A DNA stretch of 63,830 nt, the filler included, from Bigelowiella natans CCMP2755 (taxonomy: Eukaryota; Protista; Cercozoa), in the NCBI GenBank assembly GCA_000320545.1. It is 7 parts of 7 records of this genome, joined end to end, with 100 filler letters (N's around TTAATTAATTAA, not from the genome) between each part and the next. Parts side by side here need not be neighbours in the genome. Positions count along the whole stretch, not along the records: positions 10,993 to 38,023 come from ADNK01003156.1; 6 more parts are not named here. One strand, written 5' to 3'. The translations under genes were made by a program, and so were the position numbers. This document shows positions 1 through 63,830 of this stretch, piece by piece. Position 1 is the first letter of the stretch; each line of letters begins with the position of its first letter. The notes under the pieces are model-generated. The model was not told the DNA's origin. It did no database searches and saw nothing but the letters and a program-made list of their open reading frames with translations.

Positions 1-1086
1 CCTGTCACGACTACACTAACCATAATATCAGACATAAATATCGATACTAAATAATATACTATATCTTTATCACAGTTGTAAACGTACAATTTGAAGAATG
101 GCAGGTGGTTGCTTCTTCAGCCACCTTTCCGATCTGAGGGAGGGAGGGAGGGAGGGGGGGGGGGGAGGGATTGGGTTTGGAGGGGGAACTCTAAGTGTAT
201 GCTACGTATCTATACTGTCTGTACTACCGAACCTATTGACATATTGCCCGAAAGGAGGTGGCAGAATAGGAAGGACACCTGGGAGTGTAGAGGGTAATCA
301 ACGTTCAAAATATTCCAATTACCTGTTATTCCGGTACCGAAATACATCGACCCCATGGCCAAGCAACCACCTGACGCAATCAATACATCGAATTATATCC
401 TGAATGGGGCGCCAAAAGCGATACAGATGCGATGATGCAGTAGAGGCCATTCTACGACAGAATACGAGAACAGGCCAACCAGGAGCACGTGGTAGCTCCA
501 AGCAAGAGTCGACGTTTCGTGGCAAACCCTCGCAAACGCCCCCTCGCCACAGTCCATGATATAACACGTTTAATGTACAGGTGTCAGGACAATCGGCTGG
601 CGAATGGCGGAGAGTCCTCAACCGACCAATACGACTCCATCGCTGCATCATCGTGGCTGATATGGGCTCTGGAAAGCTGCCTTTAGACGAAAATCCACTG
701 CTAATTATATCCTGCGACATCAATATTCAGAGGTAGCAAGGGTGTGTTGCAGGGCGTTTGTCGACATCCGAGCTTTTTCTCTCTTAGTCAAAAATAGATC
801 CCAAGACACACGATAATAATCGTGCAGCTGGGGAAAATTCTGGGTTGCTGAAATACTGGATCGGAGGCACACAGATGCTTGGGTGCGTTTGATTATAGGA
901 ATAAACTTCTGGATTATTTTCCCAAGTTTGATTATAAGCGCCCACACCCAAAAAACAATAACAACAACTTCTAGTTAATTTAGTAATTAATATTTAGTAG
1001 TTTTTGGGTGTATCCATCCACGGTACAATCGCAGTACTAACTCGGCGCTCTCGCTCGCTCATTCTTGAAGCGCTTGTGTTGCAGCA

Positions 1087-1560
1087 ATGGCGGTCAGTTT
1101 TCGGCTGTACTATCGTATATACGTCCTGTTTCTCTGATCTACTTTGATCCTTCATGTTCCATTCTTATTTGCCAGAAAGATTCCTCCCCTTAAATCGTGA
1201 TTTTATTCGCAGAGTGTGACAAAAGAGTCCTTGTCCAAGGCGCTAGCCGAAAGATTGAAGGGCCTACAGCAGTGCATAGTGGTTGATACTTCAGGTGGCT
1301 GCGGCTCTGCGTTCGAGCTATATCTTGTCACCAAGGAGTTTGACGGGGTTTCACTATTGGAACGCCACCGAATGGTGCAAAACCTTCTAAAGGAAGAAAT
1401 TAAGGTGGCTGCTTTCCGATTAATTGTCCCAGCTATCGAATCATTTTTTTTAATGTTTCAGCAAATTCACGCCCTGTCGATGAAGACATGGACACCGGAA
1501 CAGTGGAGCAAGAAAAAACAAAAGTTGCCTAAGGAACTGCTTGACGAAAAGCAGTCATGA
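1087..1560 (+). CDS. BOLA2: BolA2-like protein (3 exons: 1087-1092, 1213-1404, 1462-1560; 98 aa)
   Basis: GT-AG introns at 1093-1212 and 1405-1461 give MASVTKESLSKALAERLKGLQQCIVVDTSGGCGSAFELYLVTKEFDGVSLLERHRMVQNLLKEEIKQIHALSMKTWTPEQW..., with the BolA2 DTSGGCG, RHR and IHAL motifs. Confidence 0.93.
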
Positions 1561-1699
1561 ACCCTTTGGAGCTCGTTTCGAAGTAGCTACAACTAGATAT
1601 TAGTACAGATCATCACAGGAACATTAGCAGGTGTTCTATGTATATTTCTCATGGATATATCTATTTAGCATAATCAGTTCTCTATACGTCGAGCTCGAT

Positions 1700-2450
1700 G
1701 TAATAATGCGCTCACATGGACAGTACGTGGATTTGAAGCATGAACAGCATGGCGCATCGCAGCAATGACTTTCTACATGTCAATGTGCGCACGTGTGTGT
1801 ATGCACTGTGGTACTCTCACGTACAGAAACCGACAATGCATGCATGTTTGTCATGCATGATTCTGGAAAAGGTGCTGAAAGTCCTGACATCGTCGATCTA
1901 GATCGTGACACGGTATTCTCTAGCTAGCTACACTATGCTAGTATAGTGCTAGCTAGCTAGCATGTCTAGATGTGCGTGTGTAAGACGGATGCAATGAAAT
2001 GTTTAATTTTTTTCAATGGTCATCCTAATGTAGCTGTGCAAAGCAGCGGCTACAGCGCTCGCAAGTTGTATCTATTTGTTTCCAGTGTCACGTGTATGCA
2101 GGTGTAAAGCTCACCTGCCAACTAGCAGTCTAGATGAACACACCTGAGCAGCTATCCCCGCGGAAGCACATACACATGTAGGGCTAGCGAGTACACAGAA
2201 CTGTAGTGTTTTGTAATGTGTGGCATCGGCCTCTGATGAGCACATCTAGGCAAGTAGATCTTGAGATGTTGCAGCAACAACACAGCAAGCATCCTAGATC
2301 TCTGCTTATACTACTGCTTATAGTACGTATCCTATTCAGACATAATAGACGCCACATGCGCGAAGTGTGCATGTCTAGTATATCTAGATATCTCTCAATA
2401 TATGATACTTTTATTTCTATATGTACACTGATTTTCATGTTAAAATGAAC
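1700..2450. other. CpG-poor, CTAG/TGCA/CATG-rich intergenic island
   Basis: Runs such as ctagctagctacactatgctagtatagtgctagctagctagcatgtctaga; no credible ORF; lies between the convergent 3' ends of BolA2 and MUS81. Boundaries approximate. Confidence 0.7.
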
Positions 2451-2509
2451 ATAAATGTATTGCTACCATAGTTCATTATCATTACGATCATCATGTATTT
2501 GAGTCATCA

Positions 2510-3920
2510 TTACAGCGTGCTACGACAGACAATCAAGGAGTCAGACCGTGTAACCATCGCTAGGGTCTGCAGGAAAGCCTTCGCCTGTTTCTGCATTCTA
2601 AAATTCGTCGCTGAGTAGTCCTCTCTCATGTTGAAAAGGACGATGAGTGTTCGGCAGATCTCAATCATACTGCTGTATATCGGCACTCCCGCCCCCATGC
2701 TGCGCTCGACTCGCCTCTTCCACTTTTCAACAGCTCGGCTCAGAGAGGAAGGGAAAATCACAACACGGCGAATCCGCTCTCGACGAGGCAGTAGCGGGCG
2801 CCGACGACATGCTTCGGCATCCTCTGCTTCTAGATCCCAATCGATCATTGACTGCATCGCTTGGTGCGCCAGGTCCACGACGCCCATCCCCTCCCCGACG
2901 GCCTCCAAGACTTTCATAACATGTCCAAAAACAAACTCCCATTCGACCCAATAAGCTCTGATAGTCGAGGATTGGCCTCTGCGACTTCCACTACAGTTGC
3001 GGATAGCGAACATCTCCGCGTAGGGAGTCCTTTGTCGCTCGCCCCCCCCCTCGCCATCCTGCTTCTCCGACTTCTTCGCCTCTTTGGTATCGCCGCCCTC
3101 TAGCTCCCCGAAGACCTCCAGGTGCATCCCGAGGCCTTCGATTTTGGCTTGCTCAGAGAACATGCGCGAAAGCGACCTGGACACTCTGAGGCGCAGCGTT
3201 CGCCGCTTGTCCTCCTCCTCCGGGCTTGCCGGATTAACCAACACTGGCATCATATCGACCTCATGCTCGCAGCAGACAGCACGCCAAGCCTTCGCTGATG
3301 CTTCCTCTCCGACGACGTGGGCGAGGAGGGGGATGCGCAGCTCGGTTTTATCACACAGATCGAACGTGCGGCGGAGGGTTTCCAAGTTAAAGCGCATTGC
3401 TAACGCGTCTGCCTCATCGTGCGACAGCCCGGCGTCGATCAGTGTCGCGCGGAGCTCCGCTCTCCTTTGGCTGGCCTTTCTCTTGCTGCCGTCAGTCTTG
3501 ACCTTCCGCGCATCAATCCCAAAAGACCGCGACCAAGGCAGCTTTGCTGGAGGGGCTCCGGGCGAGGAATGTGAAAGGATGAGCGATATTGTAGATATCA
3601 GTCTGTAGTAAGGGAGGGGAAGGAGGAGGGCGGGGACCGGGGGGGGGGGAGTGTTTGAATGCATAAGCGTTAGGATATATAAATAGTGTGGAGACGAGGA
3701 GAAACTTTTGGAAATGAAGGTATTGCTACGGCAAATTCATTTGTGAAACTCCAACGAATGGATGCTTTTTAAATTGTTTGATTTCGGATTGGTGACCGGC
3801 ATGTAAGCTGCCCGTCATTGGTGAGCAGCACCCTCAGCCCCTCGAACCCATAGGCGTGAGGCGCTACGACAAAGCGTGCTAGTAAATCTAGCAGGTCAGC
3901 CTGTTCTTCGACCAGGTATC

Positions 3921-3997
<77 letters not shown>

Positions 3998-6900
3998 TAT
4001 ATCTTATTCAAATACAATACTACAGCCTGCTGTTTTGCCATAAGATGTAAGTTGTGCGTGGTTCTTCTTACGGGTTTCGGTCTTGCTCATCGTGCCGCTT
4101 GTCGAACGCTTGGTAGCCTCCGACGATTTCAATGTCGCCCTCCAACAGCATGAAGGCGTACCCGACCCTCGACTGAGACAGACGCTGGGCTTGCTCCGCG
4201 TGCGCGGGGGGGTTGCCCCCTCTGCGGGCGGATCGACTCACAAGATCTAGGAGGAAAAATCGTCATATCATCATCATCATCATCATCGTTATCATCTTTG
4301 CTACTAACTTTAATTATCCCCCCACCCCCCATCCAAATACTGCATCTCCTCTCTACAGGCTAGAACATGGGTTTCAAGCGGCGTCGACGGAGGAGACATG
4401 AATCACCTCCCAGGCGCTTCCTTTCCATCAGGCAAAGCACTTGCTCTATCCTCTCCTCCACCCCCCCCCCCCTTGCCGGTGATAGAATGCCGTGGAACGC
4501 GAAATCGCCGAGCGTGAGGTCGTAGGTGTCGGTGCCAATGCGGGGAAGAAAGGAGTTGTCGCGCGCTCGCTGCTTGGCGTCCATCGCGAGGAGCTCCTTG
4601 ATGACCGGCGGAACGCCATCTACAAATGACCGCGGGTCGTTGTTCTTTCTCCGCTCTCGATTATCGAGGACAACCACCAATCTCTCCCACTGCTGGGAGG
4701 AGCCAGAAGGAGAGCGGGGTCTTGCTTGCTGCTGCCCCTTCCTGTCGTTAATGCTTTTATTGCTGTTGCCACCACGACTAGTATCAGGCACCGTAGATAC
4801 GACAGCCCTCTCCTCGCTCCCCCCGCTCTCCCATTTCACCCTTGCCAGGCTGCTTTTCCAATCCTCCTCCTCCTCCTCCTCCTCCTCCTCCTCCTCCTCC
4901 TCCCCCCACAGCTGCTCTATCGTCGTCTTTGGTGAAGTCGAAGTCGACGTAGTCTCCGGAATGATTTGGTTTCATTGGCTCCTTCTTTCGTCTCTTCGGA
5001 GGGGGGGGGCTGATGGGAGTGTTATCCCTGCCCCGATCGCTCTTATTTTCGAACGCACCGGCCTTTTCATTGCGCCTCTCGCATTTGCTGTGGTGTCTCT
5101 GCGTGCTACACGCACTGCACTGAGAGAAGGACAGGCATTCCACACTGGTTGGCTGGTTGTAAAACGTGCACTTGGAGCATTCCCACTTCAACGGAGTAGT
5201 GCGGTCACTGCCCCCCATTCGCTTTAACCGTTGGTGTTTAGTCACGACCTGGGTGCCGGTATCCTCCTCGTCCTCGTCAATAATAAACAAGGTTCGATGG
5301 ACCCGTTTTGGCTCAGCTGAGCGAGGTCTCTTACTGCCTCTCCGTTTCTCCTTACGCCTGCTACTGCTGCTCTTGCTGCTGCTGCTGCTGTGTCTTGGCA
5401 CCGATTGGATCAATTTTGCGCGCTTCCTGCGCAGTTCCTTCTTGCTCATCCTGGGAGGGGACTTCATGCTGCTCGTCATTGCTGTGGAAGCATCGCGGTT
5501 GTGCACGTTTCGGGGGTTCACGTAAGTCTCTGGCATCAGAGGATTTGTGGGTTGTAAAAGTTCGTCGATGGGGTCGACACTGAGCGGCGCGTCCGCATGT
5601 CTTCTGCCTGGGAGCGTGCTCTTTCCTTCGGATCTTGGACAGGGATGCAGGTCTCCCCTGTTCCGGTGGCCACCTACGTGGTTAAATCTTGCCAGCATAT
5701 CTCGAGTGAATTCTCTCCCTCGATTCGTGAGATGGAACTCATTTTTGGAAGAAGTCCACCCTCGCGATGTCCTTCTCCTATATGTGCGAATCACAAGTCC
5801 GTACTTCTCTAACGTATCGATGCCCTTCCAACCACCGAAACGCCGCCCGGCGGAAAAATCAGCTGACGGTTATACGAATGTTTCTATCAGGGTCAATGCC
5901 GTAAATTGTGAGCATTCTTCCATTGCAATTACCTTCCATCGCCTCGTCGCAGTGTTTCTGGGCTCCTGCGATGATCTCGTCCTTGTACATGAATTCCCGT
6001 TGGGAGTAGTGAAATGCTAGCAAAATTGCATAGGCCCCGCCCCGCTTCTTGATCGTTCGAACGTAGGGATGTTCAACCCTATGAAATGCATCCTCTCGAT
6101 CCGTTGGATCATAGCCTTTGGGGATGACTGGTTCTATGATTTATCGCACATTATTTAGAAGAATCAGATATATAAGACGGCGGCGTGATGGCAGTGTTGA
6201 TCGTTGATAGCAGGTCCGGCGTGACCATACCCTGACCCAACCGTGTTGTGATTCTACGTTCCACATCACCATTGGTAGTGTTCTGTGTAGAGAATTCGTC
6301 GAGAGAAGTGGTTTCATGCGGTGAGCTAATCCCCACCTTCGTTGGAAATGATTCTTCTACAAATGGCATCCGGAATACAAGCAAGTCCTCTTGGTAGGTT
6401 GACGATGCGTCCATTGTTAAATTTATAGATGTCCTTTCGGACCGCTTGAACTAGCTCGAGGGCTCTTTCCCATTGGAACCATCTGCTCCTGGAAACGACA
6501 CCAAAAGGTTTTTGGGTATTCCAGAATAATATCACCCCACCACAATAGCTACAATAGAATAAGATTTCCTCTTCGTTCCTCAGCTTCCTCCCCATTCTCC
6601 TTGCCATCACCACCACCACCACCACCACCATCATCATCATCATTATCATCATGAGCCTTTCATTCCACAATCATAACATTTTATTTCCCCCTTACTTTCC
6701 TTCCAATCTTGCTTTGTTCATACGCGCCCGGAGCCCACGAATTAGGTCCTGATTGCGTGCCTTCCTTGGCATGCTGGGGGGTGCTTCGATTTACCACCCT
6801 AGCGATGCTGTTTGGGCTTCTAAGATTCAGTTCTTCTAAGATCCAGTTTCGGAAGTGGAGCGAAAGAATTTCGCGCCGAATAATCCATGTGATCAATATA

Positions 6901-7091
6901 CATGTTGTCGCGTGAATGCGTTCCGTGTTGACCTTTGCATTGAGGAAGTAGCAGACTAATCCTTGCCGGTGCTTGAGGTGCTCATCATTTCTCAAATTTC
7001 TCAAATCCGAAGAGGATGTTGGGAGAGTGAAAACTCTCTGGAGACTCTCGAAGTGATGGTGATTTCTCGAGATTTCCTGAGGATTTCTCAA
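2510..7091 (-). CDS. MUS81: MUS81 crossover-junction endonuclease (multi-exon; start codon not resolved)
   Basis: Exons read in the expected order: N-terminal HhH-like WFQWERALELV...IPDAICRRI; winged helix PYVRTIKKRGGAYAILLAF / MYKDEIIAGAQKHC / GWKGIDTLEKYGLV / EFHLTNRGREF; ERCC4 core VVLDNRE...LGDF...ERKRLG|DLVS...EQAQRL...MLLEGD (splicing restores ERKx3D); C-terminal HhH-like region in ORF 2510-3664. Confidence 0.88.
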
Positions 7092-7199
7092 AATTTTCGG
7101 AGACTCTCAATGGGTCGGTGACCCGTCCGTGGACCGTCGAATGGATGCAGCCTTTAGGAAGTTCCCACTCAGAGTGAATGCTTTGCGTCGACGCCACAT

Positions 7200-8300
7200 T
7201 GCTGTCATTCATGCTGCTCCACAATAGTCAGAATGCCATTCTTTGGTTCCTTCTGGTTTCACTAGTTGGACCTCACTGAAGCTAGTTCGAGGCACTGCAT
7301 GCGTTCCGCACACTGCAAGTTTCTTGCAACAATTTGGGCAATGCAGTTTGTCATCATTGTTCATTGTTAATTGTTCAGTTCGAGGCACTGCGTTTCACAC
7401 ACTGCAAACGTCTTGAAACGTTTTGGAAGTGTGGTCAATCATCTTTGTTTCACCAGTTTGTTTCTCGATCAGTTTCAGAGTTGCAGGAGCAAACGCAAGC
7501 CTGAAAGCGTGTGCGTGTCGATGCGTGCCATAGTTCACGCGCGCGATTCGACGCAACAATGTGCGGTGAATAGACAACCTTTGCACAAAGCACAAACGCT
7601 TCAATTGCATAGTGGCTCACTAGCTCAGGCGGGCTAGCTAGCTAGCGGGTGCGCTAGTGCGTCCAGGCTGCACGTGGCAGGCTCTGCTAGGGCTCCCGCC
7701 AGCTATGACAGGGTCAGAGGGGTTTAGGTGTGTGTGTGCAGTCCAGCAGCAGTGTGGTGGTGTACAGTCGCATTGCATTGCATTTTCACTGCTAGACTAC
7801 GACAGCACTAGCCAGGCAGCGTTCACGCAGGCGGGCGAGCTTCGCTAGTTTGTGCGGCGGCGCACGCAGCTAGCTAGCGACAGACGTGCACAGCATCACA
7901 GCATGCACTGCAAAGCATGCGTCCACACGCTCACCGACGATCACTCGCTCATGCACGCATGCGCTTTGTGTTGTGCTAGTCTAGTAGTCATAGTCTAGTA
8001 GTGTGCGATGGGGCACCGACGATGCTTCTACTGCTACACAGCACATGTTGTGCACCGCTGGTTGCGTTGCGAGCAATGATTCAGCGCACCATGTGGCCAC
8101 ACGAATAATAACTTCAAAAACAATCACTCGTTTATTACATCGATCACATGGCATCCACTAGTCAAGCACGCCCACGCAGTTGTGTGTGCTCGACCATTGT
8201 GCTTAAATGAAAACTTACATGGCACTACGTTCATTTGAGCAGGAAGGAATTTGCTACTAGCATCATAGTCATGCATCGAATGCAGCCATTCTGCCTACGG
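7200..8300. other. CpG-poor, TGCA/CTAG-rich intergenic island with a diverged ~93-bp tandem duplication
   Basis: High tgca/catg/ctag content (e.g. 7610-7660, 7970-8000); agttcgaggcactgc occurs at 7284 and 7377. Boundaries approximate. Confidence 0.65.
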
Positions 8301-8529
8301 AAGGCGGGGCTGCATGAATTTAGTACTGGCACATTGCCCTAGTAAAATTCTACTCCAAAGACTCGCCATACTTATTTTTTATTTTTGTCTTCACTTCTTC
8401 CTTCTCTTCGTCCCACTTGAACGCCTTTTTAATTGCATGGAAAGGGAAACATATAATTAGATTGGGTACTCACTTTATGTATCCACATGCTCAAAGGTTG
8501 GAAAAAGGAAAGTAATAATATTCCTCGAA

Positions 8530-8581
8530 TCAAACAGAATCAGAATATTGAGAACTGGCTACGCATACAACAAACGCAATT

Positions 8582-8630
<49 letters not shown>

Positions 8631-10300
8631 ACGGACAGGGTACCGAGAGGACAGTTTTTGAGAAATTTTCTTTATCAGATACACTCCCATAGCATATCAC
8701 TGCAATATCACAATTGCATCCTTTTGTAAGTTTGACCAACTGTAATATTTGGTCACAGTTCAGGAGATGCGACGAGCAAACAGCCGTGATTCTACGAAGC
8801 TTGTCTTTATCCTTCCGGTACGCAGCCATTCCAAGACTGGCAAAATGTAGATAAAATGTGTACACACACTCGCATTCAAGGTCCAAATCGAAGGAGATCC
8901 CCATAGCTCTCAAAAGGCCAAATGATTATATCACGAGAAGTCCGGGGGAAAGTTTTGTTTAACATGTACCTGTTGACTAGGTCTTTAAAGTTGTTCGAGT
9001 CGAAACTGAGCATTAGAAAGATGTAACGCCAACTATCATAACGTGGCGATCTAACTTTGCCAATCATACAAACCTTGGTTTCTCCTTTTTCTCTCCACTC
9101 TCTGTCTTTCCATCGGACAGAAAACTATTGCACGCACAAAGAGAAGATTCAGACACCGCTCCAGCTTGGCGGCGGGTATTTACTTCAAAGGGTGCGTACT
9201 TTCTACTCAACATTCGGACGTAGACCGCCTAATATTTCAACGCCCTACCTCATTCTTTGTTGAAGCGTTGCTCAGGAACGGGAAGGGGAGGCGGATCGAA
9301 AAGCAACACAACACAGGCTTGATTCCTTTTTGTCGTATCCCGAAGGCCATTCTGTCTTTTACTGCCTGCGACACGGTGTAATTGCTTGTCGTAGGACTAA
9401 AACCGCCAAGAATATTGCCAGAAACATTCGAAACGCCGGAACTGGTTATTCGGAAGGATGGTGGCGCTGTGCCGTCAGCTGGGAGGCCACCCCCGCCGTC
9501 TTACCGCGACAGCCGTGTGCATCACTTGGGCCCTATCCCTTTGCTTCGGGAGGCTTCAGCCGAGCGGGAGAATCCTAATGCAGGCCCAGGATGGCGATGA
9601 AGTTGGTACAGATCGCGTTTCGTTGCCCACTTTTCACGATGGGGCAGGCTGGAGCGAGAGAGGGATATATACGCAGGCATGAAATAATGTTGTAGGCTGC
9701 GCGGTGAGAGAGATGAGGGTAGGGGGCGGGTCGAACACCTTGGTAATCATAATTTTGCTGCTATTATCGGGCAGGTCGAACCTCTGCTGCCCCATCGCCA
9801 AGATTTTCGATCTCCCCTCCTCCAAAATTTTCCCTTCAACAAAGGACTCCGAGGTTCTCCTAGTGCTAGCTTGCATGTTGGTTAGCAAACCATCAACGCC
9901 ATTCCAATTTTTCTTCCTTCCCTTCTCTTTTCTCCTCCTTATACTCAGCTATGATAGTCCCCCATCCAAGGGGACGTACGACGATCATGACGCAGAAGGA
10001 AATCAAGGAAAACCTTACAATGGCGGCCACTACAGGAAAAACGGGGACAGGGTAGATCACTCCCAACCGCCTTTACGGACCGCAGGGAAAGGAGAACAGG
10101 AGGATGCCCAGAGTGGAACAGCCTACGAGAATGGTAAAAAGGGCGCTTCTGAGATTGAGAACATCCCGAACAACGACATGCGAGAAGACAGAGCGGATCG
10201 AGCTCCAGGAGGGACAATGGAAGGCAAGGGATATGATGATAGGAGGGAACCAACTACCCACCGTGAATCCAAAGAAATCCGGAATAACGATGCTCCCATC
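8530..10300 (-). CDS. Hypothetical multi-exon membrane protein (exon chain incomplete)
   Basis: Hydrophobic exon DGSIVIPDFFGFTVGSWFPPIIISLAF...ALFTILVGCSTLGILLFSFPCG (about 10075-10300) and a C-terminal LNCDQILQLVKL...DIAVICYGSVSDKENFSKTVLS segment reminiscent of DUF4476-like repeats; splice sites only partly identified. Confidence 0.4.
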
Positions 10301-10766
10301 AAAAAGAGGGGAAGGGGGGGAGAGGAGGAGGAGGAGAATGATGAAGAGAAATCTGTTGTGGACTTCGATGCTGATGGTGCCGCATACTAACTACTTCATT
10401 TTACATATCACCGAACATAAATTCACTTTCTTGTGTGCGTTGGCTGGTGTTGCACGCGTGGCCGAAATACAGAGTGTGCCTACTTGATGGGGGGCGGCGG
10501 AATAGCCAACGAAAAGGTCGAACGCTTCTCAAGATGCTCGACGTATCTCCGAGACACACGATTCACAATCTACGGTCGGTATTGAGAGGAATGAACAAGG
10601 CCCGAAAATTTAAATTTCAACTGTTTTTCTTTTATGTGTGTGGGTGTGTGTCCGTGGCTGGTACTCTTACGCATAGTTCGTCATTGCTGTAGGAGGACCG
10701 GAGGACCGGAAGCTTTGCAGATTGTTGATGGACGTTATTCTTAGCCACAGGAAAAGAAAGTACTAC

Positions 10767-10812
<46 letters not shown>

Positions 10813-10892
10813 CTTCTTCACCACACACTACACACGCACACACACACGCACACACACACACACACACATTTTTTTTTATTATATTCTTTTTC

Positions 10893-10992
10893 NNNNNNNN
10901 NNNNNNNNNNNNNNNNNNNNNNNNNNNNNNNNNNNNTTAATTAATTAANNNNNNNNNNNNNNNNNNNNNNNNNNNNNNNNNNNNNNNNNNNN
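10893..10992. other. Artificial contig linker
   Basis: 44 N + TTAATTAATTAA (stops in all six frames) + 44 N. Confidence 0.99.
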
Positions 10993-11569
10993 GAAAAGAG
11001 GAACACCATCTTCACACAGCAATGACCACTAATAGTCAACAACGCAGCGCTTACCTCCATCTCCGGCCACTTTGGGAATTGCTGCCAGAAGTAGGAGTCA
11101 ATCGCAATTGTCGTGCTTACGCTCACTACTGACGATATTACACCCATACGGAGGACGCTACCCCACTGGAATCGCCCGAGGAGGAGCTGCACGAGACAAA
11201 GAGGTAAAGTTGCGGGAAAAGATACAACATCATCACCATCGTCACCACCACCACCACCATTATGATCATCATCATGTTCATTATCCCTATTAACCATCAT
11301 CATATGCACTATAGATTCTATCGTCCCTTTCAATCGCAGTTTGGTAATTACAATACCGAAGAAAGGAGTAGCGGTGCTGCCAGCAGGATGCAATCGGCCC
11401 TGAAGATGGAGCATGCGCACGCGAGGAAACTCACGCACTCGCCTCCTCGATCTTTCATCCAGGAAGATAAGGCAAGGTTCATCAGAGCCAATGCAAATCT
11501 GGATGGAAAGAAGGAAAAGCGTTTGATTTCCATGTATACGGTGGACACACATTTCATTTTGAATATTCT

Positions 11570-11608
<39 letters not shown>

Positions 11609-12247
11609 AACCCTAGTTTTCCTCCGCTCGCCACCCTATATAATTCCCTACGTGTTTGCTAGCGGGCGCGACATGTAGAAGGGGAGATGAAACTGGCAGC
11701 AACATACGAGCGCTGTGAACACAGATGAGTAGAACCGATAGCGACTCCCCTGTCCCCCTAACGTGCTCGCGAAGAATGATCTCCGGAACTGCCCGAGGCT
11801 AAGGCTCGAAATACCTCCTAACACTAACCGCGCCGCAAATAGTTGGTTCGGCTTCGAAAGCCGCAGAATAAGCGAAATCGGTTTGACAATAATCGAGAGT
11901 ATAATCGGTCCTACGAAGGTTCTGGGCACCACTCCAGGAAACTCGAAATGATCATATGACGGCAAGGCTGATTGCTGATGAGGGGTGGGTAGACGGAAGA
12001 GGTGAGGTTTATATATTCAGCACAAAAAATGAAGCATAGCCGCGTGTGGCCGCCGTTTCGATGGAATTCTGCTGCAGTTTTACAGAGATTGGGGTGACAG
12101 AACCTTAACGCCGAAGGTGAGGATATCGTGTGTAGCCTGTGTGTTGAAGCTTTCCTCGACCTTTGTGTAAGGGCAGAGCCACAACAACACACCTACGAAC
12201 CAGAAGGTGATGGTATCCAGCCCGAAGTCCCACCAGTCCGAAACCAT
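10993..12247 (-). CDS. ALG12: ALG12 alpha-1,6-mannosyltransferase (5' part; truncated at contig end)
   Basis: ATG at 12247 gives MVSDWWDFG...LCPYTKVEESFNTQATHDIL; later exons YDHFEFPGVVPRTFVGP, QFHLPFYMSRPLANT and IAIDSYFWQQFPKWPE are ALG12 hallmarks. Confidence 0.93.
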
Positions 12248-12740
12248 GCGTAGTATTTCCCCGACTCAATCAGCAGCGCGGTTCCGGGGGGCGGAGATGA
12301 GGCAACCCGATTTCCGCGTCATCAACTTGATGGGCATAAACGCAGGGCATTTTCTCCAAACGGTATCCGAAATTCTGAGATTTCTTGTCGACAAGAGATA
12401 CAGAAGGGTTTCACAACTGACGACATCACCTAAATCCAAATTTTCTCTACGAATGCGCTTTCTACCTTCGCGAACCCTTGTTTTATGCTAAGAATTCCGT
12501 CAGAGAAGATATTATCATACGACTCCTATTTAGCCTTGATTTAGGCTGCGACAACGCTGTTCAACATGGTTTCGCAGGGGGAAAACTGAATATTGCGCGA
12601 TGATGTAGCGCTTCGATCGTCTTAGTTGTTGCTACGGTACATTAGATATTCGAACATATCTGACGAGATCGAGATACCCAGAACTCAAAACTCTTCCTCC
12701 AACCAACCCTTCCTCTCAAGCAACCCTTCCTAGAGCAAAC

Positions 12741-13665
12741 ATGTCCAAACCCATCCTTTTCAAGTGTGACGTCTCCGCTAACAGCGTTTCAACCATTGCT
12801 TTCAATGCCTACTCTGAAATGAAGTGTGAGGAGAAGGTCAGTCGCGTAGCTTCTCACAGGGATGGTGATGATCTGACGCACGTCGTTTTTTCCAGTTCGT
12901 GGATCTCTTGAAAGGGGAGTCCAGGACCAAGGAATTCATTGCTATGAACCCCATGCACGTTTGTCCTACCTTGAAATTGTCAGACGATGTCGCTGTGTGG
13001 GAGTCGAATGCAATCCTCCGTTACATGGGAAATGCAACTAAAAAGGGATACCCTGCGGACCTTGTCCAGCGTGCCAAGGTAGTACTTATCTTGTTACGAC
13101 ATTTCAAGTGAATCCTGAATTTACCTTCATCGTCCACTAGGTTGACATGATCTTGGACTACCGCCAATGCGGTCTATATCCTGCAGTATCAAAAGTTGCC
13201 TACCCCCTCCTTGGATTCGCCGGTGCTGCCACCGCTGAGGAGACAAAGAAAAACAAAGAGGCATTGGAAGTCGAGATTAAAAAGTGAGACGTTTTAAAAA
13301 TCAACTCGTGTATGAGTATTGTCACTAATCGTTTATCGTATTTGCTATCATTCAGCTGTGCTGATGCATTCCTGAAGGAGGGCAAATTCCTTGGAGGCAA
13401 TGCGGAACCCACTATTGCCGACTTTTCAATCGTATCAGCTCTGGAGTTTGCGAAAGTTGTCAAGGTTTCTACCCATTTAACACCTTGGATGATAGTAGCT
13501 AATTTTTGGTCAAACTTTTCGCTCGCACGTTCTACTTTTCAGGGAATCAAGATCGACAGCAGGGTCACCGAATATCTCGAACGATTCTACAAAGCCGTCC
13601 CTGTTTGGGCCAAATCCGCCGGAATATGCCAAGGCTACGTCAAGGGTCAGCTTGAAAAGCAATAA
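12741..13665 (+). CDS. GST: Glutathione S-transferase, theta-like (5 exons: 12741-12836, 12896-13078, 13141-13283, 13356-13464, 13543-13665; 217 aa)
   Basis: Four short GT-AG introns; motifs FVDLLKGESRTKEFIAMNPMHVCPTL, WESNAILRY and FLGGNAEPTIADFS. Confidence 0.93.
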
Positions 13666-13899
13666 GCGCCGGCAGAATCAAACATGCCATCGGTTTGATT
13701 TTGATGATGCCGCAGCGCCGCTACCGCAAAATTTCGAATGCGTGCTCGCAATGATGGACTGCCTGCCTGATGATGCAAACGTTGACGAACCCGAGAAGTG
13801 AGACTCTGATTTATTGACTGACATCCTTGCATGTCTGCGTCATTGTGTGCCATGCAATAAATAAATAGCTCTTGGCCATTTATGACCATCATCATCATC

Positions 13900-15620
13900 A
13901 TCAGGCGTGCAGATTGTTGTCTTCACCATCATTACCTCCGTTAACAAAATGAAGCATTTGCATGAGGCAGCGCACACATCTAGACGTAGCGCATGCTTCT
14001 TCGTGCAACCACGTGCACGAGAGCTGCATGCCGCCCATCATTGCACGCATGGATCATATTGTACGTATATGCGAGCACCAATAATAATATAGTGGCAGAC
14101 GCAGCAGGCTACTTGCATGTCGCGGCGCTCTAATTTGCGCGAACTCATTGCGTTGTCACGCGGCCATCATCAATGGCTAGCCTGCGAGCACGCCGTTGCT
14201 ACGCTGTTGGTGGATGATTCTGCTGCCATCTGCGTCACTGCGTCGATCTGCCAGCACAGATCTCAGAAGCTGTGCGCTCGCTATGCAATGCATGGATGTG
14301 ATTTGAAAGTTGAGAAGAAAATAAAATAAGTTGAAAAAAGAAAATGAACATTTTTGAGGCAATGGCTGCCAAGCGTTTGTATTCAGCCATGTTCGATGAT
14401 TCTTGGACCTCCATCATCCAAGTCTTTGCATTCTGGATGCAAGATGTGCTGTTGAAGCTCAATTCTGAATGTCAAAGAGGATGGATGCTCAATGATTATG
14501 TCCGAAATCAAAATGAAAAAAAATGGACAGCACGTGGTGAAAGTGATTGTGGCAAGGTGGGATTCTTCGGCGGAACATTGCAGAAGCAACAGGCAACTTT
14601 TGACACATATTTTTCCATGTTTCCTCATCATCCCAATGCAATGCGGGATGCATGCACACGTCGTGCGCGCATGTATATCGGCTGCTTGTACGACGACGAC
14701 GGCATGCAAATTTTGAAAAATGTAGGTGCAGCGCATGGGCACTTTCCAACACTGTGTGTCTTTGGCAATTTGTCAATTCGGCAAATTGCAATGCAATTGC
14801 AGTGCTAGTCACCACATGATAGACATGCAATACACAATATATATAATATATATAGTGTATACATGCAATACACAATATATATAATATATATAGTGTATTG
14901 CTGTGTCTATTATCCACAAGTCATGGAGGCTGCATTGTCGCACGCAAGCAAAATCCCCGATGTTGTCAACAATGCATTCAAATTGTCTCTGCTGCCTAGC
15001 AACATGTCAACGACAATGCAACTTGTGTTCACAATGTCAATGACAACATATAAACATGACTTGCACTTGCACGACGTGTGTTTTGAAATCAATTGATTCC
15101 TCAAAGCACATTTTTGTAGGCACATGCTGATGATTTCAAACAGACAGTGTCAATGAGAATCTCATGTTGTCAACTATACAACAGCTACACGTGTCATGTT
15201 GTTGACAACACATGTTTAGAACACATGCTGCTACAATGTGACACAGTGTCGACAGTGCATGTTTTGAACTTGTGGTGCACTCACGAAAACGACAAAATGT
15301 CAAATTGTCACAATGTTGTCAAGTAGGTAGCCATGACTAGATGAACGACATGCATTTGCATGCGCGCTGTGTCGATGCATGTTACGTTGCTCGTTGTTGT
15401 CATCAAGCCTACGTTACACAATTTGAATTTCATTACGCTATGACTAAACATGTAGGTACATGTAAAAAATATAGTGTAAATAATTTATATGATATATATA
15501 GTATATACTGCATATACTGTGTCTATTGCTATGCTACAACAAGTGCTGCATTGCGCGCGAAAACTCTTTCTATTTCATCACATATGTACGATACCGCAGC
15601 GCATGCATGTAGCTAAATAC
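13900..15620. pseudogene. TG/CA-rich decayed island containing a 154-codon ORF (14344-14808) and repeats
   Basis: Strong tgca/catg/tgtg enrichment; translations rich in Cys/His/Met; lies between the convergent 3' ends of the GST gene and the gene at 15745-16911. Confidence 0.45.
14823..14898. repeat. Perfect 38-bp tandem duplication
   Basis: acatgcaatacacaatatatataatatatatagtgtat at 14823-14860 and 14861-14898. Confidence 0.95.
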
Positions 15621-15744
15621 CCTGTAAAATTATTATATATGTCTATATTTATTGACATCTACTGGCGGTAATTTGATTATTATATTTACATCAATTTATA
15701 TCGGAAGCGTTTCTTGATAGTTGTAACAAACATATCCATATTCT

Positions 15745-16911
15745 CTAGCTTAGATTTTTCAAGGTAAGAACGACCAAAAGCAGCGATAAAATTGACAACA
15801 CTGCAATAGCAATCTGATTGATCATAGGAGCTGGGTCACTGGTTTCATCTACCCATCCTATTGTCAAGTAAAGAAAATGAACTTGATTCGCATGAATACC
15901 ATATCTAACATTGCACTAATTTATCGCAGCTGCTGATGTCTTCCATGAGGATATACATAGATACCGTGAAATATGCATTTAGGGTAGACGATTTTTTGAG
16001 CAGAATTAAGAGATGGTGATTATGCAGCATGGCATTTCGTACCACTTCATGATAGGAAAAAATGAGAAAGCCAGAAACGTCACACCACCACGAAGGCACA
16101 TGTACCTTTGTCGCGGTACTTTCCACTCAACGGCTGTCCGTTCTCATCCTCGAAGTTGTTCGCCTCCAACTGACAATGAGTGATAGTGAAGGTGATGATC
16201 ACATGTCTGTCAATAGATTCTCGTCCTCTTTTTCTCCCCCACTCCCCCGATCACATGTTGTCCCTCGTTATATCGTCAGTTTGTTCGACTGCATTGATTC
16301 TATCAAGGTGCTCGTACCTCAAGGACGACTGTCCGCTTGGGATCATCAAGATTGATTTCCTTGATGTCTCCAGCCATGGTACCCATCCCCTTTTAGTTAT
16401 CAAATCAATTTGGTTAGGCTGGCGTCTTTCATTCGAAAAGACACGAGAAAGAAGGTGTCCACAAGTTTGTTATAAAATCTTTGACCATAGATATGAGCTG
16501 TCGTACGCCGGACCAATCTACTCCCCTCTTCTCCTCCTCTTTCTCTTCAACTGCTTGTTGGTCAGTGTCGCCTTCACTCTCAGCACGACATCTCAAAAAG
16601 TGCGGAGAGTAGCGAGGCGATCGCGGAGATGTGAAGCGATGGCTTGTCCTACGGAGCAGAGGGCTTGCGCGGCCATGGCTGCACGTAAAAATCTAGTTCG
16701 AAAATGGAAATATATAGGATTCAACGAGATTTCTTTACCTAGATCTCATAGACACGGGACGATAACTTCCGCCATGGACAGAACCTAGAAATGGACGAAA
16801 CGAAGGGGCAATGGAAGTCTCACAAACAATGGCGCGTTTCCAACGAATAACATAAAGAAGGTCGTTCTCACCCTTAGTCGCCACGAGCACGAAGAGCAGC
16901 CAGAACAACAT
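15745..16911 (-). CDS. Putative plastid-targeted single-pass membrane protein of unknown function
   Basis: Spliced model MLFWLLFVLVATKG (signal-like), then an Arg/Ser-rich acid-poor stretch ending RCRA, an acidic region, DIKEINLDDPKRTVVLELEANNFEDENGQPLSGKYRDKGWVDE, and a C-terminal TM IAIAVLSILSLLLVVLTL; one internal junction is uncertain. Confidence 0.55.
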
Positions 16912-17413
16912 CGACTAGCCAACAGAAAACAACGCAACGCTGTGAGTTTCAGGCGCAAAAGACAGCAGCGTCGGAATGAGGAGGAAGAGGGGGGATTACA
17001 GTAGGCAGGCAAGAGAAGTGGTTCCGAGCTTTGCTGTGCTGGTTCTCGTTGTTTGTCGTCGACCACGTATCCAGCGTTGCGACTTAACTTTCCAGTCGAT
17101 TCGCACCTCATTTGAGGCTTGCGACTTGCAAAATACATTCGATTCCTGGAAAAAGAACGAAGCCACTGCTCGCGTTTTGGTAAAAATATACAACTGGAAA
17201 CATCTTAAGTAGAAACTACATACCCTGGACCGTAATGAGATCTGCGAATTCTGCTTTAACAGGCTGGCTTTCACAGCCCTACGTATAATTTGTGACATAT
17301 TTTGGGTATTGTTACCGCTGTACGATTTCCGTTCTGGACTCCCATCCCCCCCTCACCAAACTCTCCTCGTACTCAACTGGGTGAATTCCTCAGTAGAGGA
17401 GGGGAATTTTACC

Positions 17414-18334
17414 ATGTCGCTGAGGTTGCATTCGCACGAAATACGTGGATTCTTGTTATCTACGGTGAGCCAACAAGTTCATCGCCACATTTTTCACGTT
17501 GCTTCTCGATTACACACGACTACTTACCTATAGGTCCTGGCGAGCTGCCTCATGCCCTGCGTACAGTCAAGACGACCGACTTCTCAAGCAAGAAAGCCAC
17601 TTGTCGCATGCTCGAATTTTTTGGCTCAACGGACTTCGTTGATGGCAGCAACTACAGCCTCTCCCTTCCTCTCAAGGAAGGCATCGAGGAGCTCGCGACT
17701 GATGTTCATCCTGGCACAGCAGCAGGACGGAGAGAACAACAGGCAGAAACAACAGGAGGTTGACTGGGAGGGCGAATTCAGCAGGTCTTCATGTTGTTCT
17801 TCCTGCTCTACAAAATCATGAACCAATGTAATCGTTGTCACCGTCACGAACATCCTAGTCATATTCGTTTGGCATCGTCGCCTCATAATCATCTTCATCA
17901 CAACCTCGTCCGCCTCGCGCAGAGTACGACAGCAACGGGAAGAAGACAATAAACCGATCAATACGCTGCAGAAGCAGGGGTAGAAATGTTTAAATGGATA
18001 CACACCTTTTTCCAAACGACCTATCTCATACCCAATTTTCAAATGTTAGTTGCATGATTTATCCCTATCGCTTTTCTCTCCACTTCCTCCTCACACACTA
18101 AAGTTCCCCCTTATTTTGAATTACCAGTGGGAAGCTCCTAGAAAACGCCAAGAATATCGATTTAAAGATGCCAAAATTTGAGGGCCCAGGAAAGGGTAAT
18201 GTTGAACAATTCACGGAACTACTGTTTCTGAATATACAATCAATATATACTCTTGTGACATTCGTCGAGTGATATGGAACACCCACATTGTTTTACGGGT
18301 TCCTTTTCATCGTAGCCAGCGACTTGACACTCGA

Positions 18335-18376
<42 letters not shown>

Positions 18377-18618
18377 TAAAATACCTTTCTCAACCTGATT
18401 ACCACCCTCCACCCCGTCCCTCGCATAGTCCACTCATCTTTTTTTAAAAATATTACAGAAGCTGGATTCAACCCCGAATTCAACCCAACAGTTTTGTTTG
18501 CGATTCTGGCCTTGGTAGTATTATCCACTTTGAAATAAAGTACATATTTTCTCGGCAACGCATTTTCTTTGTCTTTTAGTATTCCTTGTTCTTGGTGTTA
18601 ACGTTGTTCTATCTGTAA
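17414..18618 (+). CDS. Putative plastid-targeted single-pass membrane protein of unknown function
   Basis: Exon 1 17414-17464 and exon 2 from 17534 give MSLRLHSHEIRGFLLSTVLASCLMPCVQS + RRPTSQARKP...SRKASRSSRLMFILA + ...EVDWEGEFS; later exons GGKLLENAKNIDLKMPKFEGPGK and EAGFNPEFNPTVLFAILAL. Stop is 18538 or 18618 depending on the last intron. Confidence 0.55.
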
Positions 18619-18861
18619 TGATGTGTTTCATAACAATAATTCCGCTTTGGCCACTTTGTACCCTCCTCCTGCTCCTCCCTCATATGTAGCTGGCCTTCGC
18701 CACGTCCTTACTTCAGTCCTGGCAGGCAACTGTCGCTACTTTGAAGTAGTAGAAATGCTGTGTGTGGCCTCACCAGCTATGACTAACCCATCTTCACATT
18801 GCGGTGGTGGGATATCCACCGCGTTTGGACCACAATTCGCATGATCTACAGCTGGATTGCT

Positions 18862-19259
18862 TCACATGTGAGCCCCACTGAATGCATTGAAACGCTGTGA
18901 TGGGATTGCACTGCTTGCCATCATCAACAAGCAAGAGAGCAGACTCTCCAACTCCCCGACAACAAGCCTGACATGAAAACCTAGAAACACTTGCGTCGCT
19001 GAATCATGATGCAATTGCAGCAGGCAGTGCAGTTCTGTGTGATCTTTGCTTGTTTTGTGCATGCGGATGCAGCAGTGACAAGTCCGACAAAGATCAATCA
19101 ACATGGTTAACAAACAGAATAACAATGGATTGTGCACGAGCATGTCGATCATGTCGCATTGAAACGATCTGGCTTTGCACACACAGCAGCAGCGATCAAA
19201 ATTGCGCACTCTTGTGATTGTTGATTTTGCTTTTCGAGGATCCCCAGGTCCACTCAAGA
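18862..19259 (-). pseudogene. Decayed reading frame, 3' part (split from 24176-24630 by the LTR element)
   Basis: After removing the element and one AAGA copy, the frame is continuous with 24180-24630; TG/CA-rich, Cys/His/Met-rich translation. Confidence 0.45.
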
Positions 19260-19585
19260 TGTTGCGCGTAAGGTGTTCACAGGCCGAGGCGCTACGTGCA
19301 CAAGTAGGCAGGGGGGGGGAAAGGCACGTTTGCTTCCTTTTGAAGAGTTGTGTTTATTTTTATTAAAGATTATATTTTTATTAAATCGTGCACTGCGTAA
19401 TCATTCGCGAAGCTTTCGCGAATGCCGCCGCACGTGGGGCAGCACACTTCCGGTGTGCTGCCATGAGTCCCGCCGGAACCCACGTGCCTATGCTGTATTA
19501 ATATCTACGTTATCTATATTCTATATCCGCGACAACCCCTTTGTTGTCGCACGTGACTTGTGCCCGCGTAGTGGTACGCGCTACA
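19260..19585 (-). repeat. 3' LTR of copy 1 (326 bp)
   Basis: tgttgcgcgta...tacgcgctaca; no difference from the other three LTRs found by eye. Confidence 0.97.
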
Positions 19586-19593
19586 CCTCCCCC
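19586..19593 (-). promoter_or_regulatory. Polypurine tract (GGGGGAGG)
   Basis: cctccccc on the plus strand directly abuts the 3' LTR. Confidence 0.85.
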
Positions 19594-19636
19594 AAGTCAC
19601 GTTGCTCCTTCCTTCCTTCCTTATTCCCTTATACCT

Positions 19637-22306
19637 TCATCGCTTTCGGAACTTCACCAACCACCAGGTAATAGATTCCTCTCTAACCTTATCTCCTTTG
19701 TCGCTTACCCAGAACTCACCTTCGTCCTTAGGTTCGTGTCCATACCAGCCCTCTGCATCAAGGTCCCCCAGGACCTTATACCAGTGCTCAAAGGGTAAGT
19801 CGGGAACAGCTAGGTAGAGTAGCTGATATTTTCCGTCCTTTATTTTCATAGCTACCCTCTCCATATTTCGTAATCCAGGGTAGCCTAGATAGACAATCTT
19901 CATGCGCCAATCGTCGTTCACCCTGACCTTATTGTTTCCATATTCCACATCGAACTTAGGTCGGGGTCCTAAACAAGGCATTGCTCGCTCCCACACAGTA
20001 GGGTTTACTTTAACATCCTCTAGGAGCTTCTCACCGATATCATAATTCTTTAGGTGACTGATGTGGCGCAAGGTGACCCTGTTCCCATCATAGATGTAGT
20101 ACTGCTTCCTCCCCTTCCTCTCGGTAACCTTTGCAACGCCACCCCAGAAGGGGTCTTGTTTATTTCTCGATCTCAGATTTACCTTGGCCCTAACATACTG
20201 TCCTTCCTTTAGAACTCGGCCATCGTACGGGACCTTCTCGTCTTCGCTCTCGGTATCGTCGTCGTTGTCGTCGCCTTCTTCCCTCTCCTTATCCTTGATA
20301 CCTCCCCCAGACGTGAAGGTGTCGTTTACTAACCCTTGTATCTTGTCTGGTGTGGTGCTATTTATCCTGCTTAGGTTGGCCAAGGTGCGGTGGAGTCGCT
20401 CTACCTTGGAGTTGGACTGGGCATAGTATACAGGTGAGGCATCAATATTAGGGTGTGGTAGCTGTAGAAGAGAGGTCTCATTATCCACATGTAACTTCTT
20501 TGGTATCTTGTTTATGCTAACTTCATCAGGGATAGCCTGGAGCTCAGACTCCCAGGTACGGTAGCAGTTAGTAAGCCTCTGCTTATATAAGCCTTTGTTC
20601 TTCTTAGCAACGTTGACCTTGATAATCTTTTTAACCCAGCACTTTCCAGTGGCCACATCAACGAAGGTAAGGTAGTGATAGCCATCGTACTTATAAACAT
20701 CAATTTGCACGATATCTAAGAAGTTCCTTGCTTTGATTTTCTTAGATGCACGGCTCTTGCTGGACTCCTTGGTGGCGACGCCTGCCGCCTTCAAGCTGGA
20801 GCACCTGCAGCCACGCAGGTATGTCCTTATCTCTTTTAGCTTGTAGGGCCAGTAGTAATGGTAGAGTAGAGCAGTGATATGGTTTTCTCCTACGTGTGCA
20901 GGTCCATGGGCGGTAAAGAGAAGGGCTCCCCTGGTCCGCCGTGGCACGTAGGTACGCCTAACATTATTAGTGTATACATATATCCTATCACTAAGTACCT
21001 CATGCTTGTGTTTGTATTTATCCAGGTGTTCTTGAAGGTGCTGGAGCTCCTCTGGCTCAGGCAGGAAGTCGCCGTCCTCGAAGGTAATCGCGTTAACCAT
21101 AGGGGTGACCTGGGTAGGGACTTTCTTTTCGAACAGCCTGCTGAAATAGTCAGCAAGCTGCTTGTCTCCTGGTGCGTAGACCACTGTCCTCTTGTCCCTA
21201 AACTCTTCCGTGTCCGCCCTCATAGCTGCATACTCATCGTTAGGCGCTTCGAGCTTGCGGTCGATGCCTAGGAGGGGCTTGTGGTCAGTCATTAAGGTGA
21301 AGCTGGGCACCGACAGCAGGTAGTATCTTAGTTTCCTCTGCGCCTCAGTCATGGCTTTATACTCTCCTTTTGTAGGGCTGTACTTGGCCTCAGCTGCTGT
21401 GCAGGCCCTGCCCCACACCCGTATGATCTGCTGGTCTTGGGTAAGTACAGCAGCCATACCTAGCTTAGACCAGTCTGTCCATAGGGTAGCTGGTCTAGTA
21501 GTGTCTAGCTTAGCATTCAATAGGGTGTTGCTGCATAACTTTATTAGGTTATCGAAGTGGGCATCAAGGCCAGCCTTGGCCCACACCTTAGCGAAGCTGA
21601 GGCCTACAGAGTTCTCCTTCCGGTAAGCAGTAGTAAAAGCAGCTGCAGTCCTAGCGTAGGTAGGGGAGAACCTACGTAGTATCCAAGCTGCAGTCTGCAA
21701 GAATGACTTTAACTCCTTTGCATTCTTAGGTTTAGGGGCTTGCTGTAGTGCTGCTACTTTCTCGGGGTTTGGGGTGATGCGGCCTTGCTCCAGGTAATAT
21801 CCACACCACTTGATTCTTGTAGCTAGGAATGTACACTTCTGCAGTCTAATAGTAAAACCGAAGTGTGCAAACCTAATAAATATATTTTCCAGGAGGAAGA
21901 TCTGAGCGACGACTGTGTTGGTACATATTATGTCATCATCCACATACACAAACACAAACACCCACAACACAGACGCCATCCCATCATGTGTGTATGCCCT
22001 GTAGTTCTGACTACTGAACGCATCCCCTGATATGCTTAGGCCGTAAGGGAATACGACGAAGTGCCACTTCCTGTGCCTGCTGGAGAACGCGGTAATGGGG
22101 CGGGAGGTTTTGTGGATGGGTGTCTGCATGTATGATTCATTTTTATCTAGGGAAGAGTAGTATTTGTATCCTATGACGTGTTCAATAACGTCATCTATCC
22201 TTGGTGTAGGTGTCTGGATCCTCTTTATTACTCGGTTGTGGCGGATGAAGTTGTGCGCCAGGCGGAAGAAAGGGTAAGTAGGTTTCTTAGCTAGCACATG
22301 TCTCAC
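19637..22306 (-). CDS. Pol remnant (RT-RNase H-integrase-MTase-like tail), uncoupled from gag
   Basis: Same sequence as the C-terminal 889 aa of the copy-2 polyprotein; annotated start is GTG; protease lost in the deletion. Confidence 0.85.
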   Translation of the reverse strand: MRHVLAKKPTYPFFRLAHNFIRHNRVIKRIQTPTPRIDDVIEHVIGYKYYSSLDKNESYMQTPIHKTSRPITAFSSRHRKWHFVVFPYGLSISGDAFSSQNYRAYTHDGMASVLWVFVFVYVDDDIICTNTVVAQIFLLENIFIRFAHFGFTIRLQKCTFLATRIKWCGYYLEQGRITPNPEKVAALQQAPKPKNAKELKSFLQTAAWILRRFSPTYARTAAAFTTAYRKENSVGLSFAKVWAKAGLDAHFDNLIKLCSNTLLNAKLDTTRPATLWTDWSKLGMAAVLTQDQQIIRVWGRACTAAEAKYSPTKGEYKAMTEAQRKLRYYLLSVPSFTLMTDHKPLLGIDRKLEAPNDEYAAMRADTEEFRDKRTVVYAPGDKQLADYFSRLFEKKVPTQVTPMVNAITFEDGDFLPEPEELQHLQEHLDKYKHKHEVLSDRIYVYTNNVRRTYVPRRTRGALLFTAHGPAHVGENHITALLYHYYWPYKLKEIRTYLRGCRCSSLKAAGVATKESSKSRASKKIKARNFLDIVQIDVYKYDGYHYLTFVDVATGKCWVKKIIKVNVAKKNKGLYKQRLTNCYRTWESELQAIPDEVSINKIPKKLHVDNETSLLQLPHPNIDASPVYYAQSNSKVERLHRTLANLSRINSTTPDKIQGLVNDTFTSGGGIKDKEREEGDDNDDDTESEDEKVPYDGRVLKEGQYVRAKVNLRSRNKQDPFWGGVAKVTERKGRKQYYIYDGNRVTLRHISHLKNYDIGEKLLEDVKVNPTVWERAMPCLGPRPKFDVEYGNNKVRVNDDWRMKIVYLGYPGLRNMERVAMKIKDGKYQLLYLAVPDLPFEHWYKVLGDLDAEGWYGHEPKDEGEFWVSDKGDKVREESITWWLVKFRKR

Positions 22307-22409
22307 GTTCCATGGTGAGTTGCTTGGCTCTATCTTCCCTTCCTTTGCCCATTCATTGATCTGCCACTCTATCTTTTCCCAGTCCGCTTCCGGTCGCCTA
22401 TGTTCTGGG

Positions 22410-23810
22410 TCATTGATGATGCACTCTTCGTATCCCTTCTTTAGCTCGATCTTTACTGGGGTAAGCTTGCTGGAGGGCTTCGTCGTCGGCTTTGATACTG
22501 TTCTGCTTTTTGTTCTTATATTTATTGTTCTTCCCGTTGTTGCTGCCTTGCCATTTGCTGTTGTTATATCCTTGTCCTCTGCCTTTCTTTCTCTTTAACT
22601 TCTCGTAGTGTTCGTTGAGCTGCCTGATCGTCATCCTGGGTCGTCCTTCTTTCCTGTCTCTGCAGTCTTTAGCGGTGTGTTTCCCTTTACGTGAGCAGTA
22701 TCCGCAACGTCGGTTACCTTCCCTGTCCTTGTACCAGTCTCGCTGCGGCTTAATAGCGTTAATGTTTCCTATGCCAGGTACCTTAGGGCTGGTAAACTTG
22801 CGGTCCTGCTCCTGCTCGCGTAGGGATATAGCCTGCACTGCTGCCTCCATCGTGGTGTAGCCTTTCTCCGTAACGTAAGTGGATTCCTTTATCTTTAACT
22901 TGAACTCTTCAAACCTTGCCTGATCATCACCTGTGTTGTAATTAAAATCATGTAGTTCGTCGATCATATCCTGGAAGCGCGTGGCAAAGTCTCTAACAGG
23001 TTCTCTCTCATGCTGCATCATTGCTCTGTATTTTCTAATAGCCTGGGGTAGGGAGTTAGCATCCTGTTCATTTACAAAAGCCTTCATTATCGCCTCAACG
23101 TCTCGTAGCCCACTAACTGTAGTGTGTATTTTCTCTAGCTGCCTGATCCGGGTCCTGCCTGTCTCGTAAAGGTCCATTGCCTGATCATCACCTGTGTTGT
23201 AATTAAAATCATGTAGTTCGTCGATCATATTAAAGTCGCAGAGTATACTCCTAGCGTTCTTCCACCACCTCCTTGCCTCACCTCTTTTCCCGTTGTATTT
23301 CGTTATCATAACCGGTGCTGTTTTAACAGACATGAACTGGGTGTTCCGCTGTACCGGCTGCTGCTGCTTGACGGTGCTCTGGGTCGTCCCCCGCGAGGCG
23401 CCCAGACCCCCGTCGTTCCTAAACAAAGCTGCCCACTCTGGAGGTAAGTCTGCTTCGTAATCCATGATGTCCTGCATGATAGCTGCCCAAACATCATGTG
23501 TCTGATACTTGTATTCTATCGATACTTTCAGTTTGGCGTAGTTGCTCGCCCTGGGTCGCAAGGCTCGTAATGCCATTACGACCTTCTTGCTTTCGGCGGC
23601 CACGTCCTCGTCGTCCGCCTCGTAGAAGTTCTCCAGTGCCTCTGCTGCTGCATCTGCTTTCTTAATCCCGGGTGCTGGTCCCGGCGGTGCCTGTGGAGGT
23701 GTTCCTCCTCCTTCCTTAGCGTCCGTATCGCCCTTCCTTTCCTGTTTCTGCTCGTGCCCTTGCACGGCCTGCGAGCCAAAGTCCTGCTGTTCTTCTAGCT
23801 GCTGTGACAT
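22410..23810 (-). CDS. Gag-only ORF with a frameshifted 3' tail (466 aa)
   Basis: Same ATG as copy 2; keeps the zinc knuckle; after the deletion junction at about 22492 it reads SIKADDEALQQ...RVHHQ*. Confidence 0.85.
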   Translation of the reverse strand: MSQQLEEQQDFGSQAVQGHEQKQERKGDTDAKEGGGTPPQAPPGPAPGIKKADAAAEALENFYEADDEDVAAESKKVVMALRALRPRASNYAKLKVSIEYKYQTHDVWAAIMQDIMDYEADLPPEWAALFRNDGGLGASRGTTQSTVKQQQPVQRNTQFMSVKTAPVMITKYNGKRGEARRWWKNARSILCDFNMIDELHDFNYNTGDDQAMDLYETGRTRIRQLEKIHTTVSGLRDVEAIMKAFVNEQDANSLPQAIRKYRAMMQHEREPVRDFATRFQDMIDELHDFNYNTGDDQARFEEFKLKIKESTYVTEKGYTTMEAAVQAISLREQEQDRKFTSPKVPGIGNINAIKPQRDWYKDREGNRRCGYCSRKGKHTAKDCRDRKEGRPRMTIRQLNEHYEKLKRKKGRGQGYNNSKWQGSNNGKNNKYKNKKQNSIKADDEALQQAYPSKDRAKEGIRRVHHQ

Positions 23811-23826
23811 TGTTAGTCAAATCGTT

Positions 23827-23844
23827 TCCCGTGTGTGGAAGCCA
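23827..23844 (-). promoter_or_regulatory. Putative primer-binding site, copy 1
   Basis: TGGCTTCCACACACGGGA begins 5 nt inside the 5' LTR; the complement ends in CCA like a tRNA 3' end; primer tRNA not identified. Confidence 0.5.
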
Positions 23845-23849
23845 AAGGT

Positions 23850-24175
23850 TGTTGCGCGTAAGGTGTTCACAGGCCGAGGCGCTACGTGCACAAGTAGGCA
23901 GGGGGGGGGAAAGGCACGTTTGCTTCCTTTTGAAGAGTTGTGTTTATTTTTATTAAAGATTATATTTTTATTAAATCGTGCACTGCGTAATCATTCGCGA
24001 AGCTTTCGCGAATGCCGCCGCACGTGGGGCAGCACACTTCCGGTGTGCTGCCATGAGTCCCGCCGGAACCCACGTGCCTATGCTGTATTAATATCTACGT
24101 TATCTATATTCTATATCCGCGACAACCCCTTTGTTGTCGCACGTGACTTGTGCCCGCGTAGTGGTACGCGCTACA
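23850..24175 (-). repeat. 5' LTR of copy 1 (326 bp)
   Basis: Same TG...CA sequence as the other LTRs. Confidence 0.97.
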
Positions 24176-24630
24176 AAGACTTCATTGCTTTCTGCTCACT
24201 GCGCACATGCAACATGGATGGATGACCACGTGATTGTGATCATGGACCTTGCAACTCCAGAAACAAACAGGTCCTGTGAGAGGTGTTGCAATGCAACGCA
24301 AAACATGCACGCGTGTCGTGCACGCGAACAAACTGTTTCACTCACTCACACATCGTTTTGGTCGGCACCATCAATGGTGGCCACGTCCAAACGTTGCACG
24401 CTTCAATTGTCTACATTGGACTCGCTAGCTCGTGGAAGCTCGGTTAGTGTGAAATTGGAAAACCCTTGTTTTTCTTTTGGCCTTGATGTGACAACACTGA
24501 ACGTTGGCCGGATGAGACTCGACAGTGCATGCTCCCCTTTTCGAATGAGAATGCATGCCGTTCTGACGGGAACGACAACGCTCGACGTCTTTCCACGGGA
24601 AGCATGCAGGCCGTTAAGCACAAAGCACAA
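24176..24630 (-). pseudogene. Decayed reading frame, 5' part
   Basis: ORF 24403-24630 is in the same frame as 18862-19257 once the insertion is removed; internal stops at 24403, 24346 and 24196 are all TGA. Confidence 0.45.
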
Positions 24631-25103
24631 TCACACAGTTGCATTGTGCTGCCCCTAGAGCGTCATGTCGAGACAAAGGCCCTTCTGAGAATGCTACCCC
24701 GATTCCTTGCAATTTGCACAAACGACAGCGATTATTTGATGACGCGCCTGTTTTTGGGAATGGATTTCGCATGGGAACAGCCTAGACTTTGCATGCAAAT
24801 GTGCCGGGTTTCATCTCATACATGGGTAAGCAGCCGTGCGAGGCTCGTCTGTGCTTCTGAAGACCCAACGTGTGGATGGACTATAAATAGAAGAACCATC
24901 CAATGGCGCCTGCTGCATAACGGCAGAGATAAAGAAATAAAAATATCTATATCATATACACTTATTGACGAACACCAACACATTGCGTTCCCTTCAATCG
25001 AAGCCTCAAATCATTTGGAGTAAAACGTTATCTGAGGAACAAAGGTACAAATCAGTCTATTCTACCTTGAGTCTTCGTTTTGTGTGATATAACGTGCAAT
25101 TAG

Positions 25104-25967
25104 ATGTATACTCCTTCTGGGGCTAATGAGCTTACTGTTGCTGCTATGGGTGGCTTCCAGTGGCTGCTTGCATTTAGTCTTCTTGTTTTCTGTGGCACCC
25201 AAGTTTTTGTTGCCCACACCAGAAATCGTACAAAATCGTACGTACACCGTTTTAACTTTTTGGTCTCTATATTTCTAACGGTGATGGCGATAGATCCTCA
25301 AAGATTATATGGTAGTTATGATCTTTCCTCGTATTTTGGTCTGGATTTATCTCTCATTTTTGTATTTTAGGAATCTATCCTTGGCAGTTGGTGTTTGGAT
25401 TGTGGGCCTGCGGGAAAGCTTGTCTCTGTTTGAGTTTATCTATTGTTTTTGTACTCGTTATTCGGGCAAAGGCGCGTATAAAGAAGATATGTCTTCCGAA
25501 AAAGCACATTGCTGTGACTTGTTTTGGAACATTATTCGTACTTGCCTTACATACATGCGAAATTGTCACGACAGCTATTGATGGGGCGGTCGGAAATGGT
25601 GTATTCACAGCGCTACAAATGTTTCTAGGATCGATTTACTTCCTTTATTTGACGTGGCCTCTACAGTATCTGCGAGAGGAACAGCATCGAACTATTGAAG
25701 TCATGGTGTCAAGTCGAAAAGAATCGTTTCGAAATGTAGTCGGAGACGGTAAATATGTAAACCCAAATCCTAATTCATCGTTCAAAGATTCCTGTTTTCC
25801 TGTTTTCTAATCAGAAATATTGAAAAAGATCATGTACAAGTTGGACGTTCTTATCAATATCGCGCTTTTCATTTCTGTGTCTTCTCTCCTATCCGCACTT
25901 GTAAACCCTAACTGTTGAAATTATCTATTCCCAGAAATATTATATGCACTTGTTAACCAATACTAGA

Positions 25968-26018
<51 letters not shown>

Positions 26019-27074
26019 TACATTAGGCCATCACAATATTAATGGCAGTATTTAACGATATATCCCTAGCCTTTTACCAAGGAGACAATCCATCCGTTAA
26101 GGGCATAATTTTCGAGGTTTGATAGCTACTACATTAAATCAAATTGTCTTCAATGAGTACGAAATGAATGCCAATTATTATTGCAGATGAATCATTTCAT
26201 CTCGATGTGTTTCTCCCTTGGCTGGGCAGTGTATTACACTTGGGTTCCAGTAACAGCAAAAGATTTGAGGAATCTAAGCAAACCGAGCGGAGTAATTACT
26301 CCTCAAAGCGGAAGTAAACGTAGGAGATCGTCACTTAGATCGGTTTCTAAGCTGTCACCCTCTAAGAAGATGTCGCAAACTTTGACCGCCACGGGGTATA
26401 CTAATAGTATGACGCGCCATTCGAAGAGCGATTTAAAAGAGAGCAGGGAGAGTATCAGCCGCAAAACCAGTCTTCCACCATCGCACAGTTTGAAAAATCA
26501 AATGCGCGCGTTCTTAGGAAATCGTGAGGATCATAACATAACAAAATTTACCACACCACATCCAGTGTCTAGAACAAACACTCCGATGAAGACACATCGA
26601 TCAAATGTGTCAACCCCGATGAAAACTCATAGATCGAACGCATCTAACCCGAGTGTGGGAGTAGAACAGAAAGAAAGAAAACGTAGACCATCTACAGTTT
26701 CGTTGGCAGATAACTTTTCAAATGCTTCACCAACGAATCAAATTGTCAGCAAACACATGCATCAACTGAAAATACCTTCAGTATCGCCCACACGGAATCA
26801 TTATCATCAGCAACTAAAACGACAGATGCAGACTCCCTCAGCTTGTGATAATTTGTGCATTTTAGACACCCCTCCACACAGAACTGCAGAATCGAATCAG
26901 AATAACGTAAATCCAATTCGTCCTGAAGTAAGGTCAAACAGGACGTCGATATCCTCAATGACAAACATTGTCAGAATGAGTCACACAAGAATGACACCTA
27001 AAAATATGGACACCATTGTTACTCCCGCAATGAAGACACAAAAAGATGAAACGTTAGAGCTTGCAACTGTTTAG
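25104..27074 (+). CDS. Multi-pass (about 7 TM, GPCR-like) membrane protein with a long Ser/Thr/Pro/Arg-rich C-tail
   Basis: Hydrophobic exons (GGFQWLLAFSLLVFCG; FNFLVSIFLTVMAIDPQRLYG|IYPWQLVFG; CLCLSLSIVFVLVI; GVFTALQMFLGSIYFLYLTWPL; INIALFISVSSLL; FISMCFSLGWAVYYTWVP) followed by a low-complexity tail; short GT-AG introns; start codon tentative. Confidence 0.75.
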
Positions 27075-27301
27075 GGATTAATCATTTGATTTTCTTCACC
27101 CATGAAAAATCGCATTCGAACTACAACCAACAAATGTAACTGTAGTAACAATTAAGCTATCAGATTTCATGCCTATTCAATCTGCATTGTGACTTTTGTG
27201 CGTTTGAATGCATGAGAAGATTCATCATGGGCACAGATGACTTCGTTCCATGGACTGTGTTCCGTGGCGAAGTGTGTCAATGACAGGCTCGGATCACTGC
27301 A

Positions 27302-27627
27302 TGTTGCGCGTAAGGTGTTCACAGGCCGAGGCGCTACGTGCACAAGTAGGCAGGGGGGGGGAAAGGCACGTTTGCTTCCTTTTGAAGAGTTGTGTTTATT
27401 TTTATTAAAGATTATATTTTTATTAAATCGTGCACTGCGTAATCATTCGCGAAGCTTTCGCGAATGCCGCCGCACGTGGGGCAGCACACTTCCGGTGTGC
27501 TGCCATGAGTCCCGCCGGAACCCACGTGCCTATGCTGTATTAATATCTACGTTATCTATATTCTATATCCGCGACAACCCCTTTGTTGTCGCACGTGACT
27601 TGTGCCCGCGTAGTGGTACGCGCTACA
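27302..27627 (-). repeat. 3' LTR of copy 2 (326 bp)
   Basis: Same sequence as the other LTRs. Confidence 0.97.
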
Positions 27628-27635
27628 CCTCCCCC
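27628..27635 (-). promoter_or_regulatory. Polypurine tract (GGGGGAGG)
   Basis: Abuts the 3' LTR. Confidence 0.85.
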
Positions 27636-27678
27636 AAGTCACGTTGCTCCTTCCTTCCTTCCTTATTCCCTTAGACCT

Positions 27679-30600
27679 TCATCGCTTTCGGAACTTCACC
27701 AACCACCAGGTAATAGATTCCTCTCTAACCTTATCTCCTTTGTCGCTTACCCAGAACTCACCTTCGTCCTTAGGTTCGTGTCCATACCAGCCCTCTGCAT
27801 CAAGGTCCCCCAGGACCTTATACCAGTGCTCAAAGGGTAAGTCGGGAACAGCTAGGTAGAGTAGCTGATATTTTCCGTCCTTTATTTTCATAGCTACCCT
27901 CTCCATATTTCGTAATCCAGGGTAGCCTAGATAGACAATCTTCATGCGCCAATCGTCGTTCACCCTGACCTTATTGTTTCCATATTCCACATCGAACTTA
28001 GGTCGGGGTCCTAAACAAGGCATTGCTCGCTCCCACACAGTAGGGTTTACTTTAACATCCTCTAGGAGCTTCTCACCGATATCATAATTCTTTAGGTGAC
28101 TGATGTGGCGCAAGGTGACCCTGTTCCCATCATAGATGTAGTACTGCTTCCTCCCCTTCCTCTCGGTAACCTTTGCAACGCCACCCCAGAAGGGGTCTTG
28201 TTTATTTCTCGATCTCAGATTTACCTTGGCCCTAACATACTGTCCTTCCTTTAGAACTCGGCCATCGTACGGGACCTTCTCGTCTTCGCTCTCGGTATCG
28301 TCGTCGTTGTCGTCGCCTTCTTCCCTCTCCTTATCCTTGATACCTCCCCCAGACGTGAAGGTGTCGTTTACTAACCCTTGTATCTTGTCTGGTGTGGTGC
28401 TATTTATCCTGCTTAGGTTGGCCAAGGTGCGGTGGAGTCGCTCTACCTTGGAGTTGGACTGGGCATAGTATACAGGTGAGGCATCAATATTAGGGTGTGG
28501 TAGCTGTAGAAGAGAGGTCTCATTATCCACATGTAACTTCTTTGGTATCTTGTTTATGCTAACTTCATCAGGGATAGCCTGGAGCTCAGACTCCCAGGTA
28601 CGGTAGCAGTTAGTAAGCCTCTGCTTATATAAGCCTTTGTTCTTCTTAGCAACGTTGACCTTGATAATCTTTTTAACCCAGCACTTTCCAGTGGCCACAT
28701 CAACGAAGGTAAGGTAGTGATAGCCATCGTACTTATAAACATCAATTTGCACGATATCTAAGAAGTTCCTTGCTTTGATTTTCTTAGATGCACGGCTCTT
28801 GCTGGACTCCTTGGTGGCGACGCCTGCCGCCTTCAAGCTGGAGCACCTGCAGCCACGCAGGTATGTCCTTATCTCTTTTAGCTTGTAGGGCCAGTAGTAA
28901 TGGTAGAGTAGAGCAGTGATATGGTTTTCTCCTACGTGTGCAGGTCCATGGGCGGTAAAGAGAAGGGCTCCCCTGGTCCGCCGTGGCACGTAGGTACGCC
29001 TAACATTATTAGTGTATACATATATCCTATCACTAAGTACCTCATGCTTGTGTTTGTATTTATCCAGGTGTTCTTGAAGGTGCTGGAGCTCCTCTGGCTC
29101 AGGCAGGAAGTCGCCGTCCTCGAAGGTAATCGCGTTAACCATAGGGGTGACCTGGGTAGGGACTTTCTTTTCGAACAGCCTGCTGAAATAGTCAGCAAGC
29201 TGCTTGTCTCCTGGTGCGTAGACCACTGTCCTCTTGTCCCTAAACTCTTCCGTGTCCGCCCTCATAGCTGCATACTCATCGTTAGGCGCTTCGAGCTTGC
29301 GGTCGATGCCTAGGAGGGGCTTGTGGTCAGTCATTAAGGTGAAGCTGGGCACCGACAGCAGGTAGTATCTTAGTTTCCTCTGCGCCTCAGTCATGGCTTT
29401 ATACTCTCCTTTTGTAGGGCTGTACTTGGCCTCAGCTGCTGTGCAGGCCCTGCCCCACACCCGTATGATCTGCTGGTCTTGGGTAAGTACAGCAGCCATA
29501 CCTAGCTTAGACCAGTCTGTCCATAGGGTAGCTGGTCTAGTAGTGTCTAGCTTAGCATTCAATAGGGTGTTGCTGCATAACTTTATTAGGTTATCGAAGT
29601 GGGCATCAAGGCCAGCCTTGGCCCACACCTTAGCGAAGCTGAGGCCTACAGAGTTCTCCTTCCGGTAAGCAGTAGTAAAAGCAGCTGCAGTCCTAGCGTA
29701 GGTAGGGGAGAACCTACGTAGTATCCAAGCTGCAGTCTGCAAGAATGACTTTAACTCCTTTGCATTCTTAGGTTTAGGGGCTTGCTGTAGTGCTGCTACT
29801 TTCTCGGGGTTTGGGGTGATGCGGCCTTGCTCCAGGTAATATCCACACCACTTGATTCTTGTAGCTAGGAATGTACACTTCTGCAGTCTAATAGTAAAAC
29901 CGAAGTGTGCAAACCTAATAAATATATTTTCCAGGAGGAAGATCTGAGCGACGACTGTGTTGGTACATATTATGTCATCATCCACATACACAAACACAAA
30001 CACCCACAACACAGACGCCATCCCATCATGTGTGTATGCCCTGTAGTTCTGACTACTGAACGCATCCCCTGATATGCTTAGGCCGTAAGGGAATACGACG
30101 AAGTGCCACTTCCTGTGCCTGCTGGAGAACGCGGTAATGGGGCGGGAGGTTTTGTGGATGGGTGTCTGCATGTATGATTCATTTTTATCTAGGGAAGAGT
30201 AGTATTTGTATCCTATGACGTGTTCAATAACGTCATCTATCCTTGGTGTAGGTGTCTGGATCCTCTTTATTACTCGGTTGTGGCGGATGAAGTTGTGCGC
30301 CAGGCGGAAGAAAGGGTAAGTAGGTTTCTTAGCTAGCACATGTCTCACGTTCCATGGTGAGTTGCTTGGCTCTATCTTCCCTTCCTTTGCCCATTCATTG
30401 ATCTGCCACTCTATCTTTTCCCAGTCCGCTTCCGGTCGCCTATGTTCTGGGTCATTGATGATGCACTCTTCGTATCCCTTCTTTAGCTCGATCTTTACTG
30501 GGGTAAGCTTGCTGGAGGGCTTCGTCGTCGGCTTGGTGATGTCAGAGTACTTCTCGTTTAATATTTTATTAATGTACTTTTTGCCTTTGTCGATATCCCA

Positions 30601-32652
30601 ATCATCAGCTGGGGGGGTCTTGTCCAGTAGCTCCGTTATCTGTCGGATGGTCTTGCCGGGGTTCTTCTTCCGTAGCTCGGTAGGTGTAGGTAGCTTGTTG
30701 TCCGCTAGGTCCATAAACTCTAACGCATTAACGCTTGACTCAGAGGTCCACTCGTCAAGCCGTATCATGTTCTGGCTGATGGTCCTGCCTGACTTCTTTG
30801 GCAACTTAGCAAAGTATATCTTGTGATTGTAGAATGATATGATCCCCCCTAATTTTTCTAGGGCATCCTGTCCGAGGAGTAGTTCCATGGATAAAGTCAT
30901 GGCTACTCGGGTCTTGATTTGGGTCTCCGCGTCGCTGCCAGGTATCTGTAGCTTTAGCATTAGCTCACCGACGGTCTTCATGGAAGAGCTTCCGTCTGCT
31001 TGAGCATATTTACGTTCTTTCTTAGTCACTTGATCCAATAGTCCTAACCTTCTTACTGTGCTTAGGCTTATGAAGGACTTCGGCATGCTGCCACTATCCC
31101 AAAGGGCAGGTAGTTTCTTGTAGTCTCCGTAGCTGTCTTTAACTTTAACCTTGGTCATAGCAACTTTGATAGTCCTGTTAGCGTCTTCGTCATTAATGTT
31201 GCATACTCCTAAGTTCTTTATGTCGTCTAGGGTCATGGGCTTGTCTTGGTCCTGCGTTGCTGGTACTGCTGTCTTCGTCGGCGCCTGCTTAAGGTGATCT
31301 AATATTCCGTTTATCTGCTGCTGTATAGCATTGATACTGTTCTGCTTTTTGTTCTTATATTTATTGTTCTTCCCGTTGTTGCTGCCTTGCCATTTGCTGT
31401 TGTTATATCCTTGTCCTCTGCCTTTCTTTCTCTTTAACTTCTCGTAGTGTTCGTTGAGCTGCCTGATCGTCATCCTGGGTCGTCCTTCTTTCCTGTCTCT
31501 GCAGTCTTTAGCGGTGTGTTTCCCTTTACGTGAGCAGTATCCGCAACGTCGGTTACCTTCCCTGTCCTTGTACCAGTCTCGCTGCGGCTTAATAGCGTTA
31601 ATGTTTCCTATGCCAGGTACCTTAGGGCTGGTAAACTTGCGGTCCTGCTCCTGCTCGCGTAGGGATATAGCCTGCACTGCTGCCTCCATCGTGGTGTAGC
31701 CTTTCTCCGTAACGTAAGTGGATTCCTTTATCTTTAACTTGAACTCTTCAAACCTTGCCTGATCATCACCTGTGTTGTAATTAAAATCATGTAGTTCGTC
31801 GATCATATCCTGGAAGCGCGTGGCAAAGTCTCTAACAGGTTCTCTCTCATGCTGCATCATTGCTCTGTATTTTCTAATAGCCTGGGGTAGGGAGTTAGCA
31901 TCCTGTTCATTTACAAAAGCCTTCATTATCGCCTCAACGTCTCGTAGCCCACTAACTGTAGTGTGTATTTTCTCTAGCTGCCTGATCCGGGTCCTGCCTG
32001 TCTCGTAAAGGTCCATGGCTTGCTTTATTATAGCTAGCCATTTGAGCTTGTCGTTTTCGGTGGGGTTAGGGGTAAAGTCGCAGAGTATACTCCTAGCGTT
32101 CTTCCACCACCTCCTTGCCTCACCTCTTTTCCCGTTGTATTTCGTTATCATAACCGGTGCTGTTTTAACAGACATGAACTGGGTGTTCCGCTGTACCGGC
32201 TGCTGCTGCTTGACGGTGCTCTGGGTCGTCCCCCGCGAGGCGCCCAGACCCCCGTCGTTCCTAAACAAAGCTGCCCACTCTGGAGGTAAGTCTGCTTCGT
32301 AATCCATGATGTCCTGCATGATAGCTGCCCAAACATCATGTGTCTGATACTTGTATTCTATCGATACTTTCAGTTTGGCGTAGTTGCTCGCCCTGGGTCG
32401 CAAGGCTCGTAATGCCATTACGACCTTCTTGCTTTCGGCGGCCACGTCCTCGTCGTCCGCCTCGTAGAAGTTCTCCAGTGCCTCTGCTGCTGCATCTGCT
32501 TTCTTAATCCCGGGTGCTGGTCCCGGCGGTGCCTGTGGAGGTGTTCCTCCTCCTTCCTTAGCGTCCGTATCGCCCTTCCTTTCCTGTTTCTGCTCGTGCC
32601 CTTGCACGGCCTGCGAGCCAAAGTCCTGCTGTTCTTCTAGCTGCTGTGACAT
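27679..32652 (-). CDS. Gag-Pol polyprotein, single ORF, 1657 aa
   Basis: Zinc knuckle CGYCSRKGKHTAKDC (31501-31545); protease LWDSGS (31090-31098); RT PYGLSISG and YVDD (29977-29988); RNase H LWTDWS, TDHKPL, ADYFSR; integrase H-x3-H...CRC, IVQID, LHVDN, SNSKVERLHRTL; GPF/Y-like FWGG...HISHLK; extra C-terminal domain of about 125 aa. Confidence 0.98.
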   Translation of the reverse strand: MSQQLEEQQDFGSQAVQGHEQKQERKGDTDAKEGGGTPPQAPPGPAPGIKKADAAAEALENFYEADDEDVAAESKKVVMALRALRPRASNYAKLKVSIEYKYQTHDVWAAIMQDIMDYEADLPPEWAALFRNDGGLGASRGTTQSTVKQQQPVQRNTQFMSVKTAPVMITKYNGKRGEARRWWKNARSILCDFTPNPTENDKLKWLAIIKQAMDLYETGRTRIRQLEKIHTTVSGLRDVEAIMKAFVNEQDANSLPQAIRKYRAMMQHEREPVRDFATRFQDMIDELHDFNYNTGDDQARFEEFKLKIKESTYVTEKGYTTMEAAVQAISLREQEQDRKFTSPKVPGIGNINAIKPQRDWYKDREGNRRCGYCSRKGKHTAKDCRDRKEGRPRMTIRQLNEHYEKLKRKKGRGQGYNNSKWQGSNNGKNNKYKNKKQNSINAIQQQINGILDHLKQAPTKTAVPATQDQDKPMTLDDIKNLGVCNINDEDANRTIKVAMTKVKVKDSYGDYKKLPALWDSGSMPKSFISLSTVRRLGLLDQVTKKERKYAQADGSSSMKTVGELMLKLQIPGSDAETQIKTRVAMTLSMELLLGQDALEKLGGIISFYNHKIYFAKLPKKSGRTISQNMIRLDEWTSESSVNALEFMDLADNKLPTPTELRKKNPGKTIRQITELLDKTPPADDWDIDKGKKYINKILNEKYSDITKPTTKPSSKLTPVKIELKKGYEECIINDPEHRRPEADWEKIEWQINEWAKEGKIEPSNSPWNVRHVLAKKPTYPFFRLAHNFIRHNRVIKRIQTPTPRIDDVIEHVIGYKYYSSLDKNESYMQTPIHKTSRPITAFSSRHRKWHFVVFPYGLSISGDAFSSQNYRAYTHDGMASVLWVFVFVYVDDDIICTNTVVAQIFLLENIFIRFAHFGFTIRLQKCTFLATRIKWCGYYLEQGRITPNPEKVAALQQAPKPKNAKELKSFLQTAAWILRRFSPTYARTAAAFTTAYRKENSVGLSFAKVWAKAGLDAHFDNLIKLCSNTLLNAKLDTTRPATLWTDWSKLGMAAVLTQDQQIIRVWGRACTAAEAKYSPTKGEYKAMTEAQRKLRYYLLSVPSFTLMTDHKPLLGIDRKLEAPNDEYAAMRADTEEFRDKRTVVYAPGDKQLADYFSRLFEKKVPTQVTPMVNAITFEDGDFLPEPEELQHLQEHLDKYKHKHEVLSDRIYVYTNNVRRTYVPRRTRGALLFTAHGPAHVGENHITALLYHYYWPYKLKEIRTYLRGCRCSSLKAAGVATKESSKSRASKKIKARNFLDIVQIDVYKYDGYHYLTFVDVATGKCWVKKIIKVNVAKKNKGLYKQRLTNCYRTWESELQAIPDEVSINKIPKKLHVDNETSLLQLPHPNIDASPVYYAQSNSKVERLHRTLANLSRINSTTPDKIQGLVNDTFTSGGGIKDKEREEGDDNDDDTESEDEKVPYDGRVLKEGQYVRAKVNLRSRNKQDPFWGGVAKVTERKGRKQYYIYDGNRVTLRHISHLKNYDIGEKLLEDVKVNPTVWERAMPCLGPRPKFDVEYGNNKVRVNDDWRMKIVYLGYPGLRNMERVAMKIKDGKYQLLYLAVPDLPFEHWYKVLGDLDAEGWYGHEPKDEGEFWVSDKGDKVREESITWWLVKFRKR

Positions 32653-32668
32653 TGTTAGTCAAATCGTT

Positions 32669-32686
32669 TCCCGTGTGTGGAAGCCA
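32669..32686 (-). promoter_or_regulatory. Putative primer-binding site, copy 2
   Basis: TGGCTTCCACACACGGGA, 5 nt from the 5' LTR. Confidence 0.5.
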
Positions 32687-32691
32687 AAGGT

Positions 32692-33017
32692 TGTTGCGCG
32701 TAAGGTGTTCACAGGCCGAGGCGCTACGTGCACAAGTAGGCAGGGGGGGGGAAAGGCACGTTTGCTTCCTTTTGAAGAGTTGTGTTTATTTTTATTAAAG
32801 ATTATATTTTTATTAAATCGTGCACTGCGTAATCATTCGCGAAGCTTTCGCGAATGCCGCCGCACGTGGGGCAGCACACTTCCGGTGTGCTGCCATGAGT
32901 CCCGCCGGAACCCACGTGCCTATGCTGTATTAATATCTACGTTATCTATATTCTATATCCGCGACAACCCCTTTGTTGTCGCACGTGACTTGTGCCCGCG
33001 TAGTGGTACGCGCTACA
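32692..33017 (-). repeat. 5' LTR of copy 2 (326 bp)
   Basis: Same sequence as the other LTRs. Confidence 0.97.
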
Positions 33018-33021
33018 TGCA

Positions 33022-33420
33022 TCACTGCAACAAATTGTGGTCGATGGCGTGTGTAAATCTAAAAATGCGCTGTGCAGCACGGACGAACATGCACACATCT
33101 ATCACGGATCATTCACCATTGCACCATCGAACAGATTATGTGAGACGCACCAGCTAGCCAGCCACTACTAGACTACTAGACTAGCGCAGCAGCGATCCGA
33201 ACTAGCTGTCTAGATGTGGCACAGATCTGATTTGATGGACACTCTAGCAATGTTGAATTCACACATCTATAGACCTAGACTAGCTAGCTAGTCTATAGTC
33301 TAGGTCTAGCTAGCTCTAGACTAGTAGAGCTAGTAGTAGAGACGAACGGCTGTAGGATTTCATGTAATCGTGTCAATTCACTCAGTTTCGTTCGTAAGTG
33401 CGTTGCATACTAGCATGCTA
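33022..33420. other. TGCA/CTAG-rich island (right flank of copy 2)
   Basis: ctagactagctagctagtctatagtctaggtctagctagctctagactagtagagctag at about 33275-33335. Confidence 0.7.
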
Positions 33421-33505
33421 CGTTCATTTACATTCATTTGCACAATCTCTGTTGGCACAATCTGCTGCTGTCAAAAAAAGTAAGTTTGTTGCGAAAAGTT
33501 GCATT

Positions 33506-34560
33506 TTACATAAATGGGCTTGATGGCCTATCAGGCTCAACTAGCTCATCACTTTCAATTGATGATATTGAACTTCGTTGAGTGGTTGAATCATATTCAG
33601 TAGCCCAACAACTTGATAATCGACTCAAAAAATCCAAGAACATGTAAAGGTTTATGACGTAGCTTCGATCACCGAACCGTCTCTTCAAACTGCCTAAGCT
33701 AATGTTGCAGCAAGGGCAGAAAATCTGACAATTATTTTCATACAAAATGTATGAGTTTCTATTTGAATTTTTAATTGGAAAATGTTAGCATTTTGGTACA
33801 TGTAAAGCGGCACAAAAGTCCCATCTCTCCGAATAGCAACAACACAGATTAGCAATCTGTAGAAAGAAATGTTATTCATCTCTAAAATTGAACCGCTAGT
33901 AAAGTGCAGATTAATTTAAACGCCGTCATCTACTAAATTAGCACTCTCTAACTCTAATTCTTTATGACCGAAGAGCATGTACTATCTGGGTTGTCATCAT
34001 CTACGAGAAGAAACCCACATGGACAACACAGCCAGCCACACATTGTACACTGAAGTGTGAAAACAAAATTGACATAATGTAATTGTATACTGTGTCATTT
34101 TCACTCTAAATATCTAGAATCTAAAAGTTTATTTGAATTTCCTATTAAGGTAATGTTGTTTGCAGAATATGTTGCTGTCAAAGTAGATGTTGTATTTACC
34201 GGAACTGTCAAAGGAATGCAGAAAGGTGCGCAACAAATGCATTGAGGATACTGATAACATCTATGCGCTGAATAAAATGTGATTGGTGATAGTTTTTAAA
34301 GATGATAGATAGTGCTACTTAAGATAGTCGAAAATTGCAAGAAGATGTGAGCTCAAATCCTCAGCACATTCAGCGAACGTACCATCTTTGTCTTCTCGAT
34401 CTTCGAAGTCGGTCAAGATGTACGGCTGAAAGTTAACATATACGAAGCCTCCACGAAGTCGGGGCGAACATGCAAGAAGCTCAAAATTTCCTTCGTCAAT
34501 CCCGCTGGGGTCTAGAGCGAGTACTTCAAGAACTTCACCTTCAGCATCAGTCGTCCCCAT
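33506..34560 (-). CDS. Hypothetical protein (multi-exon, unresolved)
   Basis: ATG at 34560 gives MGTTDAEGEVLEVLALDPSGIDEGNFELLACSPRLRGGF...; ORF 33506-33745 may be the last exon; no family recognised. Confidence 0.35.
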
Positions 34561-35041
34561 TTTGCCAGGTGAATAAGAATAATTTCTCTCTGAACTCCAA
34601 AAACCTGCTACGACATAACAATTGCCTATGTTTTTCAAGTAAAATGACCTGAATTCGAACCACAATTTGAAAAATCTCCCACGAAATGCTTTTTGCAGTG
34701 CAATTAGTGCTAGAATGAGGCTGTGACAAATTCAATATTTCGGATACAAACAGCGAGGGAAAATTAGTTATTTGATCATGCGCGACACAAGCAGCGTAAA
34801 TTTGGAAAAACGACGCACGTGCGGAAAGCAGCGACGTCTTTGGGGAATCATTGCGGTTTCGTATGTCATTGGACTACTAGATTTTCATTTTTGAACAAAT
34901 CTCCCTCCATTTCTTTCTACTATGGTCAACACGCAGAACATTCTAGAATCCTTCTGTGTGCATGAATGTTTTTTGTCGAAATTTGTTCCACAGAAATCAT
35001 GCGGCTTCATGTGTGACTTCGAAATTTTCAGTTGTCGCTGA

Positions 35042-36011
<970 letters not shown>

Positions 36012-36419
36012 TTTCTTGACAATTTTATCTGGTGTATTTCTCTGTGAAATAATTGAATTGAAGTCGGCAACGAATATACATTGCATTGCAACGCAATTAT
36101 TTTCAGAACATCACAAGTTATCATGTGAAATGTGACTTTGTTGGTCACGCGACATGGTAGTTGTGATAAATTCGAGTCGAGAGATGTAATGAAATGTATC
36201 TTCTTCGTCTTCTGATGTGAGAATGTATTCTAGCTGCAGAGATAACTTTCCAATAATAACCAAAAGTGTGCAGAATGGTGCTTCCTAGTATGTACACTTA
36301 GTGGTTGCCAATCTGCAAAGTTGTAATAATGAAATCTGTGGAGCTACAATTCAAATCTGAACTACTACAATGATTAGCCATAGTAAAATCTGCAATTCAA
36401 ATCTGAACCACTGCAATGA

Positions 36420-37400
36420 ATAGCTGTAGCAATCTAGATTTCTAGATTCAGACACCCCTAGCCCCGTGTGCACGCAACGCAGCAGCACAGCAGCAGCATT
36501 ATCTAGCATTGATCACTAGCCTCACACAATGCAACAAATGTCTTGGAACTGTGCTAACCAGCTAACGTGGTTAGAAGATGACACAATGCTCACATGAATG
36601 CATGTGTGACACAACTCTACAGCTAGCCAGACGTGCTAGCATGCATGCACTGTGCTAGTGTACTTCACTAGTTTAGTCTGGCTAGCTAGCCCTGCTAGAT
36701 CTAGAGCTAGTAGTGCTAGAGTAGCTAGGTAGCTAGGTAGTCCAGAGGTGTCCATCAACACATCTGCAACATCCTAGCACACACTGCATGCCAGCATGCT
36801 GATGATGCATGTGCGTCTCTAGGTCTGGCTAGCTAGTAGTTAGCTAGCTAGCTAGCTAGTTAGCTGCATCAAAGATGTGAGTGGTGTCTGCTAGACAGCT
36901 CTAGAGCTAGCTAGCTAGGTCGCAGAGGTCTAGAGGTCTGGAGGTATTGTGTGCACGTAGCATAGACACTAGCATGCAGATCGACACGTTCTAGCGTTCA
37001 CTAGCTAGCTTGATCTAGAGATCTAGGATGTGCAAACCGTGCTAGCATGCGTCAGCAAGAAATGCGCTCATTCAGCATCATTTTGTTGCAACTACTAGAC
37101 TGCAGCAAGCTAGGCCCAAATTCTCAAGTCCAGCTAGGTAGCTAGAATAGCTAGAAAAGAGAAGCCCAATCTGTTAGATCTAGCCAACCTAGCAATGCTA
37201 GAATGCCCACAGAAGCGTAGTAGAGAGTGATGCATGGATGTGACATAACAGAGCAAGATGGTAAGATGGTACTAGCTAGCTAGATTGAGTTGACTTGACA
37301 CAGAACTAGAACTAGACTGAGGAGCGTCCGACTAGAATTAACTAAACTAGTAAAAGCAAGACTCCACAGCAGACGGATCAACTTCACTGATAAGCTTTCA
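36420..37400. other. Extreme CTAG-rich, CpG-poor intergenic island
   Basis: About 30 CTAG, about 7 CG and no CCGG counted by eye in 36601-37020; lies between the convergent 3' ends of Rac and PDAT. Confidence 0.85.
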
Positions 37401-37596
37401 CTAGTTTATGTTCTTTTCCTATGGTATTTCTCATTCAAATTGCTATGCTAGTACATGAAACCCTATAAAGCTTTCAGTCTAATAAAAACATAAGAAAACT
37501 AGCCGCTGTCTTTCACAGATATCAGGTTTTACAATGGTGCGCTAAATTCAATACTAAAGCGTAACGTAACTGTAACAACGGGATAGCTGCTGCCCC

Positions 37597-38023
37597 TCAT
37601 CCTCTTTTCCCACTTAGGTCTAAATACGACGCGATGTCGTTAATATTGCTGCCAATTCTTTCCCGAACCTCATCATGCCTTCCGGCGGCGATTAGCATTA
37701 TGTCCGTCATGAGTTCGTGGTTGCCCATGATGTCAACGTGGTCGCTCGACCCAGGCCCGCTTCTCGCGAGGGGATCAGTGATTGTCATCGAAGGTTTGTG
37801 CAAGTATTCCCGGCAGACAACCGGGGTTTCTTTTGGATTGAGGGGGGAGGGGGCAGAGCTCTCGACCTCGTCTCCGTTACTACGCCTTCCATTGTTTTCG
37901 CTTCTCCTCCACCCTTTTGCACACATCAAGCCCATGCTGAGAAGCGGAACCGACCCATCCCCGTCCACATATCGAATGCCTTTTGTGTTGCGTGTACAAA
38001 GGAATTATTTCTCAGGTATGCTA
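37597..38023 (-). CDS. PDAT: Phospholipid:diacylglycerol acyltransferase (LCAT family), C-terminal part; 5' end beyond the contig
   Basis: DGDGSVPLLSMGLMCAKGW, NP...CREYLH, DHVDIMGN and IAAG...I.SNI match the PDAT C-terminal motifs. Confidence 0.88.
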
Positions 38024-38123
38024 NNNNNNNNNNNNNNNNNNNNNNNNNNNNNNNNNNNNNNNNNNNNTTAATTAATTAANNNNNNNNNNNNNNNNNNNNN
38101 NNNNNNNNNNNNNNNNNNNNNNN
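38024..38123. other. Artificial contig linker
   Basis: N44-TTAATTAATTAA-N44. Confidence 0.99.
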
Positions 38124-38539
38124 AAAGGTTTCCTTTCATTAGTTTCCTGCTGCAAGTCTTGTATGCAATGACGTCATTCTATTGACTGCTATGCATATTC
38201 TATTTCAAATGATCTTCTACTATTTGGACTTAATACTTCTCTCCCCGCTTTGCACCAACTCCTATCCTACTACTAGTACTACTCATACTACTTTTCAGCG
38301 GCCAAGTACTACGATAACAGAATGGCAGCAGCAACTCTACATTACATGCTAGCTCCCCCACAACCTGCAATCCTTCCTGGAGCAAACCTTCATAATCACG
38401 GTGCAATCATCCTCTATGACATTGGCACACACTCCACCAACAACATATCCGTTGTTGAAGTGGGGGGGGGGGGGGGGGGGAGAGTTGACTGCTAAGAAGT
38501 AGCCCTGGTGGCGCATTTTCTTCTAATGCTAATTAATTA

Positions 38540-39078
38540 CCACAAGGAAAGTAGAGGAAAGGTCGTGATAGTACTGCTTCACCCGAGAGGTCACATCGCT
38601 GCCATGATGATGATGATGGTGATGATGATGATGATGATGATGATGATGGTGTGATAATGGTGATGGTGTGATAATGGTGATGTAAAAACACACACACACA
38701 CACACACACACCCACACACAAACATTAAGCACATTCCATATATATTGAGCTAAGTTGTGCATGTGCATTATGTGACATGACAGCATCGTGCTCTTCTGTC
38801 TACAGCAGCACCCTTGTGTCTGGAATGTAGCCCTTTTGGTTCTGCAGCTCATCGATGTCCTTTCGAATCTAATCATCGAAGCATCATCGTCAGTTGCATA
38901 GAATGGGGAGACGATGGTGCCCAAGAGCAATTTGCCAAATATACTCTTGACGAAATCCTTTAATCTGCTGCTGCTGCTGCTGCTGCTGCTGCTACCTTTG
39001 TTGCTGTCTCTGTGTGACGGTCCATCTCGATTTTGAGCTGCCTTATGCTCTTCGCGACGAAAGCAACGACACAATAAT

Positions 39079-39113
<35 letters not shown>

Positions 39114-40368
39114 CGGCAGCAGCAGCAACACAAATACAAAGAATAAGAATAGAAGCAAACGGAGAGCGCTTGGTAATGTCTTCTCCCTTTCCAGGATTGC
39201 TTTCCTCCCTCAACCCGTTATCCTATATCCTTCTTGGCCTCTTCTACTACATACCTGATTATATGCTTCAAGAGACTTCACCACCTCGCTCTTAAATCCT
39301 CCGATCTAAGGAATAAAACACAATTCAGTGATGGTAGCAGCGAGGGGGAGGGGGGGGCATCTGCTGTCGCTCTGGCATTGGGACAAAAGCAACGAACGAC
39401 GAAGACAGACCCGCGAGATCATCAATGTTTATTCCTATAAAGACACAGACGCTCTCCTCTCTCTCATATCAGCGATTAAGGCCACGTTGATGTATTCCAA
39501 TGCTCTCTCATCAGTTTCAGTTGTATCTTAAATCAACCCCCCCGCCTCCCGCCTCCCCCCTTTCAACGAAGTTTCCACTGTGCCGAAGCAGACCTGCACG
39601 AAGTCCGGGAAGTAGGGCAGCACCTCTTCAATACTCAAGGAGCAGTGCTTCAAGATGTCGGATACCTGGATTATTTGTGCACGCCGGATCATCATGAGAG
39701 GCAAAGGAGGGGGGGGGAGGGGGGTGGGGGGCGAGAAAAAACGAACAGGTGGCAAAATGGGGGTGGGGAAGGGGGGGAGGAGACTTGGAAAACATTCATT
39801 TTCCATCCACTGCGGAGAGGAAATAGCTCAAGAAGAAGAAAAAGAAGAAGAAGAAGAAGAAGAAGAAGAAGAAGAAGCAGAAGAAGTGAAGGTTTCTTTC
39901 AAGTAATGGCAGCGCAACCGTTGTGGGCAGAGAAATGCTCTCTGCGTGTGTTTGATAGTGCTTCGGTTGCTACCTTCTGTGTTGCCTTCTTCACGTCTCC
40001 CCTCTCCTTGTCTGATGATAGAATTTTTATATGAGGTGCTGATGTTTTGTATTATGTGTTAGCAACGACGACACCCCCCCCCCCCCCACCCCTTTTTCTC
40101 CCTCCTCCCCCGTATCTTCTTTCTGTTACTTACTAATGACGTGCCGCGCAACAAGCAGCCACAGCTTCTTGGTGATTTCAGGATCAACACCGGCCTTTTC
40201 GGCCTTTATTGTTAGCGAAGGAAGAGGAGGAGGAGGAGGAGGAGGGGGGAGGAGGGGAAGGAGGAGGAGGAGTCAGGGCGAGGAAGAGGGGAACTCCTTC
40301 AATGTTCATCAAATTAAAAAAATGCGACAGAATAATGACGAGTGGTAGACGACGGAAGGGCTTGACAG

Positions 40369-40401
<33 letters not shown>

Positions 40402-40594
40402 TATCATCCTTAAAAGAAACCTCAATCGCTGTGAGCTGTGCCAGTTGTATGTTGATCTTGAGAGCGACTTTGGTAGCCTCTTCAAACTCGCCGATGACCT
40501 TATGAATTTCTGAGCAGGCCCTGTTCATAACATTGGTGATGGCAAATAACAAGGGCGCCGGCCACACGAAGCAGCATCTAGTTCCGCATCATTT

Positions 40595-40634
<40 letters not shown>

Positions 40635-41538
40635 CACCCCCCCCCCTTCCCATTTTATCACTACTACTACTACTGCTACTACTACTACTACTGCTACCTG
40701 ATTTTGTTGTGGTGGTAGCACAATCGCAACGCCGACTTGACATCGTAGATTGGCTTCGGCCCGCTTTTGACGATGAAGCGAATCTAAATAATAATTGTGC
40801 ATGCACATCATCAATCCCAACATCATCACCATCATTTGCCACTCGCCATCATCATGATTCTTCCTCACTCCTCCTCCCCCTCCCTCACTTCACTGTCACC
40901 CCAAAGGGCAAACAACATTCGTATGGTGCCAGCAAGGAATCGAATAGTACCAAAGAGTCGTCTTTCTTCTGCTTGACGAGGAGGGAGATGAGGTAGTTGT
41001 GCACCGTTGGATCGGATACCTTCAACCATCGTTATTCAGGTACGTATGTAGTAACAGCAGCAGGACCAAAATCAATCATCACACCGCATGGAGGAAGGGG
41101 GCAAGAAAAAGGATGAAGGAATCGATCAGAAGAGCACGAATATATAGGAATAATAACGACAGCTTTCCCCCCCCCCCCCCCCCGCCCCCCTTCCCCGTCG
41201 TCGTCGTGTTGTGGTGGTGTATGTGATAGCAGTTGCTTTGTCAGACCTCTCCCGACTCACACCGTGAAGTACCTATTGGAGAAGAAGAAGACCACAAAGT
41301 CACCGATGCACAACAAACGAGAGAGGAGGGAGGAGGGAGGAGGAGGAGGAGGAGGAGGAGGAAAATGAATGTACTCCTCCTCCTCCTCAATCATCATCAT
41401 CAGCAACTATTACTACTACTACTACTAAGGGGGGGGGGGGGGGGGAGGGTTTCATGCTCCGAGCCCATACAAAAGCACACCTTGCCGGTTGAGAAGCGCG
41501 TCCAGTATCTATCATAGAAGTAGTAGTAGTAGTAGTTT

Positions 41539-41574
<36 letters not shown>

Positions 41575-41668
41575 GAGTAGGAGGAGGAGGAGGAGGAAAA
41601 GCGTCGTTGTTGTTCAGAGGCAACAGCTCCACCAAATACCGTTCTTCTATATCCATCCACATTCCGGA

Positions 41669-41711
<43 letters not shown>

Positions 41712-42215
41712 ACATCCATACTCTTCCTACACTACTACGACTACTACTCACTTCGCTAAGATGAGGAGGGCCATCTTTGGGCGTCCATGTGCGAGGGAGT
41801 GGCGCACCAGCCAATCACGATCTCCTATCACCTCCGCATAGTGGACAAGCTCGTCGGAACGGCCGTGGGACGAGATCAAACCGAACGTCGTTGCCTGCAA
41901 ATGCATGGTGATGATGATGATGATGATGGTGGTGGTGGCGATGGTGATGATGATACTGATGCCGATAATGATGAGGTAGCGGCGGCGAAGATGAAGAAGA
42001 AAAAGAAGAAGAAGAAGAAGAAGAAGAGGAAGAGGAAGAAGAAGAATTTCCTTCTATGTGTCTACTACTGCTGCTGCCATCAATGCCCGCAAAATGATGA
42101 TGCGAATGCGCGAAACACAAAACATGCATTCATATATGCGGTTGCTCGTAACCCCACATCTTGAAAAAAAAAAAACGGAGCCGGGCAAGAGAAGAAACGC
42201 TCAAAAAATTGATCT

Positions 42216-42289
<74 letters not shown>

Positions 42290-42604
42290 TATATTGCCCC
42301 CCCTCTTGCCTGATCGAGGATGTCGTAGTGGTCTTCGAGGAAGCGCTTAAACTCTCCAGCAACACGTTTCCTCTCACTCGCCTTCTCCTTCTCGGCACGT
42401 CCTGCCAACAACAAACACGCCAACCAGCAACCTCATATGGGATCATCATCATCCATCTATCAATCAGCCGCCGCACCATGGGATAATGCATGCTTCTTTG
42501 CGGTGTTGTCGTTGTTGATGGTCATTATTATTACGAAATAATCATCAGATCAATACCCCCCTCCCCGACACACATGTAAGTAGATATTAGAGATAGAGAG
42601 ATAC

Positions 42605-42649
<45 letters not shown>

Positions 42650-42800
42650 GTGCCGCACCTTGAGAACTCTGCTTTTGCTTGCTGTGCTTCTTATTCTTCT
42701 TCTGGTCTCCTTCATCAACGGCAGCAGCAATAGCAGGATCGAGTCGGCGCAGCTCGTCGAGGTACAACTCCGTCAGCCACGTGCCCACCTGATATGGCAT
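38540..42800 (-). CDS. VPS18: VPS18 (HOPS/CORVET subunit), C-terminal half, many small exons
   Basis: Exons in the expected order: TWLTELYLDEL; EFKRFLEDHYDILD; TTFGLISSHGRSDELVHYA; VHNYLISLL; YDVKSALRLC; EFEEATKVAL; KKLWLLVARHVI; LSIEEVLPYFPDFV; FKSEVVKSLEAYN; IRKDIDEL; RING start RCDLSG...RPFLYFPCG. Confidence 0.93.
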
Positions 42801-43313
42801 TGACGATTTATGATTGATGATTTACGATTGATGACGAGGAAGAGGAGGAGGGGGGGGAGACCACGACAGCGATGATGTTTTTTTTTTTTATAATATTAAG
42901 TACCATTGTGAGCTGCGTTTCTGCCGTTGCTTTGAGAGAGCTCAAGACGAGCAATAAATACGCCTGATGAAGATGATAATGATTATAACGATAATAATGA
43001 TAATAATAATAATAATAATAATAGGGAGAGGGAGGAGACGAGAGAGGAGCAATTAGAGGAGGAGGGGAAAGGGGGGAGGGGAAAGACTACAGACCAACGA
43101 GTTTCATGCGCCCTCATTAATGAGCAAAAAGCCCATCAACCAAGGCGAACAACTTCCCATATCCACTCATCTTCTCCCCTCCCCCCCTCTGCGTCTCCCT
43201 CTCGCTTATTCTATTACGGTTCTGGTTTTTATGTATTTTGGTTCCTTCATTTTGCTTCTGTTTTGGGCGTTTTCTTGGGGGGCTTTGGCTGCGGGGGAGC
43301 AACGGGCGGGAAG

Positions 43314-43413
43314 NNNNNNNNNNNNNNNNNNNNNNNNNNNNNNNNNNNNNNNNNNNNTTAATTAATTAANNNNNNNNNNNNNNNNNNNNNNNNNNNNNNN
43401 NNNNNNNNNNNNN
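43314..43413. other. Artificial contig linker
   Basis: N44-TTAATTAATTAA-N44. Confidence 0.99.
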
Positions 43414-43568
43414 GAAAACGAATGTTACTCCACCCAAGTTACATCAACACGCCCCCCCTTTTTAAATAATCCCACAGGCGCTAAGTCCGGGCACAAATGC
43501 TGGCAGAATGCAAAGAATTACTACTGCATACGGTGATGACGACGAATGGGCACGTTGATGATGATCTA

Positions 43569-43614
<46 letters not shown>

Positions 43615-43967
43615 CCTCTCTCCCCCCCCCCTCACTGACGTTCTCTCCATCTGAGTGCGTGCATGCACACAATTCGACAAGAAGGCCAGAAAGGGCTAGA
43701 TCGTGATATTGAGCATCATCACCATCGTCATGTCATATTGCATCGTTATCATGCAATCTATCAGGGTTCTTCTGAGCTTGCTAAGTTGTTTCGTGTACGC
43801 CGTCCTGGTGATGCCCTCCCTCTCTGTGCTACGACTCATTAGAAAGGTCAAACAGTGGTGAAGGAAAGAAATAGGCCTGCGCGGATGGATAGATGTCGGG
43901 TTTTTTTTTGGGGGGGGAGGGGGGGGTTGAATTCACCTTCCTAGAGCTACGAAGCGAGAGTGTGTGA

Positions 43968-44003
<36 letters not shown>

Positions 44004-44348
44004 GTTCAGATCTGTGGTCTTCGGGAGAGCCATCATCATCATCATTATCATGATGGGAGCGACTGTACGTTGTAGTAGTAGTAGTAGTAGTAGTAGTAGT
44101 AATAGGAGATCTCTGTGCTCACGTGTGTCAATAAAATGCGATGAGATTGATGACAACATGGTGAGTTTTCCGTGGTTTGTTACCGCCCTCCATGCTCTCG
44201 TTCCTTTTTGTCCTGGAAATTATCCAAATGATTATAAATAATGTGATCAAATCCTTCACACCAGACTCCTGCTGCTGCTGCTGCTACAAACAGCCAAAGG
44301 TGTGCACTCGTAGACACGTGTCATGCATACTCTCTCTCTCTCTCTCTC

Positions 44349-44385
<37 letters not shown>

Positions 44386-45535
44386 ATATATATTTGTGGG
44401 TGTGTGTGCGTATATTTGTGTATAAACATTTACTCGGAATAGGAATATATAGCCATAAATACGCACACAAGTCACGCCGATACAGCCCATTTATACAAAA
44501 TAAGCCTAGATTGACGAATTGCTCTTTTCAGGGCACCTTCCTGCCGTACTACAGCTACAAGCAGAGCTGATCGAAGCGTTATAACCGTGGCAGAATCCAT
44601 TTGTGTATTGTTGCAGACGTTCGTTCAATCCCTATAGATCCCCCCGCACATTACCACGTTACTCTCTATATCCACACTATTTCCAACGCGCGGGCCAACT
44701 ATAACAGCGTATGGCACGTGGCTAGCGTTTGGCTACTGCTGCTTGTCGGTATAGCGCATGCATATGAGGTTCGCATTCAAATTTAAGCGGAGCTGTCCAT
44801 AAGGTGCTACGTAGCTATATTCGCGCGATGTAAATGCGTGTATGCTGGTCGAGATAAAGGTGCTATAATAATCCCGACTATTACGTCATTCCTGACAAAA
44901 AGGCGAACGTAATAAACTCCAATGATGCCGTCTATATACATTGCAGACCTGCACAATATCAGGAACGGTGTATGATCTTTATTATAAAATAACTCTGAAA
45001 GATGTGTTCATATAAAGGCTACTATTGCACGCAAAGACGTATTATGCTAAACTGCAATAACTTTACGCATGGCCTTAGTCTTGTAAGAATGTAGTAGTAC
45101 ACGATCCCCCTTTACATGCTGCTGCTGTACGCTAACACGACCGACCTCAACGCTAGTCAAACAAACGACGCACAGATAATGGCGTCTCTCATAAAAAGTA
45201 GACCGCATTGCGTACACACCGCCGCTAGGACAGCTTGGCGCATGTATCCCTGTGCAAATGCGACCCACACATGAATCTACGGCAGCAGCCCAAAGCCTTT
45301 CTGGAATTGGCGGCTTTCGACAACATATGAGCAAGAAATCTGCTATTGCCGCTGACTCCCCCCAGGACGTACTATATCAAAGTGGGACCGTCCAAACCCT
45401 TGATTACCACTACCGCCGTTGCTAGCATTGCCGTCGTCAGTTGGCGCTGGAGGAATAGGAGAAGTAGTGTTAGCATTAGTAGTAGTTGTAGTAGGATGTG
45501 GTCGGTAGTAGTAGTAATAGTAGTACACGTCTCAA

Positions 45536-45633
45536 TCAGCTTTTGCATCTCTCCCATTCCTCTCCCTCCAGGACAGGAGGATAAGGAGCCATTGCGGACA
45601 GACACGGGTATTCTCCGAGTTTTTGGTATACAT

Positions 45634-45673
<40 letters not shown>

Positions 45674-45687
45674 GAACACACACACGC

Positions 45688-45724
<37 letters not shown>

Positions 45725-46091
45725 AGCGGTCTTGACTGCATATTGGCGTAGGTCTTTGTCGTTGAAGACGTTCAGCATGCTGTTCACATGGGCCAGGCCT
45801 GATGATAGAGCACCACCCGTCGTTAGGTAAGTAAGCAAGTAGTACCACAACTACAACGGAAGTGGAGAGTAATGACGACGACGACGGTGACCATGGGAAC
45901 CAATGCTAGGACGATGTGAAGAGGAAGAGGAAGAGGAGGAGGAGGAGGAGGAGGAGGAGGAGGAGGTGGCGGTGGGGGGGGGGGAACTGCTCTACTGCGT
46001 GAAAGCATGTGTCGTGTGTGCATATAAAGAGGCTCACATACCCACAATGGCAACGATAACAGGCTCGGGTGCTGTAGGGGCATGATTCACC

Positions 46092-46127
<36 letters not shown>

Positions 46128-47833
46128 AGATCTTCGGTCAAGGCCACAGTGGCACTCAGCATCTTTAGATCCCGCTGCGTAAATAATACCTGGATGCAAA
46201 GACAACGGGGGGGGGGAGGGAGAGGGGGGAAGGGGGAGAATATGCGAGAGAGAAATATTGGAAGTAGCATGCATATACATGGGTTACTGAAGCTAGGAAT
46301 TAGATGTAAACTGCTCCTCCTCCTTCTCCTTCTCTCTCTGAAATCCTTCCTCTTCGTCGTCATCTTCATCTACTACCTTAAGCACCCGGGGAAGACAGAC
46401 TGCGACGTAGATCAGAATCTAAGCAGATGGGGATAAAAAGGTTAAGGGGGGAGGAGAAAAGGAGGAGGAGGACGAGAAGGAAGAAAAAGAGATGAAATAT
46501 CGAGTAGCAAACCCATCGTTCAATGTTCGCGAGAGTGTCCAACGCCACGTTGTGTTTGGCAGCTACGTTCCAGCTGATATAGAGTGAGTATAGGCTGTGT
46601 ACTATCGTCGCGTTGCGTGATGGGAGGGGAGGGAAGAGAAGAGCAGAAATAACAAGGGGGTGCTGCCTGTGAAAAAGAAGGAGAAGAAGAAGAAGAAGAA
46701 GAACAAGAAGAAGAAGAGGAGGAGGAGGAGGGGGAAGAAGATAGAGAGAAGAGGGGGATGGGGATCGAAGACTACTCGAATGGAAGCTCCGAACTCGCAG
46801 CAAGAGCGAAGAAAAGCGTCAGGAATATTTGTGCAGCCCGTGGTAGTCGGCCCTTCATGCGTAGAAAACAAGCACACGTAGAAATTACTCTCACCAGTGC
46901 CGACGACGACGACGACGACGAAGACAACAACTACCACTACCACTACCACTACTACTGCTGCTACTACTCGTCCTACTACTCCTTCCGAAGCACAGTGGGG
47001 AGAGGTTGTTGCAGGGTAAGAAACAGGTCTTTTCTCAAAGTACGGTGTCCCTGAAAACACGGTGAGTGGAACCCCTACTGCAACCACTACTGCTCCTGCT
47101 ACTACCAATGCGCTCCTCAGCGTCACTGTTCCGTGCTGTGACCTATTTGTGCAACGGACGACGAGCGACCAACGAAGACGACGACAGGGAAACACACAGA
47201 GAGAAAGGGGGGGGGGGGGGGGGGGTGGAGCAAAGAGTAAGGATATGACCCCAAGTCATTCAATATCATCAAAAAGTATTGATAGAAAACAACTTCGCGA
47301 GAGATAAGGAAGGAGAACAGCATTGAAATTGAAGAAGCTAGCGACTCTGTGCAAAAAACATGGAGAGCAAGCTATTCTGACCAGTGGAGTTTGTGGGTTG
47401 ATCTGCCAGGACCAAGGGAATATCTCGCTCCTGGCAAATGCATGGTGGTAGGGGGGGGGGGAAGAGGAGGAGGAGAAGGAGGAGGAGGATGTTTTCCATT
47501 GTTGATGTTGTTGTTGTTGTCGTTTTGCAGTGAGAAAGTATGTTATATAATGGCGAAAATCTCGTTCCTTCTCTCCCTTTCTCTCCCTATCCCTCTCTCT
47601 CTCTCTCCCTCTCTCTCTCTTGCTCTCGCTCTTCTCTTCTTCTGTGCGCTTGTTGCTATTACTAACTGAATGGCAAAATGAATGCTCGAATGACCGAACG
47701 ACTGACAGCTACTACTGCCTCTAGCAGTTAAACGACGACGTACAAAATCGAGTAACCTCTGCCACGTCCATTGCTGCGAGAAAGTCGACGCCCTTTTTCA
47801 AGTGTTGCAAACGTCGTGTGTACGTGTTTGTAC

Positions 47834-47895
<62 letters not shown>

Positions 47896-49613
47896 TACTT
47901 TAGGAAACCCTCTCATATTCCACGTCCTCGACGTCATCGTCATCATGATGATGATCATAGTCATCAGCATCATTATGGGGCACATCATCTTCCTCCCTTC
48001 CACACCACAAAAAGCTTCAGGAACACAGAGAACCTTTTCGAACTCAAGACTTTCCCCAGCACGCATTGTTGTGCTTAGGAGAAGGCCAAGTAACGCTTGC
48101 CTATCGACCGATTACACAAGGCAGGGGGGGGGGGGGTTGAGGGAAGTAGTCAGGCGGAGTGGTAGCGAGGGGGGACAAGTGCAATGGACGCCAATTCCAA
48201 CTGATGCGTGCAGAGAGGAGAAGGACATGTATTTGTCAAGCTACAGAGAAGGATTCTCTTCCTCAATTCTCTCCTGTCGGTCATTAAAAGTTAGTAATGC
48301 CCGGCTCCTTATTGTTCCTTCGTTCTCCCTCCTCTCTAAGTTCGCTGTCCTCGTGGCTTCACCGTCGAAGCGGTAGGAGGTTGTTGTTTTACCCCTTCTT
48401 GGTCTCCTCGTTCGGGTCTTGCAGTATGCGGTTAAATACCTCCCATACGCTCTTTGATCGATCTCGTCGCGTTCCTGGCAAAGATTATGGGGATAAGCAA
48501 GAAGAGGAAGGTGAAGAAGAAGAAGAAGAAGATGATGATGTTCCATAATGCGACCAATACCTTTCCTCCTCGATTGCAGATATAGATACCGATCGAAGTC
48601 CAGCTCCACAACGATATACTTGAGCTGCCTTTCAAGGCGAGGGTCGTAGAGTATATTGTACACCTGCATGATGACGACGAGGAGGAGGACCCAAAACAAA
48701 CGGCCCAGCGGCGGCACCATTATTTTTCAGGAACGTTAAAGATGCGTTCGATAGTGATACAGTGATGATTATCTAGCAGCGGAGAGTTTTAATAAATAAA
48801 ACAGCTTAAATCTCTTTCTCCTCCTTAGATCTACCTCAGTGGCAGAGGTCAAGCTCCCGTGTATCACACCTTGCAGGTACACCTGATGTGGTGTGGTGTG
48901 TGTGTGTGAAGAGTTTCTGGTGGAGATAGGATGAGCTAGAAGAGTAAAGGCAGATAAAACGAGAGTGGGGTGGCCACGTCTTTGTACGCTTGTACCACGA
49001 TCACTTCACACGACAATAAATAGTCGTTATTATTAGAATATGAATAATCGTAACACCAACGCCACCACATGCACGGATTAACATGTGCTCAACGTCGTAC
49101 ATGGCATCCGTTCGACTTGAAATAGCCAACAGTCTCTGGAAGGTCTTCGAGGGGAATCGGAGGCGATGAGGCAGCAGCAGCGGCAACCGTTGCGACAGCA
49201 GCAGCAGATTCAGGACTATTATCGTTCTGCTCGTTCGAAAGAGATGCTACCGGACTCCTTGATTGAAAAACATGTACTTTCCGATCAGGTTTCACCATCG
49301 CTGTCTTCTCCACTCGCGGCGTAGAGAAGATGTTATCCCTAGCAGCCTGAGACCGGGAGCGACGAATCGTCGCGAACAAGTGTGATGGAGCGCCAGAGCG
49401 AGGAAGGACGCTTGCCGTGGTGCCCAAGACATCGCGGCCTGAAGCTTCCTAAAATAGGAAACATCGTCTCGTCAATATCAGATCGTTTGAGGATACGCGA
49501 GAATACTCGAGAATACTACATTATTAATGCTTTAAGCAATTGATGAAATGGCGTCTCACCTGCACCAGGACTACGACTACTACAGCAAGGGCGGCCCTTC
49601 TCCAACGCACCAT
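45536..49613 (-). CDS. TraB/PrgY-domain protein with a putative bipartite (plastid-type) leader
   Basis: Spliced exons give MVRWRRAALAVVVVVLVQ...; CH|VYLQGVIHGSLTSATE|VYNIL...YIVVELDFDRY; GVDFLAAMDVAE|ERDIPLVLADQP; RDLKML; VIVAIVG|LAHVNSM, matching the TraB G-x-x-H, VELxxxR, LxD and VGxxH motifs. Confidence 0.8.
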
Positions 49614-50306
49614 CTTCCTCTCTCTCCTCTTTCTCTTTCGTTCTCTTCTTTCCCTCCTCCCACGGCCCTCCTCAAATCCAGCGGCTGGCCCGTCCTCCGC
49701 AAACGACGCTTGGGGCCGGAAGAGGACAGGGCACGTCACCGCCGAGGAGCAAAATTCAGATCTAATTTGAAACAAGAGATCCGTTTTAGAAAATAAATCA
49801 AGGCGAAAATATACGTGCGACATGAAAATATGAGCAGTTTTGCGTAGCAAACTCACAAGGGCCTCAGCGCTTCCATCTCCTCATGGGGAGTGAGCTGTGA
49901 GTCGATGTGGATAAGAGAGAGAGAGAGAGACAAAGCTATATAACCACGATGGGGATCATCATTATGGGTGGCGCGCTGCTGCAGCTGTGAACTAGGAGGG
50001 CCTTTCTACATATCGGAGACAGCAGGCAGGTCGGTCGTCTAAACAGCCAGCCATCATTGCAAACGTAGGGGAAGTGCAACTGAATAGTTTCCCGAAATGC
50101 TTCTCGATATCAGGTGACACGAATCGATTGCTGTGCAGCAGTCCATAGAGGAGTTACAACGCTTGCAGTTGTTTCCCCTCGTGCTTGTCCGCCCCCCTCC
50201 CCCTGATGGAACAATGGCTTCCGAAGCTCGACGAACTCAGGCGGCAAACGGGTCGGAGCCATGATATTTCGATTCGTTTTGAGGACACATAAGTTGTCCT
50301 CTCTCT

Positions 50307-50789
50307 ATGTCTATCTGCCCCTTTCCCCGTCGTATTGGGGCCGGAAGTAATCGCCCCTTTACAACCATCTCGTGATAGCTCAGTCAATAACTCTCCTTTA
50401 TCTTCCAACGACAGCTGCTGTATCTTTGCTGGTCATCCTGGCAATTGCAGCAGGTGGAATCTGGTTCACGTTCTCCGAGACTTTGGAGAACACGACGGCA
50501 TATAGCGATGACTTCTCCCTGGCTCCTTTGAACTCCGCATCGTCTCGGAGCAATGGTCACAACCCAGCGAAGAACCTCCACACTTCAGAAGCGACAGCAG
50601 CAGCAGCTGCAAAATGTCCGCCGGACCAATCTTCCCAAACGAATTTCCGTGCAGAAGTGTCACAACAGATGCTCAAGCCGTGCGTGGGCCTCACCAATTT
50701 CCCTAAGGAAGGCCTTAACGTCCACGACATCTCTCTCAAAGGGAACTGGACCAAACGAGGGTAGCAAGAGCCGAAGAAATATACATACT

Positions 50790-50826
<37 letters not shown>

Positions 50827-52821
50827 CTACGGCTCTAACAACGAATCGTGAAGTAAGAAGGGTAGGAATAGCTAGGGGAACGATCCTGAGTCCTCGCACT
50901 CATATCTATCTCATCAAAAGCGTCACGAATTATGCTGTGCAGGTACTTCCGGCAGCTCCGCTCAGAGTTTGGCTTTTCGGGAGGGCTGCAGATTCCCAGC
51001 AGTAACAACAACAACAACAACAACAAAAGAGCTTTGCTCGTCGAGGCGAGGAACGGTGGAGAGTTGCTCCCACCAGAGTGCCTAGCCAGCGATGTAGGCA
51101 TTAAATTCGTCGTGTTCATCGGGGACTCAACTGCACGCGGGATGGCGTGGAGCTTCCACCGGCATCTTCGTCAATTTCCTTCGATAAAGACGCTCGATGA
51201 TGATGGCTCACGACATGTGCAGATGGAGTCGCAGCCAGGGGACCACGGGGAGCAGGATGGCAGTGTCGAGGCTCGAGGGAACTTCCTGAAAACCAAGCCC
51301 CACGAGAAGCCGCCAGGCCATCTGCACGTACGAACGTGAAGTGTGTTTGTTAGTATGTGTTTGTGTTATTGTTGTGTGTGTGTGTTTTACGATGGTGCTG
51401 TGCGATAGCAGCAAACAAGCGTCTCTTTTTGTTGCATTCGCATGAATTAAGGCATGTAGTTGCGTAAAGTCCCCCCCCCCCCGATCTCTTTCTCCACGTG
51501 TGCCTTTTCCTTCTAGCGATCGATGAGAAAGCACACATCTCTTTCACACAGAGCTGCTAGCCTGATATTCATCGTTTGGTGTCTCCTGTCCCCCCCCCCC
51601 TCCCCCTGCCCCCTCTGATACAAACAACTTTCCAGGAGCAGGTATGCGAAGCTCAAGGGGGTAGTATCGCCTACGAATTCGTCCAAATGGGCCGATTGGA
51701 CAGGCCAGAGATCCTGAAGCTCCTCAGGGGCTACCAAAGCCTCGGATGTCGAGGGTTGATCTTCTTCGCCGGCGGCCTTCACAATCTTGCATACCAATCC
51801 CGTTTCTACACAGGCAGTCCTGGGGAGATACCCACGGGCAGGGAGTGGAGAGAAAGCATTGCGCCCGACCTCCCTGACGAAACAGGGGCTGTGAGCGACG
51901 CGCTCGATGCCTATTACAAGGCCGGAGAGCTCGGAAAAGACATGGGGGAGGCCCTGTCAGTTCTACTCGCATCGCTGAGGAAGTTCCGCGGCTTCGTAGC
52001 GTCGAGAGCTGCCCCCGTCCCTCTCGCCAGACTGGGCGCTCTCATCGACGACCTGGCGAAGCATGAAGACGGTGTGCGGCAAGGCCGCTCATCCGCCCCG
52101 AGGCCAGTTGCCTTTCCATTCGATCGCCACCAGCAGTTGAGGAAGATGCTGCAAGATTTGCAGCCCTTTAAGTACAGCAAAGATGGCGGCGGCGGCGGCG
52201 GAATGCTCTCCTTTGCTTGGATGACAACCCCCTCCGTGGATTCGACGCTGTACGAGTTGCCCCCCCCCGGCCCCTTCACGCGTCTCGGCCTCCCCCATTT
52301 CTCCAGTCCGGCGCTCTTGAAGAGCTGGGCCATGAGTGACAGGATGGCGGTAGATGAGCTCGGTGGCGAAGCATTCACGCTGGTATATATCCAGATATGT
52401 GTGTGTGTGTGTGTGTTAAATGTGTCATCATCCTTCACCATCCTATCATGTGCTTGCTACACTACGAACGCTATCATCATCGCCAACCTTATCGTGCCAG
52501 CGACTTGCAATGATCATATCCATCAAGTTGACTCCAACATTTAAGACCCGTTTATCATCATCATCATCATCATCATCATCACATCATCATCATCGCTATT
52601 TCAGTCTTTGTTTGTACTGCTGCTCCTAGGTCGACGCATTCGGGGCCTCTAACATATACGGAGGCCTCCGCTGCGATGGGATTCATTACTCCACCGACGT
52701 AGAGGTCGGAATGGAATCCAAATGGGGCTGCCACGGGTTCGTCATCGTGCAGGATCTGATTTTACAGGCGATGTTAAATGGGGTCTGTAAGAAGAAGGAA
52801 GTTGAGTTGCAGTGTTTCTGA
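50307..52821 (+). CDS. Type II membrane SGNH/GDSL-like esterase or O-acetyltransferase (PC-esterase/NXPE/CAS1-like)
   Basis: N-terminal TM (AVSLLVILAIAAGGIWF), FIGDSTAR nucleophile motif, GGLHN, and a final exon with the DGIH (DxxH) motif ending in TGA at 52821; start codon tentative. Confidence 0.8.
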
Positions 52822-53379
52822 TGAAACCCAAGAACAGTTATTCAGTTATTGGTAGATGCTTAGCCGCTATGGTATAACGCTGTTCTAGTGCTATAGCACA
52901 ATGAAAGAGGATTAGACATGCATGCAATCGCAAACGGTGACTAATTTATGTCGAATGAAAATGCACTACCACACTCGATCCTCTCTTCCCAAATGACTTT
53001 GTGTGTTGTTTGCATCTCTTCCACAAGCGCTGGCTCGCATGAGTATTGTCGGCATTCGAGTGCATGTGACGTGTGTTGCAATTATGCTGCATGGTATGCA
53101 TGATTATAATAAGACTTATTACGCTACAGCTCACCAACGGGCGCGAATGCGTTCACCACGGTGTTGTGTTGTAACAACTCAATAAGAGCCTATATCTACG
53201 GACATATTATTTTTTTGGCTATAAGCTATGCAAGCTGCCTTAGCGAAGCTCCATAGCGTAGGAAGCGAGTATTATTATTCGTTGACATTGAAATCTCGTA
53301 CGTATGATGGCTTGACTACGGGCTCACGGTACTACACAAAGTCATTTCTTGTTGAGCATTAATTTACAGCAAGAATATA

Positions 53380-53580
53380 GATTCATCTCATTTCTTACTC
53401 CGCAGCAACTTTGCCAACAGCTATTTACACCTTGTTGCCATCGACGAAGCATCAGTATCTGCCCATGTGGTTCTCCCTTGATGTACTTTCGCGGTTGCTT
53501 CACAACAACTTCGAAAGGCTACTTACCTCCAAAAAACATTGCATGTTTGGACATAAACTATGACCACACACACACACACA

Positions 53581-53616
<36 letters not shown>

Positions 53617-55265
53617 ACTTGACAGAAGTCCACTTCTTTGTTCCTTGGGCAGGGACGATGATTTCGTTGATATTTGATGCAGCTTCCCCGCCCCCTAGCC
53701 CGGAGATCGAGTCATGTTTTACTTGTGACATATCGAGCTGATCCAAGAGGAGAATGAATCACCACAACGTAAAGCAGCAGCCAACAGGGGTCAATGCATC
53801 GAACCTCCGCTTTAATAAAATGCATGCACCCGACACTATTCTCTCCCTCTTCCTCCTCGCCTTTGCCCTCTCTAAATCTAAGTACTCCTACCACGATTTT
53901 CCCTGCCATCACAGTTGAGTCTTGAGAGGTACTTTCAGAACTCTTCAGGATCACGCAGTTCCCGTACTTTTGAGCGAATTCGACCGCTGCTGACGCATCA
54001 CTCAGTGTGTTGCATCTTACCACAGCAGCGGGGCGCATATCTTCTCTCAACTCACTCCACACCGCCAAGCCTCTCCTGTCAGAGGGATGCGAATTACCTG
54101 AGGTCAACGGAGTAGAGTTGGAACGTTGAGCTGAGATCGAAACGGCTCTCTTTCTTGCCCATCATTTGTGCGAACACTGAAAAGTGACAACATCGACGAT
54201 CATGGTATCAACCAGATGTGAAGAACGAGGTAATTGAGTCAGATAGTTGCTCTTGAAGCTTTTCCCACGCCTTCGAGTCGACTAGGCCTTCGCAGCTCAC
54301 CTTCCGAAAGCGCCCCGCATTTACGGTCATTGGCGAGGCGATTTCAGGATCTAAATGAGATTAATGAAGATGTTATAGTTGATGGAATCAGAGGCTGATA
54401 GAAGACGTTATAGTTGATGGAATCAGAGAGGCTGATACTCAGTATTTACTGTTATTTGGACCCGATAATACACCGTATCGCCCGACGCAAATGCCAGCGA
54501 CCAACGCAGCGACGCTTGCAAGGATGAGGACGGCCCAAGGCATGGAGGGATCCATTGCGACGACTCTGTATTCATGGCAACCCTAAGTGAATGTTGTTTA
54601 TAGTCAATTTTCGGATTGTATAAAATTCACACCTAATTTCTCATGATATGAGAGGCGTTTTTTTATCCAACCCTATTCGTTCATTGCAATCGAAAGCCTT
54701 TACCTATCATGTGGGTTGCTGAAACTTGTTCCGAAAATATAAGTGTTGTTGGATCACTCACCTCATTGTGGTACTGGTCAAATGACCCGTAAATAGAGCG
54801 AGGCCTTCTCGGAGACATGATCATTACGCTGACAGTGCGGAAAAACAAAAGCATCAGCATCGCTCGATGGCAAAGCATGCTTCGACAAGGCAAGGGGAGT
54901 GTTTCCGCACTGACCCCATCAACAGCACTCCAACGGTATTTTAAGTCGTGAGGAAGAACCCTCGCTCGCCCTGTCCCCCCCCCGCCCGTCGCAAGGCGCT
55001 CGATTTTATTCGTCACACAGTGCTCGATCAGGGAGTACATGCGTGCAGGAAAAAGAGCACGCTCGAGGCGGTAGTCGCCACGGGTTTTCGCCTCTGTTTT
55101 ACGATATATTGTCATGTCGCAGTCAAAGAACGGCCAGTATTTATCTCTATTTATCGATATTTTCCGGATTTCTCGAGATTTTGAAGCTGGCAGCTACGAA
55201 CCGCCCCTCCCCTCCACTGGAAAATGTCCGTCTCGAGCCTTGAGCTGGTTAGCTCGGACGCCATG
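53380..55265 (-). CDS. Hypothetical multi-exon protein
   Basis: Open exon-like segments (54681-55115, 53712-54107, 53620-53750, 53400-53510) with GT-AG boundaries; no family recognised; limits approximate. Confidence 0.35.
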
Positions 55266-55450
55266 GTGAGGGAGGAAGGGCCCGGATTGGTCGAGTTCGG
55301 CGAGTTGGGGTCAGGGAGGAAGACGCTTGGTGAGGACCGCGATCAAGGTAAGAGTATGCAGAATTTGGTCAGATCGCGCTGATCCGAGTTCCGCCGGATG
55401 TAATCATTAATGCAATTTGGGTAGATGCTGCCAGCGATTTTGAAGACTTC

Positions 55451-56437
55451 ATGCCGGAGGAAGGGAGCAGCAACTCGGAGTTGAAGTATAGAGAGAGTTT
55501 CGGTGATAGACCCGGTGACGACGATGATGATGCTGATGGTCAGAAATACGAGAAAAAATGGGTGAAGTACTTACTCATCCTCGGCAATCCGCCTCCCCTC
55601 ACTGCCCGACAGGTGAATAAAATCTACAATTAAATATTTCACCGTTTCAATAGTGATACGTATACATGCAAACACACACGCACACGCACGCACAAGCGGC
55701 GCATAAGGATGCCATCATCTAGAAGATCCTGAAATGTAAAATAAGTATATCGATATATATTGACGTTGAGGGCTGCTGTGTCGTTGCTCACCAACTCTTC
55801 TTCCCCTCACATATCTACTCCTTGTATTCACTGCAGTGGAAAGTCTTCGGCCTCCTATCACTCGCAGGTTGCATGATTTTCGCATCAATGCTGCCCACAG
55901 AACAGCGCTATTTATGGAATATTCATTTATGATATTATTCGATATAAATCCTAACTTTCAGGGATGATGACCACCTACGATGACACTCTCAAGTCCTGCT
56001 TCACTTTCGAAACATTTTCATCGGGAAGCAGAAGCTGGATTGCAGCAAGAAAGAGAGAAAGGAGGGGAGAGTGGGCAAGGGATTCTTACTGAAGAGATCG
56101 AAGGGGAGAGTGGGCAAGGGATTCTTACTGAAGAGATCGAAGGGGAGAGAGAGGGAGGGAGAGAGAGAGAGTAGTGTGGAAGATGGGAGAAGAGGGGAAA
56201 TGGGCTATGATAATCGATTAAATGCTATTATCCAGCATCATCTCTGTTTCACTGAAACACCACAGGTCAGTTGGTATCGAGCAGATTCAGTCGTCGCTTG
56301 ACATATCAGACGGCAACGTGAGCTATGTAATCGCCATCATTCGTCTCGGAGTCTTGTTCGCCATTCTCCTCAGTCTGGCTGCTGATCGATTTGGACGACG
56401 ACCCATGGTGTCATACTAGTAGTAGTAGAAGTGGTGG

Positions 56438-56468
<31 letters not shown>

Positions 56469-56827
56469 GGCACGAGGAGGAGGATTAGGAGGAGGAGAGA
56501 ATTCATCATGCCGCAGCTACCGTGATAGCATTCAAAAATATGATCTCTTCCCTTTACTTTCACCCCCTCCTTTATCTCCCTTCTTTTCCTTCCTCCTTGG
56601 CTTACCCAGCTGCTGGGAACAATATGCGGGTTCGCCCTAATGAGTGGCGTCACAGCCTTGGCGACGGACATGTACTGGTTCACGTCTTTGCAGTTCTTTG
56701 CGAAGATGTTCCTCCACACAGAGTGGGTGCGAGAGTGTGCGAGTGAAGGAGAGGAGCAAGCGAGGGGGGGAGAGATGATTGACCCAGTAGAAGAGTGGTA
56801 GGGGTGCTAATAGAAATACTTTATATA

Positions 56828-56865
<38 letters not shown>

Positions 56866-57310
56866 TAATGTATTAAGGCTTGATTCTCTTTTTTAGTTTA
56901 TGCGAGCTACAAAATACCAATGCATACGAAACTCCACTTCAATCCCGCCCCCCCCCCCCCCCCCTGCATTTGCCACATAGATACTTACTATCGAACGTGT
57001 CGATATTGGAGGAATTTGACACAGGAACGCGAGGATGGGCGGTGGGCGCTGTAAGCGCGTTGTGTGTTGTTGGTTCCGGGCTCTGTATTATCATGTATGG
57101 TCCAATAGGCACATATTCCTTCGGTGCGTAGTAGTCTCTTGGTCGGTCAGTCTTTCTGTCCAATATGACTTTCGTTGTATCGATGAAGGAAGGACTGGGA
57201 GGAGGAAGGGGAGAGGGGGGGGAGGAGTAGGAGGAGGAGGAGGAGATTACTTTTATCTCAATGCATGCCGCTCTCTTTTTGTGGAATGTGCATGGAATTC
57301 AGAACTATTA

Positions 57311-57347
<37 letters not shown>

Positions 57348-57505
57348 ACAACCGAAGAGAGACATGCCCCAGTGGACTACTCTCCTCCTCCTCTTCCTCA
57401 TGATCGTCATCATAGATCACATACGTCACCCTCCTCAGGCTGGCGAATTCTCTACGCAATCGGCGTGGTCCCTCTCCTCGTGCTCGCATACCTGAGGCGA
57501 AGGCT
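55451..57505 (+). CDS. Major facilitator superfamily transporter, N-terminal half (truncated at contig end)
   Basis: Motif A LAADRFGRRP; ILEEFDTGTRGWAVG; GWRILYAIGVVPLL; hydrophobic exons with GT-AG boundaries. Confidence 0.9.
56064..56150. repeat. 39-bp tandem duplication (2 copies plus a partial third) in an MFS intron
   Basis: ggggagagtgggcaagggattcttactgaagagatcgaa at 56064 and 56103. Confidence 0.93.
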
Positions 57506-57605
57506 NNNNNNNNNNNNNNNNNNNNNNNNNNNNNNNNNNNNNNNNNNNNTTAATTAATTAANNNNNNNNNNNNNNNNNNNNNNNNNNNNNNNNNNNNNNN
57601 NNNNN
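57506..57605. other. Artificial contig linker
   Basis: N44-TTAATTAATTAA-N44. Confidence 0.99.
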
Positions 57606-57646
57606 TCTCTCTCTCTCCCATTTCCTCCTCTCCTATATTGTTGTGC

Positions 57647-57807
57647 GCCTGTGTAGGAGGCTACAAAAGCTCGGAGGGGAGGTGTTGATGACCCTTGAAG
57701 GTTGCCGATTGTTGTTGCCGATTGTTGCCGATGAGCTGCTGCTGCTGCTGCTGCTTACGAAAGCATTTAATAGATTCCATAATGTTCAAGCGTCTCTAAT
57801 CTGTTTT

Positions 57808-57854
<47 letters not shown>

Positions 57855-58426
57855 TTTATACGCATACATATGTACAGAATACATGTACTTGTACGGTTTC
57901 GAATCCACATTTGGTCTTCTTCCATCATTTCCTGCGCTCATCACCACCACCGCCATCATCATCATCATCATCATCATCGCCATCATCATCGAATGCTTTG
58001 CTACTTATGTCACAACGCAAAAGCGAGAGAGAGGGGGAGAGAGATAGAGGGCGCACCCAAAGTGCGCCTTTGCGTGAGAGACCGCCTGGTCATGCAGCGT
58101 TCATTGCAATACAATGCTGATGCTCGCTGGGTGCGTGGCGTGGTGTTGTTGGTGATATTCTATTATCGTTGCGCAGGTTTGAAACACGCAACCATGGGCG
58201 CTCAGAAGGGGTACACTGAGAATCATGATGACGATGATGATGATGATGGTGATGATGATGATAATGGGGCTGAGTGCGTGTGTATGCGTGTTCTCATTGC
58301 CGCAGGTATAAGCGGCTATTTGCCTGGCTGGCCTCGTCGATGCAACGGTAGGGCAACACGGTTGGGATTGGGGGGGGGAGGGGGGAATAAGAATCCTTCA
58401 GAGACAAGTATCTGTGTAGCATTTAT

Positions 58427-58499
<73 letters not shown>

Positions 58500-58554
58500 T
58501 TATTTCAAGGTATTAATGTTTATAATGTTACATTCATATATTTATGAGTGCGTA

Positions 58555-58594
<40 letters not shown>

Positions 58595-59181
58595 TTCACC
58601 GATGCAACGCATGTATCATTGACGATGGAAAACACAGGCTGGCGAGGGAGAACGAGGAGGCCAAGGAGGAACAGCTCTACTTGGGGGAGGACAACTTCGA
58701 GGAGATCGCCGCGTGCCTCAACCACGACATCATCAAGTGAGTCGTCCGGCCCTCACCACCAGCGCCCACACACACCACACCATGCGATTAGATGCAATGC
58801 GACGTAGAAAACAATCAGAGAAGCAGCAACAATACAGAACAGTAGCGCTCCTTCAGATTTGGAATCGTTGTCACATCGCCCCGATATTCATTCCCCCCCC
58901 CCCACCCCCTTCCCCCCCTCCTCTTCCTCTCAGGAACCGACTCGGAAGATACTTCAAAGACAGGTCGTGCTGGCGAAGCTCACAGCAGCAGCGCCGAGGA
59001 AGCTGGCTGCTCTGCCTCTCTCCAACACTCGCACACACACACACACACATATGCACATGCACGCACACATGCATATGCACGCACGCACGCACGCACGTAC
59101 TCATCAGTCCGATGGAGAAGGAGGACGAAGATGGCCGCAAGCCTGAAGAAGGAATGGCTGATGAAGGTTATCATCATCATC

Positions 59182-59223
<42 letters not shown>

Positions 59224-59493
59224 TATTTTATACAAGCATATCTTCACTGCCGCTCCTCATTATATAGGCAAAGGCGCCGCAGGAGGCAGAACCTCGTTGG
59301 TAGTAGTGCGATCGCTTCTTCCAAAGCTCGTTAGCTTCGTTGTGTGCGGCTGTTATCGTGTGTTTGATTTGCCGTGGAGGGGGTGGGGCGGCGATGTAAT
59401 GCGAGTGGCAAAATGATCGTTGTTGTTGTTGTTTGTTAAGATCTGTGCGTTGTGTGTGTGTTTTCGATTCTTCTTCTTGTTCTTCTTCTCCTC

Positions 59494-59542
<49 letters not shown>

Positions 59543-59713
59543 TTCTTCTTCTTCCGGTGGCGCAGGCTCAGGCGATGAAGAAGCTCAGGAAGGTCGTTTT
59601 GCACGAATTACTAACTAGCTAACATCGATACGCGTAATAGGTAGAAGTAGTAGTAGTAGTAGTAGTCTTTCCCCTCTTTTCTATCACCTTCTTCTTCTTC
59701 TTCATCGTCGTCG

Positions 59714-59745
<32 letters not shown>

Positions 59746-59820
59746 GACGGTCCATTCAATCAAACCATTCGAAACAGGCCTGGGGAGACGTGATCTTGCA
59801 GCCTGATGAGGTGATTGAAC

Positions 59821-59858
<38 letters not shown>

Positions 59859-59986
59859 ATGTGTGCGTGTGTGTGTGTGTTGTGCTTCTCATGATTAAAC
59901 GGATGATAGCGGAGCTCGCAAATGTACGTTTTTCCAATTTCCATCTTCCACTCCTAATTTTCTCTCTACCCCCTCCCCTCCTCTCC

Positions 59987-60058
<72 letters not shown>

Positions 60059-60220
60059 CTGGATTGTGCTTGCCCCCTCCACCCATCGTGGAAGAAGACC
60101 CTCCAGGCCGCTTGGGAGCGGCTGGTATCATATTTGTAATCGGTCCTTAGCCTTCTCAGGATGAATTCATCACTTTTCCCATCACGTGTGGCAAATAATA
60201 ACGATCAACATTCTGGGGAA
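57647..60220 (+). CDS. Hypothetical protein, internal fragment with many micro-exons
   Basis: Short AG/GT-bounded open segments between microsatellite introns (YKRLFAWLASSMQR; LARENEEAKEEQLYLGEDNFEEIAACLNHDIIK; NRLGRYFKD; KTLQAAWERL; DEFITFPITCGKY); family not recognised. Confidence 0.5.
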
Positions 60221-60310
60221 GTATGTTGTTGGGCTTGAAGAGGCTTTGCAATGTGGAATTTGGGTATTCAATGTTTTTTTTAATCATGAAAACAATTTCC
60301 TTAAAGTTTC

Positions 60311-60410
60311 NNNNNNNNNNNNNNNNNNNNNNNNNNNNNNNNNNNNNNNNNNNNTTAATTAATTAANNNNNNNNNNNNNNNNNNNNNNNNNNNNNNNNNN
60401 NNNNNNNNNN
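60311..60410. other. Artificial contig linker
   Basis: N44-TTAATTAATTAA-N44. Confidence 0.99.
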
Positions 60411-60443
60411 GGCCCCCCCCCCCCCCCCCCCCCCTTTTTTTTC

Positions 60444-60694
60444 TTAAAAGGCGACCTTCATGAGATACTTGAATTTGTGAATGACGCCAAACTCGACGAG
60501 CTCGTCGTGCTGGGGCACAGGCAGCATCGTGGGTTTATCGATGTCCTTCTTATCGACTTCAATATCCGAGAGGGCCGTTTGCAGCGCGCAGCTCCCTAAA
60601 CGAGCCGAGCCTTCCTCGTAGATCAGCCCCTTCTCGTACCTACAATCACCACCACCGATGTCATCACGAATATTATCACCGCCACCATCATCAT

Positions 60695-60735
<41 letters not shown>

Positions 60736-62120
60736 GAGGGGCATGCACGTAGCAGTTTCAAAGATGATAAATCAAAAGTCTCATTACACAAAAAAACGGT
60801 TACTATCTAAAGAATAGGAATGAGGTCACGATGTCTCACCACAACCTCCCTCCCCTCCCCTCATCGTCCTCGGAACAAACGATTAGGCACTACATTCGGC
60901 AGAAGGCCTCTTTAACAGCCTTATTGAGCTGTTTGTCCATGGTGAAGGCCTCCCTTGACCAGTCGCATGAGGAACTTTAGCATCATATGTACAGAATACA
61001 ACAATTTCAGGTTTTGACGGATGTGTTGCAGCGGCGGTGCGTGCCCCCCCCCCCCCCCCCTCCAACCAGGGTGTATTATTGTTTTACCCTAGTCGACGTA
61101 GTTGTCGGCAGATGTGCGACCCAGATTGCTCTTTCCACTTCCAGACCTGTCAGTGCAATGCATCACAAAATATAACATATGTGCGTGAAGCGGAAGTTTA
61201 AAGGAGCAATTTGTTTCTAAACATGATAGGGTTGTATTATTTCATCATCATCGTGATCATCATCATCATCATTTTCGTTCTCTCGCTCCTACACAATTTC
61301 GTCGAACGGCATCATCATCGTCCTCCTCCCTTGCATCATGTAGCAAGAGAGAATGGGTTATAACTCACCTCCTCAAGAAACTTCTCCCTTCCCAGGTCGT
61401 AGCGGCTTTGATTCTTCTCGCGCTTTAGCTTCTTCTCAACGACTGGAATGGGGGCAGTAGCAGCAGGGGGCAACGGCACGTCAATGGGCGAGTTAATCGA
61501 CGACGAGGAGGAGACAACACGCAACACGTCAACCCCCCCCCCCCCCCCCCGTCGCGTCAGAAAGAGAGCGACGAGGAGGCAGATAGAAAACGAAGAGGGG
61601 GAGAGAGAGATAAGAGGAAGAGGGACTTGGGGGCGTCAGCGAAGGTAGGTGTTCTCTCTACTTAAAAGCGTTGTTGTTGTTGCTGCTGCTGCTGCTGCTG
61701 TTGTCGGTTCGTGGCGAATGCAGAGACGACGAATGACCGGTCTGTGTAGCGATCCCAGCATGATCAGTTCCCGGGAGCCATAAGGTCTTCCTCCCGCACA
61801 TACGATGCCAGCGCGTCAACGTGTCCTACACAAGGAAGAGGAAGAGCGAAAGGGGGGGGGGGGGACACGCGGTATGTAAATCACAATGAACACTTAATCG
61901 CTTTTGGATTATTTTCAGCCCCCCCAGCCCCCCCCCCCCCTCTCTTCCCCACTGGACCACTCTACTCTCCCTGCAGCTTGGTCAACCGTGGGTAGCAAAG
62001 CATAACTTGGTACCTCAATAGCACACATGAGCGTGTGCCCCAAGTGGAGGGTTCCCGTCCCGTTTGGGGGGGGGAAGAACATAACGAAATTGGCTTTGTG
62101 CTCTTTAGGTTCCTGAAAAG
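60444..62120 (-). CDS. VARS1: Valyl-tRNA synthetase, N-terminal catalytic fragment
   Basis: [14 protein letters not shown] (HIGH region); DTLTRWHRM...[13 protein letters not shown]; VVEKKL...[16 protein letters not shown]; [12 protein letters not shown]; TALSDIEV; VEFGV. Confidence 0.95.
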
Positions 62121-62186
62121 CCCACAAGAATTCCGGACCCAGGATATATATTTATATATATAGATATATATATATATAAAAAAAAG

Positions 62187-62286
62187 NNNNNNNNNNNNNN
62201 NNNNNNNNNNNNNNNNNNNNNNNNNNNNNNTTAATTAATTAANNNNNNNNNNNNNNNNNNNNNNNNNNNNNNNNNNNNNNNNNNNN
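62187..62286. other. Artificial contig linker
   Basis: N44-TTAATTAATTAA-N44. Confidence 0.99.
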
Positions 62287-62333
62287 CCCTAACGAGGATG
62301 GAGAAGAGAGCAACGACGCCGGTGGCAATGATA

Positions 62334-62368
<35 letters not shown>

Positions 62369-63607
62369 AGCACGGGCTCGTCAGCTTCCTCCGGCGCCGT
62401 CCCTAGGCTTGAGTTTGTAGGATTCGATCTACATTTTGGCGGCAGCATGGTTTGGCAATACAAAGTCAACATTCCAGGCGCTGCTTTTCTGTATGAGGGG
62501 GGCGGGTCGCCTGGATTTGTGTCTGTGAAGACTGGAAAGCGAGCGCTGGTAAGAAATCGAGAGGGCGGTGTCCATCATCTATCCGTATCTAGCAGCAATA
62601 GTCCCGATGATGTAAGCGATGATCTTATCTCTATCTAAATAGGGTGGTGGCAGTGGAGGAGGAGGAGCTGCTTCTCCGTCTTCTCCCTCTGCCTCTTCTT
62701 CAAACATCCTCGTCAACTTCGGACGCTTGGTAATAGAATCTTTGACTATCGAGAATGGGGTGTTGTGCGTTGGGGACGATTGTGATGGTGGTGATGATGA
62801 TGATGGTGATGATGATGATGGTGATGATGGTGGTGGTTGGGATGGTGGTGGATTTTGCAAAGGATCTGGTTGAGATCCTACTTCCCTCCAACTAAAAAAT
62901 TAATACTGCTACGACTAGTAATTCCGGCCATTCTTCATTCATCGAGTGTATGTGTTCTAGTACACATTTATCATCATCTTCGACTTGTGGATCCTATGCA
63001 GGTGTACATCCTTGAACTCCCACCGATTTCTTCTTCAACGACGTCTCTTCCAAGCGCGGCTCATGCAGGGAAGGCACGGGGAAGCTTCTCTTTATCGACG
63101 GTACTAGGGAGCGGCGCCGTTGAGGCATCATCGGTAATGGTGGAAATGATGTTAAAGGAGGAGAGAGGGGAGGAAGAAGAAGGAGCGCCCATTGCGAAGA
63201 AGCGTAAGAAACACCCATCATCGCCGCCGGCCTCGCCCTTGAGGAAATCGCCGCGTCTTCGCGGAAAAGCTGCTAGGGAAGATAGCGACCAGAAAAAGGG
63301 AAATGCTGCTGCTGCTGCTGCTACTACTAGCCTGAACTCCATCCTTGTGAAAAGCCTGTCCAGTTCCAATAACGCAGCGGATCCGCCGCCATTATCATCG
63401 TCTCCTTCGTCGTCTCTACTACTAACATCATCGCTATCGTCATCCTTATCATCATCATCATCATCACGCTTGGCCTCCCTTCCGCCGCGTGAGTTGCTCT
63501 CCATCATTCTCTCATTGATATCATCACCTGATGCCACCCGCTTCAAGGACGTCACAGCTCTTGCAGAGAGGAAGTACCGGCGCAGCTCTGAAAACAAGCA
63601 GCCGGGC

Positions 63608-63642
<35 letters not shown>

Positions 63643-63830
63643 GACCAACGTGCAGTCGCTGGTGAAGGCGCTCTTAGAAAGAAGAAAAGGCAGCAGCACG
63701 AAGAAGAAGGAGGAATCGATCACCAGATCCGCTGTTCGCGGGCTTCCGATCGACCTCGCTCATGCCCTGGCACAGGCGTGCTTTCCTTCTGAGGCCGCTG
63801 AGAAGCCGAGGAGAAGGGGGGGGGGGGGGG
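62287..63830 (+). CDS. Hypothetical (probably nuclear) protein, internal fragment
   Basis: The plus-strand exon starting at 63001 stays open to the window end (VYILELPP...IAKKRKKH [NLS-like]...DLAHALAQACF); earlier exon LEFVGFDLHFGGSMVWQYKVNIP. It is missing from the ORF track because no stop occurs in the window. Confidence 0.5.

What the first reader, a model, noticed from the sequence alone, without database searches (positions are those of the whole stretch)
27679..28056. Gypsy integrase fused to a degenerate DIRS/Dam-like N6-adenine methyltransferase fold, in place of a chromodomain
Seen: after the GPF/Y-like module, the polyprotein continues VKVNPTVWERAMPCLGPRPKFDVEYGNNKV-RVNDDWRMKIVYLGYPGLRNMERVAMKIKDGKYQLLYLAVPDLPFEHWYKVLGDL...GEFW...ITWWLVKF (also 19637-20014 in copy 1). 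Established: the Dam-like MT domain of DIRS retrotransposons follows roughly L.P.vF..i...wG.P.vDlFAs..N.k ... DAf...W...aY.fPP...i.rvl.Ki.....ilvaP.Wp...Wy..L. By eye the order and spacing match (NPTVW, GPRP, FD, NNK, DW, VY, ERV.MKI, VPDLP...WY..L). The SAM-binding DxFA becomes DVEY, the DAF segment is missing and the catalytic [NDF]PP[YF] becomes GYPG. Inference: a catalytically dead MTase repurposed as a DNA- or methyl-reading targeting module on the integrase, which would fit both insertions lying in deamination-scarred islands. I am not aware of this architecture being described, but could not check.
Basis: partly seen in the sequence, partly recalled or inferred. Interest (0 to 1): 0.88.

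Follow-up and report, generated by a model that had tools for sequence, protein, structure and literature searches.

The report
Dead Dam-like methyltransferase domain on integrase
The last ~125 amino acids of a young Ty3/gypsy-type retrotransposon of the alga Bigelowiella natans are predicted to fold like a small phage-type DNA adenine methyltransferase whose catalytic motif has been replaced, so the domain probably serves the integrase as a non-enzymatic binding module; retrotransposons with intact versions of this domain were described in a 2026 preprint, so this is a new variant, not a new kind.

Summary
ORF 27679-32652 (-) encodes a 1657-aa gag-PR-RT-RNaseH-IN polyprotein of a full-length LTR element (27302-33017). 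A second copy with one internal deletion lies at 19260-24175. All four 326-nt LTRs are identical. The host is Bigelowiella natans. The C-terminal tail is a conserved domain: 48 cluster representatives, 28-41% identical outside B. natans, and C-terminal in the near-full-length hits. Sequence methods do not link it to Dam (no Pfam hit for the window; hhalign E about 0.5). Structure prediction does. The AlphaFold2 model has pLDDT 93. Its best matches among viral models are phage DNA N-6-adenine-methyltransferases (E 1.4e-5, TM about 0.6, full length), the same entries that a Pfam-verified phage Dam model finds. Secondary-structure elements are collinear, and G-Y-P-G sits where Dam has N-P-P-Y. 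None of 55 family rows covering that site keeps the catalytic motif; most have G-x-P-G. So the fold and the "dead enzyme" reading are supported. The targeting or methyl-reader role remains inference, and the "deamination-scarred islands" argument fails. Gypsy elements with intact Dam domains (DAM-LTRs) were described in May 2026; this Pfam-invisible, motif-substituted rhizarian form is a new variant.

The parts
27302..33017 (-). Copy 2: full-length LTR retrotransposon (5716 bp), Ty3/gypsy-type gene order, single intact polyprotein ORF
   Evidence: Self-BLAST and repeat search; LTR ends TG..CA and 4-bp target-site duplication
32692..33017 (-). 5' LTR of copy 2 (326 nt)
   Evidence: Identical to the other three LTRs
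27302..27627 (-). 3' LTR of copy 2 (326 nt), preceded by a purine-rich tract
27298..27301 (.). Target-site duplication TGCA of copy 2 (partner at 33018-33021)
33018..33021 (.). Target-site duplication TGCA of copy 2 (partner at 27298-27301)
27679..32652 (-). Polyprotein ORF, 1657 aa: gag, protease, RT, RNase H, integrase, tail
30856..31116 (-). Aspartyl protease region (residues 513-599)
   Evidence: Pfam gag-asp_proteas, E 0.0022, below the curated cut-off
29836..30261 (-). Reverse transcriptase (residues 798-939)
   Evidence: Pfam RVT_1, E 2.4e-8
29299..29601 (-). RNase H (residues 1018-1118)
   Evidence: Pfam RT_RNaseH E 2.1e-14 and RT_RNaseH_2 E 2e-10
28846..28989 (-). Integrase zinc-binding domain (residues 1222-1269)
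   Evidence: Pfam Integrase_H2C2, E 0.0022; weak match to a solved retroviral-type integrase, E 0.004
28393..28785 (-). Integrase catalytic core (about residues 1290-1420), approximate bounds
   Evidence: Read from the translation. 37-51% identical to relatives. No Pfam rve hit for the window protein, so the bounds are inferred
28081..28266 (-). SH3-like integrase C-terminal domain (GPY/F-type module), preceded by an acidic linker
   Evidence: The A1 profile, which covers this segment in relatives, matches eL21 SH3-like barrels, E 3.9e-4; translation
27682..28074 (-).
   Evidence: AF2 pLDDT 93.1, pTM 0.86. Foldseek on BFVD: best hits are phage DNA N-6-adenine-methyltransferases, E 1.4e-5, TM about 0.6. 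The same entries are found by a verified Dam model
27916..27927 (-). G-Y-P-G, the loop after the central strand, in the place of the catalytic N-P-P-Y of Dam
   Evidence: position after the equivalent strand; register in hhalign and in the Pfam Dam hit of relative P0036; family census
27991..27996 (-). F-D dipeptide at the end of the first core strand, matching the position of the invariant Asp of phage Dam
   Evidence: the correspondence is inferred from collinear secondary structure, not from a significant alignment
19260..24175 (-). Copy 1: same element with one internal deletion of about 0.8 kb; LTRs at 19260-19585 and 23850-24175; target-site duplication AAGA at 19256-19259 and 24176-24179
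19637..23810 (-). Copy 1 polyprotein gene, broken once (one out-of-frame internal deletion leaving two ORFs); the gag part also carries a short divergent patch
19640..20032 (-). Tail domain of copy 1, identical in protein sequence to copy 2

Best explanation
The tail is the C-terminal domain of the integrase of a young, multi-copy Ty3/gypsy-type LTR retrotransposon of Bigelowiella natans. It is predicted to have the compact alpha/beta fold of the small phage-type DNA N6-adenine methyltransferases (Pfam PF05869, 'Dam'), the kind of domain known from DIRS elements and from the recently described DAM-LTR retrotransposons. The order of elements is the same as in Dam: N-terminal helix, first strand ending in F-D, central strand, loop, helix, strand, helix, and a final strand pair. 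In the loop where Dam carries its catalytic N-P-P-Y, this whole family carries G-[aromatic/Cys]-P-G, so it lacks the Asn and the trailing aromatic residue. From what is established for amino-methyltransferases, it is therefore most likely not an adenine methyltransferase any more. The domain is nevertheless kept, at about the conservation level of the protease, in every sampled relative. It sits at the C-terminal end of integrase, where other LTR elements carry their tethering modules. Shown: the domain, its conservation, the predicted fold, the motif replacement. Inferred: loss of catalysis, and a role as a binding or tethering module that links the integration complex to a chromatin feature, a host protein or the element's own nucleic acid. 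Sub-confidences: Dam-type fold and common origin about 0.8; catalytically inactive about 0.7; tethering or targeting role about 0.35.
For: Real, conserved domain: 48 representatives at E<=1e-3. It is C-terminal in the near-full-length RT-RNaseH-IN polyprotein hits, from B. natans and metagenomes. Identity to relatives is 28-39% in the tail, against RT 42-45%, IN core 27-51%, protease 27-38% and gag 24-26%. Fold: the AF2 model has pLDDT 93.1. On BFVD, 11 hits reach E<=1e-3; the best is E 1.4e-5 with probability 1.00, TM 0.57-0.64 and full-length coverage, and the named ones are phage DNA N-6-adenine-methyltransferases. A model of a Pfam-verified phage Dam (PF05869, E 5e-36; model) retrieves the same entries: all 14 top tail hits are among its top 24. 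PDB hits are weak, but the top probabilities go to SAM-dependent methyltransferases (aTrm11 0.98; cap adenosine-N6 methyltransferase 0.94-0.97). Secondary structure is collinear: tail H23-33, E41-42, E58-60, loop, H66-78, E83-89, H95-102, E105-111, E135-141; Dam H14-24, E26-29, E60-63, N-P-P-Y, H71-80, E83-88, H94-102, E105-109, E131-136. Register: hhalign pairs W-L-G-y-P-G with W-C-N-P-P-Y. The one Pfam Dam hit among about 40 scanned relatives covers the same segment (P0036, residues 13-66 against profile 50-106). Motif census: 0 of 55 rows covering the site have the Dam motif; most have G-x-P-G and 5 have S-F-P-[LF]. An MMETSP transcript ORF is 100% identical to the tail, so the element is transcribed.
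Against: No sequence method gives a significant link to Dam. There is no Pfam or PHROGs hit for the window tail. hhalign gives E 0.43-0.56 with probability 0.1. The single Pfam hit is 14.4 bits against a cut-off of 28.1. No PDB match reaches E<=1e-3. The fold evidence rests on predicted, not solved, structures on both sides. Loss of catalysis is inferred from a motif only. The F-D motif and the motif Pro are retained, so ligand binding cannot be excluded. For a DNA-reading role: the domains are not basic (median net charge -2, range -20 to +5, against +4 for phage Dam). Only two insertion sites are available, with unrelated 4-bp duplications, so no target preference can be shown.
Confidence: 0.6

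Rival explanations
1. The domain is still an enzyme: a SAM-dependent methyltransferase, or another SAM-using activity, with a non-canonical active-site loop, acting on the element's cDNA or RNA-DNA hybrid as proposed for DAM-LTRs.
For: The loop G-x-P-G is itself strongly conserved, which shows selection on that site. The F-D at the end of the first strand, the motif Pro and an aromatic residue two positions before the loop are kept. The preprint describes such an aromatic residue upstream of the Asn-Pro-Pro triplet in true DAMs. Five divergent rows have S-F-P-[LF], nearer to the canonical pattern.
Against: None of 55 rows has a polar Asn/Asp-type residue followed by Pro-Pro-aromatic, whereas the preprint finds Asn-Pro-Pro in almost all prokaryotic and eukaryotic DAMs. 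From general knowledge of amino-methyltransferases, the first motif residue is needed for catalysis. Even intact eukaryotic DAMs showed no activity when expressed in E. coli.
Confidence: 0.1
2. The likeness to Dam is convergence or generic Rossmann-like architecture; the tail is a lineage-specific integrase extension with no methyltransferase ancestry.
For: All sequence-based tests are non-significant. Foldseek on PDB gives no hit at E<=1e-3, and some non-methyltransferase alpha/beta proteins appear in the list. Both compared structures are predictions.
Against: The best viral-library hits are specifically the small Dam family, over the full length, at E down to 1.4e-5. They coincide with the hits of a verified Dam model. 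Elements are collinear with near-identical spacing from the central strand onward. Three independent alignments place the conserved loop on the catalytic motif. Among the 11 weak Pfam families seen for 30 members, one is Dam out of 24,736 models.
Confidence: 0.12
3. The domain is a non-catalytic Dam relic whose job is not target choice. It might support integrase multimerisation or intasome assembly, or bind the element's own nucleic acid or a replication-stage host factor.
For: Net charge varies widely and is often acidic, which fits protein-protein contacts better than general DNA binding. The domain follows the SH3-like domain directly. No shared sequence pattern is evident in the two target-site duplications.
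Against: Nothing direct. By general knowledge, C-terminal integrase appendages in other LTR elements (chromodomains and yeast Ty targeting domains) act in target choice, which makes that the prior.
Confidence: 0.18

Closest known systems
DAM-LTR retrotransposons (Fernandez-Moreno et al., bioRxiv 10.64898/2026.05.21.726589, May 2026)
   Same: Ty3/gypsy-type LTR elements whose pol carries a prokaryote-like Dam domain. The predicted domain is a five-stranded sheet with flanking helices. It is found in unicellular eukaryotes.
   Different: The preprint reports the Asn-Pro-Pro triplet in almost all sampled DAMs, and its DAMs were found with the Pfam Dam model at E<=1e-5. The B. natans tail has G-Y-P-G and gives no Pfam hit. 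The reported lineages are Chlorophyta, an ochrophyte, Ichthyosporea, Pyropia and Euglena, and the text does not mention Bigelowiella or Rhizaria. In one reported lineage the domain lies between RT and integrase, whereas here it is the extreme C-terminus after the SH3-like domain.
Methyltransferase domain of DIRS retrotransposons
   Same: A Dam-like domain carried by a retrotransposon; the preprint proposes it as the source of the LTR-borne domains.
   Different: DIRS elements use a tyrosine recombinase and lack direct LTRs. This element has a zinc-binding/DDE-type integrase, direct 326-nt LTRs and 4-bp duplications. No DIRS sequence could be obtained with the tools, so descent from DIRS was not tested.
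Phage DNA N-6-adenine-methyltransferase, Pfam PF05869 (e.g. the 161-aa protein of Escherichia phage SSL-2009a, NC_012223)
   Same: Predicted fold, element order and spacing; Asp at the end of the first strand; Trp after the fifth-strand region.
   Different: The catalytic N-P-P-Y and the invariant D-T-x-T segment are replaced. The tail lacks the last strand and helix of the phage protein. Charge is neutral to acidic instead of basic. Sequence similarity is not significant.
Chromoviruses (gypsy elements with a chromodomain at the integrase C-terminus)
   Same: An extra globular domain appended after the integrase SH3-like/GPY-F module, the position associated with tethering (general knowledge; the preprint cites chromodomain-guided integration).
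   Different: No chromodomain is present. The appended fold is methyltransferase-like, and a tethering role is not shown.
Catalytically inactive methyltransferase paralogues used as binding partners (METTL14, DNMT3L; named from general knowledge, not tested here)
   Same: A methyltransferase fold with a degenerate active site, retained for a binding or scaffolding role.
   Different: Those are host proteins that act with an active partner. No active partner is known here, and none of them came back as a hit.

Membership tests
Pfam PF05869 Dam (phage-type DNA N6-adenine methyltransferase) | Sequence match to the family model above its curated cut-off (28.1 bits) | tested here: not met
   No hit for the window tail at E<=1. 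One of about 40 relatives scores 14.4 bits, E 0.032. hhalign against a Dam alignment gives E 0.43-0.56.
Pfam PF05869 Dam (phage-type DNA N6-adenine methyltransferase) | Three-dimensional fold and order of secondary-structure elements | tested here: met
   Both sides are predicted models. Foldseek gives E 1.4e-5, TM about 0.6, full length. Hit lists overlap reciprocally. Elements are collinear.
Pfam PF05869 Dam (phage-type DNA N6-adenine methyltransferase) | Catalytic tetrapeptide N-P-P-Y after the central strand (invariant in alignment A4) | tested here: not met
   The window has G-Y-P-G. 0 of 55 family rows covering the site have the Dam motif, against invariant N64 P65 P66 Y67 in A4.
Pfam PF05869 Dam (phage-type DNA N6-adenine methyltransferase) | Cofactor binding and adenine methylation activity | not testable with these tools
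   Only sequence and predicted structure are available. The Asp at the end of the first strand is retained in most rows.
DAM-LTR retrotransposons (2026 preprint) | LTR retrotransposon with RT, RNase H, integrase and direct LTRs | tested here: met
DAM-LTR retrotransposons (2026 preprint) | DAM domain detectable with the Pfam model at E<=1e-5, and a conserved Asn-Pro-Pro triplet | tested here: not met
   the criteria are taken.
DAM-LTR retrotransposons (2026 preprint) | Placement inside the monophyletic eukaryotic DAM clade | not tested
   No DAM-TE sequences could be obtained with the tools at hand.
Ty3/gypsy (Metaviridae-type) LTR retrotransposons | Gene order PR-RT-RNaseH-IN in one pol, TG..CA LTRs, short target-site duplication | tested here: met
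   Domain order; LTR ends and 4-bp duplications. The RT and integrase matches are weak, so this is a divergent lineage.
Chromoviruses | Chromodomain at the integrase C-terminus | tested here: not met
   No chromodomain hit in the polyprotein or the tail.
DIRS retrotransposons | Tyrosine recombinase instead of a DDE integrase; no direct LTR pair | tested here: not met
   Integrase zinc-binding domain, a weak match to a solved DDE-type integrase, and direct LTRs.

The most novel reading that the evidence does not exclude
A retrotransposon lineage has converted a captured Dam methyltransferase into a pseudo-enzyme that keeps the base- or cofactor-binding pocket and uses it as a reader, for example of adenine-methylated, transcriptionally permissive chromatin. 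If so, Pfam-invisible Dam derivatives may be common in protist retroelements, and the spread of Dam-bearing elements would be underestimated.
Probability: 0.15. Interest if true: 0.8.

Novelty: new variant of a known kind. Interest (0 to 1): 0.55.

Why it matters
Dam-type domains on LTR retrotransposons were recognised only in 2026. Their role is open: the authors could not detect activity for intact versions. A lineage that has replaced the catalytic motif, yet keeps the domain under constraint in every sampled relative, argues that at least part of the domain's value to the element is non-catalytic. It also adds a further eukaryotic supergroup (Rhizaria). It shows that screens based on the Pfam model miss diverged members, so structure-based screens are needed. 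Finally, it offers a natural contrast for asking what these domains do: tail-bearing against tail-less families in one genome, and intact against substituted motif across lineages.

Tried and rejected
These approaches led nowhere or were set aside:

- **Sequence searches with the tail.** Pfam found nothing for the window. PHROGs found nothing. PDB sequence search with the single tail gave one chance-level hit. The A1 profile matched only eL21 through the SH3 segment.
- **Profile-profile comparison.** hhalign of the family against a phage Dam alignment gave the right register but E 0.43-0.56 in local, low-mact and global modes.
- **Profile search of the 5.8-billion-protein set with A2.** It returned family members only, no Dam.
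- **Search for relatives with an intact motif.** That survey was therefore not done.
- **More insertion sites.** The exact polyprotein is not on record in the contig index.
- **LTRs in relatives.** The two full-length metagenomic relatives (L002, L003) show no LTR pair on their contigs; why was not examined.
- **tRNA-gene targeting.** No tRNA genes lie in the piece.
- **'Deamination-scarred islands'.** CpG observed/expected in the flanks is 0.70-0.97. The flanks are merely AT-richer, with AT microsatellites.
- **Chromodomain, or another known integrase tail apart from the SH3-like domain.** None found.
Full report
**What is there.**
- ORF 27679-32652 (-) encodes a 1657-aa polyprotein.
- Pfam finds, in order: a weak gag match, an aspartyl protease (513-599), RT (798-939), RNase H (1018-1118) and the integrase zinc-binding domain (1222-1269).
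- The integrase segment weakly matches a solved retroviral-type integrase (E 0.004).
- After an acidic linker comes an SH3-like domain. An alignment profile that covers this segment in relatives matches the SH3-like barrel of ribosomal protein eL21.

**The two copies.**
- The ORF lies in a full-length LTR element, 27302-33017, with 326-nt LTRs ending TG..CA and a TGCA target-site duplication.
- A second copy, 19260-24175, has an AAGA duplication, so the two are independent insertions.
- All four LTRs are identical.
- The 3' 3.2 kb of the two copies differ at one base.
- Copy 1 has its polyprotein gene broken once, by an out-of-frame internal deletion of about 0.8 kb. It also carries a short divergent patch in gag.
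- The tail is identical in both copies.

**Host and copy number.**
- Near-identical proteins are all JGI gene models of Bigelowiella natans.
- These models are spliced or chimeric predictions across copies of this element on many scaffolds.
- One MMETSP transcript ORF is 100% identical to the tail, so the family is transcribed.

**Is the tail a real domain?** Yes.
- phmmer of residues 1515-1657 against 1.84 billion cluster representatives gives 48 hits at E<=1e-3 and 38 at E<=1e-10.
- Outside the B. natans copies, identity is 28-41%.
- In the near-full-length hits the match is at the extreme C-terminus, for example 1533-1677 of a 1680-aa protein and 1102-1241 of a 1243-aa protein.
- The long hits carry RT, RNase H and integrase zinc-binding domains.
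- They come from B. natans (two further families, P0018 and P0024) and from metagenomic contigs.
- Against these relatives the tail is 28-39% identical. This compares with RT 42-45%, integrase core 27-51%, protease 27-38%, gag 24-26% and the acidic linker 14-45%.
- The tail therefore evolves like a functional pol domain inherited with the element.
- Conserved features are [WYF]-[LIV]-G-x-P-G, V-P-[DE]-L-x-C-E-x-W, W-x-G, F-W and T-W-W. P79, W86, G100 and W125 are invariant in alignment A2.

**Is it Dam-like? Sequence methods say "not shown".**
- The window tail has no Pfam, PHROGs or PDB-sequence match.
- Of about 40 relatives scanned, one (P0036) hits Pfam Dam at E 0.032 and 14.4 bits, against a cut-off of 28.1. 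The match covers residues 13-66 against profile positions 50-106.
- To get a true comparator I fetched Escherichia phage SSL-2009a, using accession NC_012223 from PMC3025963. I confirmed that its 161-aa methyltransferase is PF05869 (E 5e-36).
- I then collected 18 relatives of it and aligned 14 of them.
- hhalign of the tail family against this alignment gives E 0.43-0.56 and probability 0.1, which is not significant. The aligned segment does pair the family's W-L-G-y-P-G with the Dam W-C-N-P-P-Y, and the V-P-E-L..W segment with the Dam D-T-S-T-x-W segment.

**Structure prediction says "yes".**
- AlphaFold2 on alignment A1 gives a confident model (pLDDT 93.1, pTM 0.86).
- Against solved structures no hit reaches E<=1e-3. 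The top probabilities go to SAM-dependent methyltransferases that modify amino groups: archaeal Trm11 at 0.98 and the cap-specific adenosine-N6 methyltransferase at 0.94-0.97 with TM 0.51-0.54.
- Against predicted viral structures there are 11 hits at E<=1e-3. The best is 1.4e-5, with probability 1.00, TM 0.57-0.64 and alignments spanning the whole query. The named ones are phage "DNA N-6-adenine-methyltransferase" proteins.
- As a control I modelled the verified phage Dam (pLDDT 89.4) and searched the same library. All 14 of the tail's best hits are among that model's top 24.
- The secondary-structure strings are collinear, with nearly the same spacing from the central strand on:
  - Tail: H23-33, E41-42, E58-60, loop G-Y-P-G at 62-65, H66-78, E83-89, H95-102, E105-111, E135-141.
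  - Dam: H14-24, E26-29, E60-63, N-P-P-Y at 64-67, H71-80, E83-88, H94-102, E105-109, E131-136, plus one further strand and helix that the tail lacks.
- The F-D of the tail sits at the end of the first strand, where the phage proteins have their invariant Asp.
- I conclude that the Dam-type fold is well supported and that common ancestry is likely. Both compared structures are predictions.

**Is it dead?**
- In the Dam alignment N64, P65, P66 and Y67 are invariant.
- The 2026 preprint reports Asn-Pro-Pro in almost all prokaryotic and eukaryotic DAMs.
- Of 61 family rows, 55 cover this site and none has that motif. Most have G-[Y/C/F/H/R/W]-P-G, five have S-F-P-[LF], and a few are irregular.
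- The replacement is therefore old and is itself under constraint.
- By general knowledge of amino-methyltransferases, loss of the first polar residue and of the trailing aromatic residue should abolish adenine methylation. This is inference from a motif, not a measurement.
- Retention of the F-D, of the motif Pro and of an aromatic residue two positions upstream leaves ligand binding open.

**What does it do?** Nothing here tests function.
- The position, after the SH3-like domain at the very end of integrase, is where chromoviruses carry a chromodomain. I therefore favour a binding or tethering module.
- Against a plain DNA-binding role, the domains are not basic: median net charge is -2, range -20 to +5, against +4 for phage Dam. 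They are rich in conserved tryptophans.
- The two insertions have unrelated 4-bp duplications.
- No tRNA gene is nearby.
- The flanks are AT-richer (GC about 0.40-0.42) but not CpG-depleted (observed/expected 0.70-0.97) and contain AT microsatellites.

**Comparison with what is known.**
[quoted passage not shown] These are Ty3/gypsy elements that captured DIRS-derived Dam domains at least four times. They occur in Chlorophyta, an ochrophyte, Ichthyosporea, Pyropia and Euglena, with a preserved catalytic pocket.
- The general architecture is therefore no longer undescribed.
- That screen used the Pfam model at E<=1e-5 on EukProt proteomes. It could not have seen this domain, and the text does not mention Bigelowiella or Rhizaria.
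- The present family fails two of that group's operational features: a Pfam-detectable domain and the Asn-Pro-Pro triplet. It shares the overall design.
- I file it as a new variant of a known kind. Whether it descends from a DIRS domain could not be tested, because no DAM-TE sequence was obtainable with the tools.

- The survey for relatives with an intact motif could not be run.
- More insertion sites could not be fetched.
- In notebook entry 2 I labelled the PDB hits with a four-residue motif pattern recalled from memory. The motifs cited here come from the window, from alignments A1-A4 and from the preprint.
- A local HMM of alignment A2 was built in scratch only to put family rows in register for counting.

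Noticed in passing
P0012 (B. natans gene model aug1.37_g11815), compared with window 27682-28023 (-): An older paralogous copy of the tail is 84% identical. 16 of its 18 amino-acid differences are explained by single T>C (9) or A>G (7) changes on the coding strand. The window residues are the family-typical ones, so this copy looks hypermutated with an A:T to G:C bias, not a cytosine-deamination pattern. The cause is unexplained.
   Followed up: partly
window 17993-19258, 24176-27301, 33018-34992: The flanks of both insertions are AT-richer (GC 0.40-0.42) than the elements (0.49), but CpG observed/expected is 0.70-0.97. (AT)n and (TA)n microsatellites lie at 18334-18373 and 25973-26020.
   Followed up: yes
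P0031 (GenBank GJL66747.1): A 745-aa RNase H-integrase-tail fragment of this eukaryotic retrotransposon clade is deposited as a hypothetical protein of a Nitrospirales bacterium MAG. It is probably a mis-binned eukaryotic contig.
   Followed up: no
P0001-P0008, P0014 (JGI Bigna1 gene models): The public gene models for this element are artefacts. Predicted 'introns' remove hundreds of internal residues, and several models fuse the tail to neighbouring host domains (WW and others).
   Followed up: partly
window 35042-35632 (+): An ORF with a Ras-family GTPase segment (Pfam Ras, E 6e-10) lies about 2 kb from the 5' LTR of copy 2. A weak GST C-terminal match lies at 13312-13665 (+). These are probably exons of host genes.
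   Followed up: no
window 22410-23810 (-) against 31328-32652 (-): The gag parts of the two copies differ by 21 substitutions and nine 1-2-nt alignment gaps in a short patch, while the rest of the elements is nearly identical. A 54-nt segment is also repeated within copy 1. This may be a variable low-complexity region or recombination between subfamilies.
   Followed up: partly
P0048, P0055, P0064, P0066, P0067 (metagenomic relatives): A divergent subgroup has S-F-P-[LF] instead of G-x-P-G at the catalytic-motif position, nearer to the canonical pattern. It may be an intermediate state.
   Followed up: no
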